This document shows, one piece after another, positions 1-64,000 of a DNA stretch of 64,000 nucleotides. The position numbers were made by a program, and so were the translations under genes. Below the pieces are notes generated by a model that did no database searches, was not told where the DNA came from, and saw nothing but the letters and a program-made list of their open reading frames with translations. Position 1 is the stretch's first letter. The number at the start of each line of letters is the position of its first letter. The stretch is from Myxococcota bacterium (lineage in GTDB: Bacteria > Myxococcota_A > UBA9160 > PR03). The stretch lies in NCBI GenBank assembly GCA_041611735.1, contig JBFIML010000020.1, positions 1-64,000 of the forward strand. The letters run 5' to 3'.

Positions 1-972
1 CCGCCCGCGAACATCACCTTCGGGAACTGGATCCTGGCCACGCGGACCTTCGATCCGAGCGTGGACCTCACCAACCCGAACCTGGTGACCGCCGTCCAGG
101 TGAACACCGACCTGGCCACCGGCGGCAACGGACCGGTGCGGACGGTGCTGTCCAACGTGCTGGGGCGCGACCGCTTCGACATCGGATCCAGCGCCATCGG
201 CTACCTGGGCTTCGTCGGAAACTTCCCGCCGGGGACGGTGGACCTGCCCATCGCCCTGGACTGCTGCGCCATCAGCGGCGGGAGCACCTGCGGCGATTAC
301 TGCACCTGGCTGCGCACCAACAAGCCGAACCCCTTCACGGTGTCGGGCAGCGGTCACATCACTCCCACGCCGACGGGGGGCTGCGCGAGCATCCCGGACA
401 ACTCGTGCGTCACCAAGCTCGAGTTCGAGAGCACGCCGCAGCAGAACGCCTGCTACACCGACTTCCAGAGCGATCCCAACGTCAACACCCCGGACCTCGT
501 GGGCATCGTCCGCAACGCCAACAACCAGGACTTCGGTGTGGACAGCGGGGGCGTGAACCTGGACAATGGCGACAAGACGCCCGTCCTGAAGACGGTCCGG
601 GACAAGTTCTACGGCCTCGGCGAGTTCTCGGGTAATCCCGCCGGGACCCTGCCTCCGCGCTACGGAACGGTCCCGACCCCGCCCAAGAACCCCTCCGGGG
701 TGGACTCCTGGGTGGTCTCGCTCCCGGTGGTCGCGTGCCAGAGCGGCGACAAGTGCGCCGGGGGCAGCCCGGCCCAGGTGGTGGGCGCCGTCTGCCTCGA
801 GGTGCGGCGGGTGGATGCCCCGGGCGGGTCCGCGGGCACTGCCGCCAAGGAGATCTTCGGACGCCTGTTCTGCCCGGGGCCCAGCGAGCCCCTGGACTGC
901 GGCATCGACGGCGCGGGCCCGGGCGGGAAGCCCGGCACGATCCGGGCAGAGCGTGCAGTGCTGGTGCAGTAG
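1..972 (+). CDS. TadG-like pilus assembly protein, 5'-partial, Cys-rich C-terminal region
   Basis: Frame open from base 1 (PPANITFGNWILATRTF...), resembling the TadG I-x-FG-x-W...TF segment; lies directly upstream of cpaE/cpaF/tadB/tadC. Confidence 0.65.
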   Translation, partial: PPANITFGNWILATRTFDPSVDLTNPNLVTAVQVNTDLATGGNGPVRTVLSNVLGRDRFDIGSSAIGYLGFVGNFPPGTVDLPIALDCCAISGGSTCGDYCTWLRTNKPNPFTVSGSGHITPTPTGGCASIPDNSCVTKLEFESTPQQNACYTDFQSDPNVNTPDLVGIVRNANNQDFGVDSGGVNLDNGDKTPVLKTVRDKFYGLGEFSGNPAGTLPPRYGTVPTPPKNPSGVDSWVVSLPVVACQSGDKCAGGSPAQVVGAVCLEVRRVDAPGGSAGTAAKEIFGRLFCPGPSEPLDCGIDGAGPGGKPGTIRAERAVLVQ

Positions 973-1008
973 CGGAAACCCAGTAGCCACGGAGTCGATC
1001 CAACGGAC

Positions 1009-2211
1009 ATGGCGCAGCTCTCACTGGTGATCGTTTCGGCCCGGGCCCGCCTTCGGGAAGTCTTCGAGGAGACGGGCCACGTGGAGGTGCAGGTCGTTCT
1101 GCCGGAGGCGGCAGGGCTGCTCGGCGCCTTGCGGCGGCATCGTCCGGACGCTCTCTACGTAGACCTCGGCACGGACCCCGAGGGCACGCTCGAGCTGCTG
1201 GAGCGGCTGCCCGCCCCGCGGCCGATCCTGCTCCTGGCGGGCCCCCAGGAGGACAGCTCCCTGATCCTGCGCGCCATGCGTCTCGGCGCCCGGGAGTTCT
1301 TCTCGCCCGTCCCCGCCCCCGAGACCGTCCGGGCGGCGGTCCAGCGCCTGCTCCTCGATCCTGGCGGACGCAGCGTGGCCGCCGTCCGAAAGCTCGGCCC
1401 CGTCGTCGCGGTGATGGGGGCCAAGGGCGGCGTGGGAGCCACCTTCACCGCCTGCCAGCTCGCCGCGGAGCTCGAACGCTCCGGAGCCCACGTGGTGCTC
1501 GTGGACATGAACCTGCGCGTGGGCGACGTGGCGCTCTTCCTGGACGTTCATCCCCGCTACACGCTGGCGAACCTGGCCACGGAGCACGACCAGATCGACT
1601 CGGCCTACCTGCACACGATCCTGGAGCCGCATCGGAGCGGGGTCCGGGTGCTGGCCTCCCCGAGCCGGCCGGAGGAGGCCGACCTGGTGCGGGTGGCCCA
1701 CCTGGAGAAGGCCCTCGGCGTCCTGCGCGAGGAGTTCGACTGGGTGGTCCTCGACGTGCCGCGGAGCTGGGACGAGACCAGCCTGCGCGCCCTGGACCTG
1801 GCCGACCAGATCCTGCTGGTGACCCTGATGGACGTGCCCACCCTGAACCACGCGCGCCAGCACCTGGACCTGCTGCAGCGGCTCGGGCACCCCCTGGAGA
1901 AGATCCGGCTGGTCGCCAACCGCTACTCGGGCTCCGGACCCCTCACCCGGAAGGACGTGGAGGACTTCCTGGGACGGGTCCCCGACGCCCTGATCCCGAA
2001 CGACTACCCGACCGCCCTGGCCTGCGTGAACGAGGGCAAGTCGGTGTGGGAGAGCGCTCCGCGCACCCCGCTGTTCGCCGGTTTCGCCCAGCTCGCCAAG
2101 CACGCCTACGCGTGGTGCAACGTCGCGCCTCCGGCGGAGCGTCCGCGGTCCTGGGGCTTTGGGAAACGCCTGGGCAAGCTGCTGAGAAGGAGCCGCCATG
2201 CCGCTGATTGA
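1009..2211 (+). CDS. cpaE: Flp pilus assembly protein CpaE/TadZ (degenerate receiver + MinD-like ATPase)
   Basis: AMRLGAREF receiver remnant, deviant Walker [15 protein letters not shown]...VNEG; tad context. Confidence 0.88.
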
Positions 2212-3577
2212 CCGACTGAAGCGCCAGACCGTGCGCCCCTCTGCGGCGCTCACCGGAAAGGATGGCGCCGCGCGCAAGAAGGGACCGGAGGAAGCCCCGG
2301 ACACCGCCTACCAGCAGCTGAAGTCGCGGGTCCACATCAAGCTCTTCGACTACCTCGACCTCTCGCGCATGAACAAGGTGAGCGAGGATCGGGTGGCCGA
2401 GGACGTGGCCCTCGCCACCAAGCTGGTCCTCGACGAGGAGAAGGTGCTGCTCACCCTGGAGGAGCGGGAGCGCCTGGTGCGTGAAATCCAGCACGAAGTG
2501 TTCGGCCTCGGCCCCCTGGAGCCGCTGCTGGAGGACGCGAGCATCAGCGACATCCTGGTGAACGGATACAACCAGATCTACGTGGAGCGGCGCGGCAAGA
2601 TCGAGCGAACCGTGGCGCGTTTCAAGGACGACGACCACCTGATGCGGGTGGTGGACAAGATCGTCTCGAGCGTGGGCCGCCGGGTGGACGAGACGACCCC
2701 CCTGGTGGACGCGCGCCTGAAGGACGGCTCGCGGGTCAACGTGATCATCCCGCCGCTGGCCCTGGACGGTCCCACCCTCTCGATCCGCCGCTTCGCGGCG
2801 GACCCCTTCACGGCCGACGACCTGGTGTCCATGGGCACCCTCACCAAGGAGATCGTGGAGCTGCTGACCGGCGCCGTGAAGGCGCGCCTGAACCTGCTGA
2901 TCTCCGGCGGAACCGGCTCCGGGAAGACGACGCTGCTGAACGTGCTGTCGAGCTTCGTCCCCAACAACGAGCGGATCGTCACCATCGAGGACGCCGCCGA
3001 GCTCCAGCTGCGTCAGGACCACGTGGTGCGCCTCGAAACCCGCCCGCCGAACATCGAGGGCCGGGGGCAGATCTCCCAGCGCGAGCTGGTGATCAACAGC
3101 CTGCGCATGCGGCCGGACCGCATCATCGTGGGCGAGGTGCGCGGCGGCGAGGCCTTGGACATGCTCCAGGCCATGAACACGGGCCACGATGGGTCGCTCA
3201 CCACCATCCACGCCAACTCGGCCCGTGACGCCCTGGCGCGCATCGAGACCATGGTCGCCATGACGGGCCTCGAGTTGCCCCAGCGGGCGGTGCGCCAGCA
3301 GCTCTCGTCTGCGATCCAGGTGGTCATCCAGCTGGCCCGCATGAGCGACGGCACGCGGCGGTTGGTGAGCCTGCAGGAGATCACGGGCATGGAGGGCGAC
3401 GTGGTCACCATGCAGGAGATCTTCACCTTCGAGCGGCGTGGCGTGGGCCAGGATGGTGCCGTGCTCGGCGAGCTGGTTCCCACGGGTCTGCGTCCGACGT
3501 TCGCCGAGAAGCTGCGCCTCTCGGGGGTGGAACTGCCCTGGGACCTGTTCGAGCGGCACAGCGCCGCGGCCCGCTAG
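2198..3577 (+). CDS. cpaF: Flp pilus assembly ATPase CpaF/TadA
   Basis: [41 protein letters not shown]. Confidence 0.96.
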
Positions 3578-3585
3578 GGGGAGCC

Positions 3586-4563
3586 ATGGAGCCGATCTTC
3601 CTCGTCCTCGTCTTCCTCACCGTCGTGCTGGCGGCGGAGGGGCTGTTCAACCTGGTGAGCAGCTCGCGCGGCTCGGATCAGCAAAGCCGCGCCCGTCGGC
3701 GCTTGAAGATGCTCGCCGGCCGACTCCAGGCCGTGGAGGTGGCGGCCCAGGAGGGATCGATCCTGCGCGGCATGGACGATGCGCGCCGGACCTTCGGCGA
3801 CTTCTTCCTGAGCCTGCTGCCCAACCGGAAATCACTCGAGCTGCTGCTCTACCGGGCCGGTGTGCCGATGACTCCGGGCCGCTTCCTCAGCACCTCCGCC
3901 CTGCTGACCGTGGGCGGCTGGCTGGTGCTCTCGGCCCTGCGCAACGATCCCGGCGTCGGGCTGCTCGGCCTCTCCGCCGGCCTCGTGCCCTGGTTCGTGG
4001 TGCGGGGCATGGCCAGCAAGCGCATGCGTCAGTTCGAGGCCCAGCTCCCGGAGGGCCTGGAGCTGCTGACGCGCGCCCTGCGCGCTGGACACTCCCTCGG
4101 CACCGGCTTCCACCTGGTGGGCGAGGAGATGGCCGACCCCCTCGGCGTGGAGTTCGCCCAGGTGGCCGAGGAGATCAAGTTCGGCCTCGACATCCGCGGC
4201 GCCCTCATGAACCTGGCCCACCGCATCGACAGCCCGGACGTGCCCTACTTCGTGACGGCCGTGCTGATCCAGCGGGAGACCGGCGGCAACCTGGCCGAGC
4301 TGCTGGACAACCTGGGCAACCTGGTCCGCGAGCGCGCCAAGTTCCACGGCAAGCTGCGGGCCATCACCTCCCAGGGGCGCATGACCGCAGCGATCCTGGC
4401 CATCTGGCCGGCCGTCACCGTGGCGCTCCTGGTGTGGACCCACCCGAAGTACATCCAACCGTTGCTCGAGACCTCCACGGGACACATGGCCCTGCTGATC
4501 GCCGCCGTGCTGTGCGTGGTGGGCTACTTGATCGCCCGACGCCTGGCCGACGTCCGGGTCTGA
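3586..4563 (+). CDS. tadB: Tight adherence protein TadB (T2SSF domain)
   Basis: FEAQLPEGLELLTRALRAGHS, IQRETGGNLAELL; GGGGAG SD. Confidence 0.93.
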   Translation: MEPIFLVLVFLTVVLAAEGLFNLVSSSRGSDQQSRARRRLKMLAGRLQAVEVAAQEGSILRGMDDARRTFGDFFLSLLPNRKSLELLLYRAGVPMTPGRFLSTSALLTVGGWLVLSALRNDPGVGLLGLSAGLVPWFVVRGMASKRMRQFEAQLPEGLELLTRALRAGHSLGTGFHLVGEEMADPLGVEFAQVAEEIKFGLDIRGALMNLAHRIDSPDVPYFVTAVLIQRETGGNLAELLDNLGNLVRERAKFHGKLRAITSQGRMTAAILAIWPAVTVALLVWTHPKYIQPLLETSTGHMALLIAAVLCVVGYLIARRLADVRV

Positions 4564-4581
4564 GGGAGGGACGCAGCCGTC

Positions 4582-5508
4582 ATGAATCTCTTGATCCTCC
4601 TGGTCTTCGGCAGCACCGTCGCCCTGGTGCTCGGCGTGGCGAGCCTGGTGGGGCAGCGGCCCGCCAAGCGCCGTCTCGCCCGCCTGGCGGACGGCTCGGT
4701 GGCGCCCGTTCCCCATACCTTGTCCGAGGACTCGGTGCTGGCGCAGTCGCGGCCCAGCCGCTTCGCGCGGCTGCTGGGCTCCCTGGGACGACCGGGTAAC
4801 GAGAAGGAGACGCAGGCGGCGGGGCGCCTGCGCCAGCGACTGATCCAGGCCGGTTACCGCAACGAGGGCGCCGTGGGCGTCTTCCTGGGCAGCCGGATCG
4901 TCCTGGCCCTGCTGGCGCCGAGCCTGCTGCTGGCCACGGCCTTCGCGACGCTCGAGTCCTGGCGGCTGGTGCCGCTGCTCTTCGCCGCCACGGGTCTCGG
5001 CTACGTGCTGCCGAGCTGGTGGGTGGACCGGCGCAAGAGCTGGCGGCAGGGCCAGGTCGAACGCGGCCTGCCGGATGCCCTCGACCTGATGGTGGTCTGC
5101 GTGGAAGCGGGCTTCGGGGTCAACGCGAGCCTCCAGCGCGTGGCCAAGGAGTTCGCCCCCACCAACCCGGTCCTCTCCGCGGAGATGGAGCTCGTCACCC
5201 TGGAGATCCGGGCCGGCAAGTCCACCGTGGACGCCCTGCGCGGCCTGGCCGAGCGGACCGGCGTGTCGGAGGTCAGCTCGCTGGTGGCCCTGCTCGTCCA
5301 GACCAACCGCTTCGGCACCAGCGTGGCCGACGCGCTGCGTGTGCACGCCGACTCCATGCGCGTGCGCCGCATGCAGAAGGCGGAGGAGAAAGCGGGCCAG
5401 GCGCCGCTCAAGATGATCTTTCCCACCGTGGTGATCTTCCTCGCCACGATGATCGTCCTGCTGACGCCGGCGGTGATCCAGTTCAACGGCATGTTCGAGA
5501 AGAAGTAG
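4582..5508 (+). CDS. tadC: Tight adherence protein TadC
   Basis: LPDALDLMVVCVEAG, RFGTSVADALR, AEEKA...KMIFP. Confidence 0.93.
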   Translation: MNLLILLVFGSTVALVLGVASLVGQRPAKRRLARLADGSVAPVPHTLSEDSVLAQSRPSRFARLLGSLGRPGNEKETQAAGRLRQRLIQAGYRNEGAVGVFLGSRIVLALLAPSLLLATAFATLESWRLVPLLFAATGLGYVLPSWWVDRRKSWRQGQVERGLPDALDLMVVCVEAGFGVNASLQRVAKEFAPTNPVLSAEMELVTLEIRAGKSTVDALRGLAERTGVSEVSSLVALLVQTNRFGTSVADALRVHADSMRVRRMQKAEEKAGQAPLKMIFPTVVIFLATMIVLLTPAVIQFNGMFEKK

Positions 5509-5525
5509 GGGTGAGAGGAGATCCC

Positions 5526-6479
5526 ATGTCCGGACCGCATCGTGGACGGCGGGGCCGCTGGGCAGCCCCGGCGGTGGTTCTGCTCACCGCCTTCGGGCTC
5601 GGCGGCTGCGCCGCCTCGGCCGGCCCGGAGCCGGCGAACCGGAACGCCTATCCGGAGCTGCTGCGCGCCCAGCGCGAGCGGCAGGCGGCGGTGCCGGCCA
5701 AGAAGACCGCGCCTCCCACCGTGGCGGAGAAGCTGCGCCAGGGCGACGCCTCCCGCGAGGCCGGCCAGGCGGGCCGTGCCATGTGGAGCTACCTGCAGGC
5801 CCATCGCCTGGACCGGGAAGCTCCCGAGCCGGTGGCCCGCATCGCCTCGCTGCACCTGAAGGAGGACCCCCAGCGGGCCCGGGAGCTGTTCGCGATGCTG
5901 GCCACGCGACACCCGGAATCGGTGGACGCCCACACGGGCCTCGGCCTGGCGGAGCTGGCACGCGGCGAGCTGGAGGACGCGCGTGCGTCGCTCACGCGAG
6001 CCGCTGAGCTGCACGACGATCCGACCGTGCTCTCGGCCCTCGGCGTCACCCTGGACCGCCTCGGCGAGCACCGCCGCGCCCAGGAGTACTACCGGCGGGC
6101 GGCGGAGCTCGACCCGGCGAGCTGGGAGATCCAGAACAACCTGGGCGTCTCGCTGCTCATGAGCAAGGACTACGCGCCGGCCTCCGAGGCGCTGCGCAAG
6201 GCAGCCCTGCTGCGACCCCGGGATCCGGCGGTGCTCAACAACCTGGGCCTCGTCCTGGGGCGCCTCGAACGCTACGACGAGGCCCTCGACAGCTTCCGCA
6301 AGGCCGGCGGCGAGCAGGCGGCGCGCAACAATCTGGGTTACGTCTACTTCCTGAACGGACGCTACTTCGAAGCGGTCACCCAGTACGAGAGCGCGCTGAT
6401 CCTCGGCGGCAAGGAGGATCGGGTGCAGATCCTCCGCAATCTTCGCGCGGCACGGGAGGCCGCGGCGAGTTCCCGGTAG
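5526..6479 (+). CDS. tadD: TadD-like TPR lipoprotein
   Basis: GAGAGGAG SD before ATG 5526; lipobox LGGC; repeated TPR motifs NNLG; follows tadC. Confidence 0.8.
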   Translation: MSGPHRGRRGRWAAPAVVLLTAFGLGGCAASAGPEPANRNAYPELLRAQRERQAAVPAKKTAPPTVAEKLRQGDASREAGQAGRAMWSYLQAHRLDREAPEPVARIASLHLKEDPQRARELFAMLATRHPESVDAHTGLGLAELARGELEDARASLTRAAELHDDPTVLSALGVTLDRLGEHRRAQEYYRRAAELDPASWEIQNNLGVSLLMSKDYAPASEALRKAALLRPRDPAVLNNLGLVLGRLERYDEALDSFRKAGGEQAARNNLGYVYFLNGRYFEAVTQYESALILGGKEDRVQILRNLRAAREAAASSR

Positions 6480-6485
6480 GACCCG

Positions 6486-8030
6486 ATGCGCCGCCTCTCC
6501 AGCCATCTCTGCCACGTCGGCCTCGCCCTGGCGCTGGGAGCCGGGCTCGCAGCCCCGGCCTGGGCCGCAGAGGGCGAGGACGGCGTCTACCGCGCCCGCT
6601 TCCGGCTTCCCGCGGACGGCAGCGCCGCGGAGCGGATCTCCGAGCAGACGCTTCCCGCGCAGCCCGCTGCGGTGGCACCTCCCGTCCAGGCTCCGGCTCC
6701 CGTCCTGGAGGAGTCCCTGACGCCCGAGCTTCCCTTCCAGGAGGGAGCGCTCCCCGGTGAGAGCTCGCACCGGCTCGAGACGGAGGTGCAGCTCGGCATC
6801 GAGTTCCCGCCGGACCGAACCTTCGTGGGCGAGCCGACCGGCGCCTTCCTGGCGGGCCATGCCTTCGCGCTGGTGCGCGAGTCCCAGGGTCTCGACGTCC
6901 TGTTCGTGATGGACACCTCGCGCTCCACGCGCCGCATGAGCGGGATCGACGTGGACGAGGACGGAACGATCGGCCAGGATTCCCTACGCGGAGTCTTCGC
7001 CACCCCCGACCCCGACGATTCGATCCTGGCCGCAGAGGTGGCGGCGGCCCGAAGCCTGCTGGGAGGCCTCGACCCCCGCTCGACCCGGGTCGGTCTCGTG
7101 ACCTTCTCGGGCGAGCCGGCACGCCAGAGCCGCGGCTTCTTCAGCGACCCGCGCCGGATCTCGGCCGTCACCCTCGAGCCCCTCACCCACGATCACGACC
7201 GCGTGCGACGCGCCCTGGATCTCGTGCTGCTCCAGGGGCCGTCCGGCATGACGGACCTGGCCGCCGGCGTCGATCATGCGCGGGCGGAGCTGGTGGGGCT
7301 GCCGGGTACGGTCTCCGAGCCGGATTCCGGCAGCGAGAAGGTCGTGGTCTTCCTGACCGACGGACAACCCTCGCTGCCCTACGACCCGGTCCTCGAAGAA
7401 GAGAACGTGCGGGCGCTGATGCGGGCAGCCGACCGGGCCGCCCGCGCCGGGATCCGGGTCCACACGGTGGCCATCGGGCCGCAGACCCGCGGCAAGCCCT
7501 ACGCCGCCATGGAGCTCGCGGCCCGCACCGAAGGGAAGTTCAACCCGGTGGGGCATCCGAAGGAGCTCGGCCCGGTGATCCGGAACAAGGTGACCTTCGC
7601 CCAGCTCGAGGAGCTCAGCGTGCGCAACCTGAGCGCCGACGCGCCCGCCAGCCAGGTCACGGCGGACGGGGACGGGGCCTGGGGAGCGCTGGTCCCGGTG
7701 GTGGTGGGTCTCAATCGCATCGAGGTCACCGGGCGGGCGAGTGATGGCACGCTGGCCCGGGCCGAGGTGACGCTCCAGTTCGCACCGGGCGAGCCTTCGG
7801 TGCCGCCCCCGCCGGCCCTTGCCGAGCGCCGCAACCAGCTGCTGGAGCGACGGCTCGTGGAGCTCCAGCGCGACCGCGCCCGGGTGGAGCAGGAGCGCGT
7901 CGATCGCACCCGACGCCAGCTCAAGCTGGAGATCGAGCGCAAGCGCGGCGAGCTTCCGGGCGAGGATCCCGGGCGGCGCAAGGAGCTCGAGCTCCGCGTC
8001 GAGAGCCGGGCCCCGTCTCCCCAGCCTTGA
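6486..8030 (+). CDS. Secreted vWA (MIDAS) domain protein with C-terminal coiled coil
   Basis: Signal peptide; [23 protein letters not shown] elements. Confidence 0.82.
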
Positions 8031-8064
8031 GGCTGGATCCCCCTCGGGGATAAACCTCCTTTTT

Positions 8065-8117
8065 AATCAGTACCGATCGAGTCCACTATTTACAGGACCG
8101 GAGCGGTCCCCTATGCT
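8065..8117 (+). promoter_or_regulatory. sigma70-type promoter of the suf operon with two putative Rrf2 operator boxes
   Basis: TTTACA(8089-8094)-17 nt-TATGCT(8112-8117); GTAC-N7-GTCC at 8070-8084 and GGAC-N7-GTCC at 8095-8109. Confidence 0.6.
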
Positions 8118-8152
8118 CCGAAGCGTCCGGGGTTCCGGGCGGGAGCACCGTC

Positions 8153-8632
8153 ATGCTGCGCATCAGCCGCCTCACCGACTACGCCATCGTCCTGCTCGCC
8201 CACCTGGCCGGGGGCGACAGCGGAGAGCTGCAGAACGCCCGCGAGCTGGCCCGCGCCGCGGCCCTTCCGCTCCCCGTGGTGAGCAAGATCCTGAAGGCGC
8301 TGACCCGGGCCGGCCTGCTGCAATCGCAGCGCGGGGCCCGGGGCGGCTACGTGCTGGTGCGAGCGCCGGAGCAGGTCTCCGTGGCGGAGCTCCTGGACGC
8401 CCTGGAGGGTCCCGTCGCCCTGACCGAGTGCGGCGCCCATCCGGGCGTGTGTCAGCAGGAGGCGAGCTGCCGGGTTCGCGACCCCTGGCAGCGCATCAAC
8501 CGCGCCATCCGCGAGACCCTGGAGCGCGTGACCCTGGCCGACCTGGTGCGGGCGTCCGAGCCTTCGCTCATCCCGCCCGACAGCCTGTTCGGGCAGTCGG
8601 CAGGCGCTTCGCGGTCCCTGGAGAGTTCCTGA
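8153..8632 (+). CDS. SUF system Fe-S cluster assembly regulator (Rrf2 family)
   Basis: [18 protein letters not shown], three Cys (C-x6-C-x5-C); heads the suf operon. Confidence 0.92.
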
Positions 8633-8643
8633 GGGAGGGATCC

Positions 8644-10086
8644 ATGGCCCAGAGCAACCTCGAGCAGCTGGCGAGCCGGGAGTACGAGTGGGGCTTCGTC
8701 ACCGAGATCGAGCAGGACACCGTCCCGCCCGGCCTCGACGAGGGCGTGATCCGCCTGATCTCCGCCAAGAAGAACGAGCCGGAGTGGATGCTCGAGTGGC
8801 GCCTGCGCGCCTACCGCCGCTGGCTCGACATGGTGGAGCCGCACCACTGGGCGAAGGTCGAGTACCCGCACCTCGACTACCAGGCGATCAGCTACTACTC
8901 GGCGCCCCGACAGGCCAGCCGGCCCGAGAGCCTCGACGAGGTCGACCCGGAGATCCTGCGCACCTACGAGAAGCTCGGCATCCCGCTGGCGGAGCAGAAG
9001 CGCCTGACGGGCGTGGCGGTGGACGCGGTCTTCGACAGCGTCTCCGTCGGAACCACCTTCCAGAAGGAGCTCGAGAAGCAGGGAATCCTCTTCTGCTCCT
9101 TCTCGGATGCCGTCCAGAAGTGTCCCGAGCTGGTGCGCCAGTACATGGGATCGGTGGTGCCCTACAACGACAACTTCTTCGCGGCACTCAACTCGGCGGT
9201 CTTCACCGACGGCTCCTTCGTGTACGTGCCGAAGGGCGTGCGCTGCCCCATGGAGCTGTCCACGTACTTCCGGATCAACGCGGCCCAGACCGGCCAGTTC
9301 GAGCGCACCCTGATCGTCGCCGACGAGGGCAGCTACGTCAGCTATCTGGAGGGATGCACGGCGCCCATGCGCTCCGAGCATCAGCTCCACGCGGCCGTGG
9401 TGGAGCTCGTGGCCCTGGACGACGCGGAGATCAAGTACTCGACCGTCCAGAACTGGTATCCCGGCGACGAGCAGGGACGCGGCGGGATCTTCAACTTCGT
9501 GACCAAGCGCGGCAAGTGCCAGGGCCGCCGCTCGAAGATCTCCTGGACCCAGGTGGAGACCGGCTCCGCCATCACCTGGAAGTATCCGAGCTGCCTGCTG
9601 CTCGGCGACGATTCGGTGGGCGAGTTCTACTCGGTCGCCCTCACGGCCAAGCGGCAGCAGGCGGACACGGGCACCAAGATGATCCACGTGGGCAAGCGCA
9701 CGCGGAGCACCATCGTGTCCAAGGGCATCTCGGCCGCGCACGGCCAGAACACCTACCGCGGCCTGGTGCGCATCCAGAAAGGGGCCGAAGGGGCCCGCAA
9801 CTACTCCCAGTGCGACTCGCTGCTGCTGGGCGATAAGTGCGGCGCCCACACCTTCCCCTATCTCGAGGTGCAGAACCCGACGGCCACCGTGGAGCACGAG
9901 GCCACCACTTCGAAGATCGGGGAGGACCAGCTCTTCTACTGCCGGCAGCGCGGCATCTCCGAGGAGGACGCCGTCAACCTGATCGTGAACGGCTTCTGCA
10001 AGCGCGTGCTGCGCGAGCTGCCCATGGAGTTCGCGGTGGAGGCCCAGAAGCTGCTGGGCGTGAGTCTGGAGGGAGCGGTCGGATGA
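8644..10086 (+). CDS. sufB: Fe-S cluster assembly protein SufB
   Basis: [45 protein letters not shown]. Confidence 0.97.
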
Positions 10087-10865
10087 GCGGAGCAGGGACC
10101 TCGATGCTGGAGATCCGGGATCTCCACGCGCGCACGGCGGAACGCGAGATCCTGCGAGGCATCGACCTCGTGGTGCGCCCCGGCGAGGTGCACGCGGTGA
10201 TGGGCCCCAACGCCTCGGGCAAGAGCACGCTGGCCCACGTGCTGGCGGGCAAGCCCAGCTACCAGGTGACCCGGGGTGAGGTGCGCTTCGAAGGCAGCGA
10301 CCTGCTGGCCCTCTCGCCGGAAGAGCGTGCCTGCCGGGGCGTCTTCCTGGCCTTCCAGTACCCGGTGGAGATCCCGGGGGTCAGCAACCTCTACTTCCTG
10401 AAGGCGGCGCTGAACGCCGTCCGCACCCACCGGGGCGAGCCGGAGCTCGACGCGGTCGAGTTCCTGACCCTGGCCCGGGAGAAGATGAAGCTCGTGCACA
10501 TGGACGAGGAGCTGATGAACCGGGCCGTGAACGAGGGTTTCTCGGGCGGGGAGAAGAAGCGCAACGAGATCCTCCAGATGGCGATCCTCGATCCGAAGCT
10601 CGCCGTCCTCGACGAGACCGACTCCGGCCTCGACATCGACGCGCTCAAGATCGTCGCGGAGGGTGTGAACGCCCTGCGTCACCCGGCGCGCTCCATGGTC
10701 GTGATCACCCACTACCAGCGCCTGCTCGAGTACGTGGTCCCGGACATGGTGCACGTGCTGGCGGGAGGCCGCATCGTCCGCAGCGGCGGCAAGCAGCTCG
10801 CCCACGAGCTCGAGGAGAAGGGCTACGGCTGGGTCGAGCAGGAGGCGCAGACCGCCACCCGATGA
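10083..10865 (+). CDS. sufC: Fe-S cluster assembly ATPase SufC
   Basis: [47 protein letters not shown]. Confidence 0.96.
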
Positions 10866-12199
10866 CGCCGACGGCCTACGAGCAGCACTGGAGCTCGGCC
10901 TTCGAGCGGCTGGAGGAGCAGCGAAGCGGCGAGCCCGCCTGGCTGCACGCCGCCCGCAAGGGCGCGATGGTGCGCTTCGTGGAGCTCGGCTTCCCGAGCC
11001 GGCAGCTCGAGGACTGGCGCTACACCAACGTGGCGCCCATTGCCAAGACGCCCTTCCGAAGCGCCGCGGCTCCGGAGCGCGCTCCCAGCCTGCCGGACCC
11101 GGAGCATCTGCCGGTCCCGCTGGGACACGATCGGCGTCTCGTGTTCGTGAACGGGCGGCCCTCGCCGGAGCTCTCCTCGCTGGCGGGCCTCGAGCCGCGG
11201 GCCCGGGTGGAGAGCCTGGCCCGGGTGCTGACCGCGGACCCGGGCCGCATCGAGGCGTACCTCGGACGCCTGGCCGCCCCGGAAGAGCAGGCCTTCGTGG
11301 CCCTGAACACGGCCTTCCTGGCCGACGGGGCCCTGGTGCACTTGCCCCGCGACGCCACCCTGGACGAGCCGATCTACCTGGCCTTCCTGTCCCATCCAGG
11401 CGCCGAGGCCAGTGCCACGCACCCGCGCGTGCTGGTGGTGGCCGAGCCCGGCAGCCGCGCCAGCGTGGTGGAGGTCTACGTGAGCCTGGCCGAAGGCGTC
11501 CACTTCACCAACGCGGTGACCGAGATCTTCGTGGGCGAGAACGCGCAGCTCGAGCACGTGAAGCTCCAGTGCGAGGACGACGCCGCCTTCCACGTGGGGA
11601 CGATCCAGGCCCGTCAGGAACGCGCCAGCCGCTTCGTCTCCTACTCCCTCTCTTTCGGCGCGGCCCTGACCCGCACCGACGTGAATGTGCTGCTGGCGGC
11701 GGAGGGAGCCGAGTGCGTCCTCAACGGTCTCTATGTGGGGACCGGAAACCAGCACGTGGACCACCACACCCGCATCGATCACGCCAGGCCCCAGGGGACG
11801 AGCCGCGAGCTGTACAAGGGGATCCTGGACGGCTCGGCACGTGGCGTCTTCAACGGGCGCATCGTGGTGCGGCCGGATGCCCAGAAGACCGACGCGCGCC
11901 AGAAGAACGACAACCTGCTGCTGGCTCCCGGCGCCGACGTGAACACGAAGCCCGTGCTCGAGATCCATGCCGACGACGTGAAGTGCAGCCACGGCTCGAC
12001 GGTGGGACACCTGGACGAGGACGCGCTCTTCTACCTGCGGTCGCGCGGGCTGCCCGAGCGGCAGGCGCGCGGACTCCTGACCCGCGGCTTCGCCACGGGC
12101 GTGACCCGGGAGATCGCGGATCCGCTGCTGCGAGCCGCCGTGGAGCGCCTGGTGGTGAAGCGCCTCGCCGCCACGCCCGCGGGCGGGAGGACGGCATGA
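10862..12199 (+). CDS. sufD: Fe-S cluster assembly protein SufD
   Basis: EDWRYT, FVNG, LEIHADDVKCSHG, LFYLRSRG. Confidence 0.95.
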   Translation: MTPTAYEQHWSSAFERLEEQRSGEPAWLHAARKGAMVRFVELGFPSRQLEDWRYTNVAPIAKTPFRSAAAPERAPSLPDPEHLPVPLGHDRRLVFVNGRPSPELSSLAGLEPRARVESLARVLTADPGRIEAYLGRLAAPEEQAFVALNTAFLADGALVHLPRDATLDEPIYLAFLSHPGAEASATHPRVLVVAEPGSRASVVEVYVSLAEGVHFTNAVTEIFVGENAQLEHVKLQCEDDAAFHVGTIQARQERASRFVSYSLSFGAALTRTDVNVLLAAEGAECVLNGLYVGTGNQHVDHHTRIDHARPQGTSRELYKGILDGSARGVFNGRIVVRPDAQKTDARQKNDNLLLAPGADVNTKPVLEIHADDVKCSHGSTVGHLDEDALFYLRSRGLPERQARGLLTRGFATGVTREIADPLLRAAVERLVVKRLAATPAGGRTA

Positions 12200-13464
12200 G
12201 GCCGGCGCAACCCGTCGTGGCCGGGAACGCCGCCAAGCCCCCGCTCACCGACCTCGAGGTCGAGCGGCTGCGGGCGGACTTCCCGATCCTGGGCCAGCGC
12301 ATCCACGGCAAGCCCCTCGTCTATCTGGACAACGCGGCCACCACACAGAAGCCCCACGCCGTCCTGGAGGCCGTGACCCGCTACTACGAGCGCGACAACT
12401 CGAACGTGCACCGCGGTGTGCACGCCCTCGGCGAACGGGCCACGGCGGACTACGAAGGCGCCCGCGAGCGGGTGCGCCGCTTCCTGAACGCACGCGAGGC
12501 GCGTGAGATCGTATTCACGCGGGGCACCACCGAATCGATCAACCTGGTGGCCGCGAGCTTCGGGGCCCGCCTCCGCGCGGGCGACGAGATCCTGATCACC
12601 CACATGGAGCACCACTCGAACATCGTGCCCTGGCAGCTCCTGGTGGAGCGGACGGGAGCGCGGCTGCGGGTGGTGCCGGTGAGCGACGCCGGGGCGCTCG
12701 ACCTCGCCGATTTCGAGCGTGGGATCGGGCCTCGCACGCGCATCGTGGCGGTGACGCACGTCTCGAACGTGCTCGGGACCGTGAACCCGGTGCACGACAT
12801 CGTGGAGCTGGCGCACCGGGAGGGAGTCCCGGTCCTGGTGGATGGCGCCCAGGCCCCGGCCCGCCTGCCCGTGGACGTGCAGGGGCTGGGCTGCGACTTC
12901 TACGCCTTCTCGGGCCACAAGCTCTACGGGCCCACGGGGATCGGCGTGCTCTATGGTCGCGCGGAGCTGCTGGACGGGCTCCCGCCCTACCAGGGCGGCG
13001 GCCAGATGATTGCCACGGTGAGCTTCGAGAAGACCACCTTCGCCGGCCTCCCGGCCCGCTTCGAGGCGGGCACGCCGAACGTGTCGGGGGCGGTGGGGCT
13101 CGCCGCAGCCATCGACTACGTGGATGCGATCGGAACGGATCGCATCGAGGTCCACGAGCGGGATCTCCTGGCCCGGGCCAGCGAGGCGGTGACATCGGTC
13201 CCCGGAGTGCGGGTGATCGGCACAGCGCGCGACCGCATCGGCGTGCTCTCCCTCGTCCTGGAGGGCGTGCACGCCCACGACGTGGGCACCATCCTGGACC
13301 ACGAGGGCGTCGCGATCCGGGCCGGCCACCACTGCGCCCAGCCCCTGATGGAGCGCTACGGCGTGCCAGCCACGACCCGCGCCTCCTTCGGGCTCTACAA
13401 CCGGCGCGAGGACGTGGAGGCCCTGGTGAGCGGCCTGCATCGGGTCGTCCAGGTATTCGGCTGA
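12196..13464 (+). CDS. sufS: Cysteine desulfurase SufS
   Basis: YLDNAATTQKP, MEHHSN, FSGHKLYGPTG, RAGHHCAQP; ATGA overlap with sufD. Confidence 0.96.
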   Translation: MRPAQPVVAGNAAKPPLTDLEVERLRADFPILGQRIHGKPLVYLDNAATTQKPHAVLEAVTRYYERDNSNVHRGVHALGERATADYEGARERVRRFLNAREAREIVFTRGTTESINLVAASFGARLRAGDEILITHMEHHSNIVPWQLLVERTGARLRVVPVSDAGALDLADFERGIGPRTRIVAVTHVSNVLGTVNPVHDIVELAHREGVPVLVDGAQAPARLPVDVQGLGCDFYAFSGHKLYGPTGIGVLYGRAELLDGLPPYQGGGQMIATVSFEKTTFAGLPARFEAGTPNVSGAVGLAAAIDYVDAIGTDRIEVHERDLLARASEAVTSVPGVRVIGTARDRIGVLSLVLEGVHAHDVGTILDHEGVAIRAGHHCAQPLMERYGVPATTRASFGLYNRREDVEALVSGLHRVVQVFG

Positions 13465-13907
13465 TGTCGGACGTGCGCGAGCTCTACCAGAGCGTGATCC
13501 TGGACCACTCGCGCAAGCCGAGGAACTTCCGGGAGCCGGAGCAAGCCAACCGCGAGGCGGAGGGGTTCAACCCCCTGTGTGGCGACAAGGTCAAGGTCTT
13601 CGTGAAGCTCGAGGACGACCGTCTGGAGGACGTGGCCTTCCAGGGCTCCGGCTGCGCCATCTCCACCGCCTCGGCCTCGCTCATGACCGAGGCGGTGAAG
13701 GGGCGGCGGCGCTCGGAGGCGGAGGCGCTCTTCCGGTGCTTCCGCGGGCTCGTGACCGGGGAGGCAGCGGATGCAGAGCAGCTCGGCAAGTTGACGGTGC
13801 TGGCCGGCGTGCGCGATTTCCCCATGCGTGTGAAGTGCGCCACCCTGGCCTGGCACGCCCTGTCCGCGGCCCTGGCGGACCGGAACGAGGTAATCTCCAC
13901 GGAGTGA
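13464..13907 (+). CDS. sufU: SufU/NifU-type sulfur transfer/scaffold protein
   Basis: LYQSVILDH, NPLCGD, GCAISTAS, RVKCATLAW. Confidence 0.94.
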   Translation: MSDVRELYQSVILDHSRKPRNFREPEQANREAEGFNPLCGDKVKVFVKLEDDRLEDVAFQGSGCAISTASASLMTEAVKGRRRSEAEALFRCFRGLVTGEAADAEQLGKLTVLAGVRDFPMRVKCATLAWHALSAALADRNEVISTE

Positions 13908-13915
13908 GGGAAGGC

Positions 13916-14287
13916 ATGGACGAGCACGCCACGAGCAACCGGCCCGAGAGTCCCGACCCGCAGTCCCCGCCGGAGCAGGGCAGCCCCGAGGCGATCCGCG
14001 CCGCCGTGATCGAGACGATCCGGGGCGTGTACGACCCGGAGATCCCCGTGAACATCTACGAGCTCGGCCTGATCTACGACCTCAGCGTGGACGAGGCCGG
14101 CGGCGTGGAGATCCGCATGACCCTCACCTCGCCGGCCTGCCCGGTGGCGGGCTCCTTGCCACCGGAGGTGGAGGCGAAGGTGGCCGCCCTCCCGGAGGTC
14201 ACGTCCGTTCACCTCGACCTGGTCTGGGACCCGCCCTGGAATCCCAGCATGATGTCCGAGGCCGCGCGCCTCGAGCTCGGTTTCTGA
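13916..14287 (+). CDS. sufT: DUF59/SufT-like Fe-S assembly protein
   Basis: VYDPEIPVNIYELGLIY, MTLTSPACP, WDPPW. Confidence 0.9.
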   Translation: MDEHATSNRPESPDPQSPPEQGSPEAIRAAVIETIRGVYDPEIPVNIYELGLIYDLSVDEAGGVEIRMTLTSPACPVAGSLPPEVEAKVAALPEVTSVHLDLVWDPPWNPSMMSEAARLELGF

Positions 14288-14307
14288 GCCGACCACTGCG
14301 CCGGACC

Positions 14308-15192
14308 ATGCCCCCCCGGCCGGACCGGACCGCGCCCACCGCGGCAGAGGCGCTCACGGTGGCGCTGGCCCGCTCCGTGGCGCGCGTGCTCGAGCACGAA
14401 GCCGGCGTGCGGCGCGGGGACGATGCGGAGGCCGTGCACCAGGCCCGCGTGGGCACACGCCGCCTGCGCTCGGATCTCGCCTCCTTCGATGCACTCCTGG
14501 ACCGAGACCGGGCGCGGGAGCTGCGGCGCGCGGTCCGGCCCCTGGCAAGTCGGCTGGGCACCGTGCGGGACGCCGAGGTCCTTCTGGCCCGCCTGCGCCA
14601 GCGGGTCCAGGAGCTCCCCGAGAAGGATCGGGTGACCGCGGGCCACCTGCTGCGGCGGCTGGAGTTCCAGCGCAGCCGCGAGCGCGTGGAGCTCCTGACC
14701 TTCCTGGACGGCGCCGAGTACCGGGCGCTGGTGGAGCAGCTGCGCCGGGCGGCAAGCCGTCCGGCGCTGGCACCGGCGAGCCGGGCGCCGGCCCGCGACG
14801 CGCTCCTGCCTCCGGTGCGGCGGCGCTGGAAGCGCCTGGCGGGCGCCGTGGCGGGTCTCGGCCCGACACCCGCCGCCAGCGAGCTGCACCGGGTGCGCAT
14901 CCTCGCCAAGCGCTGCCGCTACGCGGCCGAGGCGCTGATACCCGTCTTCGGGACTGCCTCCCGCGACTTCGCCCGCGCGCTGGCCCGCGCCCAGGACGTT
15001 CTCGGTGAGCATCAGGATGCTACCGTGATGCAGGGATGGCTCCGGGACGCGGGCGGCGACGCCCCCCCCGACGAGGCCTTCGTGGCCGGAGCGCTAGCCG
15101 CCCGCGAGGAGCGGGCCGCGGAGGAGGCGCGGGCGCGCTGGCCCGATGCATGGAAACGGGCATCCGCGCGCAAGCTGCGCCGATGGCTATGA
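14308..15192 (+). CDS. CHAD domain protein (polyphosphate binding)
   Basis: VHQARVGTRRLRS, LGTVRDAEV, LHRVRILAKRCRYAAE, QDVLGEHQD. Confidence 0.92.
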   Translation: MPPRPDRTAPTAAEALTVALARSVARVLEHEAGVRRGDDAEAVHQARVGTRRLRSDLASFDALLDRDRARELRRAVRPLASRLGTVRDAEVLLARLRQRVQELPEKDRVTAGHLLRRLEFQRSRERVELLTFLDGAEYRALVEQLRRAASRPALAPASRAPARDALLPPVRRRWKRLAGAVAGLGPTPAASELHRVRILAKRCRYAAEALIPVFGTASRDFARALARAQDVLGEHQDATVMQGWLRDAGGDAPPDEAFVAGALAAREERAAEEARARWPDAWKRASARKLRRWL

Positions 15193-15208
15193 GTCGCTCC
15201 GAGAGGGA

Positions 15209-16672
15209 ATGAAGCTCTACCTGGCACGCCACGCGAAGGCCAAGAAGCGCTCCCGCTGGGAGGCGGCGGATCCGCTGCGTCCGCTCACCAAGGCGGGCCG
15301 CCGTCAGGCCCAGGGCCTGCTCACCCTGCTGCAGGACGACCGTCTCGAGCGCATCGTGTCGAGCCCTCATCTGCGCTGCCGGGAGACCGTGGCGCCGCTG
15401 GCCAACGCGCGCGGCCTTCCGCTCGAGGTGGACGAACGCCTGGCGGAAGGCGAAGACCCCACCAAGGCGCTGGAGCTCGTGCGCGAGCTCGGCGCCGGGC
15501 CGGCGCTGCTGTGCAGCCATGGCGACGTGATCCCGCTCCTGCTCTGTGAGCTGGAGGAGCGCGGCCTCGAGCTGCGGGGCGAGCTCCGCTGCGAGAAGGG
15601 CTCCATCTGGCTGCTGGAGGGCGACGGCGGGGAGCCGCTGCGCGCCTCCTACCTGCCGCCCCCGGACAAGGAGCGCACGGCCGCCCCGCCCGAGCCGGAG
15701 GAGGATGGGGACGCGGAGGAGCTGCGCGTCGCGGTCCTGGACCTGGGCAGCACCTCGTTCACGCTGCTGGTGGCCGAGACGACGCCCGCCGGCCAGCTGG
15801 TTCCGGTGCTGCGCGAGCGCAGCATGCTGCGCCTCGGGGCCGCCATGGCAGGGGGCGGGCCGGTGCCCGAAGAGGTGGTCGCCCGTGCGGTGAAGGCGGC
15901 GCGGGCGCTGCGCAAGCAGGCCGTGGCGGCCCGGGCGGAGCGGCTGCTGCCGGTGGGCACCGCCGCCCTGCGCGATCCCGCGAATGGGCCGGTCCTGGCC
16001 CGGCGCCTGGGCAAGGCCCTGGATGCCCCGGTCCGCGTGCTGACCGGAGAGGAGGAGGCGCGGCTCATGTTCGCCGCCTTCCGCCGGCGCGTGGGCCTCG
16101 GGGAGGGGCGGGCCCTGGGCGTGGACCTGGGTGGGGGAAGTGTCGAGCTCGCCATCGGCGATGCTCGGGACGTGGTCTGGGAGACCACCCTGCCCCTTGG
16201 CGTGGTGCGCCTGCACGGGGAGCTGGTGCGCTCGGACCCCATGGCCCCCGAGGAGGCGGAGCTCCTGCGCCAGCGGGTGCGCGAGTGCCTGGCGCCGCTT
16301 CGCGCCAAGCTGGCGCGGCTAGCGCCCCGGGTCTGCATCGCGGCGGGCGGCACCGTCGGGGCGCTGGCCCGGCGCGTGGTGGCGCGGCGCGAGCTCCCCC
16401 CGGAAGCGCCCGTCAACCGGCTCTTCGTGCCGGCGGAGGAGCTGCGCCAGCTCACCGCCGAGCTGCTGCGCTCGACCCACGAGGAGCGGCTGCGCATGTC
16501 GAGCCTCTCGGCGCGGCGCGCGGACCTGATCCCGACCGGCGCCCTGGTGCTCTCCACCCTGGCCGACGAGCTCGCGCTCTCCGGCTGCACGGTGAGCGAC
16601 TGGGGCCTGCGGGAGGGGGTGATCCTCGAGCACCTGGGACTGGCGAGCGCGGACCGCCCCGCCCGGGCCTGA
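15209..16672 (+). CDS. Histidine phosphatase (SixA/MutT1-C-like) fused to Ppx/GppA exopolyphosphatase
   Basis: N-term LARHAKA...RPLT...SSPHLRC...CSHG; C-term VLDLGSTS, GTAALRD, GEEEAR, DLGGGSVE, GLREG. Confidence 0.85.
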   Translation: MKLYLARHAKAKKRSRWEAADPLRPLTKAGRRQAQGLLTLLQDDRLERIVSSPHLRCRETVAPLANARGLPLEVDERLAEGEDPTKALELVRELGAGPALLCSHGDVIPLLLCELEERGLELRGELRCEKGSIWLLEGDGGEPLRASYLPPPDKERTAAPPEPEEDGDAEELRVAVLDLGSTSFTLLVAETTPAGQLVPVLRERSMLRLGAAMAGGGPVPEEVVARAVKAARALRKQAVAARAERLLPVGTAALRDPANGPVLARRLGKALDAPVRVLTGEEEARLMFAAFRRRVGLGEGRALGVDLGGGSVELAIGDARDVVWETTLPLGVVRLHGELVRSDPMAPEEAELLRQRVRECLAPLRAKLARLAPRVCIAAGGTVGALARRVVARRELPPEAPVNRLFVPAEELRQLTAELLRSTHEERLRMSSLSARRADLIPTGALVLSTLADELALSGCTVSDWGLREGVILEHLGLASADRPARA

Positions 16673-16681
16673 AGCTCCCCT

Positions 16682-17554
16682 TCACCCCTCCTCCTCGAGC
16701 TCCCGGCGCATGGCTTCGAAGCGCGCATGCTCCTCGGCGGCCACGTCCGGGTATTCGAGCCCGAGGCCGCGCAGGCTCTCCACCAGGAGCTCCGCCACGC
16801 ACAGGCGCATCCACGGCTTGTCGTCGGCGGGGATCGCGTACCAGGGCGCCCAGGGCCGCGAGGTGGCGTTCAAGGCCTCCTCGTAGGCCTCCATGTAGTC
16901 GTCCCAGAAGCGCCGCTCGTGCACGTCGGCGGGCGAGAACTTCCAGTTCTTCTTGGCCTCGTCGATGCGAGAGAGGAAGCGGCGCCGTTGCTCCGGCTTC
17001 GAGACGTTCAGCCAGAACTTGAGCACCAGCATGCCGTTGCGGGCCAGATGCTTCTCGTGGTCGCGGATCGACTCGTAGCGCTGCTTCCAGAGCGCCTTGC
17101 GATCCAGGTCGGGCAGGCGCTGGCCGTCCAGGAACTCCGGGTGCACCCGGACCACCAGCACCTCCTCGTAGTAGCTGCGGTTGAAGATCCCGAAGCGGCC
17201 GCGTTCCGGCAGCCGCCGCGTGGTGCGCCATAGGAAGTCGTGGTCGAGCTCCTCGCGGCTCGGCGCCTTGAAGGAGAAGACCTGGCAGCCGGCGGGATTC
17301 ACGCCGGTCATGACCGCGCGGATCGTGCCGTCCTTGCCAGCGGCGTCGAGGGCCTGGAAGACCAGCAGCACGGCCCAGCGGTCGTCGGCGTACAGCTTGC
17401 GCTGGAGCTCGTAGAGCTCCTTGATGCACCGGGCGAGCCGCTTGCGGCAGGTCTTCTTGTCGGGCGCGTCCTGGGGCGGGCGGGTCGGGGCATCGGCGAT
17501 CCGGAAGGAGCCGTCCTCCGGCACCAGATAGGAACTCTTCACGGCCTGGAACAC
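16682..17554 (-). CDS. ppk2: Polyphosphate kinase 2 family (likely class III)
   Basis: QALDAAGKDGTI, SFKAPS, HDFLWR, FNRSYYEEVLVVRVHP, WKFS. Confidence 0.93.
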   Translation of the reverse strand: MFQAVKSSYLVPEDGSFRIADAPTRPPQDAPDKKTCRKRLARCIKELYELQRKLYADDRWAVLLVFQALDAAGKDGTIRAVMTGVNPAGCQVFSFKAPSREELDHDFLWRTTRRLPERGRFGIFNRSYYEEVLVVRVHPEFLDGQRLPDLDRKALWKQRYESIRDHEKHLARNGMLVLKFWLNVSKPEQRRRFLSRIDEAKKNWKFSPADVHERRFWDDYMEAYEEALNATSRPWAPWYAIPADDKPWMRLCVAELLVESLRGLGLEYPDVAAEEHARFEAMRRELEEEG

Positions 17555-17564
17555 GACGTCCTCC

Positions 17565-19223
17565 CTAGGCGGCCGCGTCGCCGGAACGCACGCCCTGCGC
17601 CGTCCGCTCCTCGGGGACGACCGTATCGAGGCCGCAAAGGTAGCGGGTCCCGCGCTCCGCCTGCTGGACCAGGCGCCGCACGTTGCTGAGCAGGTCGAGC
17701 TGGTCCACCAGATCGCGCACGGAGAGACGGCCCTGGGTGCCTGCCCGCAGCAGCTCCGCCTTGAGGCCCTGGTACTGCCCCTGGAGGCGCTCCAGCGCGT
17801 CGGCGCAGGCCTGGGGGGAATAGCCGGGCACGTCGAGGCCGGCTCCGTCCAGGAAGGCCGCCGCCGCGTCGCGGAAGCGGTCGACCTCCTGCGCCAGATC
17901 CTCGACCGGCGGGGGCTCGGCCTGGCGGCGGGCCTGGTCGATCGCCTCCGCCAGCTCCGCCACCTCCGCGTAGTAGCGGGAGACGCGCAGCGCGTTGGGA
18001 AGCACCTCGTCGAGCTCCGCCGGAAGGTGGCTGCGCCGCATCCGGCTCGAGAACTCGCCCACCTTCTCCACCAGCGCCTGGAGGGCGCTGCGGTCCGCGG
18101 CCAGGCGCGCCGGTGAAGCCGGCGTCGGCGCCAGGGCTCCCCGCCCCATGCGACGGGCGATGCTCCCCACCCGGGCCAGCTCCATGACGAGCGCGTGCAT
18201 GGCCAGCACCGGCGTGGCGACCACGTTCCGATCCAGGTAGCGCGGGCGCGCCTCGTCCTCCTCGGGGGTGCGGAAGCGCTGCTCGAGCACGCGGACCAGG
18301 AGGCCCGTGAAGGGCAGCAGCAGAGCCACCCCGAGCAGGTTGAAGAGCGTGTGGAAGCCCGCCAGCACCGCGGCGGGCTCGCTCTCCAGGGCCAGGAAAC
18401 GGCGCGCTGCCACGAGGCCGGCCAGCAGGAGCGGGAGCATCAGGAGCGCCACGAACCCGGTGATCCCGTTGAAGGCCACGTGGGCCGCGGCCACGCGCTT
18501 TGCGTTGGAGGTGGCGCCGATCACGGCCAGCGCGGCCGTCGAAGTGGTGCCGAGGTTGGCGCCGATCACCATGGCCGCCGCGGAGCCCAGGGGGACGACG
18601 CCCCCGCCTGCGGCCGTGAGCACCACCGCCAGGGCCGCGCTCGACGACTGCATGAGGAGCGTCAGCAGGAAGCCCGCGCCCGCGAAGAGCAGGGCACCGC
18701 CGACCCCCGTCGCACGGAAGGTGGGCAGGCCGCCGACTTCCAGACCGGCGAAGGTCGCCTTCAGCACGTCGATGCCCAGGAAGAAGATGCCGAAGCCGGC
18801 CAGGGCCTCGCCCAGCGGCGCGCGGCGTCCCCCGCCGCCCGTGAGCCGCAGCGCCATGCCCACACCGATGGCCGGCAGGGCGAAGGCCCGGACGTCTACC
18901 TGGAGCCCGATCCCGGCCACGAGCCAACCCGTCATGGTGGTGCCCACGTTGCTGCCGAAGATCACGGCCACCGCCTGGGCCAGGCTCATGAGCCCGGCGT
19001 TCACGAAGCCGATGGCGGCCACGGTGACGGCGCTCGAGGACTGGACGATCGCCGTGATGAGCGCCCCCGAGAGCACGCCGCGCAGTGGAGTGCGGGTCCA
19101 GCGCTCGAGGACCGTGCGCAGCGCCCGGCCCGCCGCCAGGCGCAGCCCATCGGTCATGAGACGCATGCCGAGCAGGAAGAGCCCGACGCCTCCCAGCAGG
19201 CCGGCCAGCGGCATCGCGCTCAA
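17565..19223 (-). CDS. Na/Pi cotransporter family protein (with PhoU-like C-terminus)
   Basis: GLFLLGM, two QSSS repeats, GSNVGTT / GANLGTT. Confidence 0.92.
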   Translation of the reverse strand: MSAMPLAGLLGGVGLFLLGMRLMTDGLRLAAGRALRTVLERWTRTPLRGVLSGALITAIVQSSSAVTVAAIGFVNAGLMSLAQAVAVIFGSNVGTTMTGWLVAGIGLQVDVRAFALPAIGVGMALRLTGGGGRRAPLGEALAGFGIFFLGIDVLKATFAGLEVGGLPTFRATGVGGALLFAGAGFLLTLLMQSSSAALAVVLTAAGGGVVPLGSAAAMVIGANLGTTSTAALAVIGATSNAKRVAAAHVAFNGITGFVALLMLPLLLAGLVAARRFLALESEPAAVLAGFHTLFNLLGVALLLPFTGLLVRVLEQRFRTPEEDEARPRYLDRNVVATPVLAMHALVMELARVGSIARRMGRGALAPTPASPARLAADRSALQALVEKVGEFSSRMRRSHLPAELDEVLPNALRVSRYYAEVAELAEAIDQARRQAEPPPVEDLAQEVDRFRDAAAAFLDGAGLDVPGYSPQACADALERLQGQYQGLKAELLRAGTQGRLSVRDLVDQLDLLSNVRRLVQQAERGTRYLCGLDTVVPEERTAQGVRSGDAAA

Positions 19224-19242
19224 GGGCGCTCCTCCGATCGGT

Positions 19243-19770
19243 TCAGCGTGGACTCCGCGCGGTCAGCAACGCGCGGTAGAGGCCGGCATCCTCCTCCCGG
19301 AAGCAGCAGAAGAGCACGCGCTTCGGCAGCTCGTGCCCGTCCAGCCACTCGGCCACCGTGCGCAGCGCGATCCGGGCCGCGTCCCGGGCGGGGTAGCGGT
19401 AGGCGCCGGTGCCGATGCAGGGGAAGGCCACGGTCTCCAGCTGGTTGCGCTCGACGAGCCGCAGCGACTCCCGGTAACACGAGGCGAGCAGCTCCGGCTC
19501 GCCGTGGCGTCCGTCGCGGTAGAAGGGGCCGACGCTGTGGATCACGTAGCGGGCGGGGAGCCCGTAGCCGCCCGTGACGCGGGCCTCGCCCGTAGGACAG
19601 CCGCCGATGCCGCGGCACTCCTCCAGAAGCTTCGGACCCGCCGCGCGATGGATGGCGCCGTCCACGCCGCCGCCGCCCAGGAGCGACGTGTTCGCCGCGT
19701 TCACGATGGCATCGATCGCGAGCTTCGTGATGTCGCCGACCACCACCTCCATGCGCGACGGCGTGGTCAC
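19243..19770 (-). CDS. Macrodomain O-acetyl-ADP-ribose deacetylase (YmdB-like)
   Basis: [42 protein letters not shown] before GTG 19770. Confidence 0.92.
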
Positions 19771-19783
19771 CGGGGCTCCTTCG

Positions 19784-21349
19784 TCATCCCGTGAGGGGCA
19801 GGGTGACCGCCACGAGCCAGGCGAGCCAGCCCGCCGCGAGCCATGCGAGGACCATCCCGTTGCGGGAGCGCGCCGCGAAGCCCACGGCGACGAGCTCGAC
19901 GAGCACGAAGAGGGCGGCCACCAGTCCGACCAGCAGACCCACCACGCTGGGGAGCCAGGCCAGGCGCACGCCGAGCACGAGGACACCCACCAGGACGCCC
20001 CGCCCCGCCACTGCCCAGGCCAGGCTCGCGAGCGGCGACCCGCGTCGCAGCAGCAGCTCGAAAGCCGCGAAGAAGGGCACCAGGACCAGGGTCCCGAGCA
20101 GCGCGGCCAGGGCGCGCTCCGGGGTCGGGACCAGGCGGTGGGCCACGGGACCGAGGGGCGCCAGGAGTGCGAACACGACGACCAGGCCGAGCGCCGCGGT
20201 CGGGAGGCTCGCCCCCAGGGCGGCGCCCAGGGGGAGCCGCCCGGGACCCGCGGCCCAGGCCAGGGCCGCGAGGAGCAGCACCCCCACCAGCGCCAGGTGG
20301 CCGAAGAGCGTCCCGGCCACGGGGTTCCCGAGGAACGAGGCCAGGGGAGCCGCACCCGCCAGGGGCAGCGTCACCACCAGGGCGCCGGCCAGCAGGGCGA
20401 GTGCCGCCGGGCGTCCCGTGGAGGGAAGCTCGGGAGCGCGCGGAGCCAGGGCGCCCAGGAGGGCGCCGAGACCCGGGAGAAGCGCCGCGAAGAGCAGGAG
20501 CCCCGCCAAGGCCCAGGGCAGGCGCGGCTCGGCGAGGTTCGGCGCAGACGGCGCCTGGACGCCAAAGGCCGCCTGGAGCCAGCGCAGCGTCTCTTCCGCG
20601 GCCTCCCGGGACCAGAGGATCGAGAGGTGGTCGTGACCTGCCACCTGGACGGCCCGCACCGCCGTGCCGCGCTCGGGGTCGCCGTGAGCGGCTCCGGAAG
20701 CGAGGCTCCCGACGCCGGTCAGGCGCGACGCCACCTGCAAGGCCGCCTTCCCCACGCGCGGCGGATCGCCCGCGGCCCACAGGAGCAGCACGTTGGCGGG
20801 CGGGAAGGGGCCGCCCGGGAGCGCCGCGCCCGAGATGGCCACGACGGCGTCCAGGCCGGAGTCCCGCGAAGCCTGGTCGAGCACCGCCTTGGCGCCCATG
20901 GAGTGGCCCACCAGCGCCACGCGCAGGCCGTCCACGCGCGCGTCGCTGCGCAGGCGGTCCACCGCCGCCGTCAGGTCATCGCTCAGCTCGAAGATCCGCT
21001 CCGGAGCGGCCCGGCCGGTGGGAAACGGATGCCGGTTCTCGCCGTGGCCGCGCAGGTCGAGGGCCAGGGCCGCGATCCCGTTGGCGGCGAGCCGCCGGGC
21101 CAGGCTGCTCATGATGGCCCGGTCGCCGCCGTAGCCGTGGACGAGGACCACCGCGGGCGGCCTCTCGGCGCGTCGGACTGCTCCGAACACGGCGGCAGCC
21201 TCCGGCAGATGGAGCGTGGCCGGCGCGCCGGTCCCGAGCTCGAGATCGAGGCGCGCCGGACCCGGGGCGTCCAGGCGCACGAGCCGGGCATGGACCACCA
21301 GCAGGGCCAGGAGCGCCAGGACCGGGAGCGCGATGCGGATGCGTCCCAT
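19784..21349 (-). CDS. Alpha/beta-fold hydrolase with C-terminal multi-pass membrane domain
   Basis: [20 protein letters not shown] nucleophile elbow, HDHLSIL; hydrophobic C-terminal half. Confidence 0.8.
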
Positions 21350-21457
21350 GCCGCCATCAAACCCGCCCCGGCCCGGTCCGTCAACGCGCATCGGCGCCCG
21401 CGTGGGATCGCTATGCTCCAGCGGGGCTCGGCCGCGGACGGGTCCGGAGGAGGCAAC

Positions 21458-22393
21458 GTGGAGCTTCCGAAACGGATCCTGGTGACCGGCGCCAATGGCA
21501 ACCTGGGCCGGCGGCTGCTGGCGCGCCTGGCCCGCGCCGCGCCCGCGGCCCCGGAGCTGCGTGCCCTGGTGCGCTCGGAGCGGGCAGCGGCAGCGGTTCG
21601 CGCCCTGGGCCTGCCGGCATCGACCTCCGTCGCGATCGTGGACTACCGGGACGCGGATGCCGTGGGAAGCGCCGCGGCCGGCTGCGACGCCGTCGTTCAC
21701 CTGGTGGGAATCCTCAAGGAGGCTCCGGGCACCCGTTATGCCGACGCCCACGAGGCCACCTGCCGGGTGTTGACGGAGATCGCGGAGCGCGCTGGCTTGC
21801 GTCACATCGTCTACCTGAGCGTGCTCGGGGCCGATCCGGCGGCGCGGAACGCTTGCCTCGCCTCCAAGGGCCGGGCAGAACGCATCCTGCTGGAGAGCAG
21901 CGTTCCGACCACGGTCCTGCGCGTCCCCATGGTGCTCGGCGGCGACGACCCGGCGAGCCGCGCCCTGCGCGCCCGGGCCCGCGCCCGGACGGTCCTCCTG
22001 CTCGGGGGCGGCGCCTCCCGGGAGCAACCCATCGATGCCGGCGACGTGGCGGCCGCCATCGAAGCGGCGCTGCGCAGCCCGGAGCGGGCCAGCCGCCTGC
22101 TCGAGCTGGCGGGGCCCGAGTCGCTGCCTCACCGGGAGCTCCTGCGTCGGGCCGCCGCGCAAATCGGTGGGCGGCCGCGCATCGTACCGGTGCCGGCGGG
22201 GCTGGTGCGCGCCCTGGCGGCCCTGGCCGAGCGGCTGCTGGCGAACCCGCCCGTGACACGACCCATGCTCGAGGTGCTGCTCCACGACGACCAGGTGGAT
22301 CCGGAGCCCGCCTGCCGCGAGCTCGGGATCACGCTCACGCCCCTCGACGAGACCCTGCGCCGCGTGCTCCACGGGGAGGCGGTGTCCTCGTGA
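21458..22393 (+). CDS. NAD-dependent epimerase/dehydratase (NDUFA9-like atypical SDR)
   Basis: ILVTGANGNLG, VHLVGILKE, SKGRAE; GGAGGAGG SD before GTG. Confidence 0.85.
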   Translation: MELPKRILVTGANGNLGRRLLARLARAAPAAPELRALVRSERAAAAVRALGLPASTSVAIVDYRDADAVGSAAAGCDAVVHLVGILKEAPGTRYADAHEATCRVLTEIAERAGLRHIVYLSVLGADPAARNACLASKGRAERILLESSVPTTVLRVPMVLGGDDPASRALRARARARTVLLLGGGASREQPIDAGDVAAAIEAALRSPERASRLLELAGPESLPHRELLRRAAAQIGGRPRIVPVPAGLVRALAALAERLLANPPVTRPMLEVLLHDDQVDPEPACRELGITLTPLDETLRRVLHGEAVSS

Positions 22394-23385
22394 CGCCTCC
22401 CGGCAGCGCGCCGCCCGAGGCCGTGCTGGAGGGCGCGGCGCCCACCGCCCGGCGTCCCTCGGCCGTCCGACGCCTGCTTCCGTGGCTCGTGACCGGCGCC
22501 TGCTTCGCGTTCCTCTACGGCCGCATCGACGCCGCCGCGCAGCGCGAGGGCTCGGCGGTGGTTCCCTACCTGGCCTCCGTCTTCGAGCGGGTGGACTGGT
22601 GGCGCTGGCTCGCGCTGATGGTTCCCTACTCCGCCTTCTACTTCCTGATCGACTCGGCGGTCGTGTGGCGGGTGGTGAACTGGTTCAACGCCCGGGTGAG
22701 CTACCGCGACATCCTCCCCGTGCGTGCCAGCACCTACATCCTCTCGATCCTGAACGAGCAGGTGGGCAAGGGGGCCATGGCCCTCTATCTCTACCGTCGC
22801 GAGGGCGTGCCCGGCTGGCAGCTCGGCTCGAGCATGCTCTTCATCATGTTCTGCGAGTTCTACTACCTGCTGTTCTGGGCCCTGGTTGGGCTCGCGCTGG
22901 GCTGGGGCGCCCTGCCGGAGCCGTACCGGATCCTCCCCTGGGTCGGATTGGGGGCCGCCGGCTTCTTCGTGGTGCACTGGCTCTACTTCCGGGGCACGCT
23001 GTGGCCCGACTTCCGCATGCGTGAGCGCCACCTGCTGCACGCCTTCCGCCAGGCGAAGCCCTGGCAGTACGCGACGATCCTGGCCATGCGCTCGCCCGCG
23101 ATCCTGGCGGCGGTGGGGGTCTACACCCTGGCGCTGCGCCTGTTCGGCGTGGAGGTGGGCTTCGTCGGGATGCTGGGCGTCCTGCCGCTGGTCTTCTTCG
23201 GCGCCGCGGTGCCCGGGCCCATGCGGGCCGTGGCCATCTCCATGTGGGTGATCCTGTTTCCGGACCGGCCCGGCGAGATGGCCGCCTTCGGCCTCGTGAT
23301 GCACAACTTCTTCATCTTCTTCAACGCCGCCATCGGCCTGCTCTTCCTGGGCCGCGCCAATCGGGAGCTGTTCGGGACCGTCTAG
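22390..23385 (+). CDS. Multi-pass membrane protein, lysylphosphatidylglycerol synthase TM / flippase-like
   Basis: About 8 hydrophobic segments; GTGA overlap with the upstream gene. Confidence 0.6.
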   Translation: MTPPGSAPPEAVLEGAAPTARRPSAVRRLLPWLVTGACFAFLYGRIDAAAQREGSAVVPYLASVFERVDWWRWLALMVPYSAFYFLIDSAVVWRVVNWFNARVSYRDILPVRASTYILSILNEQVGKGAMALYLYRREGVPGWQLGSSMLFIMFCEFYYLLFWALVGLALGWGALPEPYRILPWVGLGAAGFFVVHWLYFRGTLWPDFRMRERHLLHAFRQAKPWQYATILAMRSPAILAAVGVYTLALRLFGVEVGFVGMLGVLPLVFFGAAVPGPMRAVAISMWVILFPDRPGEMAAFGLVMHNFFIFFNAAIGLLFLGRANRELFGTV

Positions 23386-23951
23386 GCTCGATGCGGGCGG
23401 CGAGCCCGGTCGGCGATGGAGAGCAGGGTCGAAGCCACCAGGGCCCAGCCGAGACCCCGCACCCAAGCCGACGACGGCCAGCCGAGGCCGAGCGACTCCC
23501 GCACCACCGGCACTGCGACGAGCACGTAGTAGGCGATGCCGTTCCAGCGGCCGAGGCGGCTGGCGCGCAGGGGCTCGCCCCGGGCGGCGCGCGAGTCCGC
23601 CACGTATTGGACGAAGGCCAGGGCCACGAGGGGAGCCAGGAGGGCCGGCACCTCTCCCCGGAGCGCGAGGGCGGCCACGCCGCAGGTCACGAAGGTGGCG
23701 TCGGCCGCATGGTCCAGGAGGCCGCCGAGGGAAGAGCTCTCCGCGTAGCGGCGCGCCACGCGCCCGTCGGCCAGGTCGCTGGCCACGGCCAGGGCGAAGA
23801 GCCACGCGGCGGCGGGCCAGCACCCGGTCGCGACGGCGAAGGCCAGGGCCGGCGCCGCCAGCAGGCGCACGCCGGTGAGGGCGTTCGCCCGCGTGCGCCA
23901 GCGGCCGGCCGCGCCGCGCTCCCGAACCCCGCTCGCCACGCACCCGACCAT
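23382..23951 (-). CDS. CDP-alcohol phosphatidyltransferase
   Basis: ANALTGVR, SDLADGRVARR...GGLLDHAAD family signature; start uncertain. Confidence 0.88.
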   Translation of the reverse strand: MVGCVASGVRERGAAGRWRTRANALTGVRLLAAPALAFAVATGCWPAAAWLFALAVASDLADGRVARRYAESSSLGGLLDHAADATFVTCGVAALALRGEVPALLAPLVALAFVQYVADSRAARGEPLRASRLGRWNGIAYYVLVAVPVVRESLGLGWPSSAWVRGLGWALVASTLLSIADRARRPHRA

Positions 23952-24033
23952 ATCCCAGCCGGCGGCGCGCCTCGCACCGGGCCTCCGGGTCGCTACGCTC
24001 CGCCCGTGCTCGGGACCGCGGCGAGGCAAGTCC

Positions 24034-24360
24034 ATGGGAGCTCGCATCGGACTGTTGGCGGTGGCGCTGGTGGCCTGCTCCGGAGGCGGAGAGGGCACGG
24101 TGTCCGCCGCGGAGCGCGGGCGGCGCGCGTACATGAACGTCTGCGTCGCTTGCCACCACGCCGATCCGGCCCGGGACGGCTCCCTGGGGCCCGCCATCGC
24201 CGGCTCGTCCCGCGAACTGGTGGAGGGGATGGTGCTGCGCCGGCAGTATCCGCCCGGCTACACGCCCAAGCGAACCACGAACGCCATGCCGGCCTACCCC
24301 CACCTGGCCGACCGCATCGACGACCTGGTGGCCTTCCTGGCAAGCGCGGCTCCACAGTAG
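24034..24360 (+). CDS. Monoheme cytochrome c lipoprotein
   Basis: Lipobox LVAC, CVACH haem motif, distal Met in AMP. Confidence 0.85.
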   Translation: MGARIGLLAVALVACSGGGEGTVSAAERGRRAYMNVCVACHHADPARDGSLGPAIAGSSRELVEGMVLRRQYPPGYTPKRTTNAMPAYPHLADRIDDLVAFLASAAPQ

Positions 24361-24464
24361 CCGCGCGCGCAGCGAGGCGCAGCCGAGCGGAGTTCCCTTT
24401 CCCTGGCAAGCGCGGCTCCGCAGTAGCCGCGCGCGCAGCGAGGCGCAGGCGAGCGGAGTTCCCT
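24336..24464. repeat. Tandem pair of 63-bp palindromic REP-like units (period 66)
   Basis: 24336-24398 and 24402-24464 differ at 2 positions; each holds a gcgcggct/agccgcgc hairpin. Confidence 0.9.
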
Positions 24465-25167
24465 AGAGCAGGATCACGTGCACCAGGTACAACACCAGGG
24501 TCAGGCCGAGGCCCGCGTGGATCGTGCCCGAAACGGTGGCGAGCGGCTTCTGGGTCGACAGCCCCGGCCCGAGCAGCGCGTTGGCCTCCACCGCCAGGAT
24601 CACGATCCCGGCCACGATCCAGTAGAGCGTCACGCCGCCCTCGCCGGTCATGGATCCGAAGTGGGTGGCGGCCCCCATGAAGAAGAGCATCGGGATCGAG
24701 AACAGCGTGTTGGTGCGCGAGGCGAGCCCGGCGCGCTGGCCGCGGGCCGCCGCCTCCGGCAGCGCCTGGCCGCCTCCGGCCACCCGCTCCGCCGACGCGA
24801 TCACCACCTGCTGGGCCGGCCAGATCACGAACCAGACGTTGGCCCACATGAGCGTCCCCATCAGTGCGCCGGTCAGGATGCGCGTCATGTATCCCGCCGA
24901 GAGCGGCAGGCCGTCGTGCCCCCAACGGGTGAGCAGGATCAGCAGGCCCGACAGGAAGGTGAACATGGCGCCCCAGCGGAACCACCAGAGCGCGTTCGGG
25001 ACGAGCCCGCGGATCATGGGGCTGCGCGCCTGACCGCCCAGGTCCGAGCCGAAGAAGGGCGTCTGGATGAAGTTGAAGTAGTAGAGCACCCCGATCCAGG
25101 CGATCCCGGCCAGGAAGTGGATCCAGCGGAGCAGGAAGTACCAGCCCTCCATGCTGAAGATCTCCAT
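24463..25167 (-). CDS. PuuD-like urate hydroxylase N-terminal membrane domain protein
   Basis: RWIHFLAGIAWIGVLYYFNF, WWFRWGA, NVWFVIWPAQ, ASRTN; no CxxCH. Confidence 0.8.
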   Translation of the reverse strand: MEIFSMEGWYFLLRWIHFLAGIAWIGVLYYFNFIQTPFFGSDLGGQARSPMIRGLVPNALWWFRWGAMFTFLSGLLILLTRWGHDGLPLSAGYMTRILTGALMGTLMWANVWFVIWPAQQVVIASAERVAGGGQALPEAAARGQRAGLASRTNTLFSIPMLFFMGAATHFGSMTGEGGVTLYWIVAGIVILAVEANALLGPGLSTQKPLATVSGTIHAGLGLTLVLYLVHVILL

Positions 25168-25251
25168 GGCGAACCTCCTCCTCTTCGTGCGGCGGCGCCC
25201 ATTGTAACCACAGATCGCCCCCTTGCGGCACCGAACTGCGGGTCCGCTGGC

Positions 25252-26151
25252 TCAGCGCTCCCGCCAGCGGGGGATTCGCCCCGCGATCCGGGTCCAGCCG
25301 AGGCGCTCGAAGAGCGGCTCGACCCGGCGCCGCTCCGCCCCGCGCCAGGCGAGGCGCTCCGGAGCGCGAGGCAGGCCCGGGACGTCGCGGCGCAGGGTGG
25401 CGAGGGCCCGGGTGCGGAACGCCCGGGCACGGTGCTTCTCGACGAGGGCCGCCAGGCGCGCGGCGCCGCGCAGCCCCGTCCGCGCCCAGTCGGCGGGATC
25501 GGCGGGCACCGCCTCGATCGAGCCGAAGGCCTCGAGCAGCGCGGCGGCGCGGCGCGGGCCCACGCCCGGGACGCCCGGCAGGTTGTCCACCGCATCTCCC
25601 ACCAGGCCGAGCCAGTCCGGGATGCGGGCCGGGGGCACGCCGAAGCGGCGCCGGACGCCCTCGGCATCGATCGTCTCGCCTCGGGCGAAGTCGTTCCAGA
25701 CGATGCGACCGTCCTCGCTGACGAGCTGGGCCAGGTCCTTGTCCGAGCTCACCACCACGACCCGCGCGCCCCGAGCGTGCAGACGGGTGGCGAGCGTTCC
25801 GATCACGTCGTCCGCCTCGAAGCCCTGGGCGAGGAGCGCCGGGACGCCCAGGGCGCGCGCCACGTCGACGCACAGCTCGAACTGGGGCTCGAGCTCTGGG
25901 GGCGGCTCCGTACGGCCGGCCTTGTAGGCGGGCTCCAGCTCGTTGCGGAAGCTCGTCAGTGCGAAGTCGAAGGCGGCCGCCAGGTGGGTAGGGCGCACCT
26001 CGGAGAGGAAACGCAGCATGCTGCCCGCGAAGCCGTAGGCGGCCCCGGTGGGCGTACCGTCGGGGGCAAACATGGGCGGCAGCGCGTGCCAGGCCCGGAA
26101 GATCCAGACGTGGGCGTCGATCAGATGGACGCACGGGGCGCCGCGCCCCAC
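25252..26151 (-). CDS. Standalone 5'-3' exonuclease / flap endonuclease (PolI N-terminal-like)
   Basis: LIDA, FRNEL..YKAGR, GFEADDVIGTL, SSDKDLAQL, GDAVDNLPGVPGVG. Confidence 0.9.
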   Translation of the reverse strand: MGRGAPCVHLIDAHVWIFRAWHALPPMFAPDGTPTGAAYGFAGSMLRFLSEVRPTHLAAAFDFALTSFRNELEPAYKAGRTEPPPELEPQFELCVDVARALGVPALLAQGFEADDVIGTLATRLHARGARVVVVSSDKDLAQLVSEDGRIVWNDFARGETIDAEGVRRRFGVPPARIPDWLGLVGDAVDNLPGVPGVGPRRAAALLEAFGSIEAVPADPADWARTGLRGAARLAALVEKHRARAFRTRALATLRRDVPGLPRAPERLAWRGAERRRVEPLFERLGWTRIAGRIPRWRER

Positions 26152-26184
26152 CGGCTCAGGTCCCGGCCCGGCCGCACGGCTTCC

Positions 26185-27900
26185 TCACCCCGTGCGCTCC
26201 TCCAGGACCGTCTCCACGGCGACCTCGGCGGCGTGGCCCAGGTCGAGATCGCGCTTGTGCCCGTCGCGCCGCCGAACGAACTCCACCTTCTTCTCCTTGA
26301 GTCCGCGCGGCCCGACGGCAATGCGGTACGGAATGCCCACCAGCTCGGCGTCCGTGAACTTGACGCCGGGCCGCTCGTCGCGATCGTCGAGGATCACGTC
26401 GATGCGCTCGGCCCGCAGCGCGTCGTAGAGCTGCTCCGCGGCTTCGGCGCTCGGGACATCCTTCGGGTTCACCACCGTGATCACCACCTCGTAGGGCGCC
26501 ACGGCCACGGGCCAGCAGATGCCCTTCTCGTCGTGGCAGCGTTCGGCGATAGCGGCCATGGTCCGCTCGATCCCGATTCCATAGGAGCCCATCACGATCG
26601 GGACGCTCTGGCCCGCCTCGTCCACCACCGCGGCGCCGAGCGCCTCGCTGTAGCGGGTGCCGAGCTTGAAGATGTGGCCCACCTCGATGGCCTTGGCGAC
26701 GGCGAGCGGGGCGTCGCACAGGCCGCAGCCCTCCCCGGCCGCCGCCTCCCGCAGGTCCAGCCACGCGTCCACCCGGATGTCGCGCTCCACGTCCACGCCG
26801 CGCAGGTGGAAGTCGTCCTGGTTGGCGCCGGTAGCCATGTTGCGCCGCCCCCGGAGCGCCGCGTCGGCCAGCACGCGCACCCCCGCGACCCCCACGGCGC
26901 CGAGGCTCCCGGCCGCGGCGCCGAGCAGGGAGCGGATCTCTTCGGGGTGGGCGGGGCGCAGCTCGAGCCCCCCACTGGCGTCGACCAGCTTCTGCTCGGC
27001 CAGGGCGTGGTCGCCGCGCAGGAGCACCAGGGTTGGCTGGCCGTCGCTCACGTAGACCAGCGTCTTCACCTGCCGCTCCGCCGGCGCGCCGTCCGGGAAG
27101 CGAGCCAGGTCCTCGATGGTGCGAACTCCGGGCGTCGCGAAGCGCTCGGGCCGTTCCGGACCCGGCGGGTCCTGCACCGCCGGCACCTGCGAGGTGGCCT
27201 TCTCCAGGTTGGCCGCGTAGCCACAGCGCGGACAGCTGGCGATGCGGTCCTCGCCGGCGTCGCTCGCCACCATGAACTCGATGGATTCGCTCCCCCCCAT
27301 GGCGCCGGAGGAGGCCTCGACGGCCAAGGTCTCGAGACCTGCGCGCTCGAAGATGCGCCGGTAGGCCTCGAAGTGGAGCTGGAAGGCGCGGTCGAGCCCT
27401 TCGGGCCCGCGGTCCAGGGAGTAGGAGTCCTTCATGGTGAATTCGCGCACGCGGATCAGGCCCGACTTGGGCCGCGCCTCGTCCCGGAACTTGGTCTGGA
27501 TCTGGTACCAGATCTGAGGCAGCTCCCGGTACGAGCGCAGCTCCGACGCCAGGTGCGCGAACACCTCCTCGTGGGTCATTCCCAGGCAGAGCTCGGCCCG
27601 GCGCCGGTCTCGGAGACGGAACATCTCCTCACCCATGGCCTCCCAGCGGCCGGAGCGGCGCCACAGCTCGTCCGGCTGGATGGCCGGGAGCCGGAACTCC
27701 TGGGCCCCGATTGCGTCCATCTCCTGACGGACGATACCGGTGATCTTCTGGCAGACCCGGAAGCCGAGCGGGAGCAGCGAGTACACGCCGGCCATCAGCT
27801 GACGCACGAAGCCGGCCCGCATCAGCAGGCGGTGGCTCACGGCCTCGGCGTCGGCCGGGTCCTCGCGCAGGGTGGGGATGAAGGCGTGGCTCCAGCGCAA
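26185..27900 (-). CDS. proS: Proline--tRNA ligase
   Basis: SHRLLMRAG, THEE, KFRDEARP, REFTMKDSYS, EVGHIFKLGTRYS, MGSYGIG; TTG start after GAGGAG. Confidence 0.97.
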   Translation of the reverse strand: MRWSHAFIPTLREDPADAEAVSHRLLMRAGFVRQLMAGVYSLLPLGFRVCQKITGIVRQEMDAIGAQEFRLPAIQPDELWRRSGRWEAMGEEMFRLRDRRRAELCLGMTHEEVFAHLASELRSYRELPQIWYQIQTKFRDEARPKSGLIRVREFTMKDSYSLDRGPEGLDRAFQLHFEAYRRIFERAGLETLAVEASSGAMGGSESIEFMVASDAGEDRIASCPRCGYAANLEKATSQVPAVQDPPGPERPERFATPGVRTIEDLARFPDGAPAERQVKTLVYVSDGQPTLVLLRGDHALAEQKLVDASGGLELRPAHPEEIRSLLGAAAGSLGAVGVAGVRVLADAALRGRRNMATGANQDDFHLRGVDVERDIRVDAWLDLREAAAGEGCGLCDAPLAVAKAIEVGHIFKLGTRYSEALGAAVVDEAGQSVPIVMGSYGIGIERTMAAIAERCHDEKGICWPVAVAPYEVVITVVNPKDVPSAEAAEQLYDALRAERIDVILDDRDERPGVKFTDAELVGIPYRIAVGPRGLKEKKVEFVRRRDGHKRDLDLGHAAEVAVETVLEERTG

Positions 27901-27957
27901 CGTAGCTCCTCTCGCCCGCGCGAAGCCTACCGAAGCAGCGTGGGCACCGCCGCCGGC

Positions 27958-29103
27958 TCAGGCATCCGGATCGAGCAGTGCGAGGACTCCGGTGTAGGTG
28001 AGCAGCTCGGGTCGACCGCTCTGCGCAGCGACCTGACAGGTGCCCGACGCACCCACCACCGCCGCCTTGCCGAAGGCCCGCTCCAGGTAGGCCGCCTCGA
28101 GCCCGGCGAAGCCGAAGAGCTCGGAGCCACCGGCGGCGCAGCCCAGGTGCAAGGCAGCGGCGGGAGCAGTCGCCGCGCACGCTTCGAGAGCGTCTGCCAG
28201 CTCCGCGCGCGCCGCATCCGCGTCGCGCAGCACGAGGGCGAGACGTTGGCCGGGGCGCAGGGCCTCGGGGAGTGCAAGGGCGCGGCGGCGCGCATCGAAC
28301 CCGACCGGGCTGCGGGCCACCCAGTGGCCGTGGCCGACGGTCCGCTCCAGGGCGAGCAGGACGACCCGTGCCGCACGGGGAAGGTCGTCCGCCAGGCGAC
28401 CGCGCGCCGCGGCGCGGTAGACGTCGAGGGCCGGTCGGCCGTCCAGGGCAAGGATCCAGTGCCCGCTGGACCGCGTCACCGCCAGGGGAGACCCGATGCG
28501 CCGGTACGACGGGACCACCGCGACGCGGGGTTGGCGAGGGGCACGTACGAGGAGCGCCGCCAGCCCCCCCTCGACCCGTCGGCCGGCGGCCCAGACCGTC
28601 GCGTGGGCAGCCGTGGCCTCGGCCCCTGCGCCCACCAGCGTTGCGGGCCCGAGGGCGCGGGCCAGGCCTTCGAGGAAGGGGGCCTTCGTCAGGGTGGCGG
28701 GGTCGAAGAAGAGCACCACCAGGTCGCGTCCACCCGGTCCCCCGTCCAGGCAGGCCGCGATCTCCGCTCCGAGAGCCTCCTCGCCACCCCGGACCGGGTC
28801 GACGAGCAGAGCCTGACCCGTGACTCCGCCCAGGGCGAGCACCGCCACGGCGGGGCGGTCCCGTTCCTCTTGGCCGAGAGCGTGAACCGTCCGGGCCATG
28901 AAGCCGGCCGCAGCCGGGGTACCGAGCGCCTTGCCGGCGGCGGCCAGGAGCGGGCCGAGCCCGCCGGCATGGGCTGGCGTGGCGAAGACCAGGGCGGCGT
29001 CGGCCCGGGCCAGGCCCGCCCGTCCGAGGGCCCCCGCCGACGCCTCCCGGGCTGCGAGCCCCGGGTCGACGGCCACCGAGAGCCCCGCTCCCGCGACGAG
29101 CAT
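27958..29103 (-). CDS. FIST N/C-domain signal protein
   Basis: FIST-like motifs (LDGRPALD, LRDADAA, LLTYTGV). Confidence 0.75.
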   Translation of the reverse strand: MLVAGAGLSVAVDPGLAAREASAGALGRAGLARADAALVFATPAHAGGLGPLLAAAGKALGTPAAAGFMARTVHALGQEERDRPAVAVLALGGVTGQALLVDPVRGGEEALGAEIAACLDGGPGGRDLVVLFFDPATLTKAPFLEGLARALGPATLVGAGAEATAAHATVWAAGRRVEGGLAALLVRAPRQPRVAVVPSYRRIGSPLAVTRSSGHWILALDGRPALDVYRAAARGRLADDLPRAARVVLLALERTVGHGHWVARSPVGFDARRRALALPEALRPGQRLALVLRDADAARAELADALEACAATAPAAALHLGCAAGGSELFGFAGLEAAYLERAFGKAAVVGASGTCQVAAQSGRPELLTYTGVLALLDPDA

Positions 29104-29314
29104 GGCGGCCGAGTATAGGACTGGCGCCGCTTCGGGCGTCCTCCCGTGCGGCCCCGGGGATCCGATTTCGATCCACTTCCCGTGGCCTTGCTGGCTATCC
29201 CCCGGGGGGCCAGCTTTCGCCCGCCGCGGGCCTCGGCTACCCTGGGCAGCGCGCGGCGATCGTTCCCTCCTCGCGCCATGTTTCCCCCGTTCGGACGCGG
29301 AGCCGGGACCGCCC

Positions 29315-30475
29315 TTGGCCGACCATCACTTCATCGAGCGCCAGGCCGAGCTCAAGGCGCTGGCGAAGGACCTGCTTCGCGAGCCGGTCGTCGCCATCGA
29401 CACCGAGGCGGACAGCTTCTACCACTACTTCGACAAGACCTGCCTCGTGCAGGTAGCCACGCAAGCCGGCATCTACCTGATCGATCCGCTGGCACTCGGC
29501 GGACCCGCCGCCCTGGCGCCGCTCGGCCCGCTGCTGGCCTCACGCAAGGTCCGCAAGATCTTTCACGCCGCGGAGTACGACCTCTACGTGCTCAAGCGCG
29601 ACTGCGGCTTCCGCTTCGCGGGACTGTTCGACACGATGGTCAGCGCCCAGCTGCTCGGCTACCCCTCGGTGGGCCTGGCCGCGCTGATCGAACGGCACTT
29701 CCAGGTGAACCTTCCCAAGGACGAGCAGCGCTCCGACTGGTCCCAGCGGCCGCTACGCGACAGTCAGCTCGCGTATGCGGCGGCGGACGTGGACCACCTG
29801 ATCGAGCTGGCCGAGCGGCTGGAGGAGGAGCTCCGGGAGCGGGGCCGCCTGGAGTGGGCCCAGGAGGAGTTCCAGACCCTGACGCGCCGGGAGTGGCCGG
29901 CCCGGGAGTTCGACGCACTGGGCTACCTGCGCGTCAAAGGCGCCCGGGCCCTGGATCCCCACGCCCTCGGCGCACTGCGGGAGCTCTACCTGATGCGTGA
30001 TGCGCGCGCCCGGGAGGTGGACCGGCCGCCCTTCAAGGTGCTCGGCAATCGGACGCTGCTGGAGATCGCCCAGGAGCGGCCGCGCAGTCTGAAGGCTCTG
30101 GGGCGCATCAAGGGCGTCTCGGACCTGATTCTGCGGCGGCTGGGCCGGGAGGTTTTGGAAGCCGTGGAGCGCGGGATCCAATCCCCCCATGGGCCGCTGC
30201 CGAGGGGCAACGGGGGCGGGAGACGCCGGATGGACCGACGCACCGAGCGGCGCATGACCCGCATCAAGCGCTGGCGCTCCGAGCGTGCCCGCGAGCTCGG
30301 CATGGACCCGGGCGTCCTGTGTCCCAACACCGCGCTCGAGGCCGTGGCCTGGCGCCGCCCGGGCAGCCCCGCCGAGCTGGCCGAGATCCCCGAGTTGAAG
30401 GGCTGGTTCGTGCGCGCCTTTGGCAAGGAGCTCGTGGGGGCGCTCGGAGACAGCGAGGCCGGCGCGGAGGATTGA
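29315..30475 (+). CDS. rnd: Ribonuclease D
   Basis: AIDTEADS, LVQVA, FHAAEYD, FDTM, SDWSQRPL, YAAADV, HRDC regions; TTG start inferred. Confidence 0.9.
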   Translation: MADHHFIERQAELKALAKDLLREPVVAIDTEADSFYHYFDKTCLVQVATQAGIYLIDPLALGGPAALAPLGPLLASRKVRKIFHAAEYDLYVLKRDCGFRFAGLFDTMVSAQLLGYPSVGLAALIERHFQVNLPKDEQRSDWSQRPLRDSQLAYAAADVDHLIELAERLEEELRERGRLEWAQEEFQTLTRREWPAREFDALGYLRVKGARALDPHALGALRELYLMRDARAREVDRPPFKVLGNRTLLEIAQERPRSLKALGRIKGVSDLILRRLGREVLEAVERGIQSPHGPLPRGNGGGRRRMDRRTERRMTRIKRWRSERARELGMDPGVLCPNTALEAVAWRRPGSPAELAEIPELKGWFVRAFGKELVGALGDSEAGAED

Positions 30476-30487
30476 CAAGGCCTCGGA

Positions 30488-30676
30488 ACGCAAGGGCCCC
30501 CCGCCCTTGGGGACGGGGGGCCGCGTCGGTCTGGCACTCCTCGAGGCCGCCGGTTCTTGGCGGGGTGCCGTTTTGGGGGAAAGCGCCTTGCTTTCGTACC
30601 CGACGCCCCCGAGGATCCGACCCGTCGAACGCGCGCGCCCGCTTGCGTCCGCCGGGGCGTCCAGCCCGGCTTTCTA
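30488..30676 (-). ncRNA. Candidate sigma54-dependent small RNA
   Basis: Lies between a sigma54 motif and a terminator-like hairpin, has two further stem-loops and no ATG; ends are estimates. Confidence 0.45.
30495..30522. terminator. GC-rich hairpin downstream of rnd (possibly also terminates a minus-strand RNA)
   Basis: ggccccccg 30495-30503 / cggggggcc 30514-30522; short T-rich tail only on the minus strand. Confidence 0.6.
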
Positions 30677-30686
30677 CCGGGGGTAC

Positions 30687-30702
30687 AGCAGCTTTCGTGC
30701 CA
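30687..30702 (-). promoter_or_regulatory. sigma54 (-24/-12) promoter motif
   Basis: Minus strand TGGCACGAAAGCTGCT, exact GG-N10-GC spacing. Confidence 0.65.
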
Positions 30703-30891
30703 GAAGCAGCCAGAATCCAGAAGCGACTGATCTTGAATGGCTTTCTTCGCTTCCGCCGGCTGGCGGGATGGGCGCGCCTGCCGCCCGAAGCTGCAGGAAG
30801 AGCGGGGAGCGCCAGCCCCCGGCGACGCGCCCCGTTCAGCAAGTGTTCGATCTACCATTGGTTTCTCTTGCCCTGGGGCAGATGCCTGGGA

Positions 30892-32034
30892 ATGTTGCAG
30901 GGCCTCCGCGGTTTGCGAGTCCCGATCGGCCTGCTCGGGGTGCTGGTGGCCGGGTGCCGGCTGCCGCTGTCGGCGTTCCCCGGAGCGCCTCCGGTCGAGG
31001 CGGCTCGCCAGGTGGCCATCCTCGTGGCGCCTGCTCCGAGCTCCCAGGAGCGCTACTGCGCCTGGTATGGCACGCCTGCCGCCGGAATCCTCTACTTCGG
31101 GATGTCCGCCTTCTGGGCGGCCACCCGTTCCTCGGGCGATCCCACTGCCGACCCGGACCTCCCCGGCCCGCAGCTCCTGGGTCGCTTCCACCTGGCCGAG
31201 GAGCGCTTCCTTGAGCCGCTGCCGACCGGGGCGCCCGAGGCCCGGTCGGGCACCTGGGACGTCCTCGCCCACCCGAACGGGCGCGTCTACTTCACGACCT
31301 TCTTCGAGGCCGCAGGGTGGGTGGATCCGGTCACCGGAGCCGCGCGCCGCTTCGACGAAGCAGGCCTCGGCCTGAACGAGCTCGCCCTGGGCCCGCAGGG
31401 GCAGCTGCTCGTCAGCCGCTATGGGGCTCCGGGCTCCGTCCTCGTGCTGGACGAGGAGGGACGGGTCCTGGCCGAGCACCTGCTCCCGGGCGGCCCCGAC
31501 CACGACGCCGCGGCCAAGAGCGTGGCCTGGGACCCGGTGCGCGAGGAGATCTGGGTGAACACCGACCTGCTACCCCGCCATGGGGGTCCGATCGGGCACG
31601 ACGCCCGCGTGCTGGACGTCTCGAGCGGGCGTGAGCTGCGCCGCGTCGCCCGGCCCGAGGTCCAGTTCGTGGCCTTCGCCGCCGACGGGGCCGGCTATCT
31701 GGCGGAGCGCGACGGCCGGCGACTCTCCCTGCGCGTGCGGCGGGCCGGCCTCGCGGATCCGCCCGAGCGCGGCGGACGCCAGCTGCTCCTGGACGACGCG
31801 TTCCCGGCCTCCTCCGACTTCGTGCAGGACGTGGTGCCGCTCGACGACGGCGGAGCCCTCGTCACCCGCTGGAGCGGAAGATTGCACCGCATCGACCCCC
31901 TGGGCCGGGTCCGCAGCGTGACCCTGCCGCGATTCGACGGGCAGGGTCTCTTCTACACCGCCGTGCTCGCCGACGGCCGCGTGTGCGCGACGCTCTGCGA
32001 TCGGGTGGAGGTGGTCTGCGCGACGGCCCCGTGA
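30892..32034 (+). CDS. Hypothetical lipoprotein, probable beta-propeller
   Basis: Lipobox LVAGC; repeated beta-strand/turn motifs (PNGRVYF, PQGQLLV, DGRV). Confidence 0.65.
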
Positions 32035-32072
32035 CTCCCGGCTGCACCGGCCCGGTGGTGTATGTTTCCCGC

Positions 32073-33365
32073 GTGTACGCGGAGCGACGCCGGCGGGTTC
32101 TCGAGGGCATGGGTCCGGACGCGGTCGCGCTCTTCCTGGGCGCTCGTCCGGTGACGCGCTCCGCCGACACCCACTTCCCCTTTCGCCAGGACAGCGATTT
32201 CCACTACCTGACGGGGTTCGACCATCCGAACGCGGCGGCGCTGCTGCGCAGCGATGGCGGTCCTTCGTTCACGCTCTTCGTGGAGCCCCGCGATCGGGAC
32301 GCCGAGACCTGGACGGGCTATCGACCGGGCGTGGAGGGCGCGCGCAGCGACTTCGGGGCCGACGAGGCGCACCCCATCGCGGAGCTCGGAGAAGTGATGC
32401 TCGGCCTCCTCGACCGCGCCCGCCGGCTGTACCACGTGCTGGGCCGCGATCCGGCCCTGGACGCGAAGCTGTGCCAGCGCATGGAGAGCATGCGCCTGCG
32501 CTCTCGCGCCGGGGCCGCGCCGCCGGACTCGATCCTCGATCCACGCGCCATCGTGCACGAGTTGCGGCTGCGCAAGGACCCGGAGGAGCTCGACATCATG
32601 CGCCAGGCGGCCGCCATCACCGCCGACGCCCACCGGGAGGCGGCACGCCTGGCCCGGGAAGGCATCTACGAGTACGAGATTGCCGCGCGGCTCGACTACA
32701 CGTTCCGCCGGCGCGGCGCCAGCGGGCCGGCGTACGAGTCGATCGTGGCCGCCGGCGCCAACGCGACCGTGCTCCACTACGTGGCCAACGACCAGCCGCT
32801 GCACGATGGGGATCTCCTGCTGGTGGACGCCGCCTGCGAGCTCGGCGGCTACGCCTCGGACGTGACCCGCACCTACCCGGTGGGCGGCCGCCTGGCCGGC
32901 CCGGGCCGGGATCTCTACCAGGTGGTGCTGGCGGCCCAGCAGGACGCCCTGGAAGCAGCGCGGCCCGGCGCCACGCTCCAGGACGTCCACCAGGCCGCGG
33001 TGCGCCGGCTCGTGGAGGGGCTGGTGGCGCTCGGCCTCATGACGGGGCGCGTGGACGAGCTGATCGAGAAAGCCGAGCACCGTCGCTTCTACATGCACCA
33101 CACCAGCCACTGGCTCGGGCTCGACGTGCACGACGCGGGCGCCTACGTGGTGGATGGAAAGCCGCGCCGCCTCGAGCCGGGCATGGTCTTCACGGTCGAG
33201 CCCGGAGTGTACGTGGCCCGGGACGACGAGAGGGTGGACGCCCGCTTCCGGGGCATCGGGATCCGCATCGAGGACGACGTGCTGGTCACCGAGGACGGGC
33301 ACGAGATCCTGACCGAGGAGGTCCCCAAGGAGCCCGAGGAGCTGGAGGCCCTGGTGCGCGGCTAG
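32073..33365 (+). CDS. pepP: Xaa-Pro aminopeptidase
   Basis: [46 protein letters not shown]. Confidence 0.93.
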
Positions 33366-33430
33366 CCGCTTCAGACCAGGCGCTCGAGCGCCTCCAACCG
33401 ATCCCGAACCGCGAAAGGAGCCCGCCCCAC

Positions 33431-35386
33431 ATGGCCGACATCGAGTCCCTGCTCAAGGAGAAGCGCGTCTTCAAGCCGGCCGCCGTCTTCGCGCGTCAGG
33501 CGAACTGGAGCAAGAAGGCGGTGGACGAGTACCGCAAGCTCGGCCAGCGCAGGCCCGACCGCTTCTGGGCCCGCATGGCGCGCGAGCACGTGACGTGGTT
33601 CTCGCCGTGGAAGAAGGTCCTCGAGTGGAAGCCGCCGTTCTCGAAGTGGTTCGTGGGCGGCAAGCTCAACGTGTCCTACAACTGCCTGGACCGGCACCTG
33701 GAGGGCCCCCACGCCTGGCGGCGCAACAAGGCGGCGATCGTCTGGGAGGGCGAGCCGGGCGACGAGCGGGTCCTCACCTACGGCGATCTGCACCGGGAGG
33801 TGTGCAAGTTCGCCAACGTGCTGAAGGGCCTCGGCGTCGGGAAGGGCGACCGGGTCGCCCTGTACATGCCCATGGTGCCCGAACTCCCGATCGCGCTGCT
33901 GGCCTGCGCCCGGATCGGAGCTCCTCACAGCGTGGTGTTCGGAGGCTTCTCCGCCGAGTCCCTGCGCGACCGCCTGAACGACGCCGGCGCCAAGGTGCTG
34001 ATCACCGCCGATGGCGGATTCCGCCGCGGCAAGACCGTCCGGCTCAAGCAGGCCGCGGACGAGGCCGTGAAGGGCGCGGGCGGGGTCGAGCACGTGGTGG
34101 TGGTCCGGCGCACGGGGGAGCCGGTCTCCATGCAGGAGGGCCGCGACCACTGGTGGCACGAGCTCATGGAGGGGGCCAGCGCCAAGTGCCCGCCGGCGAA
34201 GCTGGACGCCGAGCACCCGCTGTTCATCCTCTACACGAGCGGAACCACCGGCAAGCCGAAGGGCATTCTGCACACGACGGGCGGCTACCTCGTCCACGTC
34301 GCCACCACCGCCCGGGCAATCTTCGACCTCAAGGAGGAGGACGTCTACTGGTGCACCGCCGACATCGGCTGGGTCACCGGCCACTCCTACATCGTGTACG
34401 GCATCCTGGCCAACGGGACGACGACCGTCATGTACGAGGGGGCGCCGAATCATCCGGGCCTCGACCGTTTCTGGGAGATCGTGGAGAAGTACCGGGTGAC
34501 GGTCTTCTACACCGCGCCCACGGCGATCCGGACCTTCATGCGCTGGGGCGACGAACACCCGAAGAAGCACGATCTCTCCTCGCTGCGCCTGCTGGGCACC
34601 GTGGGGGAGCCCATCAATCCGGAGGCGTGGATGTGGTACCACCGCGTGATCGGCGGCAAGCGCTGCCCGATCGTGGACACCTGGTGGCAGACCGAGACCG
34701 GCGGGATCCTGATCACTCCGCTCCCCGGCGCGGTGCCCACCAAGCCCGGGTCCGCCACGCTGGCCTTTCCTGGCATCGATGCCGAGGTGCTCGACGAGGC
34801 CGGGCGTCCGGTGAAGCCGCCCCACGGCGGCTTCCTGGTGCTGCGTCAGCCCTGGCCGGGCATGCTGCGCGGCATCTGGGGCGACCCGAAGCGCTACAAG
34901 GAGCAGTACTGGAGCAAGTACGAGGACGTCTACTTCACCGGCGATGGCGCCCACCGCGACAAGGACGGCTACTTCTGGGTGATGGGGCGCGTGGACGACG
35001 TGATGAACATCTCCGGCCACCGGATCGGAACCATGGAAGTGGAGAGCGCACTGGTCTCCCACGCAAAGGTGGCGGAGGCCGCGGTGGTGGGCCGCCCGGA
35101 CGAGATCACCGGCACCGCCATCGTCGCCTTCGTGACGCCGCGAAGCAGCGCGAAGGCGGACGGAACGCTGCGCGACGAGCTGCTCAAGCACGTGGCCCGG
35201 GAGATCGGCGCGATCGCGCGCCCGGCGGACATCCGTTTCACGGAAGCGCTGCCGAAGACCCGCTCGGGCAAGATCATGCGTCGCCTGCTGCGCGACATCG
35301 CCACCGGCAAGGAAACGGTGGGCGACACCAGCACGCTCGAGGACTACAGCGTGCTCGCCAAGCTGCGCGAGTCCCAGGAGGCGTAG
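33431..35386 (+). CDS. acs: Acetyl-CoA synthetase
   Basis: [40 protein letters not shown]. Confidence 0.97.
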
Positions 35387-35389
35387 TCC

Positions 35390-36001
35390 CTAGCCGGGCG
35401 CGTCCGCGTAGCGCGGGTTGCTGGAGCGGCGCCCGCGGAACCAGTTGCCGCGGGCGTCCCGGGTCAGGACCAGGGCCTCGCCCAGCACGGGGCGGTCGCG
35501 CTCCAGCTTCTCGCCGAGCAACTCCTCCACCACGACCCGGATCACCCCCTTGTGGACCACGAGCAGGGCGGAGCGGGCGGGGGACGCGAGCAGCCGCTGC
35601 AGCCCGCGCTGGACCCGCGCGCGGAACTCGGCGCGCGGCTCGCCACCCGGGAACTCGAAGCCCTCCGCGCCGCTCTGCCATTCCTGGAAGCGCACTGGGT
35701 CCGAGGCTTCGATCTCCCTGGAGCTGCGGCCCTCCCAGCGCCCGAAGTGGATCTCCCGGAAGTCGATCTCGAGCCGCACGGGCGCATTCCCGGCCACGAG
35801 CCGGGCCGAGCGCCAGGAGCGGCGCAGGGGGCTCGCCACCACCAGGTCGATCACCTCGCCTCCCAGGCGCTGCGCGGCCTGCCGCATCTGCACGTGCCCG
35901 ACCGGGGAGAGATCCACGTCCCCGCTCCCGATCAGCCGCTCGCTGGAGTTCCCGTCGGTCTCTCCGTGGCGGATCAGGACCAGGCGGCGCAGAGCGGACA
36001 T
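35390..36001 (-). CDS. Histidine phosphatase (phosphoglycerate mutase family)
   Basis: LIRHGET, SPLRRS, EIHFGRWEG, PGGE, VVHKG. Confidence 0.9.
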   Translation of the reverse strand: MSALRRLVLIRHGETDGNSSERLIGSGDVDLSPVGHVQMRQAAQRLGGEVIDLVVASPLRRSWRSARLVAGNAPVRLEIDFREIHFGRWEGRSSREIEASDPVRFQEWQSGAEGFEFPGGEPRAEFRARVQRGLQRLLASPARSALLVVHKGVIRVVVEELLGEKLERDRPVLGEALVLTRDARGNWFRGRRSSNPRYADAPG

Positions 36002-36059
36002 GGAAGCCTCCCGTTCGGGAACACGAGCGGGCTGAAGATCGGCGACGGCCGCCGCCGCG

Positions 36060-36311
36060 TCAATCCGGTTGCGGCGGCTCCCCGCCGGCCTCGCGACGCC
36101 GCGCGCGCAGGGCCCGCAGGCCCGTCCACGCGGCCCCGCAGAGCAGCACGACGGCCCCGATCCGGTTGAACTGGATGGACTCGATCTCGGGATTGAGCCA
36201 GCCGTCGTAGGCGAACCACAGCCCCAGACCGAGCAGCAGGACCGGCAGGAAGAAAGGATTGTCGAAAGGGGTCGCGCGCTCCTCCGGATCCGACCCCTCG
36301 GGCTCCGCCAT
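36060..36311 (-). CDS. Small two-TM membrane protein
   Basis: PFDNPFFLPVLL...WFAYDGW; coding-like codon usage. Confidence 0.6.
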   Translation of the reverse strand: MAEPEGSDPEERATPFDNPFFLPVLLLGLGLWFAYDGWLNPEIESIQFNRIGAVVLLCGAAWTGLRALRARRREAGGEPPQPD

Positions 36312-36391
36312 GGCCCGAGCATCGGCGAGGCCGCGCCGGACGTCAACGCACGGGGTGGTAGACTCGGCTCCCGGACGCAGGGGGGGAGCGG

Positions 36392-37750
36392 ATGACGGCA
36401 AGGGCCGGGATCTTCGGGCTGGCGGCGCTGGTCGTGGCGGGTGGGATCGCCCTCGCCATCTTCCGCTGCGAGGGTACCCCTCCCTCCGTCGAGGTGCCCG
36501 CCGAGGTGGTGTTGGGGCGTGAGACCCGGGAAGTGGCGATCCGGGTGGAGGACCAGGGCTCGGGCGTTCGCCGCATCGACGTCACCCTCGTCCACGCCGG
36601 CGGAGAGGCACCCCTGCCGGGCTTCCGCGAGCCTCGCTTCGACACGCCTTTCTCCTTCTCCCAGCCACCCCGCCACACCTTCTCGGTGCAGATCGATCCC
36701 AAGGCGCTGGGCCTGCGCGAGGGCACAGCACGGCTGCGCGTCGCCGCCCGCGACGGCTCCTGGCGGAGTCGCCTGCGCGGCAACGAGGCCGTGCAGGAGG
36801 TACCCGTCGTCGTGGACCTCACACCACCGCGGGTCGCGCTGGAGAGCGGACTCACCTACGTGCGGCAAGGCGGGGCGGGAGCCCTGGTCTACGGGCTCTC
36901 GGAGGCCGTCGAACGCGATGGCGTGGCGGTGGGCAACAGCTTCTTCCCGGGCTACGCCCTCGGCCCGGGGTCCGCCGGCTCGCGGCGCGTCGCGCTCTTC
37001 GTGCTGCCCGCGGACGCGCCGGACTCGCTGGCCGTGGAGGCGGTCGCCATCGATCGCGCCGGCAACCGCGGCGCGGCCCGGGCGGCGGTGCGGGTGCAGG
37101 CGCGACCCCCCAATCCCGAGGTCCCGATCCGCCTCTCGACGCGCTTCCTCCAGGAGAAGGTGGTCCCGCTGGCAGACCGCGAGGGCCTGGAGGCGAGCGA
37201 TCCGGTGGCCGCCTTCCAGGCCGTGAACACCGAGCTGCGAGCCCGCAACGAGGCCCGCGTCCGCGAGCTGATCGCCGAGTCGGCCCCGCGGCCGCTGTTC
37301 CGGGGTGCCTTCGAGCAGCTCCACAACTCCAAGGTGACGAGCCTGTTCGCCGAGCGGCGCGCCTACCTCGTCGAGGGACGGCGGGTCTCCGAGGCCGTGC
37401 ACTACGGCTTCGACCTGGCCTCCACCGCCCACGTCCCGATCACGGCGTCCCATGGCGGCCGCGTGGTCTTCGCGGACTGGCTCGGCATCTACGGGAACTG
37501 CGTGCTGATCGATCACGGGCTCGGGATCGCCTCCCTCTACGGCCACCTCTCGAGCATCGAGGTCTCGGCGGGCCAGGACGTGGAGCAGGGACAGGTGCTG
37601 GGGCGCTCCGGCGAGACGGGCCTGGCCGGCGGCGACCACCTGCACTTCGCGATCCTGGTGGGAGGCGTCTACGCCGATCCGATCGAGTGGTGGGACGAGA
37701 AATGGGTGCGCGAGCGCATCGCACCACGGCTGGACGCATCCTCGCCGTGA
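36392..37750 (+). CDS. M23 family metallopeptidase
   Basis: HYGFD, YGHL, GDHLHF; N-terminal TM anchor. Confidence 0.92.
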   Translation: MTARAGIFGLAALVVAGGIALAIFRCEGTPPSVEVPAEVVLGRETREVAIRVEDQGSGVRRIDVTLVHAGGEAPLPGFREPRFDTPFSFSQPPRHTFSVQIDPKALGLREGTARLRVAARDGSWRSRLRGNEAVQEVPVVVDLTPPRVALESGLTYVRQGGAGALVYGLSEAVERDGVAVGNSFFPGYALGPGSAGSRRVALFVLPADAPDSLAVEAVAIDRAGNRGAARAAVRVQARPPNPEVPIRLSTRFLQEKVVPLADREGLEASDPVAAFQAVNTELRARNEARVRELIAESAPRPLFRGAFEQLHNSKVTSLFAERRAYLVEGRRVSEAVHYGFDLASTAHVPITASHGGRVVFADWLGIYGNCVLIDHGLGIASLYGHLSSIEVSAGQDVEQGQVLGRSGETGLAGGDHLHFAILVGGVYADPIEWWDEKWVRERIAPRLDASSP

Positions 37751-38454
37751 GGGTTTCGGTACGGGCGGTGGTCGCCGGGCGGCTCTTGCGTCGCTACCAG
37801 CGCTTCCTGGCCGACGTCGAGACCACTGCGGGAGACACGCTGACCGTCCATTGCCCCAACCCCGGCAGCATGCTCGGCTGTGCGGAGCCCGGGGCGGCGG
37901 TCCGCTGCTCCCGCAGCGACACCCCGGGCCGTCGCCTGCGCCACACCCTCGAGATGGTACGGGTGGGGCGTACCTGGGTGGGCGTACATACCCTCCGGGC
38001 CAACGACCTGGCCGCCCGCGCCCTGGAAGCCCGGGCCATCCCCGCCCTGGCCGGCTACCGGGAGCTGGCCCGCGAGGTGCGCGTCGGCCCGGGTGCGCGC
38101 CTGGACTTCCGCCTGGCCGGGCGACGCGGCGACCCGCGGCCACTCTGGGTCGAGGTGAAGAGCGTGACCCTGGCGGCGGGAGGCGTGGCCCGTTTCCCGG
38201 ACAGCGTGACCGAGCGAGGCCGTCGCCATGCCGAGACCCTGGGGCGCCTGCGCCGGCGGGGAGACCGGGCGGCGTTGCTCTTCGTGGTGCAGCGGGGGGA
38301 TTGCGGACGCGTGGAGCCCGCCGACGACATCGACCCGGCCTACGGCGCGGCCCTGCGCGCGGCCCAGGCCGCGGGCGTCGAGGTGCTGGCGGTTCGCGCG
38401 CGCGTCACGCCGTCCGCCCTGGTCCTGGAGGGCGCGTTGCCGGTGGCCCTGTGA
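37747..38454 (+). CDS. sfsA: DNA/RNA nuclease SfsA
   Basis: RYQRFLADV, HCPNPGSM, VEVKSVTL, FPDSVTERG. Confidence 0.93.
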   Translation: MRVSVRAVVAGRLLRRYQRFLADVETTAGDTLTVHCPNPGSMLGCAEPGAAVRCSRSDTPGRRLRHTLEMVRVGRTWVGVHTLRANDLAARALEARAIPALAGYRELAREVRVGPGARLDFRLAGRRGDPRPLWVEVKSVTLAAGGVARFPDSVTERGRRHAETLGRLRRRGDRAALLFVVQRGDCGRVEPADDIDPAYGAALRAAQAAGVEVLAVRARVTPSALVLEGALPVAL

Positions 38455-39551
38455 AGCAGCGCGCTGTGTCGGCACTGCGGCGTCCGCTGCTCGCCTGGTA
38501 CCGCGACCACCGACGCGACCTGCCCTGGCGCGGCACCCGCGACCCGTACGCCATCTGGGTAGCGGAGACCATGCTCCAGCAGACCCGGGTCGAGACCGTG
38601 ATCCCCTACTACCAGCGCTTCCTGGCCCGCTTTCCCCATGTGGAGGCCCTCGCCCGGGCCGACCGCGACGACGTGCTCGGCGCCTGGGCGGGGCTCGGCT
38701 ACTACTCGCGCGCGCGCAACCTGCAGGCGGCGGCCCGCCAGGTGGTGCAGCAGTGCGGGGGGCGCCTGCCGGACCAGGTCCCGGCGCTGCGCGCCCTTCC
38801 CGGAGTGGGGCGCTACACCGCGGGCGCCGTGGCGTCCATCGCCTTCGACCGGCCCGAGCCGATCGTGGATGGCAACGTCGCAAGGGTCCTGGCCCGCTGG
38901 CTCGGGCTCCGGAAACCGCTGACGGCCGCAGCGCAGCGCGCGCGCCTCTGGCGCGAGGCGGAGGCCTTCGCCCGCGGCCCCCGGCCGGGCGACGCGAACC
39001 AGGCCTTGATGGAGCTCGGGGCGCGCGTGTGCACGCCGCGGGCGCCGCGCTGCGACGCGTGTCCGGTGGCGCGGGGCTGTGTCGCCCGCGCCTCCGGCGC
39101 TCCGGAGGCGTTTCCGGTGCGCGTGCCGAGACCCGCGCCCGCGCAGGTGCGTGGCGTTGCGGCCCTCGTGCTGCGCCGGGGTCGCGCCCTGGCCGTGCGG
39201 CGTCCGCAGGGTGGTCTGCTCGGCGGTCTCTGGGAGCTTCCGGGCGCCGAGCTTCCGGGGCGCCAGAAGCCGGCTGGCGCGATCCCGCGCGTGCTCGCCG
39301 AGCGCGTCGGGTTGCGCGTGAGCCGCGTGGAGCCGGCGGGCACGCTGGACTGGGCGTTCACGCACCGCCGGCTGCGCCTGCACGTGTTTCGCTGCGCGGG
39401 CCACCCGGGCCGAGTCCGCCTGGACGGCTTCGAGGAGCACCGCTGGGTGTCCCCGGGCGGCTTCGCCGCCCTCCCCCTCGGTATGCTGACGCGGCGGGCC
39501 CTGGCCCTGGCCCAGCCGGCCGGTGGCCCGCGCTGGGAGGCCCGACCCTGA
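38451..39551 (+). CDS. mutY: A/G-specific adenine glycosylase
   Basis: RDLPWR, MLQQT, GLGYYSRARN, LPGVGRYTA, VDGNV, C-x6-C-x2-C-x5-C. Confidence 0.95.
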   Translation: MKQRAVSALRRPLLAWYRDHRRDLPWRGTRDPYAIWVAETMLQQTRVETVIPYYQRFLARFPHVEALARADRDDVLGAWAGLGYYSRARNLQAAARQVVQQCGGRLPDQVPALRALPGVGRYTAGAVASIAFDRPEPIVDGNVARVLARWLGLRKPLTAAAQRARLWREAEAFARGPRPGDANQALMELGARVCTPRAPRCDACPVARGCVARASGAPEAFPVRVPRPAPAQVRGVAALVLRRGRALAVRRPQGGLLGGLWELPGAELPGRQKPAGAIPRVLAERVGLRVSRVEPAGTLDWAFTHRRLRLHVFRCAGHPGRVRLDGFEEHRWVSPGGFAALPLGMLTRRALALAQPAGGPRWEARP

Positions 39552-40072
39552 CCCCCCGCCCGCCGCGCGACGAGGACGAGAGCCGCTCCCTCCTCGAGGA
39601 GGCCCTCGGTGACGTGCGCCGGCTGCCCGACCGGGACAAGGTCGTGGCGCCTCCGGCCCCCGCGCGCCCGCCGCGACGCCCGCCGCGCCGTGCCGGCGAC
39701 GCACCCGCCCGCTTCGAGATCCGGCACGCGGGCGAGCGCATCGAAGGCATCGCGCCGGGGATCGACCGACGGCACCTGCGGCGGCTGCGCCGGGGCCAGG
39801 TCCGGGCCGAGCGCGTGGTGGATCTCCACGGCCTGCGCGCCGGCGAGGCGGCCGCGGCGGTGAGGACGGCACTGGTGGAGGCGCTCGCCGCCGCCGAGCG
39901 CTGCGTACGCATCGTGCACGGCCGCGGCCTCCACTCGCGGGAAGCTCCGATCCTGAGGCAGCAGCTCGCCGACTGGCTGGCCGAGCCCCCGCACGGGGCG
40001 CGCATCCTGGCCTTCGCGAGCACCCGGGATGGCGGCGCCACCAACGTGCTGCTGCGGCGAGAGCGGGGCTGA
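39548..40072 (+). CDS. Smr/MutS2 domain protein
   Basis: LRRGQ, VDLHGL, IVHGRG, GGATNVLL; start probably CTG. Confidence 0.85.
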   Translation: MTPRPPRDEDESRSLLEEALGDVRRLPDRDKVVAPPAPARPPRRPPRRAGDAPARFEIRHAGERIEGIAPGIDRRHLRRLRRGQVRAERVVDLHGLRAGEAAAAVRTALVEALAAAERCVRIVHGRGLHSREAPILRQQLADWLAEPPHGARILAFASTRDGGATNVLLRRERG

Positions 40073-40114
40073 GCGCGCGCCGCGCGCTATCCTGGCCGCG
40101 GAGAGTCGCACCCC

Positions 40115-41206
40115 GTGAGCAGCGTCTTCGGCCAGGCCTTCCGCATCACCACCTTCGGCGAGTCCCACGGCGGTGCCGTGGGTGTCGTGGTGGACGGCTG
40201 CCCGCCGCGCCTCACGCTCGCGGTGGAGGAGATCCAGCGCGACCTCGACCGCCGTCGCCCCGGGCAGAGCCGCCTCAGCAGTCCGCGCCAGGAGCCCGAC
40301 GAGGCCGAGATCCTCTCGGGCATCTTCGAGGGAGTCACCCTCGGAACGCCCATCGCGATCCTCGTGCGCAATCGGGATGCGCGCCCCCAGGCGTACGAGC
40401 ACCTGAAGCAGGTCTACCGTCCCTCCCATGCCGACTGGACCTACGAGGCCAAGTACGGGATCCGCAGCTGGCAGGGTGGCGGGCGGGCGAGCGCCCGCGA
40501 GACCGTGGGACGGGTGGCCGCGGGCGCGGTGGCGCGCAAGCTGCTGGCGGCGGCCGCCGGGGTCGAGGTGCTCGGCTGGGTCGTGCGCGTCCACCAGGTG
40601 GAGGCCAAAATCGATCCGGAGAGGGTGACCCTCGAGCAGGTGGAGTCGAACCCCGTTCGATGCCCGGACGCTGCCGCCGCTGCGGAAATGGCCGAGCGCA
40701 TCGATGCGGCGCGCCGCCGCGGCGACTCCCTGGGCGGCGTGGTGGAGTGCGTGGCCCGGAACGTGCCGCCGGGCCTCGGCGCGCCGGTCTTCGACAAGCT
40801 CGAGGCGGAGCTGGCCCGGGCCATGATGTCGCTTCCGGCCTCCAAGGGCTTCGAGATCGGAAGCGGCTTCGCCGGGACGCGCATGACGGGGATCGAGCAC
40901 AACGACCCCTTCGTGCCGGGCCCGGGCGACCGCCCGCGCACCGCCAGCAACCGCTCCGGAGGCGTGCAGGGAGGGATCAGCAACGGGGAGTCCGTCGTGA
41001 TCCGCGTGGGCTTCAAGCCCACCGCCACCATCTCCCAGGCCCAGCAGACCGTGGACCGGGAGGGCCGCGCCGTCACTCTCGAGGCCCAGGGCCGTCACGA
41101 TCCGTGCGTCCTGCCGCGCGCCGTCCCCCTGGTCGAGGCGATGACCTGCCTCGTCCTGGCGGACCACTGGCTCCGCCAGCGCGCCGTAGACGCCCTGCCG
41201 CGCTAG
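40115..41206 (+). CDS. aroC: Chorismate synthase
   Basis: [35 protein letters not shown]. Confidence 0.97.
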
Positions 41207-41223
41207 CCGCCCGGCAGGATCGC

Positions 41224-41847
41224 ATGGGCCTGACCTCCGAGGAACAGAAAATCGCGCGCCTCTGCCTCGGCGCCCTGGGCGTCCTGGGCAGCGGGTCGTT
41301 GATCGGCGTCGCCTTCTCCCTCTACCTGGTCAACCACCAGCCGTTGCTGCTGATCGCGCTGAGCCCGTTGGGACGTCACCTGGTCCTCGTCGCGCCCCTG
41401 GTGGATCCCGTAGCGTTCGTAGCCGTGGCCGTGGGGCGCCGCATGCTCTTCTACCTGGCGAGCTTCTACCTGGGTCGGGCGCTCGGGCCCCTGGGCATCC
41501 CCTGGATCGAGGCGCGAGCGGCCTCCTTCGGGGCCTTCGTACGCTGGCTCGAGCAGCTCTTCTCGCGCGCCCCGAGACTCGTCGTCCTGCTGCTCACCGG
41601 CCCCACGGTGAGTGCGCTGGCGGGGATCTCCGGGATGCGCACGGCCGTGTTCCTTTCGTACGCCACGCCGGGACTCGTGGCACGCATGCTGCTGGTGCTG
41701 GGCTTCGCGGAGTGGGTCCGCGCGTACATCGAGGTCGTGCTGGCCTGGATCGACGAGTACTGGATCCCGGGCACCCTGGTGATGATCGCGCTGGTCGGCC
41801 TCTACCGGTGGCGCAGACGGGTCCCGTCCCGCGTCATGGAGGACTGA
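41224..41847 (+). CDS. DedA-like membrane protein
   Basis: Hydrophobic; YLGR...LAGISGM pattern reminiscent of DedA. Confidence 0.55.
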   Translation: MGLTSEEQKIARLCLGALGVLGSGSLIGVAFSLYLVNHQPLLLIALSPLGRHLVLVAPLVDPVAFVAVAVGRRMLFYLASFYLGRALGPLGIPWIEARAASFGAFVRWLEQLFSRAPRLVVLLLTGPTVSALAGISGMRTAVFLSYATPGLVARMLLVLGFAEWVRAYIEVVLAWIDEYWIPGTLVMIALVGLYRWRRRVPSRVMED

Positions 41848-42110
41848 GGGCCCCGCAGCGCCGGTGACGCGCTGCCCGCGAGCCACCGGCACCACGCCGA
41901 GACCGCCGGGTCCCGGGCGATTCGTGCTTCCAAGCGGTGGAGTTGGCCTCGAGTTGCGACTCCCCGAGGCCCTGGGGGGATCTTCCGGGCGCCACCGGGT
42001 CCCCCTGCAGGGACACCTGGAAGGAGGGAGACGCTACCATCGGGGCTTCCAGGCGTTCCATCGGGCCGGAGACGGGTGGATTCTCGAGCAGCGGGGAAGC
42101 GGCTAGCTGG

Positions 42111-45100
42111 ATGTCGACCCATCCCTCGACGGAGCCGCGAGATCCGGCTGGGGTTCGCCCCGAGCGGCCGAGCACCGGACCCGGGGCCCGACCTGCGTTC
42201 CTGCGGCGCTTCCTGCTGGCGCTCCTCCTCCTGAGCGCGGCCCCGACGCCGGCCGCCGCCATCTCGGATTCGTTCGATGCGGATGGCCCCGTGGACCCGG
42301 CGCGTTGGACCGAGGACGCCGGGAGTTGGAGCGTCGTTTCCCAGCAGCTGCGCGCCGTCTCGGGCCAGACGCCCCTGCTTCGCTACACGGGCGCCCAGAC
42401 CGCGACGGTGGACCAGTACCTGACCTTCCAGATGGTCGTGGAACCGCCCGGCTTCGGTGTGGCGTCCCAGTACTACGGTGGCATGCTGCGCCAGAAAGCG
42501 ACCCCCGGCGGCTCGTTCTACTCCTGCGAGTTCCGCAAGAACAATTCCAACACGGCGATCCGGGCGCTGTGGGGCAAGTGGATCGGAACGCAGTTCGTGG
42601 ACACGCAGGCGTTCGACGATGCCTTCTCCGATTACAGCTTCCCCAAGTACGTGGCCTGTGAGATCGCCGGAAGCGGGCCGGGCACGACCCTCAAGATCTG
42701 GGACTTCGGCGCCACGCCGCCCAACCCCGACCGCTCCCAATGGCCGCCTGCCACGAGGGTGTTCGGTCCGCTCGATGGAGGCGTCGACACCGGCACGTAC
42801 GTCGGATTGATGGGCGACGGGGCCTCGGGCACCTCCGTGCGCTGGGACGACTTCCGGGCGGGCGACGTTCCGGTCACGCCGACGCCGACGCCCACCGGGA
42901 CGCCCACCCCGACCCCGACGCCCACGCCGACCCCGCCGCCGACCGGAACGCCGACCCCGACGCCCACGCCGACCCCGACGCCGACCCCGCCGCCCGGCGG
43001 GGCCCGCGTCAGCAACGGGCTGGTCGTCTTCTATCCCTTCACCGAGGGGGCCGGCAGCGTGGTCGGCGACCAGTCGGGCAATGGGCTGCCCCTCGATCTC
43101 GAGGTCCGCGACGCCGTCGACTGGCAGTCCGGCGAGAACGGCATCGAGCTGAACGGCGGCATCGCACGCAGCGCGGGCCCCGCCAGCAAGGTGATCGACG
43201 CCTTGCAGGCGACCAACCAGAGCACCTTCGAGGTCTGGTTCGTACCCACCGGACTTCCCCAGACCTATCTCTTCCCCCCCGCGCGCCTCATCTCCCTGTC
43301 CCGTGCCACGGACGTCGAGAACTTCCTGCTGGGACAGAACGGCTTCCTCCCGGGTGGTCAGGAAACGAGCGCGGACGCCGTCGCATTCCTGCGCCACACC
43401 AGCAAGGACAGCCTGAATCGTCCGCACCTGGAGGCGCCCGCGGCGATCTCAACCGCACAGGCTCTCACCCATCTGGTCCACACCTACGACGGCACGACCG
43501 AACGCCTCTACGTGAATGGCCTGGAGCATCCGACCACGGTCACGCTGACCGGTAGCTATGCGAACTGGTACTCGGATGCGTACTTCCAGGTTGGCAACGA
43601 ATCCGACCTGCAGAGTCGCGCCTTCCTGGGAACCGTGCGCATGGTGGCCGTCTACGACCGCGCACTCACCGCGGCGGAGGTGCTCCAGAACTTCGCGGCG
43701 TCCCCGGACGCGCCGATCCGGCCCCGGGTGGAGACGGGCCCCGACCGGGCCACGCCCGAGGCACCCGGCGCGCCGGCCCACACCGTGGAGGTCGCGGGCT
43801 GGGTCATCGACGACGGGCTGCCCGATCCGCCGGCTGGACTGACGACCACCTGGACCACGGTCTCCGGCCCCGGGAACGCGGTGTTCGGAGACCCGTCCGC
43901 CCAGCAGACCAGCGTGCAGTTTCCATTGGACGGCATCTACGTGCTCCGCCTCCAGGCGGATGACGGCGCCTCGGTCGGGAGCGACGACGTCCAGGTGGTG
44001 GTGAACCAGGCTTCGCCCACCCTGCCGGCACCTACCCACGTGGCGCCCGCCGATCAGGCTGCGTCCGTGTCCACCACGCCGACGCTCGAAGTGGCTTGTC
44101 CGGTGCCCGGGGCCGCTGCCGCGCAGTACCTGATTGCCGAGGACGCGGCCTTCGACTCGATCGTCTACGACAGCGGCCCCACGCCCAACGACCCGTGCAG
44201 CCACGTCGCCTTCGCCGCGCTCCGGGGCGGACGCGAATACCACTGGAGCGCTCGACTCCAGGATGCCAGCGGGCTGCGCTCGCCCTGGTCGACCCCGACC
44301 CGCTTCTCCACGTTGCCGAACGCCCTGCTCTCGACGGTCGCCCTGCGGGACGGCGTGAACGGGTATGCCGGAAGCGGGGATGCGGACATCCGGGGCGACG
44401 CGAACGATCCGAGCCAGGCGATCCTCGAGTGGAACCAGGGCGCCCAGGACGTGCTGCGCGTCGGTCAGCGAACCTTCGCGTCCGAGATCATGCGCAGCTT
44501 GATCCGCTTCGATGTCTCGAGCATCACGGACCCCAACGCCGTCGTGAATGCCCGGCTCGAACTCACGGGCTGGATGCACGGGCCGAGCTTCCTGTTCGAA
44601 AGCCCGAGCTCCCTGTACGAGGTCCTCGGCTCCTGGGGGGAGGGCGACGGGATCGAGAACGTGGCCCCCCAGCCCGGGGAGGTGAGCTGGACGTATCGGG
44701 AGTTCCCGACGCCCTGGTCGAGCCCAGGCGCCTCGGGCCTCGGCAGCGACCGCTCCGCAAACCCGCTCGCGCGAGGAACCTTGACCAACCGGCTCCATCA
44801 CAAGACCTACTGGTCGAGCCAGGCGTTCGTGAACGCCGTGAAACAGTGGATCGCGCAACCCCAGACGAACTTTGGCCTGTTGATCCAAGCCGACGACGAG
44901 TCGATCAAGAAGCTCGTGAACCTCTCACCCCGCGAGCATCGAGACGAGGAGTTTCGACCGCGTCTGGTGATCGAGCTGGCGGGCGTTCCCGCCTGCAGCG
45001 ACGGCGTCGACAACGACGACGATGGCCTGGTCGACCTCGCCGACGCTGGCTGCCGCAACGCGAGCGACCTCTCCGAGGTGCCCGACTGTCAGGATGGCCT

Positions 45101-45404
45101 CGACAATGACGAGGACGGGCTCCTCGACCATCCCGCGGACCCGGGCTGCGGCGGTGCCGGCAACTTCCGAGAGGACCCGGCCTGCGACGACGACCTGGAC
45201 AACGACGGCGACGGGGGCATCGACTGGGACGGCGCGGGTGTCGGCCCGGCGGATCCGCAGTGCGGCGCTGGCTGGGCCCGGAGCGAGGCCCCCCAGAGCT
45301 GCGGGATCGGCTTCGAGCTGGCGCTGCTGCTGCCGCCCCTGATCTGGCTGCACGGCCGCCGCAGGCGGGCAGCGGAGCGAGCCAGCGCGGGAACGCTGAG
45401 CTAG
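42111..45404 (+). CDS. Large secreted modular surface protein (PT linker, LamG-like, PKD-like, Fn3-like, DNRLRE-like, Cys/Asp repeats, C-terminal TM anchor)
   Basis: Signal peptide; THLVHTYDG..RLYVNG and VYDRALTAAEV (LamG); DDGLP..VSGPG..YVLRL; RSLIRFD; CxDGxDNDxDG x3. Confidence 0.8.
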   Translation: MSTHPSTEPRDPAGVRPERPSTGPGARPAFLRRFLLALLLLSAAPTPAAAISDSFDADGPVDPARWTEDAGSWSVVSQQLRAVSGQTPLLRYTGAQTATVDQYLTFQMVVEPPGFGVASQYYGGMLRQKATPGGSFYSCEFRKNNSNTAIRALWGKWIGTQFVDTQAFDDAFSDYSFPKYVACEIAGSGPGTTLKIWDFGATPPNPDRSQWPPATRVFGPLDGGVDTGTYVGLMGDGASGTSVRWDDFRAGDVPVTPTPTPTGTPTPTPTPTPTPPPTGTPTPTPTPTPTPTPPPGGARVSNGLVVFYPFTEGAGSVVGDQSGNGLPLDLEVRDAVDWQSGENGIELNGGIARSAGPASKVIDALQATNQSTFEVWFVPTGLPQTYLFPPARLISLSRATDVENFLLGQNGFLPGGQETSADAVAFLRHTSKDSLNRPHLEAPAAISTAQALTHLVHTYDGTTERLYVNGLEHPTTVTLTGSYANWYSDAYFQVGNESDLQSRAFLGTVRMVAVYDRALTAAEVLQNFAASPDAPIRPRVETGPDRATPEAPGAPAHTVEVAGWVIDDGLPDPPAGLTTTWTTVSGPGNAVFGDPSAQQTSVQFPLDGIYVLRLQADDGASVGSDDVQVVVNQASPTLPAPTHVAPADQAASVSTTPTLEVACPVPGAAAAQYLIAEDAAFDSIVYDSGPTPNDPCSHVAFAALRGGREYHWSARLQDASGLRSPWSTPTRFSTLPNALLSTVALRDGVNGYAGSGDADIRGDANDPSQAILEWNQGAQDVLRVGQRTFASEIMRSLIRFDVSSITDPNAVVNARLELTGWMHGPSFLFESPSSLYEVLGSWGEGDGIENVAPQPGEVSWTYREFPTPWSSPGASGLGSDRSANPLARGTLTNRLHHKTYWSSQAFVNAVKQWIAQPQTNFGLLIQADDESIKKLVNLSPREHRDEEFRPRLVIELAGVPACSDGVDNDDDGLVDLADAGCRNASDLSEVPDCQDGLDNDEDGLLDHPADPGCGGAGNFREDPACDDDLDNDGDGGIDWDGAGVGPADPQCGAGWARSEAPQSCGIGFELALLLPPLIWLHGRRRRAAERASAGTLS
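42870..42995 (+). repeat. Pro-Thr linker-encoding hexamer repeat
   Basis: (ACG/ACC CCG/CCC)n encoding PTPTPT. Confidence 0.9.
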
Positions 45405-46387
45405 CCCGCCAGGAGCCGCCCGAGGTCGCCGTGCACCTCGAGGCCTGCGTTGCGCCCGGTGCCCTCGAAGCGCACCGCCCCGCCCGCTCCGCGCTCCACC
45501 AGACGCACCTCCACCCGGGAGACCAGGGTCTCGTCCACGCGCCGGTGCATCTGCGTCCGCGAGGGTCCGCGCAGCGGCGTGCCGGGAGCCCGCGCCGCGT
45601 GGAGCTCGAGCCGCAGGCGGCGGTCACCCAGCACCCAGCGCACCTCCTCGTCGCGGATCTCCAGGGCCTCCACCCGAGCGCCGGTGTAGGTGGCGAAGCG
45701 GTGCAGCACGCCCTCGTGACGCAAGCCGACGATGAAGCCCCGAAAGGCGCTCCGCACCCAGGGGATCATGGCGATCGAAGCGGTGAGGGAAGTGCCGACC
45801 GGGCCGAAGTGGTTGCTCTGCATCCACACGTAGCCGGAGGGAAAGGAGCGGCCCCAGTCCTTCTCCACGTAGCCGCGCCCTCCGTCCCACGTGACCGGGC
45901 GCCCGTCGAGCTCCAGCCGCCCCTCGAGGGCGTGGTCGAAGCTGACGACGCCGTGATAGCACTCCATGAAGGGCACCCAGGCGTACCAGCCCATGATGCC
46001 GGGCGAAAGCAGCCGCACCGGCCAGGGCTCGAAGGACGAGAACCGCACCTCACCACGCACCCGACGCTCCGGGTCGTCGATCTCGAGATGGATCGAGTCC
46101 TCGCCGAAGCGGCTCTTGCCCACGCGCACGTCGAGGCGGTCCGGGGACGCCTGGAACTCGGCCAGGGGATGGCGGTGATAGCTGCTGCGCCCGGTGGTGC
46201 CGTCCAGCACCTGCACGAAGGCGTGGCGGGTGGTCGGATCCGGGCCCAGGAAGAGGCCGGGAATCACCGCGAGACGCTCCCGCTCCGCCGCGTCGACCAG
46301 CTTGTAGTACCAGCCTTCGAAGTAGGGCGGGCGCCGCCCGTGTCCCTGGAAGCGGGCCGGATGGAGCGTGTCGCGCAGCCTTCGCAT
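45401..46387 (-). CDS. Tocopherol cyclase family protein
   Basis: YFEGWYYK, PGIMGW, FMECYHGV, GYVEKDWGRSFP..YVWMQSN. Confidence 0.88.
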   Translation of the reverse strand: MRRLRDTLHPARFQGHGRRPPYFEGWYYKLVDAAERERLAVIPGLFLGPDPTTRHAFVQVLDGTTGRSSYHRHPLAEFQASPDRLDVRVGKSRFGEDSIHLEIDDPERRVRGEVRFSSFEPWPVRLLSPGIMGWYAWVPFMECYHGVVSFDHALEGRLELDGRPVTWDGGRGYVEKDWGRSFPSGYVWMQSNHFGPVGTSLTASIAMIPWVRSAFRGFIVGLRHEGVLHRFATYTGARVEALEIRDEEVRWVLGDRRLRLELHAARAPGTPLRGPSRTQMHRRVDETLVSRVEVRLVERGAGGAVRFEGTGRNAGLEVHGDLGRLLAG

Positions 46388-46397
46388 GCGGCGCCGC

Positions 46398-47978
46398 TCA
46401 GATCGAGCGGCCGGCGGCCTCCCAGTAGCGCTGGCGCAGCTCGCGCTTCAGGAGCTTGCCGGACGGGTTGTACGGGAGCTCCTTCACGAAGTCGACGCTG
46501 CGCGGCCGCTTGTAGTCGGCGAGGTTCGCGGCGAGGAAGTCGTTCACGTCCTGCTCCGAGAGTCGCTGGCCTTCCCGCAGCTGCACCACCGCCTTGACCT
46601 CTTCGCCCCACTCCTCGTTCGGTACTCCGATCACGGCGCAGTCGTAGATGGCGGGGTGCTTGCGGAGCTCCTGCTCGATCTCGGCCGGATAGATGTTGAC
46701 GCCACCCGAGATGATCATGTCCTTCTTGCGGTCCACGATGTAGTAGAAGCCGTCCTCGTCCACCCGTGCAATGTCCCCGACGGTGAAGAAGCCGTCGCGG
46801 AGCGATTCCTCGGTGGCCTGCTTGTTCTTGTAGTACCCGGAGATGAGCAGCGGGTTCTTCACGTAGAGGGTGCCGACCTGGCCCGGCGCCACCTCGCGGC
46901 CCTCGTCGTCGAGGAGCCGGATCTCGTTGGCGGGACAGATCTTCCCGCACGAGCCCGGCTTCCGAAGCTGGTCCTCCGGGCCGATGATCGTATTGATCCC
47001 GGTCTCGGTGGCGCCGTAGAACTCGTACACGCAGGGATTCGGGAAGATCTCCACCACGCGGCGCTTGAGCGGGAACGGGAAGGGCGCCGCCCCCACGATC
47101 AGCCGCTTCATGCTCGAGAGGTCGTAGCGGGCCAGCGTCTCCGGCGGGAGGGAGGCGATCCGGTTCAGCATGGTCGGCACCATGAAGGTCGAGGTGATGC
47201 GCTCGTCCTGGATCACCCGCAGCGCGTCCTCGGGATCGAAGCGCCCCTGCACCACCACGCAGCCACCCAGCAGGTGGGTGATGCCCGCCAAAGCCGGCGG
47301 CGCCGAGTGGTAGAGCGGGCACACGAGCAGGTGCTTGTCGCCGGGCTCGTAGCGGAAGCCCTGGACCACACCGATCATGAATTCCTGCAGACCCTGCTGG
47401 AGGCGCGGGTCTCCGGCGTCGCGGAAGGCGCCCTTGGGCCGCCCCGTCGTGCCGGAGGTGTAGATGATCGAGGAGGCGGACCGCGTCTGGGCCACGAGCT
47501 CCTGGTGGCGGCCCTGCTCGACGGCGCTCTCGAAGGGCATCGCCTTGGGCAGGGCACCCTCCCGGGCCGGTCCATCCCCGACCACGAGGAAGGCGTCGTC
47601 CGCCACCTTGGGCATGTCGTTCTTCGCCTGCTCGAGGCGCGGAGCGAAACGGTCCTCGCTGACCACCAGCTTCGAATCCGAGTTGTCCACGATGTAGGCG
47701 GCCTCGGGGCCGGTCAGGCGGTATCCGATCGCCACCGGCACGGCCCCGAGCTTCTGGAGTGCGAAGGCCAGGTCGTAGAACTCGACCCGGTTGTGCATCA
47801 TCCAGGCCACGCGATCCCCGCTCTCGATGCCGAAGCGGTCGCGCAGGGTCACGGCCAGCCGCGCCGCGCGCTCCTCCCACTCCCGCCAGGTGGAGCGTCG
47901 CGCCCCCTGGACCAGGGCCTCGGATCCGGAATTCTGGCGGGCGGTGAAATCGAGGGTGCCGGGGACGGGATCAGGCAT
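46398..47978 (-). CDS. Long-chain acyl-CoA synthetase / AMP-binding protein
   Basis: YTSGTTGRPKG, PLYHSAP, FYGATE, DRKKDMIISGGVNIYPAEIE, SGKLLK. Confidence 0.92.
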   Translation of the reverse strand: MPDPVPGTLDFTARQNSGSEALVQGARRSTWREWEERAARLAVTLRDRFGIESGDRVAWMMHNRVEFYDLAFALQKLGAVPVAIGYRLTGPEAAYIVDNSDSKLVVSEDRFAPRLEQAKNDMPKVADDAFLVVGDGPAREGALPKAMPFESAVEQGRHQELVAQTRSASSIIYTSGTTGRPKGAFRDAGDPRLQQGLQEFMIGVVQGFRYEPGDKHLLVCPLYHSAPPALAGITHLLGGCVVVQGRFDPEDALRVIQDERITSTFMVPTMLNRIASLPPETLARYDLSSMKRLIVGAAPFPFPLKRRVVEIFPNPCVYEFYGATETGINTIIGPEDQLRKPGSCGKICPANEIRLLDDEGREVAPGQVGTLYVKNPLLISGYYKNKQATEESLRDGFFTVGDIARVDEDGFYYIVDRKKDMIISGGVNIYPAEIEQELRKHPAIYDCAVIGVPNEEWGEEVKAVVQLREGQRLSEQDVNDFLAANLADYKRPRSVDFVKELPYNPSGKLLKRELRQRYWEAAGRSI

Positions 47979-48057
47979 GGGGAGGCTCCTGGTCAGGGGG
48001 ACGTCGCGTCGCAGTATAGACGCCCGCGCGCCCTGCCGGGCCCACACTCCAGCGAAA

Positions 48058-48468
48058 TCATGGCAGCAGGACGAAGCCCATCACCGCCGCGACCGCCCCG
48101 GCCAGCAGCGCGGCGACGCCCAGGGTGGCGTGCAGGTCCCGGGAGCCCTGCCCGTGCTCCAGACGATGACCGAGCCAGCCTGCCGCCAGGAAGCACGCGG
48201 CCGCCAGACTGCCCGCCACGGCGTGGGCGGTCTCGAAGGGTGGCCGGTCCCGCAGCCAGGCCATGGACAGCGGCCCCCCCACGAAACCGATCAAGGCCAG
48301 GATCACGGCGGGTCGGGCCAGGCGCAGGTGCCGCCGGCGCAGCTCGGCACGCCGCCCGGCAACCCGGCGCGCCCGCCGCAGCGCGAGACCGGCCCGCGCC
48401 GCCAGGGCGGCGAGCAGGAGCGCAGTGAGCATCCAGGCCGGATGGATCCAGGCCAGGGCACCACGCAC
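48058..48468 (-). CDS. DUF4079-like His-containing membrane protein
   Basis: WIHP, RRRH, TAH, DLH in four TM segments. Confidence 0.65.
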   Translation of the reverse strand: MRGALAWIHPAWMLTALLLAALAARAGLALRRARRVAGRRAELRRRHLRLARPAVILALIGFVGGPLSMAWLRDRPPFETAHAVAGSLAAACFLAAGWLGHRLEHGQGSRDLHATLGVAALLAGAVAAVMGFVLLP

Positions 48469-48492
48469 GGGGTCGTGGTCGGCGGGATCCAG

Positions 48493-49218
48493 TCACTCCA
48501 CCTTGCGGACCGCGTGGGCGGGGAGCCGCTCCAGCAGCCGATCGAGCGCACGCTGCAAGTAGGCGCCGTCGCGCGACTCGAGCGTCAGCATCACGTAGAA
48601 GTCCTCCTGCCCGATGCGGGGATACGAGCCCAGCAGGAGGTCCGGGTACTCGGCCAGCAGCTCGTTCAGGGTCTCCGCGATGTCGCTCTCACGCTGCCGC
48701 ACGTAGACGCGCCGCAGGACGAACGGCACGCCCCGGAAACGCTCGCGGATCGACTCGAACTTCTTGCGTAGCAGCTCCGGGATGCCCGGGAAGATGTGGA
48801 CGTTCTCCACCACCACGATCGGGAACCACAGGTCTCCCGAGTCCATCAGCACCGCCTTGGCCGGGAGGCGCGCCATCTTGAGCTGGCTCTCGTTGGGAGG
48901 CTTGCCCTGGGCGCGCCCGATGCGCTCCACGATGGACGCGTTCAGCTCGAGCGGCCGCTCGAAGGCGCTGGCGATGGCGTCCATGGTCAGGTCGTCGTGG
49001 GTGGGGCCCACCCCGCCCGAGGTGAATACGTAGTCGAAGGCGGAGCTCATGGCCCGGACCTCCCGGGCGATCGCTTCGATGTCGTCCGGGAGGACGGCGA
49101 TCCGCTCCACGTCCACGCCGAGGGCACGCAACTCCCGGCAGAAGTACGGGGAGTTGGCATCGACCACCTTGCCGGAGAGGATCTCGTTGCCGATCACGAG
49201 GATGCCGGCGGTCGGCAT
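48493..49218 (-). CDS. CinA-like molybdopterin-binding domain protein (no PncC domain)
   Basis: IGNEILSG, DANS, SGGVGPTHDDLT, FPGIPE, GSYP. Confidence 0.88.
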   Translation of the reverse strand: MPTAGILVIGNEILSGKVVDANSPYFCRELRALGVDVERIAVLPDDIEAIAREVRAMSSAFDYVFTSGGVGPTHDDLTMDAIASAFERPLELNASIVERIGRAQGKPPNESQLKMARLPAKAVLMDSGDLWFPIVVVENVHIFPGIPELLRKKFESIRERFRGVPFVLRRVYVRQRESDIAETLNELLAEYPDLLLGSYPRIGQEDFYVMLTLESRDGAYLQRALDRLLERLPAHAVRKVE

Positions 49219-49283
49219 GAGCGGAGGGTATCACCTTCCGCTCGGCTTGGATGGAGGCCCCCTCCTCGCGTAGAATCGGGGCG

Positions 49284-49574
49284 GTGACGCACCGGGTCCG
49301 CTTCCTGCCGACGGGCCACTCCGTCTGGGTGCCCGCGGGGACGACGCTTCTGGCCGCCGCCCTCGAGGCGCGCGTGCCGGTGGCGCGCGCGTGCGCTGGA
49401 GAGGCGTTGTGCGGTCGGTGCGGGCTCGCCGTGCTGGGCGACCCGGACGCGCTCTCTGCGGCCGAAGCGGACGAAGAGCGCGCCAAGGCGCGCAATCGCG
49501 TCGCGCCCGAGCTGCGCCTCGCCTGCTGCGCGCGTGTGTTCGGCGACGTCGAAGCGACAGCCTCGTACTGGTAG
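49284..49574 (+). CDS. 2Fe-2S ferredoxin
   Basis: TLLAAA, C-x5-C-x2-C (CAGEALCGRC), RLAC. Confidence 0.85.
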   Translation: MTHRVRFLPTGHSVWVPAGTTLLAAALEARVPVARACAGEALCGRCGLAVLGDPDALSAAEADEERAKARNRVAPELRLACCARVFGDVEATASYW

Positions 49575-49670
49575 GCCGATGCGCGACCCGATCCGGCGGC
49601 AGCGGTGCTCCGCACCCAGGAGTTCCCCTCCGCGCTGGCGCGCCGCTAGCCACCCCTCTGCGGAGGCGCC

Positions 49671-50825
49671 ATGAAGTTCGAGACGCTCGCCATCCACGCC
49701 GGCCAGGAACCCGACGCCGCCACCGGAGCCACCATCGTACCCGTCTACCAGACGGTGACCTACACGCTGGAGGGGGTCGGGAAGAGCCGGGGCTTCGAGT
49801 ACTCGCGCGGCGCCAACCCGACCCGCACTGCCCTGGAGACGTGCCTCGCGGCGCTCGAGGGCGGGCGTTTCGCCCTCGCCTACGGCTCCGGCATGGCGGC
49901 CATCGCCGGCGCCATGCAGGCCGTGCGGGCGGGCGATCACGTGGTGGTGGCCGACGACCTCTACGGGGGGACCTACCGTCTCTTCTCGCGGATCCTGCCG
50001 GACTACGGGGTTCGTTTCTCCTACGTGGACGCCACGCAGCCGGAGCAGGTCGCCAAGGCCCTCGAGCCGGGCACGCGCGTGGTCTGGATCGAGAGCCCGA
50101 CGAATCCGATGCTGCGGCTCGTCGACGTGGCGGCGTGCGCCACCGTGGCGCACCGGCAGGGGGCGCTCCTGGTGGTGGACAACACCTTCGCGACGCCTTA
50201 CCTGCAGAATCCCCTGTCCCTGGGCGCCGACCTGGTGGTGCACTCGACCACCAAGTACCTGGGTGGGCACTCGGACGTGATCGGCGGCGCCCTGGTGATG
50301 AACGACGAGGAGCTGTTCGCGAGGCTCAAGTTTGCCCAGAACGCCACGGGCGGCGTGCCGGGCCCCTGGGATGCGTGGCTCACCCTGCGCGGCGCAAAGA
50401 CCCTCGCGCTGCGCATGCGCCAGCACGAAGCGAACGCCGGGCACGTGGCGGAGTTGCTGCGCACGCGGACCGAGCTGGCGCGGGTACACTACCCGGGCTT
50501 CCCGGACCACCCGGGCCACGAGCTGGCGCGGCGGCAGATGCGCGGCTTCGGGGGCATGGTGACGGTGGAGCTGGCGGGGGGCGAGGCGGCGGCCCGGCGC
50601 CTGTGCGAGGCCACCCGGCTGTTCGCCCTGGGCGAGAGCCTGGGCGGGGTGGAGTCGCTGATCGGCCACCCCTGGACCATGAGCCACGCGGCCTTCCCCC
50701 CCGAGGAGAAGCGCCGCAAGGGGATCACCGAGGCGGTGGTGCGCCTCTCGGTGGGAATCGAGGACGCAGAGGACCTCTGCGCGGATCTCGTCCAGGCGCT
50801 CGAGCAGGCGGCACGCGCCGCATGA
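49671..50825 (+). CDS. Cystathionine gamma-synthase/lyase family PLP enzyme
   Basis: EYSRGANPT, ESPTNP, DNTFATP, STTKYLGGHSD, SLGGVESL. Confidence 0.94.
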   Translation: MKFETLAIHAGQEPDAATGATIVPVYQTVTYTLEGVGKSRGFEYSRGANPTRTALETCLAALEGGRFALAYGSGMAAIAGAMQAVRAGDHVVVADDLYGGTYRLFSRILPDYGVRFSYVDATQPEQVAKALEPGTRVVWIESPTNPMLRLVDVAACATVAHRQGALLVVDNTFATPYLQNPLSLGADLVVHSTTKYLGGHSDVIGGALVMNDEELFARLKFAQNATGGVPGPWDAWLTLRGAKTLALRMRQHEANAGHVAELLRTRTELARVHYPGFPDHPGHELARRQMRGFGGMVTVELAGGEAAARRLCEATRLFALGESLGGVESLIGHPWTMSHAAFPPEEKRRKGITEAVVRLSVGIEDAEDLCADLVQALEQAARAA

Positions 50826-51202
50826 AGCGCGCGGTGCTGCTGGTGGACCACGGCAGTCGTCGGGCGGAGGCAAACCGGACCCTGGACGAGATGGCGGAGC
50901 TGGTGCGGGCGCGCCGCCCCGACTGGATCGTCCAGGTCGCCCACATGGAGCTGGCTTCGCCCGGCATCGCCGAGGGACTGGCCGCCTGCCTGGCCAAGGG
51001 GGCCCACGAGGTGGTGGTGCATCCCTACTTCCTGGCGCCCGGACGCCACAGTACCCGCGACATCCCGCGGATGGTTCGCGAGGCGGCTGCCAGCCATCCC
51101 GGCCTGGGCGCCCTGCGCGTACGGGTGAGTGAGCCGCTCGGCTCGCACCCGGCCCTGGTGGACGCGATCCTCGACCGCGTCGATGCACCGGAAGACCCGT
51201 AG
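50822..51202 (+). CDS. Single-domain CbiX/SirB chelatase
   Basis: VDHGSR, AHMELASP, PYFLAPGRH, EPLG. Confidence 0.88.
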   Translation: MKRAVLLVDHGSRRAEANRTLDEMAELVRARRPDWIVQVAHMELASPGIAEGLAACLAKGAHEVVVHPYFLAPGRHSTRDIPRMVREAAASHPGLGALRVRVSEPLGSHPALVDAILDRVDAPEDP

Positions 51203-51216
51203 GCGCGGGCCCCCGC

Positions 51217-52149
51217 GTGCTCGCGCGCGCCACGGCCGGGTTCCCCCTCTGGGCGTTGCTCGCCGCCCTGGCGGCAGCCGTGGCGCCGGGTCCCTTCTCG
51301 GCCCTGCGCGGCGCCATCGCGCCGCTGCTCGGCATCGTGATGCTCGGGATGGGCATGACCCTCGAGGCGCGCGACTTCGCGCGCGTGCTCGAGCGGCCCG
51401 CCGCAGTCTTCCTCGGGGTGACCCTCCAGTACGCGATCATGCCCTTCGCCGGTTGGGTGGTGGGCCTGGCCCTCGGCCTCGCTCCGGAGCTCGCTGCGGG
51501 CGTGGTGCTGGTCGGGAGCTGCCCGGGCGGCACCGCCTCGAACGTGGTCTGCTACCTGGCCCGCGGCGACGTGGCGCTATCCATCACCCTCACCACGCTC
51601 TCGACGCTGCTGGCGGTGGGCGCCACGCCGGCCCTCACCTGGATCTATGTGGGCCAGCGTGTGGACGTGCCGGTCCTCGAGATGCTGCGGAGCATCGCCG
51701 CCGTCGTGGTGCTCCCGGTGGTGGCCGGGGTCGCGGTGAACACCCTTTGGGGACGTCGGCTCGAGGCCGTGAAGCACCTGTTCCCGCTCCTCTCCGTCGC
51801 GGCCATCGTGCTGATCATCGCCATCGTCGTGGCGCTCAACCACGCCCGGCTCGATGCCCTGCTGGCACCGGTGGCCGTTGCGGTGGTGCTCCACAACGGG
51901 CTCGGCCTCGCCCTCGGCTACGGAGCCGCCCGGGCCCTGGGCCGCTCCGAGAGCGAACGGCGCACCCTGGCCATCGAGGTCGGCATGCAGAATTCGGGTC
52001 TCGGCGTGGCCCTGGCGAGTGCCCACCTCTCTCCCGCGGCGGCGCTGCCGGGAGCGCTCTTCAGCGTGTGGCACAACCTCTCGGGGGCCCTGCTGGCGAG
52101 CTGGTGGTCGCGACGCCCGGCATCCGGGGAGGACGGCGCTCGTGTATGA
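51217..52149 (+). CDS. Bile acid:sodium symporter family transporter
   Basis: MLGMGMTL, CPGGTASNV, HNGLG, IEVGMQNSGL. Confidence 0.93.
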   Translation: MLARATAGFPLWALLAALAAAVAPGPFSALRGAIAPLLGIVMLGMGMTLEARDFARVLERPAAVFLGVTLQYAIMPFAGWVVGLALGLAPELAAGVVLVGSCPGGTASNVVCYLARGDVALSITLTTLSTLLAVGATPALTWIYVGQRVDVPVLEMLRSIAAVVVLPVVAGVAVNTLWGRRLEAVKHLFPLLSVAAIVLIIAIVVALNHARLDALLAPVAVAVVLHNGLGLALGYGAARALGRSESERRTLAIEVGMQNSGLGVALASAHLSPAAALPGALFSVWHNLSGALLASWWSRRPASGEDGARV

Positions 52150-52228
52150 TGCAACTGGCATCGGGGAGGGCTTGCTTGCGCCGAGGTCGCCCGACGGCAC
52201 AGGACGCCGGCATCGGGTGCGCCGCGCC

Positions 52229-52666
52229 GTGACCCCGGGCCCGCGACGTCGCGACGGCTGGTTCTGGCTGCTCGCGGGCCTGGCGCTGCTCGGCGCCGTC
52301 AACGCCGCCTCCATGCTGCTCTCCCCGCAACGCTGGTACCACGAGGCGCCGGCCGCGGTGCCGGACTTCGGACCCTACAACGAGCACTTCGTGCGCGACG
52401 TGGGCTGCGCGTTCCTGACCGTGGCCGTCGCCCTCGGGTGGGCGGCGCTGCGGCCCGCCTGGCGGTTGCCGCTGGTCGGCACGGCCGCCGTCTTCCTGGT
52501 CGCCCATGCGGTCCTGCACGCCTACGACACCCTGCGCGGCTACGTGGCCGCGGACCACTGGTGGATCGACGTGCCTGGGGTCTACGCACCGGCCGTGCTC
52601 CTCGTGGTCCTGGTGCTGCGGCTGACGCGCCGTCCGCAGCAGCAGCCTGGCGAGACTCCGGGCTAG
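52229..52666 (+). CDS. Four-TM membrane protein
   Basis: GPYNEHFVRDVG motif; hydrophobic segments; start uncertain. Confidence 0.7.
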   Translation: MTPGPRRRDGWFWLLAGLALLGAVNAASMLLSPQRWYHEAPAAVPDFGPYNEHFVRDVGCAFLTVAVALGWAALRPAWRLPLVGTAAVFLVAHAVLHAYDTLRGYVAADHWWIDVPGVYAPAVLLVVLVLRLTRRPQQQPGETPG

Positions 52667-52672
52667 CTCTGG

Positions 52673-53332
52673 CTAGTCCGTCGACGCGAACAGCCGGCGG
52701 CGAACGCTCGGGTGGGCGAGCGGCAGGAGCGCGGCGATCCCAAGCAGCAGCGTGGCCACGTAGAAGCGGGGCGTCCCGGGGGCGAGCAGCGTCGAGCCGA
52801 AGAAGGAATAGGCGAAGGCGCGCAGCGGTGCGCCCACGGCCACCGCCACCAGGAACGGGAACGCCGCGAGCGTCGAGAAGCCCGACGCCCAGTGCACGGG
52901 CCCCATCGGCCCGGTCGGGTAGGCGGTGGCGAGACCCACCAGGAAGGGGCCCGCCGTCTCGACCCGGCGCTCGAGGGCGCGCATGGCCTGACCGTAGCGC
53001 GGGCGCAGCCAATCACGCCCGATGCCACGCCCGACACCGAACTTGAGCGCGGCCGAGAGCAGGATGCCGAGGGCACCGAAGGTGGTGCCGAGGGCGGTGC
53101 CGAAGCAGACACCCCCCGCCGAGAGGACCACGACCGAGGGCATCAGGAGGAAGTGGCGGAACACGACCAGCGCCACGAAGACGGCGGGGGCCTTCCAGCC
53201 CAGGCCGGAGATGGCCTGCTGGATCGAGTTGGCCTCGAACTCGATGCCCAGCCGCCCGCGCACGACGCCGCCCGCCACGAACAATCCGACCACCAGCAGC
53301 AGCAGGAGGAAGGGCAGCCGGTGACGGTGCAT
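52673..53332 (-). CDS. TVP38/TMEM64 (VTT domain) membrane protein
   Basis: AGGVCFG..LG, FGVGR, YSFFGS pattern. Confidence 0.78.
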   Translation of the reverse strand: MHRHRLPFLLLLLVVGLFVAGGVVRGRLGIEFEANSIQQAISGLGWKAPAVFVALVVFRHFLLMPSVVVLSAGGVCFGTALGTTFGALGILLSAALKFGVGRGIGRDWLRPRYGQAMRALERRVETAGPFLVGLATAYPTGPMGPVHWASGFSTLAAFPFLVAVAVGAPLRAFAYSFFGSTLLAPGTPRFYVATLLLGIAALLPLAHPSVRRRLFASTD

Positions 53333-53342
53333 GGGCGAGAGG

Positions 53343-54149
53343 CTAGCCGAAGGGAGTGGGGAACAGGCCGAAGCCACCGTCCACCCCGAACACCTGACCC
53401 GTCACGTGGCGCGACTGCTCCGAGGCCAGGAAGACCACCACGTCGGCGACATCTTCGGGCTCCGCGAGACGCTTGAGGGGTGTCCACGCCGCCAGGCGCC
53501 GCTCCGGCTCGGCTTCGAGCCAGCCGGTTCGTACCGGGCCGGGCCGCACCGCGTTCACGGTGATGCCGAAGCGGCCCAGTTCCACCGCAGCGGCGCGGGT
53601 CACCGATTCGAGGGCGGCCTTGCTAGCCCCGTAGGAGACCTCGTCCGGGAAGCCGTCGGCGCCCCCGGTGCTCACGTTGACGATGCGTCCCCAGCGCGCC
53701 CCGTGCTCGATGTGTCGCCGGGCAAACTCCGCCACGAGCAAGGCGGGCGCGCGCGCGTTCACCGCCTGATGCAGGTCCCAGCTCGCCGCGTCGAGGGTGC
53801 GCAGCCGGCGGCCCAGGTTGTCGCGCGTCCGCAGGCCCGCCGGCACGAAGCTGTCGCCAGCCCAGGCGGCTGCGTTGTTCACCAGGACCGAGACCGGGCC
53901 GAGGGTCTCCTCGGCCTTGGTGAAGAGCCGCACCGGCGCCGCCGCGTCCGCCAGCTCCACCTCCTCGGCGACGGCCAGGCCGCCGCGGTCCGCGGTCCAT
54001 TCCACCAGCGCGTCGCCGGGGGGGTCGCCGTGCCAGGCGAGCAAGAGCGACGCCCCTTCGGCAGCCAGGGCCCGGGCGATGGCGGCACCGATACCCCGGT
54101 TGGCGCCGGTCACGAGAGCTACGCGCCCCTTGAGTCCGGCGTCGATCAC
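53343..54149 (-). CDS. SDR family oxidoreductase
   Basis: VTGANRGIG, LVNNA, YGASK, GITVNAVRPG. Confidence 0.92.
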   Translation of the reverse strand: MIDAGLKGRVALVTGANRGIGAAIARALAAEGASLLLAWHGDPPGDALVEWTADRGGLAVAEEVELADAAAPVRLFTKAEETLGPVSVLVNNAAAWAGDSFVPAGLRTRDNLGRRLRTLDAASWDLHQAVNARAPALLVAEFARRHIEHGARWGRIVNVSTGGADGFPDEVSYGASKAALESVTRAAAVELGRFGITVNAVRPGPVRTGWLEAEPERRLAAWTPLKRLAEPEDVADVVVFLASEQSRHVTGQVFGVDGGFGLFPTPFG

Positions 54150-54451
54150 GAGGCATCTCCCGCGCCGCTCTCCTCCTGGAAGCGCAGCTCGAGGGACTTC
54201 CAGCGTGCGAAGGCCGACAGCGCGCCTCCCGCCGAGAAGAGCAGGAGCGCGCCGAGCAGCCGGGCGTGGAAGCCGCGTGAGACGAGCATCCCCATGCCGA
54301 GCTCGCCCTGAAAGGCCTGGATGAGCAGCACCGTGGCGATCGCCATGGGCACGCCGCGCGCCATCACGCCGTTCCAGAGCAGGAAGCGCGCCCGGCCACG
54401 CGCCCGGATGCGCTCCCATTCGGCCCGCGACGCGTGCCTTCGCTCCGTCAC
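54146..54451 (-). CDS. Small membrane protein
   Basis: W..IRARGRARF..NGV; two TM segments; GTGA overlaps with both neighbours. Confidence 0.6.
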   Translation of the reverse strand: MTERRHASRAEWERIRARGRARFLLWNGVMARGVPMAIATVLLIQAFQGELGMGMLVSRGFHARLLGALLLFSAGGALSAFARWKSLELRFQEESGAGDAS

Positions 54452-56154
54452 GGTCGCCTTCCCGGCCTTGCCCGAGCCCGCGTGGCGGTCGCTCCCGAGC
54501 GACGCGCGCTCTCGCGGATGTAGCGGCGCGTGATGGGCGAGAGGTCGTCGGGCGGCACCCGGCACTCGATCAGGACGAAGTCGCGGATCTCATGGGCAGC
54601 GCGCAGTGCCTCGCGCAGCTCGGCGCGCGTCTCGGCCCGGAAGCCCACCCCGTCCCACGCCTGCGCCAGATCCGCGTACGGCCAGGGCGGCAGCTCCAGC
54701 AGATCCTTGCGCGGCGAGACGGGACGGAAGATCTGCCAGCCCGAGTTGTTGATCAACACCACCACGGGCGAGAGCCCATGTCGTGGGGCGTGGGAGATCT
54801 CGGCTCCCGTCATCTGGAAGCCGCCGTCGCCGCAGAGCACCAGCGGACGCACGCCGGTCCCGATCTGAGCCCCGAGTGCCGCCGGAACCGCAAAGCCCAT
54901 CGAGGCATAGAATCCCTGGGCGAAGTAGAGCCCACCGCCGTGCAGACGAAGCTCGAGACCTCCGAACAGCATGTCCCCGGACTCGGCGAAGACGTGATAG
55001 CCCTTGTTGGCCGCCAGGAAGTCGTTCACCTCGAGCAGGAGGTCGTTGACCGACAGCCGCCTCGCCTCGCGCCGACCGGTCCGCGGGCGAGCACGCCTCA
55101 GGTTGTCGTGGTAGGTGACCTTCTCGCGAAAACGGGGCAGGCGCTCAGCGGCGAGCGCCGCCACGAAGTCGCGAAGCATGACCTCCGTGTAGGTGTGGAA
55201 CGACACGTTCACGCGGCCGTACAGGGCCCAGACGGCGCGCTCGCGGCGCACCTGGGGACGGGCTGCCCCCAGGTTCATGTCCGTGAGCTCCGTGCCGAGC
55301 GCGAGCACGAGGTCCGCCTGGCGCACGCGCTTCTGGATGGCGGGCGGGCTGAATGGGCCGATGTGGATGCCCATGTGCAGGGGATGGTCCATGGGAAAGA
55401 CACCCTTGGCCAGGACCGTCGTGACCACGGGGATGCGGAGCTTCTCGGCGAGGGCGAGGAAGTCGCGCTCGGCCTTCTCCCGGAAGAGTTCGACCCCGCC
55501 GAAGAGGATGGGTCGGCGGGCTGCACGCACGCGGGCCACGCTGTCGGCCACCGCCTCGGCGAGCTTGCGCGGGTCCGAAGCGGCGGGACGGAACGTACCG
55601 TCCCAGTCGAGGATGGGCTTCGGGACCGGGATCTCCCGATCTACCATGTCACGGTGGATCTCCAGGTAGCCGGGCCGATGCTGGGTCTGGATCGCCCGGA
55701 CCACCTCGTGGATCTCCTCGGCGGCCCGTTCGGGCTGGCGCAGCACGCGGGCGTCGCAGGTGACCTCCTGGAACATACGCCACTGGCTGAGCACGTCCTT
55801 GGCCTGGTGGTGGATGCCACTGAGCTTCTGTTCCGCGTCGCCGGGACCGCCGGAGACCACCAGGAGCGGAACCTGCTCGGCATAGGCTCCCGCCACGGGG
55901 TTCAGGACGTTGTGCCCCCCGGCGCCATAGGTCACGCACAAGACGCCCAGACGTCGCGTACTGCGCGCATAGCCGTCGGTGGCGAAGCCGACCCCGGGCT
56001 CGTGGGAGAGCGTCACGATTTCGAGACCCCGCTCGCGCCCGAAGCGGTGGAAGAGCCCGAGCACCAGGTCGCCGGGCAGACCGAACAGATGAGTCACGCC
56101 CGCACGCTTCAGGTACGCGACCAGGAAGTCGCCGAGCGCCATGCGCGCCCGCAT
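54448..56154 (-). CDS. Thiamine-PP-dependent indolepyruvate/phenylpyruvate decarboxylase
   Basis: FGLPGD, SHEP, TYGAG, YASMGF, GDGGFQMTG...NN. Confidence 0.88.
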   Translation of the reverse strand: MRARMALGDFLVAYLKRAGVTHLFGLPGDLVLGLFHRFGRERGLEIVTLSHEPGVGFATDGYARSTRRLGVLCVTYGAGGHNVLNPVAGAYAEQVPLLVVSGGPGDAEQKLSGIHHQAKDVLSQWRMFQEVTCDARVLRQPERAAEEIHEVVRAIQTQHRPGYLEIHRDMVDREIPVPKPILDWDGTFRPAASDPRKLAEAVADSVARVRAARRPILFGGVELFREKAERDFLALAEKLRIPVVTTVLAKGVFPMDHPLHMGIHIGPFSPPAIQKRVRQADLVLALGTELTDMNLGAARPQVRRERAVWALYGRVNVSFHTYTEVMLRDFVAALAAERLPRFREKVTYHDNLRRARPRTGRREARRLSVNDLLLEVNDFLAANKGYHVFAESGDMLFGGLELRLHGGGLYFAQGFYASMGFAVPAALGAQIGTGVRPLVLCGDGGFQMTGAEISHAPRHGLSPVVVLINNSGWQIFRPVSPRKDLLELPPWPYADLAQAWDGVGFRAETRAELREALRAAHEIRDFVLIECRVPPDDLSPITRRYIRESARRSGATATRARARPGRRP

Positions 56155-56173
56155 GCTGGAACGTCTGCGGCCC

Positions 56174-56749
56174 TCAGCCGCCATGGGGGCCGTCCTGCCC
56201 GGTGAGTCCGGCCGCCAGCTCGAACCAGTGCAGGGCGGCGACGACCAGGGCGTGGCTGATCTCGCCGCGGCGCAGGCGCCCGCGCAGCTCGCGCACCGGC
56301 ACGAGCTCCACGGCCGTCTCCTCGGAGCCTTCGTTGGAAACCGGACCGACGGGACGCGCCTCGCGGGCCCAGAAGGTGTGTACCTGATTGTCGAACAAGG
56401 CGGGATTCGGGTTCAGGACGCCGATCGGGTGCAACGCCCCCGCCGCGTAGCCGGTCTCCTCGCGAAGCTCCCGGCGGGCCGCAGCGAGGGGACTCTCGCC
56501 GGTGTCCACGATCCCGCCCGGGATCTCGAGGGTGAGCTCGCGAGCGCCGTGGCGCCACTGGCGCACCATGACCACGCGTCCGTCCGGCGTCACGGGAACC
56601 ACGTTCACCCAGTCCTCTGCCTCGAGCAGGTGGAAGGCATGGACGTGACCCGTGCGCGGGGATCGCGCCAACGTGCGCCGCACGCGAAAGACAGAGCAGT
56701 CCTGGACGTCCTGCGCCTCCAGCACGGTCCACGGACGCGGAAGGGACAT
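56174..56749 (-). CDS. NUDIX hydrolase (ADP-ribose pyrophosphatase-like)
   Basis: EIPGG..DTGE..AARRELREETG. Confidence 0.92.
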   Translation of the reverse strand: MSLPRPWTVLEAQDVQDCSVFRVRRTLARSPRTGHVHAFHLLEAEDWVNVVPVTPDGRVVMVRQWRHGARELTLEIPGGIVDTGESPLAAARRELREETGYAAGALHPIGVLNPNPALFDNQVHTFWAREARPVGPVSNEGSEETAVELVPVRELRGRLRRGEISHALVVAALHWFELAAGLTGQDGPHGG

Positions 56750-56791
56750 CGAGTGCCAGCGTAGCACGCCCGGCGAACGCCCTCGGGCGCT

Positions 56792-57346
56792 TCAGCGCAC
56801 CTGATCGATCAGGATCGTGACGTCGACTGCACCGGGCTGCACGGTTCCAGGGAGCGCCCCCTGGAGATCTCCCGGTGTACGCGTGCTCGCATTGCCGTCG
56901 GCGTCCAGGCGGGCACTGAGCCGCAAGGGACCCTCGAACGGCATCGTCTCGATCATGCGATCACCCGGACCGAGCTCGAAGGACAGTGGAAAGCGCGGCC
57001 CGGCGACGCGCTTCACGGCGAGCGGTGGACCGTCGCCATCACGACGGGCGATCAGGAACAGGACGGCCCCCTCGGGCACCCGCTCCGCCAGTTCCGGCGC
57101 GAGGGCCACGGTGCCGCGCACCGGAGCCTCCGCCTCGGCGCCCACCGGCGGCGCCCCACGCCGTCCTCCGGGCATCGGTCCGCCGCCCTCCTCGGGGGTC
57201 GGGTCGGTCCCCGACCGCTCCGGGAAGATGCGAGAGAGGTCCGGGGCTTCGGACCGCTCCCCGGTCACGTACGGCTCGACGTTGCGATCGCATGCCAGGG
57301 CGAGGGCCAGGGCCCCGGCCAGGAGAGCGATGGGGATACGGAACAT
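56792..57346 (-). CDS. Lipoprotein resembling the CcmI/CycH C-terminal domain
   Basis: Lipobox ALAC; VLFLIAR..GPPLAVKR..FPLSFEL..ARLD.DG.A..PGDL. Confidence 0.7.
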   Translation of the reverse strand: MFRIPIALLAGALALALACDRNVEPYVTGERSEAPDLSRIFPERSGTDPTPEEGGGPMPGGRRGAPPVGAEAEAPVRGTVALAPELAERVPEGAVLFLIARRDGDGPPLAVKRVAGPRFPLSFELGPGDRMIETMPFEGPLRLSARLDADGNASTRTPGDLQGALPGTVQPGAVDVTILIDQVR

Positions 57347-57560
57347 GGCGGAACCGACGGTAGCGCCCGGGGCCCCGCCGCGCGCAGCCAGGCCTGGCTG
57401 AGCGAAGGTCGACAGCCCCAGGAACGAGAGCGCCCCGGGGCCGCTCGGGCCGCCGGGGCGCGTCGTCCGAGCCCCCACCCCCCTGCTGGAGGACTCGGAT
57501 ACCCTGTCGATCGGCAACTCCAGCGGATTCTTGAGCCCCCACGGCCGAGGAGGCCCGTCC

Positions 57561-58589
57561 TTGCACGCGCCCGTGCCCCTGGACGAAGCCAGCCTGCCCG
57601 GCTTCCTGCGCCGGGCCGGCCTCCTGGCAGACGGGACCCGGGTGGCGGTCGAGCCGGCCGGGGACGGCAACATCAACTGGGTCCGCCGCGTCCGCGCCGG
57701 CGACGGACGATCGTGGATCGTGAAGCAGGCCCGCCCGGCCCTGGAGCGTTTCCCCGAGTACCGGGTCACCCCGGATCGCATCCTCTTCGAGGCGCGCTAC
57801 TACGAGACGGTGCGACCCTGGGACGACGAGAAGGTCCTCCCCGAGGTCCTGCACTTCGATGGCGACGCCCGGGTGCTCGTACTGGAGGACCTCGGCCCGG
57901 TCACCCGCCTCGACCACGCCCTCCTGGCGGGCTCCGATGGCCGGGCCCCGGTCCGCCGGCTAGCCCGCTTCCTGGGTCGGGTGCACGCCGCGAGCGCCGA
58001 AGCGGGCCTGGCAGGTCGCTTCGAGAACCACGAGATGCGGCGCCTGCACGGCGACCACATCTTCGACCTCCCCTTCCACCCCAACGACTTCCCCCTGCCG
58101 CCCCAGCTGCGCTGCCGGGCCGAGGCGCTCTGGCAGGACCGCGAGCTCGTCGAGCTCGCCGCCGCCGCCTACCAGCGCTATGCCACCGGTCCGGAGGGCG
58201 TTCTCGTGCACGCCGACGTCCAGGCCGGCAACGTGCTGCTCGCGCCCCGGGCGAAGCTGCTCGACGCCGAGATCGCCCACGTGGGGGACGCGGCCTTCGA
58301 CCTCGGCACGCTGCTGGCCCACGTGCTGCTGCCGGCCTGTGCCCGCGGGAGCCTGGCGGCCGCCCGCTCCACGGCCGCGCAGGCCTGGGAGGCCTACCGC
58401 GAAGCCTGGCCGGCGGGTCCGCCCTTCGCGGACGTGGCTCGCTACGCAGGCATCGAGATGGTTCGCCGCAGCGTGGGCGCCGCGCGGGTCGCCGCCGTGG
58501 AGGCCCAGGAGCCTGCGCTGGCCGCCTTGGGGCTCGGTACGTCGCTGATCCGCAATCCGCCGAGGGATCCTCGCCAGCTCGGTGGCTAA
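57561..58589 (+). CDS. Methylthioribose kinase-like phosphotransferase (APH fold)
   Basis: GDGNINWV, VKQA.P, HAD..AGN, DAE...GD..FDLG; GAGGAGG SD before TTG. Confidence 0.75.
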   Translation: MHAPVPLDEASLPGFLRRAGLLADGTRVAVEPAGDGNINWVRRVRAGDGRSWIVKQARPALERFPEYRVTPDRILFEARYYETVRPWDDEKVLPEVLHFDGDARVLVLEDLGPVTRLDHALLAGSDGRAPVRRLARFLGRVHAASAEAGLAGRFENHEMRRLHGDHIFDLPFHPNDFPLPPQLRCRAEALWQDRELVELAAAAYQRYATGPEGVLVHADVQAGNVLLAPRAKLLDAEIAHVGDAAFDLGTLLAHVLLPACARGSLAAARSTAAQAWEAYREAWPAGPPFADVARYAGIEMVRRSVGAARVAAVEAQEPALAALGLGTSLIRNPPRDPRQLGG

Positions 58590-59455
58590 CGGCCCGCCCT
58601 CTGCGTCTCCGGTGTGACGGGAGGCTCGTCGTCCTCCGCCCAGCGGATGCGCTCGTAGTCGAAGCCGTCTGCCACCACGTTGAACTTCACCACCTCGAAG
58701 TACGGCGAGAGGTCGAAGTCCCGGGGCGTCAGCAACGTCGGGTGCCGCATGCGGAAGATGCCGGTGTAGGTCGGACTCTCGTGACCAAAGACGCGGCGCA
58801 GGACACCGCGCCGCGGCAGGTGGGGCGAGCGGCGCCCCTCCGGGTAGCTCACGATGGGGAGGATCGGGAAACGCACCTGCTGGAACAGACGCCCGATCAG
58901 GCCCGAGCAGATCACCTCCGTGATCTGGCCGCTGCCGAAGTGGAGAGCGGTGCGCCGCCAGCGGTTCGGCACCATGGAGACGGGGATCAGGTAGCGCGCG
59001 AGGTCGAAGAGATGACGCAGGTCGTAGCGCCAGCCCATCGCCGCCACCGCCTCGTCCATGATGCGCTGCCGGTGCTCGTGGCGCAGCTTTCGGGGGCGGC
59101 AGACGCGCAGATTGAAGTCCACGTACTTGAGGAGGGGCGCGGCCACGACTCCCTCCGGCAAGGCCTCGACCACCAGGTGGGCCGCCTCCTCCCCGAACTG
59201 CTCGAGAGCCTGCTCCCGCAGATCGCCGCCCCGCACCAGCAGCTCGTCCCCGATGTAGAGCGCTGCGTGCGACCAGCAGCTCTGGGTCAGATACTTGATG
59301 ATTGCGGAGACGCGCTGGTCTCCCTCCACCAGCACCACGTCGCCCTTCTGGACGCGGCCGCACAGGGAGTCCGGGTCGTTCCAACCCCGGCGCTCGTAGT
59401 GCGGGAGCGGCTGGGTCAGGTAGGACACCATCTGCCGTACCAGCCAGCGCCTCAT
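58586..59455 (-). CDS. Permuted papain-like amidase (YiiX/YaeF, NlpC/P60)
   Basis: GDVVLV, WSHAALY, YD, ICS, PRDFD. Confidence 0.82.
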   Translation of the reverse strand: MRRWLVRQMVSYLTQPLPHYERRGWNDPDSLCGRVQKGDVVLVEGDQRVSAIIKYLTQSCWSHAALYIGDELLVRGGDLREQALEQFGEEAAHLVVEALPEGVVAAPLLKYVDFNLRVCRPRKLRHEHRQRIMDEAVAAMGWRYDLRHLFDLARYLIPVSMVPNRWRRTALHFGSGQITEVICSGLIGRLFQQVRFPILPIVSYPEGRRSPHLPRRGVLRRVFGHESPTYTGIFRMRHPTLLTPRDFDLSPYFEVVKFNVVADGFDYERIRWAEDDEPPVTPETQRAGR

Positions 59456-59872
59456 GGCTCGCCACCTCGTGCGCAGGACCACCCCGCGTCGTGGACCCGC
59501 TCCGCATCCGGCTCGCCGGGCGGCCCCCCGCCCAACCGGTGCCGCTTGCGGGGCGGCGGCCCCCCTGCCCCCCCGCCGGCAAGCGCTTCCGGCGGGGGTT
59601 GGGGCCCTGCCCCCTCACAGCTCTCCGGGCCGGCGGGACGGGGGCATCTTACGCCCCCTTCGCCTTTCGGCCCGCCGCGGGCCCGGGCTGAGCCGTGGCG
59701 CTCTGGATGGGGCGCCTGCCGCCAGGCTTCGGAGCTCCGTCGCACCACGCCCCCGAAAAGACTGGCGATTTTCCATAGCCGTTTCCCCGGCCGTGTTGTA
59801 TCCTTAGGACTCGTAAGAAATCCCTTTAATTTACAGATACTTATAGGATCTTTGGCGAGCAGAAGGGATCCG

Positions 59873-60091
59873 ATGGACGTCAGAATCAAGGCCAGCGTCG
59901 AGTTCACCGTCTCGGGCGCCGCCCTGGAGGACGCCTTGGCGGAGTTCGATGAGCTCTCGCTGGAAGGGCTGCTCCGGGAGGTGATCGACAAGGCGGTTGC
60001 CTGCGACGAGATCCGCGTGAAGGTCCTCGAGGGTCCCAACACCCTCGAGGAGTACGATCAGCAGCAGGAGCGCGCCAGCTCCCAGTCCTGA
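59873..60091 (+). CDS. Small acidic hypothetical protein (72 aa)
   Basis: AAGGGA SD, ATG, strong GC3 codon bias, followed by a hairpin. Confidence 0.75.
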   Translation: MDVRIKASVEFTVSGAALEDALAEFDELSLEGLLREVIDKAVACDEIRVKVLEGPNTLEEYDQQQERASSQS

Positions 60092-60092
60092 A

Positions 60093-60110
60093 CCCCGGGA
60101 CGCCCGGGGG
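60093..60110. terminator. Hairpin between convergent genes
   Basis: ccccggg acg cccgggg. Confidence 0.5.
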
Positions 60111-60113
60111 CGC

Positions 60114-60524
60114 TCAACCAAACAGACGCAGCTGGAGCGGACCGGTAGCCCGCTGGGGAAGCGCCGGCGGCGCCGCGGTCGCCCCACGACTCGGGACCCG
60201 AGGCCGGTAGATTCCCTCGGCGCGGGCGTGGTCGAGGAGCCGCAAGTAGAAGGCCCGGAAACGCGGCCCGTGGTTGAAGTGCCGCAGGTGTGCCAGCTCG
60301 TGGCAGAGCGTCGACACGAGGCTCGAGTAGCGCAGCGGGCGCCCGGTCACTGCGTGGAACAGGCGGATCCGGATGCTTCCGTCCGCAAAGCAGATGCCGT
60401 AGCGACGTTTCACGTTGCGACGCTCGGCTTGCAGCGATCGGAAGCGCAGCCCGAAGCTTGCCGCGAGCCGCTCCGCATCCCGGTTGAGACGTGCCACCAG
60501 CTCCTGGGCCGTGCGCCGGTCCAT
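60114..60524 (-). CDS. WLM/Wss1- or YgjP-like zinc metalloprotease with C-terminal QLRLF motif
   Basis: TLCHELAHLRHFNHGPRF (HExxH-x5-H). Confidence 0.8.
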   Translation of the reverse strand: MDRRTAQELVARLNRDAERLAASFGLRFRSLQAERRNVKRRYGICFADGSIRIRLFHAVTGRPLRYSSLVSTLCHELAHLRHFNHGPRFRAFYLRLLDHARAEGIYRPRVPSRGATAAPPALPQRATGPLQLRLFG

Positions 60525-60595
60525 CGGTGGGGACGGAGTGTCTCGATCCACCCCGCGGACGTCAAGCCACGCCCCGCACTTGTTATCCTCGAAGC

Positions 60596-61273
60596 GTGTC
60601 CGAACAAGGCCGCATCCAGAGCCTGGCACTCTTCCCGCTGGCGAGCGTGGTGCTCTTCCCGGGTGGACGCGTGCCCCTGCACATCTTCGAGCCGCGCTAC
60701 CGTCAAATGACCCGCGACGTGCTGGCGGGCGACCGGCGCATCGGCATGGTGGCCATTCCTCCGGAGCACTTGACGGAGGCGGCCGGGGATCCCCCGCTCT
60801 ATTCCGTGGGGTGCGCCGGCAGTGTCGAGCAGGTGCGGAGGCGGAGCGACGGACGCTACGACCTCGTGCTGATCGGCACGCATCGCTTCCGCATCCTCGA
60901 CGAGCCGGCGCGCCCCACCGACCGCAAGTATCGCATCGCCAGCGTGGAGACCCTGGAGGAGGCCGTGGACCCGCTTGAGATCCCCCGCCTGCATGCGTTG
61001 CGCATGAAGGCGATCGAGCTGCTGGCGCGGCTGGTTCGTCACCTGACCAGCGACGCGGCCGTCCCCCTGCGGGCGGAGCGGTTCGCCGGCATCGAGGACG
61101 CCACCTTCGTGAACGTCCTCTGCCAGCTTCTCGATCTCCCGACGCCCGAGAAGCAGGGTCTCCTGGAGGCCGAGGGGCTGGCGCACCGCTGCGAGCGGCT
61201 CGTCACGGTGCTTCGCTTCCGGCTGGCGGAGCTCGAAGGCGGCCTTCCGGAGCCGCCCCGGACGCTCCACTAG
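60596..61273 (+). CDS. Standalone LON peptidase substrate-binding domain protein
   Basis: LFPL..VLFPG..PLHIFEPRYRQM, DGRY, G.HRFRI, KQGLLE. Confidence 0.9.
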   Translation: MSEQGRIQSLALFPLASVVLFPGGRVPLHIFEPRYRQMTRDVLAGDRRIGMVAIPPEHLTEAAGDPPLYSVGCAGSVEQVRRRSDGRYDLVLIGTHRFRILDEPARPTDRKYRIASVETLEEAVDPLEIPRLHALRMKAIELLARLVRHLTSDAAVPLRAERFAGIEDATFVNVLCQLLDLPTPEKQGLLEAEGLAHRCERLVTVLRFRLAELEGGLPEPPRTLH

Positions 61274-61625
61274 AGAGCGCGAAAAAACCCGATAAAGTCA
61301 GAGAAACGGCGTCCGGTCGAGGTCGAGCGCCACCCTCCGAGATGCGGATTCCCGACCGCGACACCGTCGCGCAGCGACCCAGGGGGCCTCAACGAAGAAC
61401 CCGGACCCGCTGGTTTCGTGACCGGTTTCCGCGCGCCAAAACGTTGGTTCTCGTCGGAAAGAAACCCCGTCTCGCGGGTTGCTTGCGCGTGTAGGGGGCG
61501 CCCCGGGACCGGCCTCTTTCGGCCCTTGCGGGCGCGCCGGGCGGTGTGCTCTACTGCGCCCGCTTGTGGGGATGCTCCAGCCGGGAAGTCGCCCGGAGAC
61601 CGCGAAAATCTCCGAGAATCAATAG

Positions 61626-63128
61626 ATGGATCCCTGCCCCTCCCTGTGGAAAGGAGTGCTCCGCCGCTTGGCGTCGGAGCTGCCGCCGATCGCCTTCGAG
61701 GCGTGGCTGCGGCCCCTGGCCGCCGAGCCGGATGGGGACGGCCTGCGCCTGCTGTGCCCTTCGCCGTTCCACCGCGACCGGGTGCGCGAGCGCTACCTGG
61801 CGAAGATCGTCGAATGCGCCGCCCGGGAGGGAGGGCGCCGGGTCCCGGTGAGCCTCGACGTGCAGGCGTCGGACCGGGAGGCGGCGCCCGCCGGAAACGC
61901 CTCCCCCGGGGCTCCGACACGGAGCGTCTCGGGCCGCGACGGGCGCAGCCCCGAAGCCGCGGCGGGTGCGACGCGGGTCGCCCCTCGTGGTCCGGGGCGG
62001 GACGCCGCCGGCTGCACGCCCCAGCGGACCCTGCCCTACACCTTCGAGACCTTCGTGGTCGGGCGCTGCAACGCCCTGGCCCGGGAAGCCGCCCTGGCCC
62101 TGGCCCGGGGCGGACAGCTGGCGCTGAGCCCCCTCTACCTGCTCTCGGCACCGGGGCTCGGCAAGACTCACCTGGCCCGCGCCGTGGCCGCCGAGGCCGC
62201 CGCCGGACGGGCCGTGAGGACCCTGTACGCCTCCGCGGAGCACTTCACCAGCGAGTTCATGGCCTCGATCCGCTCGCGGCGCACCGCCGAGTTCAAGCGG
62301 CGCTTCCGCGAGCAGTGCGACCTGCTGGTGGTCGACGACGTGCATTTCCTGGCCAACAAGGTGTCCACGCAGCTCGAGTTCTTCCACACCCTGGAGCACC
62401 TGCGCAGCGTCGGGGCGCATGTCGTGCTGACGGGCGATCGGCTGCCGAAGCAGATCTCGGGCCTCGACCCGTGTCTCGAGTCCCGTCTCGCCAGCGGCCT
62501 CGTGGCCGAGATCGAGCCCCCGGACGCCACCGTGCGCCGACGGATCCTGCGCACCAAGGCGGCTGCCGGCGGCGTGCGGCTGCCCGACGACTGCCTGGAC
62601 CGGCTCGTGGAGGCGGTACGCGGCAGCGTGCGCGACCTCGAGAGCGTCCTGATCCAACTGGTGGCCAGCGCGTCGCTGCTCAAGCGATCCATCGACCTCG
62701 AGCTGACGGAGGCGGCGCTGCGCAAGCTCTTCCCGGCCCCGACGCGCTGCGGCCAGCTCGAGCCCGCCGAGGTGATCGAGGTGGTGTGCGCGTTCTTCGG
62801 CTTTCCCTCCCAGGCGCTGGCCTCCCGCTCACGGCGGCGCGACGTGCTGATCCCGCGGCAGATCGCCATGTACCTGTGCCGCCGCTACACCGGCGCCTCC
62901 CTGAAGGCCATCGGCCGCGCCCTGGGGCGAGACCACCCCTCGGTGACGAACGCCGTCGCCGCCATCGAGCGCCTGATGCTGGAACGCGTGCCCCTGCGCT
63001 ATCAGGTGGAGGCGCTATCGGACCGCCTCGACGGTCGCAGCGGGAGCGGTGCCGGAGCAACGGGTACGGGCCACCTCGGGTCCCCGCGCCCAGGAGTACA
63101 GCCCCCGCAGGCCCCGACCCCGGCCTGA
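61626..63128 (+). CDS. dnaA: DnaA-family replication initiator paralogue (domains I-IV)
   Basis: YTFETFVVG, GLGKTHL, DLLVVDD, EFFHT, PRQIAMYL, RDHPSV; no dnaN downstream. Confidence 0.85.
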   Translation: MDPCPSLWKGVLRRLASELPPIAFEAWLRPLAAEPDGDGLRLLCPSPFHRDRVRERYLAKIVECAAREGGRRVPVSLDVQASDREAAPAGNASPGAPTRSVSGRDGRSPEAAAGATRVAPRGPGRDAAGCTPQRTLPYTFETFVVGRCNALAREAALALARGGQLALSPLYLLSAPGLGKTHLARAVAAEAAAGRAVRTLYASAEHFTSEFMASIRSRRTAEFKRRFREQCDLLVVDDVHFLANKVSTQLEFFHTLEHLRSVGAHVVLTGDRLPKQISGLDPCLESRLASGLVAEIEPPDATVRRRILRTKAAAGGVRLPDDCLDRLVEAVRGSVRDLESVLIQLVASASLLKRSIDLELTEAALRKLFPAPTRCGQLEPAEVIEVVCAFFGFPSQALASRSRRRDVLIPRQIAMYLCRRYTGASLKAIGRALGRDHPSVTNAVAAIERLMLERVPLRYQVEALSDRLDGRSGSGAGATGTGHLGSPRPGVQPPQAPTPA

Positions 63129-63193
63129 AGCCAGGAGTCCTCCCGCGGCGTGTCTCGACTCCGATACGGGCACCGAATTCCTGGGACAGGACC

Positions 63194-64000
63194 CTAGCCG
63201 GCCGCAGCCGCCGGCTCGCGCCGCCAGCGCCGCGGGCCACTCTCCGGTGCGCGGCGGTCCGGCTCGAGGGAGGCGGGATCCCGGGCCGGATCCTCGAAGC
63301 GGCGAAGGATCTCGTACCGGGTGCTGCGCTCGGCTGGTACGCGCCCCATCTCCCGGATGAGCCGGCGGATGTCTTCGGCCGGAAGGTTCTCGCCGAAGTC
63401 GGCCCCCGACTCGCGGCTGATGGACTCCTCCATCAGGGTGCCCCCGAAGTCGTTGGCGCCGGCCAGCAGGCCGAGCTGGGCCAGCTTAGGACCCATCTTC
63501 ACCCAGGAGACCTGGATGTTGGGGATCCAGGGTCGCAGGAACAGACGTGCCACGGCCAGGAGGCGCACGTCCTCCGGCGCGGAGGAGCCGGGCCGGGCCC
63601 CCAACTCCTGGAACAGCCGGTTCAGCGAGTGGATGAAGCCGAGGGGCACGAACTCCGTGAAGCCGCCGGTCTCCTTCTGGAGCTCCCGGAGGAGCGCCAG
63701 ATGGTTCGCCACGTGCTCGACCTCCTCGATGTGCCCGTACATGAGCGTCGCCGTGGAACGCAGACCGACGCCGTGCGCCGCCTTGACGATCTCCACCCAG
63801 CGATCGCGCATCAGCTTGCGAGGGGCGATGATCCGGCGGATCCGGTCGTCCAGGATCTCGGCCGCGGTGCCGGGAATCGTGCCGAGCCCTGCTTCCTGGA
63901 GCCATCGCAGGTAGTCGGCCAGCGGCATGCCGCTCTTCTGGTGGCCCCAGTCGATCTCCTCGGGCGAGAAGGCGTGGATGTGCAGGTCCGGGAAGGCGCG
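63194..64000 (-). CDS. cofH: CofH-like radical SAM protein (FO synthase subunit 2 / MqnC-E family), 5'-partial
   Basis: HIHAFSPEE, PGTAAEILDD, TLMYGHIE, FTEFVPLGF, NIQVSWVK, NDFGGTLMEESISR. Confidence 0.8.
   Translation of the reverse strand, partial: RAFPDLHIHAFSPEEIDWGHQKSGMPLADYLRWLQEAGLGTIPGTAAEILDDRIRRIIAPRKLMRDRWVEIVKAAHGVGLRSTATLMYGHIEEVEHVANHLALLRELQKETGGFTEFVPLGFIHSLNRLFQELGARPGSSAPEDVRLLAVARLFLRPWIPNIQVSWVKMGPKLAQLGLLAGANDFGGTLMEESISRESGADFGENLPAEDIRRLIREMGRVPAERSTRYEILRRFEDPARDPASLEPDRRAPESGPRRWRREPAAAAG

Follow-up and report, generated by a model that had tools for sequence, protein, structure and literature searches.

The gap 3′ of rnd, an RNase D-like gene in a genome of the Myxococcota, very probably holds a conserved small-RNA gene of the sigma54 type that is read from the minus strand, a conclusion about as strong as comparison of sequences by itself permits. 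Across related loci, the proposal that this gap carries a structured small-RNA gene of about 190 nt, equipped with its own predicted sigma54 promoter, candidate enhancer sites, and a terminator, holds up, and the RNA is a new family of a known kind, the enhancer-dependent sRNAs. The DNA analyzed, called the window throughout, is the whole stretch of 64,000 nucleotides taken from contig JBFIML010000020.1, and its G+C content is 72%. The features on which the argument depends are listed by position in the window, with the strand and the means by which each was placed; P1, P2, and P3 are the three helices of the predicted RNA.

26185-27900, minus: proS (Pfam)
29258..30475, plus: rnd, RNase D-like, with DNA_pol_A_exo1 and two HRDC stretches (Pfam); convergent with the RNA gene
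30487..30522, minus: predicted terminator, composed of a hairpin (30495-30522) and a weak U-containing tail (30487-30494); fold; 20 nt past the rnd stop codon
30519..30676, minus: structured RNA body, three-way junction P1/P2/P3, about 155 nt (models R1 and R2, pair counts)
30527..30534, minus: P1 3′ strand (pair counts)
30538..30553, minus: P3 3′ strand (pair counts)
30559..30590, minus: near-invariant 32-nt core CAAGGCGCUUUCCCCCAAAACGGCACCCCGCC, enclosed by P3 (BLASTN, alignments)
30570-30583, minus: C-rich tract within the core, predicted to be unpaired
30600..30615, minus: P3 5′ strand, pairing with 30538-30553; sequence hypervariable, pairing conserved; helices 8-11 all with double changes
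30618..30659, minus: P2 hairpin, with its apical GGGCGCGC invariant
30633-30640, minus: the invariant GGGCGCGC at the P2 tip, containing the GGGCGCG loop (alignments)
30661..30669, minus: P1 5′ strand, closing helix, pairing with 30527-30534; 8/8 pairs with double changes
30676, minus: predicted transcription start, placed by promoter geometry 12 nt past the -12 C; position 1 of the covariance-model match
30687..30702, minus: sigma54-type -24/-12 promoter TGGCACGAAAGCTGCT (motif search)
30721..30743, core 30726-30738, minus: IHF-like A/T-richer tract AAGCCATTCAAGATCAGTCGCTT (motif search)
30779..30795, minus: proximal enhancer-like palindrome TGC-N11-GCA, 93 nt upstream of the -24 T
30883..30899, minus: distal enhancer-like palindrome TGC-N11-GCA, overlapping the lipoprotein start codon (30892)
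30892..32034, plus: lipoprotein gene with lipobox LVAGC, divergent from the RNA gene and followed by pepP and acs

Conservation of the locus 3′ of rnd

The gap between rnd and the lipoprotein gene is 416 bases long (30476-30891), and the codon-position bias in G+C that marks both flanks is absent from it. The rnd product matches TIGR01388 with an E value of 4e-70, yet scores under the TIGR01388 cut-off. The rnd start codon is uncertain, the open reading frame opening at 28898. For the lipoprotein product, searches of Pfam and NCBIfam gave no family match. The order rnd - RNA - (lipoprotein) - pepP - acs is preserved in relatives.

Related loci were gathered by way of rnd: the RNase D protein was used for a genome scan, and the best 80 of 454 confirmed relatives were kept. 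All 80 rnd loci come from Myxococcota or "Deltaproteobacteria," mostly from metagenome-assembled genomes, with protein identities of 56-73% and no near-identical genome among them. When the gap was compared with these loci by BLASTN, a block from 30559 to about 30651 recurred just 3′ of rnd in unchanged orientation, with the first 30 or so bases of the block 90-97% identical. Using blastn-short, matches were obtained in 58/80 loci at E <= 1 and in 49/80 at E <= 0.01.

Covariance models reached further into the same set of loci. Because MAFFT with RNAalifold had missed the third helix, whose arms vary too much for alignment, model R1 was seeded with five close relatives whose consensus fold has all helices. 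R1 found exactly one match per locus, on the strand opposite to rnd, in 56/80 loci and the window at E <= 1e-4, and its match in the window covers 30519-30676 (63.4 bits, E 7.9e-11). At the five seed loci the plus strand scored no more than 26.8 bits (16.8-26.8), compared with 135-185 bits for the minus strand. Model R2, which was built from 57 R1 sequences, matched 66/80 loci and the window at E <= 0.04, 64 of these loci at E <= 2e-5; it covered 30519-30676 of the window at 101.8 bits (E 8.1e-19), and all 67 matches lay on the minus strand, just 3′ of rnd in all 66 loci. A plain motif search, for a sigma54 motif with GGGCGCG[CT] no more than 110 nt behind it at this site, succeeded in 71/80 loci as well as in the window.

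The Rfam scan that the preliminary description had named as a check was run, and at gathering thresholds neither the window nor 15 related loci matched any Rfam 15 family. The best sub-threshold match was CC1840, a Caulobacter sRNA that has a GC-rich two-hairpin outline in common with the RNA; at 21.8 bits (E 1.5) it falls far below its gathering threshold of 50 and is a chance match. PhotoRC-I, which appeared under permissive thresholds at E 3.5, was likewise taken as chance. Literature searches with strings of the RNA core, in either orientation, returned nothing relevant. The family, as represented by alignments A4 and A5 and models R1 and R2, is suitable for submission as a new RNA family.

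Fold of the RNA, its invariant elements, and its variants

The predicted RNA is a three-way junction of P1, P2, and P3 followed by an intrinsic terminator, and not three tandem hairpins. Three successive stem-loops had been drawn in the preliminary description; the hairpin at 30495-30522 exists, but the first two are mis-paired with respect to the comparative structure. The 5′ arm of the first drawn stem belongs to P2 (30618-30659) and its 3′ arm, GGGGCGUC, to the P3 5′ strand, and in the drawn GGCAC/GUGCC stem the GGCAC is invariant core, with a claimed partner that is not conserved in relatives. That description had let its proposal depend on promoter and stems being conserved in orthologous gaps; both are, the conserved helices differing from those drawn. 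Its length of about 190 nt is borne out as a prediction, with a start near 30676 and a 3′ end near 30487-30494.

Comparative evidence for the fold comes from several directions. MAFFT with RNAalifold, applied to 46 sequences, recovered P1, P2, and the terminator, with compensatory changes in 26/33 pairs, but missed P3; single-sequence folds gave the P3 helix in nearly every relative. In a 57-row alignment that was fitted to the model and is biased toward structure, standard pairs occupied 87.8% of 2481 cells, versus 67.9% in column shuffles, and sliding the 3′ partners by 1-3 columns dropped pairing in this alignment from 87.8% to 33-43%. The same 57 rows showed changes on both sides in 39/46 pairs, and cells with double changes numbered 514, versus 157 +/- 12 in shuffles, a count that 0/500 shuffles reached. 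Since the pair-count alignment had been fitted to the model and so favored structure, an alignment-free duplex control was added, in which each 5′ arm was paired with its own 3′ arm and with those of others across the 43/57 rows that have all anchor motifs. Cognate arms of P2 gave -25.3 kcal/mol versus -14.7 for non-cognate arms, the own arm being the best of 43 in 23 cases; the corresponding values for P3 were -18.9 versus -13.7 kcal/mol, with the own arm best of 43 in 12 cases. Folding 189 nt of the minus strand from the window by itself gave -107.2 kcal/mol, versus -93.9 +/- 4.9 in shuffles (z = -2.72; 4/200 as good); the lone window fold is only moderately better than shuffles and is only suggestive.

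The C-rich UUUCCCCCAAAA at 30582-30571, which had been singled out as apparently unpaired, is present; it falls in the best-conserved part of the region, and the models leave it unpaired. The AGGCG/CGCCU pairs that close the core are almost invariant, and covariation neither supports nor refutes that helix; a short AGGCG/CGCCU helix may close the core. The reported absence of an ATG from the predicted transcript was confirmed. Since the RNA lacks any ATG and indels of 1-2 nt distinguish the cores of relatives, a small open reading frame or peptide gene was excluded, the lack of codon-position bias being a further point against one.

A variant form occurs in eight loci that R2 missed (L030, L034, L049, L051, L053, L056, L059, and L062). 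These loci retain the promoter, the P1 5′ strand, and the P2 hairpin with its GGGCGCG loop, and in them a hairpin, CCAGGAG...CCCCUCCUG, takes the place of the core; its CCCCUCCUG is anti-Shine-Dalgarno-like in sequence. The variant hairpin is also present at two loci with weak R2 matches (L048 and L069), and both modules are present at L034, L047, and L076. One locus is without P2 (L066) and another without the GGGCGCG loop (L078). Four loci (L012, L022, L061, and L067) have another gene 3′ of rnd and no RNA, and at two (L064 and L065) the contig ends too early to judge. A quick tree of RNase D proteins groups the variant loci and those with both modules together (SH-aLRT 95). A separate clade (100) unites three of the four RNA-less loci, and the window belongs to a seven-member clade (99) in which only the standard form occurs. 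The RNA has thus descended along with the locus, and exchange of modules has reshaped it.

Promoter, upstream control region, and terminator

The preliminary description had read a near-consensus minus-strand sigma54 motif, TGGCACGAAAGCTGCT, at 30702-30687. The motif is present, and its equivalent, with at most two substitutions and on the minus strand, precedes the RNA at the same place in 66/67 R2 matches in orthologous rnd-downstream regions, the one exception being N-masked. A sigma54 motif was also found with all 57 R1 matches, and among the loci defined by BLASTN it stands at a fixed distance on the minus strand in 48/49, where the exception is again masked with N; the distance between predicted start and conserved block is mostly 112-129 nt, with two loci at 167 nt and one at 77 nt. 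Motifs were scored against TGGCACGNNNNTTGCW, the sigma54 promoter consensus. Three matches with at most one mismatch occur in the window, versus 0.42 expected, and three were reached in 2/100 shuffles. The lone sigma54 site of the window is thus only mildly unusual, and it is conservation that makes the site convincing. A simple scan of 30300-31000 found no sigma70-like promoters.

The region upstream of the promoter carries candidate activator sites. Searching 60-200 nt upstream of the -24 T gave an exact TGC-N11-GCA palindrome in 44/66 loci, versus 0.049 expected per region, and none in 22/66. Two positions are preferred, at about 80-115 and at about 174-198 nt from the -24 T, and some ten loci have a palindrome at each; the window has both. 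Their 17-bp frame is also that of the E. coli NtrC consensus TGCACCAnnnTGGTGCA (PMC8743547). Palindromes of this shape could be used by many NtrC-family activators, and hence none is named. No Sigma54_activat domain was found among the 37 window open reading frames scanned, nor did relatives have an activator gene among the first two open reading frames past the RNA (lipoprotein, pepP, and acs).

Between the palindromes and the promoter, the A/T-richer tract AAGCCATTCAAGATCAGTCGCTT at 30743-30721 had been described as IHF-like. It is present and is placed as the matches in relatives are, but it is a weak site with three mismatches. Scoring used the IHF consensus WATCAA-N4-TTR; 14/66 relatives have it with at most one mismatch, and in each of these it begins 37-41 nt before the -24 T, versus an expectation of 0.0035 per region.

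At the other end of the gene, a terminator hairpin is present in all, and a strong hairpin stands between the RNA and rnd everywhere. The scan of 30300-31000 called no terminators, because the U tract of the window is poor. Of the 67 matches, 30/67 have a U tract (>=4 U in 9 nt) behind the terminator when read on the minus strand, and 4/67 have an A run before it; at many loci, a plus-strand A run 5′ of the rnd-adjacent hairpin corresponds to a minus-strand hairpin and then a U tract. Read on the minus strand, the helices contain 200 G-U/U-G pairs versus 67 A-C/C-A pairs. The strand was fixed as minus because of this excess of G-U pairs, the polarity of the U tracts, and the promoter. The features expected of sigma54-dependent sRNAs are thus found together in the sequence: a promoter with GG at -24 and GC at -12, correctly spaced and directly 5′ of the RNA; candidate activator sites about 80-200 bp from the promoter; and, with a weak tail in the window, a predicted terminator of its own on an RNA without coding capacity.

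Proposed function and relation to known small RNAs

We favor, and consider probable, the explanation that the RNA is an enhancer-dependent sRNA acting in trans: its C-rich loop would pair with Shine-Dalgarno regions, and its expression would depend on an NtrC-family activator and IHF. An NtrC-family activator bound at the palindromes, and looped by IHF onto the sigma54 holoenzyme, would switch the RNA on; the inducing signal might be nitrogen or starvation, a guess from the shape of the palindromes. The P1/P2/P3 scaffold would then present the C-rich tract (CUUUCCCCC...GCACCCC) in unpaired form at the P3 tip, where it could pair in trans with the G-rich Shine-Dalgarno regions of several mRNAs and block their translation without Hfq. 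The GGGCGCG loop of P2 may serve as a second contact, with a protein or with another RNA. The predicted intrinsic terminator is shared tail-to-tail with rnd. Trans pairing fits the invariance of the C-rich tract and its predicted unpaired state; the anti-Shine-Dalgarno-like CCCCUCCUG of the variant hairpin speaks for it too, as do the reported contacts of Pxr near the Shine-Dalgarno sequences of several mRNAs in M. xanthus, which lacks Hfq (10.1101/2025.09.11.675593). An RNAduplex comparison of the core with the whole window returned the trivial self-complement and then a continuum from -37.5 kcal/mol down, GC-rich noise that is uninformative at 72% GC.

Alternatively, the same sigma54-driven RNA may have a protein as its partner, serving as decoy, sponge, or scaffold, with the core and the GGGCGCG loop as recognition sites. 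This is the main rival, since the conserved parts exceed what a seed requires: a 32-nt core and an 8-nt loop, compared with 6-12 nt for a seed, point equally to a fixed partner, be it protein or RNA. Structured RNAs such as GlmY, CrcZ, and 6S RNA, sigma54-linked or other, are able to act on proteins. Two separate invariant elements on a covarying scaffold would suit such a role, as would the retention of the GGGCGCG loop even in the variant without the core, and the RNAduplex scan of the window showed no target above GC-rich noise. We nevertheless regard protein binding as possible rather than likely. The RNA lacks the repeated motif usual in sponges, no candidate protein is encoded nearby (rnd, lipoprotein, pepP, and acs), and the core has been swapped for another C-rich hairpin in one clade, which is easier to reconcile with exchangeable seed modules.

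Two further readings involve the neighboring genes. The tail-to-tail layout, constant in all 66 loci, together with the weak terminator tail of the window, would be compatible with an action in cis on the convergent rnd, through read-through antisense transcription or polymerase collision, with the structure serving only for stability, and the reported processing of Pxr by RNase D in M. xanthus makes a regulatory loop conceivable (PMC10217877). Such an action is improbable, however, given that a strong hairpin separates the RNA from rnd everywhere, that U tracts are found in many relatives, and that the core lies at least about 85 nt outside rnd with no requirement for complementarity to it; covarying helices and invariant loops would also be left unexplained. 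The element might instead belong to a plus-strand transcript, either the 3′ UTR of rnd or the 5′ leader of lipoprotein-pepP-acs, given the plus-strand genes on either side, helices that could formally form on both strands, and the weak plus-strand R1 scores of 16.8-26.8 bits at five loci of the sRNA. Against this, the excess of GU/UG over AC/CA pairs (200 vs 67) holds on the minus reading, the sigma54 promoter and the U tracts have minus-strand polarity, all 67 R2 matches are on the minus strand, and no Rfam cis-element was matched, so that we consider a plus-strand element very improbable. A chance origin of the element was also considered and was rejected.

The favored reading, a trans-acting sRNA under sigma54 control, invites comparison with several known systems. 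NrsZ of Pseudomonas aeruginosa and other NtrC-dependent sRNAs have a sigma54 promoter and NtrC-type upstream sites, and the likeness to NrsZ, compared by control-region layout alone, consists of the sigma54 promoter and the NtrC-type TGC-N11-GCA frame. With GlmY/GlmZ of enterobacteria and Qrr of Vibrio the RNA has in common a sigma54 promoter, activator sites, IHF-assisted looping as here proposed, a terminator of its own, and a length in the range of 100-200 nt, but they differ from it in fold and in conserved motifs; Rfam includes the GlmY/GlmZ and Qrr families, and there was no Rfam match. RsaE/RoxS of Firmicutes have conserved unpaired C runs, and these presumably base-pair with G-rich Shine-Dalgarno regions in an Hfq-independent way. 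The likeness to these RNAs is one of presumed mechanism only, as the phylum, promoter type, and architecture are unrelated.

Pxr, the developmental sRNA of Myxococcus xanthus and other Cystobacterineae, resembles the rnd-linked RNA in being a non-coding RNA of Myxococcota with a sigma54-type promoter and a terminator stem at its end; published work describes for it a predicted sigma54 promoter, an upstream enhancer region, and an NtrC-like activator (PMC5684412; PMC5568312). RNase D ties the two as well, in that it processes Pxr-XL to Pxr-L in M. xanthus (PMC10217877), and the rnd-linked RNA always adjoins rnd. The rnd-linked RNA is not Pxr, however, by place, size, and fold. Pxr is 108 nt long, forms three successive stem-loops, lies between pxrR (nla19) and Mxan_1080, and is reported in Cystobacterineae only (PMC5568312; PMC11928866), whereas the rnd-linked RNA, of about 190 nt, forms a three-way junction and is flanked by rnd and the lipoprotein gene, with no adjoining activator gene. 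M. xanthus rnd (MXAN_5981) is co-transcribed with an M1 peptidase gene, a neighborhood that differs from the order rnd - RNA - lipoprotein seen here. A preprint describes M. xanthus as being without Hfq and Pxr as contacting several mRNAs near the Shine-Dalgarno sequence, and it names further candidate M. xanthus sRNAs (10.1101/2025.09.11.675593).

A likeness to Pxr is also found in the sequence. The 5′ part of Pxr reads GAAGGTGGTTCCCCCC from the primers in Table S1 (PMC5568312) and resembles CAAGGCGCTTTCCCCC of the core of the rnd-linked RNA over the 16 nt of primer-derived sequence compared. Scored with a weight matrix of the first 16 core columns, GAAGGTGGTTCCCCCC reaches 6.0 bits, as do 32 of 1,379,096 background positions; this amounts to 2.3e-5 per background position, for a stretch that is short, C-rich, and of low complexity and that comes from primer-derived Pxr pieces. 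Distant kinship with Pxr is possible, as a lead and not a demonstration. A bolder reading, which we think rather unlikely, is that the rnd-linked RNA represents an old, phylum-wide Pxr lineage and that Pxr of the fruiting Cystobacterineae is a copy that moved elsewhere and became shorter while retaining the sigma54 promoter and an AAGG-N3-UU-C5 hairpin, its dependence on RNase D being a relic of an ancient partnership between sRNA and nuclease.

In sum, myxobacteria have dozens of sigma54 activators, yet the literature found describes only one studied sigma54-dependent sRNA, Pxr. A second and much more widespread predicted sRNA family gives a handle on Hfq-independent riboregulation in Myxococcota, with a control region that is fully readable (enhancer, IHF-like site, and promoter) and a fold that is well supported. 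The constant adjacency to rnd, together with the likeness to the first hairpin of Pxr, makes the origin of Pxr and its RNase D dependence testable. If the ancestral reading of the Pxr likeness were true, a regulator believed to be as recent as multicellular development would trace back to a far older ancestor, one that predates development and whose C-rich seed modules can be exchanged.

Variant and reduced forms of the RNA in relatives

Among the rnd loci of the best 80 of 454 RNase D relatives, a variant of the minus-strand small RNA was observed in the rnd-downstream region of L030, L034, L047, L048, L049, L051, L053, L056, L059, L062, L069, and L076, and all 12 of these loci belong to one RNase D clade. 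The promoter and P2, the 5' hairpin, are unchanged from the standard form, and a hairpin, CCAGGAG...CCCCUCCUG, either replaces the C-rich core or is added to it; the sequence of its 3' arm appears anti-Shine-Dalgarno-like. Two further loci, both on long RNase D branches, carry reduced or odd members:

L066:2420-2531, minus strand, P2 absent altogether
L078:5240-5391, minus strand, P2 present without the GGGCGCG loop

The flanks of L066, which is labelled as a Geobacter sp. metagenome-assembled genome, are low in G+C.

Other sigma54 motifs and gene content of the window

Beyond the promoter of the small RNA, two other matches to the sigma54 consensus were located, together with the following genes:

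1009-5508, plus strand, Tad/Flp-pilus-like cluster (ParA/MinD-like ATPase, T2SSE ATPase, T2SSF membrane protein)
41678-41693, plus strand, second sigma54 motif, near-consensus, TGGCACGCATGCTGCT
41937-45404, 1155-aa ORF (Laminin_G_3 and DNRLRE domains; acidic double-disulfide repeats)
61626-63128, plus strand, dnaA (DnaA_N, Bac_DnaA, Bac_DnaA_C)
63194-63928, minus strand, ORF with a CofH/MqnC C-terminal domain
63537-63552, minus strand, third sigma54 match, TGGCACGTCTGTTCCT, in which the -12 element is disrupted

The second motif lies approximately 245 nt upstream of the 1155-aa ORF, which may be a sigma54-dependent gene for a secreted or surface protein. The third match is internal to the CofH/MqnC-type ORF and probably arose by chance. 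Given the position of dnaA, the chromosomal replication origin may be close to the right end of the window.

Genes flanking the small RNA

The rnd frame is open for approximately 140 codons upstream of its first Pfam domain (28898-29300, plus strand), a stretch with a G+C content of 73-82%. On the other side lies the divergent gene:

30892-32034, plus strand, lipoprotein gene

Searches of Pfam and NCBIfam assigned the lipoprotein to no family; it shares 44-54% identity with the same-position gene in 22 related loci. The distal TGC-N11-GCA palindrome of the small RNA control region covers the lipoprotein start codon, and therefore the small RNA and the divergent lipoprotein gene may be under common regulation.

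Follow-up and report, generated by a model that had tools for sequence, protein, structure and literature searches.

The reverse strand of the window (the whole 64,000-nucleotide stretch of Myxococcota DNA that was analysed) encodes a small, strongly basic zincin of the Wss1/WLM type, which ends in a conserved pentapeptide resembling those that bind the bacterial sliding clamp. We interpret this protein, with somewhat better than even confidence, as a DNA-associated metalloprotease that is tethered to DnaN and removes crosslinked or trapped proteins at replication forks, in convergence with the SPRTN–PCNA system. The observations underlying this interpretation are the family and fold, the intact catalytic residues, the basic charge, the disordered tail and the conserved terminal motif; binding to DnaN and to DNA, protease activity and the identity of the substrates are predictions.

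Gene, start codon and probable promoter

The gene and its probable promoter occupy the following positions:
60114..60524, reverse strand: metalloprotease coding sequence (136 aa plus a TGA stop), WLM/YgjP-like with a C-terminal clamp-binding-type motif
60537..60565, reverse strand: probable promoter, with TTGACG at 60565–60560, a 17-nt spacer and GACACT at 60542–60537, 12 nt before the ATG

Read from ATG 60524, the open reading frame (60114–60629, reverse strand) yields 136 aa (MDRRTAQELV...YGICFADGSIRIRLFHAVTGRPLRYSSLVSTLCHELAHLRHFNHGPRFRAFY...PRVPSRGATAAPPALPQRATGPLQLRLFG), a translation identical to the sequence string quoted in the earlier note. That note had also described the protein as basic, in agreement with a calculated pI of 11.8 and a content of 26 lysine and arginine vs. 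9 aspartate and glutamate residues. No family model for the 136-aa protease was found in NCBIfam. A homologue search with the 136-aa query yielded 2407 candidates, of which 2353 reached E ≤ 1e-3; the 120 best of these (58–76% identical to the query) constituted the close-homologue set, from which alignment A1 was built.

Homologues of 126–171 aa aligned from residue 1 of the version starting at ATG 60524, and the conserved promoter was located just upstream of this codon, which was therefore taken as the start. A 171-aa version starting at GTG 60629 was rejected, since the homologues begin at ATG 60524 and the conserved promoter falls inside the extension. The promoter pattern TTGAC(G)-N17-GAnACT was found 36–61 nt upstream of the start, and its TTGAC was present in 40 of 46 upstream regions, with 0.03 occurrences expected per region. 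Scans of positions 59400–61700 for strict sigma-70 consensus promoters and for terminators gave no match. General inspection of the upstream regions gave no sign of damage-inducible regulation, as the promoter spacer was not conserved and no operator was seen.

Family and fold of the catalytic core

The core and its predicted zinc site are encoded as follows:
60201..60524, reverse strand: catalytic core, residues 1–108 (AlphaFold2 pLDDT 96–99; pI 11.5)
60270..60302, reverse strand: zinc site HELAHLRHFNH, residues 75–85 (H75, E76 and H79, with H85 as the presumed third ligand)

The AlphaFold2 model based on alignment A1 had a mean pLDDT of 92.3, with values of 96–99 for residues 1–110, and its core consisted of a helix (residues 3–24), three strands, the HExxH helix (66–79) and a further helix (87–102). 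H75, E76 and H79 were invariant and H85 was conserved in at least 90% of the 120 aligned sequences, so the active site, judged by these residues, looks intact throughout the family. The third histidine, H85, lies six residues past H79, and HELAHLRHFNH aligns with HELTHNVHGEH of Wss1 from Schizosaccharomyces pombe (5jig).

The earlier note had assigned the protein to a Wss1/WLM-like group and had proposed to score it against the WLM, SprT-like and YgjP profiles. In Pfam, the highest score was that of YgjP-like (PF01863; 40.3 bits vs. a cut-off of 26), which was matched at profile positions 108–197 of 207 only; this match represents the catalytic half, and the N-terminal half of the YgjP domain is missing from the query. 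The WLM match (PF08325) was marginal at 27.3 bits vs. a cut-off of 26, i.e., 1.3 bits above it, and SprT-like (PF10263) remained below threshold (21.9 bits vs. 25.6). When the 120 members were scanned one by one (E ≤ 1e-3), 116 matched YgjP-like, 112 matched WLM (best E 1.4e-17) and 69 matched SprT-like, so by its profile matches the family sits between these related zincin groups.

Comparison with solved structures pointed to Wss1. A search of all PDB sequences with the A1 profile ranked S. pombe Wss1 (5jig) first with an E-value of 5.1e-9, and also recovered Saccharomyces cerevisiae Wss1p (5xbn; 2.8e-5), while SPRTN was marginal (E 0.079). The top five Foldseek matches of the AlphaFold2 model in the PDB were all Wss1 (5xbn, 5xbv, 5ln5 and 5jig among them), the best being 5xbn with TM-scores of 0.68/0.71 and an rmsd of 2.1 Å over 109 columns; the minigluzincins selecase and proabylysin followed, and SPRTN ranked 14th with a TM-score of 0.39. 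Searched against viral models, the AlphaFold2 model matched WLM-/SprT-like proteins of giant viruses and phages. As far as the modelled fold is concerned, "Wss1/WLM-like" is a fair description and the original assignment holds, with the caveat that YgjP-like gives the top Pfam score. The protease is a catalytic core only, and we would not call it a Wss1 orthologue.

Across the family, median values for the core were 10.5 (pI) and +11 (net charge). Being strongly positively charged, it probably binds DNA, and charge is the sole ground for this assignment; a DNA-binding domain like the ZBD of SPRTN is absent from the 136-aa protein. In the source databases, the homologues are named "Wss1p-related putative metallopeptidase," "M48 family metallopeptidase," "DUF45 domain-containing protein" or "predicted metal-dependent hydrolase." Longer or fused forms were rare, amounting to 12 proteins of 239–2000 aa at E ≤ 1e-5, all of which except P0196 and P0280 carried the WLM and YgjP-like families only, so the stand-alone form is the rule.

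Disordered linker and terminal motif

The remainder of the protein is made up of two elements:
60135..60200, reverse strand: Pro/Ala/Arg-rich disordered linker, residues 109–130 (pLDDT about 70; no secondary structure by DSSP)
60120..60134, reverse strand: QLRLF, residues 131–135, a pentapeptide of the beta-clamp-binding type, with only G136 between it and the stop codon

In the AlphaFold2 model, residues 110–136 had a pLDDT of approximately 70 and were assigned no secondary structure by DSSP, and no further Pfam domain was detected in the 28 residues past the core, which comprise the P/A/R linker and QLRLFG. The pentapeptide, which the earlier note had read at 60134–60120, was confirmed at residues 131–135. 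It is located one residue from the C-terminus, in a flexible segment, and fits the QL[S/D]LF or QxxLF type. The pentapeptide QL[S/D]LF, more generally QxxLF, is the commonest clamp-binding motif, with positions 1, 4 and 5 being critical, and PolC carries QLSLF at its C-terminus (passages of PMC12309361).

Loss of QLxLF among homologues had been put forward as an outcome that would refute the clamp-tethered protease; the motif proved to be conserved, whereas the linker varied. It was present after HExxH in 118 of the 120 close homologues, and in 99 of these 118 it ended 0–1 residue from the C-terminus; the two exceptions were P0050, which has QRDLF, and P0097, which has no such motif. Diverged relatives were collected by an exhaustive search of 50% identity clusters, which gave 308 representatives at E ≤ 1e-3. 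Among the 150 of these 308 that were examined, 108 had at least 50 aa after HExxH, and this number served as the denominator. Strict QLxLF was found in 61/108, a loose form in 7/108 (QMSLF, QMNLL, QMWLF, QLQLL, QIDLL, QFSLF and QLDLL) and neither in 40/108. Many of the latter look like fragmentary or frameshifted gene calls, and seven of the 40 end, by eye, in a QxxLF-like sequence (QQTLF, QARLF, QRRLF, QGALF, QGKLF, QGLLF and QASLF). The 21 most distant among the matches listed (E > 1e-10) were mostly short proteins, with the motif in 3 only. At the level of loci, QLxLF was present in the protease reading frame at 74 of 80 (the best 80 of 247 species genomes); the other six comprised two cut by contig ends, two with QLALL and QLSLL, respectively, one with QRDLF and one with no motif.

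For a closer view of the tail, 179 family sequences were anchored on QLxLF, which makes Q, L, L and F constant by selection of the sequences. Position 3 was mostly S or D (S 59, D 45, E 19, A 18, G 17 and T 11; n = 179), and proline was found at position −2 before the motif in 121 of the 179. Each of the ten positions −12 to −3, as well as −1, had an entropy of approximately 3 bits (n = 179). The linker was 10–217 aa long, with a median of 26, and contained 22.5% P, 18.1% A and 14.2% R (n = 179). Chance occurrence of the motif was low: the six-frame reading frames of at least 100 aa in the window contained a single QLxLF in 95,545 residues, namely that of the protease, and the 80 loci contained 131 in 1,591,589 residues, of which 74 belonged to the protease itself, leaving approximately 3.6e-5 per residue elsewhere.

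A disordered linker that varies freely while the pentapeptide at its end stays fixed is the pattern one would expect of a functional short linear motif. Because the motif fits the clamp consensus and is conserved, the QLxLF pentapeptide is predicted to dock in the hydrophobic cleft of the sliding clamp, DnaN. The family variants QMSLF, QMNLL, QLQLL and QLDLL presumably lie within the range of known clamp motifs.

Some observations concern the origin of the tail. The most distant relatives (about 95–118 aa, E > 1e-10) consist of just the catalytic core and lack both linker and motif, and one mainly viral (Uroviricota) Atlas cluster is related to the protease with a score of 0.90. Together they suggest, as a lead only, that a mobile minimal zincin gained the clamp tail.

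Distribution and gene neighbourhood

Relatives were confirmed in 247 species-representative genomes, and the locus counts given here cover the best 80 of these 247. All 80 loci were from metagenome-assembled genomes, mostly labelled Myxococcota or Deltaproteobacteria. A few carried the labels Spirochaetales, Opitutales or Gammaproteobacteria; because their gene order was the same as in the other loci, we attribute these labels to noise in binning or naming. Myxococcota were likewise the source of the Atlas clusters closest to the protease. The family is confined to one uncultured Myxococcota lineage and is not a general bacterial solution. The G+C content of the window is 72%.

The protease gene is flanked by the following genes:
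59876..60091, forward strand: open reading frame of 71 aa (MDVRIKASVEF...), convergent with the protease gene
60596..61273, forward strand: stand-alone Lon N-terminal (substrate-binding) domain gene (Pfam LON_substr_bdg, 2.7e-34), divergent from the protease gene
61626..63128, forward strand: dnaA (Pfam Bac_DnaA, Bac_DnaA_C and DnaA_N), downstream of the Lon N-domain gene
63194..64000: mqnC/cofH-like radical-SAM gene, convergent, after dnaA

The start of the Lon N-domain gene at GTG 60596 is a guess, its reading frame opening at 60491. The 71-aa reading frame had no Pfam or NCBIfam match but gave a tblastn match beside the protease gene in 75 of the 80 loci, with 48–83% identity. Among the same 80 loci, dnaA was also found in 75 and the Lon N-domain gene in 71, followed by the mqnC/cofH-like gene (55), a C92 amidase gene (34) and the kinase-like gene (29). 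DnaA identity went down to 42–70% across these loci. The linkage to the Lon N-domain gene and dnaA is better kept than that to the other flank; since all loci derive from one lineage, this is a lead and not proof of a functional link.

A tblastn search with DnaN of E. coli K-12 at E ≤ 1 gave no match to dnaN in the window or in the 80 loci (10 kb around the gene), and the Pfam scan of 51 reading frames of the window gave no match to DNA_pol3_beta. In the window, dnaA is preceded by the stand-alone Lon N-domain gene and the next gene is the mqnC/cofH-like one, not dnaN. No replication origin was apparent in the window: the GC-skew profile had no clear switch, and a search for DnaA boxes with one mismatch allowed gave 1 match vs. 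1.15 expected, located far from the protease gene, with no cluster.

The intergenic region contains a second conserved element, GGATA(A/T/C)CA(C)GCG-like, approximately 25–35 nt upstream of the TTGACG of the protease gene (window positions 60525–60640 and the upstream regions of the loci). On the other strand this GGATA-type element reads TGTTATCCT and is located some 8 nt ahead of GTG 60596, the probable start codon of the Lon N-domain gene. Given this spacing, the mRNA of the Lon N-domain gene may have little or no leader, the two genes being transcribed from promoters arranged back to back.

Proposed mechanism and alternative explanations

In the mechanism that we propose, the enzyme would act as a minimal (about 105 aa) zinc metalloprotease of the WLM/SprT/YgjP zincin group, with a fold closest to that of yeast Wss1. 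Its positively charged core would bind DNA, as the charge suggests, and the flexible Pro/Ala/Arg linker would present QLxLF so that the pentapeptide could dock in the DnaN cleft, as suggested by the motif and its conservation. Docking would concentrate the protease where clamps are loaded, i.e., behind replication forks and at repair sites or patches, where it would cleave proteins that are covalently crosslinked to, or otherwise trapped on, DNA. Cleavage of such DNA-bound proteins would let replication or repair proceed, and the protein would correspond in function to Wss1 and SPRTN, as a bacterial analogue with a convergent domain architecture. Passages of PMC7782752 describe Wss1 and SPRTN as DNA-dependent proteases without sequence specificity and the WLM domain as lacking a substrate pocket; they also report that SPRTN interacts with PCNA and list PCNA among the partners of proteases that act on DNA–protein crosslinks.

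The position of the gene could alternatively indicate that a clamp-tethered protease regulates replication by degrading one specific control substrate, e.g., DnaA or a clamp-bound factor, possibly with the Lon N-domain protein as an adaptor. We regard this as unlikely, although the gene is divergent from the Lon N-domain–dnaA pair and this linkage is kept (71/80 and 75/80 loci, respectively), with DnaA identity falling to 42–70% across these loci, while the other flank is less kept (C92 amidase gene 34/80, kinase-like gene 29/80). Lon N-domains are described in Pfam as substrate-binding domains, and a Wss1-type core has no substrate-binding pocket (passages of PMC7782752). However, the synteny on which this explanation is built comes from one lineage alone and could be explained by shared ancestry, the protease gene and the Lon N-domain–dnaA pair are on opposite strands, and neither a DnaA-box cluster nor a GC-skew switch marks an origin in the window. 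A clamp-dependent proteolytic switch on initiation seems to us very unlikely; here the tethered protease, once DnaN is loaded, would degrade DnaA or another initiation factor with the Lon N-domain protein as adaptor. It would explain why the gene stays beside the Lon N-domain gene and dnaA in 71–75 of 80 genomes and, if true, would be a proteolytic counterpart of Hda-mediated DnaA inactivation.

Two further explanations concern the tail and the chemistry of the core. As DnaN binding of QLxLF is a prediction, and as short hydrophobic C-terminal peptides are used by systems other than the clamp, the tail could be a degron or a docking peptide for another partner, with the enzyme working away from the replisome. 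This is improbable in our view, because the motif fits the clamp consensus at four fixed positions with S or D preferred at position 3, and family variants (QMSLF, QMNLL, QLQLL and QLDLL) fall within what we take to be the known range of clamp motifs; in addition, the motif ends a disordered linker, as in PolC (passages of PMC12309361). We consider it highly doubtful that the enzyme is a non-protease, i.e., a YgjP-type metal-dependent hydrolase that acts on nucleotides or other small molecules and might still have a clamp tether. E. coli YgjP is reported to act as a nucleotide pyrophosphatase, YgjP-like gives the top Pfam score (40.3 bits) and is matched by 116 of the 120 members, and the source names include "predicted metal-dependent hydrolase." Against this, the YgjP profile is matched only at positions 108–197 of 207, its catalytic half, and Wss1 came first in both the sequence and the fold searches of solved structures.

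Comparison with known systems

Wss1 (5xbn, 5jig and 5ln5) is the best solved sequence relative and shares the minimal zincin fold (TM-scores 0.68/0.71, rmsd 2.1 Å), as well as HExxH followed by a histidine six residues past the second histidine of the motif. Identity is only 19–24%, however, and the Myxococcota protease is bacterial and not known as an orthologue. The two also differ after the catalytic domain. Wss1 carries SUMO-, ubiquitin- or Cdc48-binding modules after its WLM domain; none of these was found in the Myxococcota protease by Pfam or in its 28-residue tail, which consists of linker and QLxLF without another Pfam domain. Its recruitment would instead go through DnaN.

The resemblance to SPRTN (Spartan) is of another kind. 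Both would combine a zincin protease with a disordered tail that holds a short sliding-clamp-binding peptide, predicted in our case and directed to PCNA in SPRTN (passages of PMC7782752). By sequence and fold they are further apart, the SprT-like score being 21.9 vs. 25.6 bits, the profile E-value 0.079 and the fold rank 14 with a TM-score of 0.39, and the Myxococcota protease lacks the ZBD, the UBZ and the SHP box. Because the predicted clamp is DnaN rather than PCNA and QLxLF is unrelated to the PIP box, we consider the likeness to be convergent.

Regarding YgjP-like/DUF45 proteins (PF01863), the likeness lies in the highest Pfam score (40.3 bits) and in HExxHxxxxNH, which we take to be the signature of that family and which is present in the Myxococcota protease. 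The N-terminal half of the YgjP domain is missing, however, and to our knowledge YgjP has no clamp-binding tail. With the clamp-binding proteins (PolC, Pol II/IV/V, MutS/L, Hda and others), the protease shares a terminal and flexible QL[S/D]LF or QxxLF motif (passages of PMC12309361), whereas the known partners are polymerases and repair and replication-control factors. The human protease FAM111A is similar in concept, as it interacts with PCNA and clears protein obstacles at forks (PMC7067828), but it is eukaryotic, has a trypsin-like serine protease domain and shows no homology to the Myxococcota protease.

The earlier note had considered such a protein as not characterised, in agreement with our full-text literature search, in which mainly titles and abstracts were covered and no bacterial clamp-binding protease of the WLM, SprT or YgjP type was described. 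Databases already list these proteins under generic names, so that the apparent novelty lies in the conserved tether to the clamp and in its implied function. Dedicated crosslink proteases, Wss1 and SPRTN, are described for eukaryotes, whereas for bacterial crosslink repair only nuclease-based routes, nucleotide excision repair and recombination, are named (passages of PMC7782752). If the proposed function is true, replication-coupled proteolytic repair evolved in bacteria too, converging on the combination of a protease with a clamp peptide, and the list of clamp clients gains a protease. With a core of about 105 aa, the enzyme would then also serve as a very small, tractable system in which to study how the activity of such promiscuous proteases is restricted to DNA.

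Other genes in the window

The kinase-like gene at 57531–58589 (forward strand) had no Pfam match at E ≤ 1; in NCBIfam it matched methylthioribose kinase below threshold (128.6 bits vs. a cut-off of 275). Two nuclease genes were present, both without QLxLF: a stand-alone 5′–3′ exonuclease that is FEN-like and of the Pol I N-terminal type (25255–26151, reverse strand), and an RNase D-like 3′–5′ exonuclease with two matched HRDC stretches (28898–30475, forward strand). A Tad/type-II-secretion-like set at 1009–5508 encodes a ParA/MinD-type ATPase, a T2SSE ATPase and two T2SSF proteins; it is followed at 7819–13464 by a SUF iron-sulfur assembly operon (SufB, SufC, SufD and SufS). The region 14308–19223 holds a polyphosphate/phosphate cluster consisting of a CHAD-domain protein, a Ppx/GppA phosphatase–histidine-phosphatase fusion, PPK2 and a Na/Pi cotransporter.
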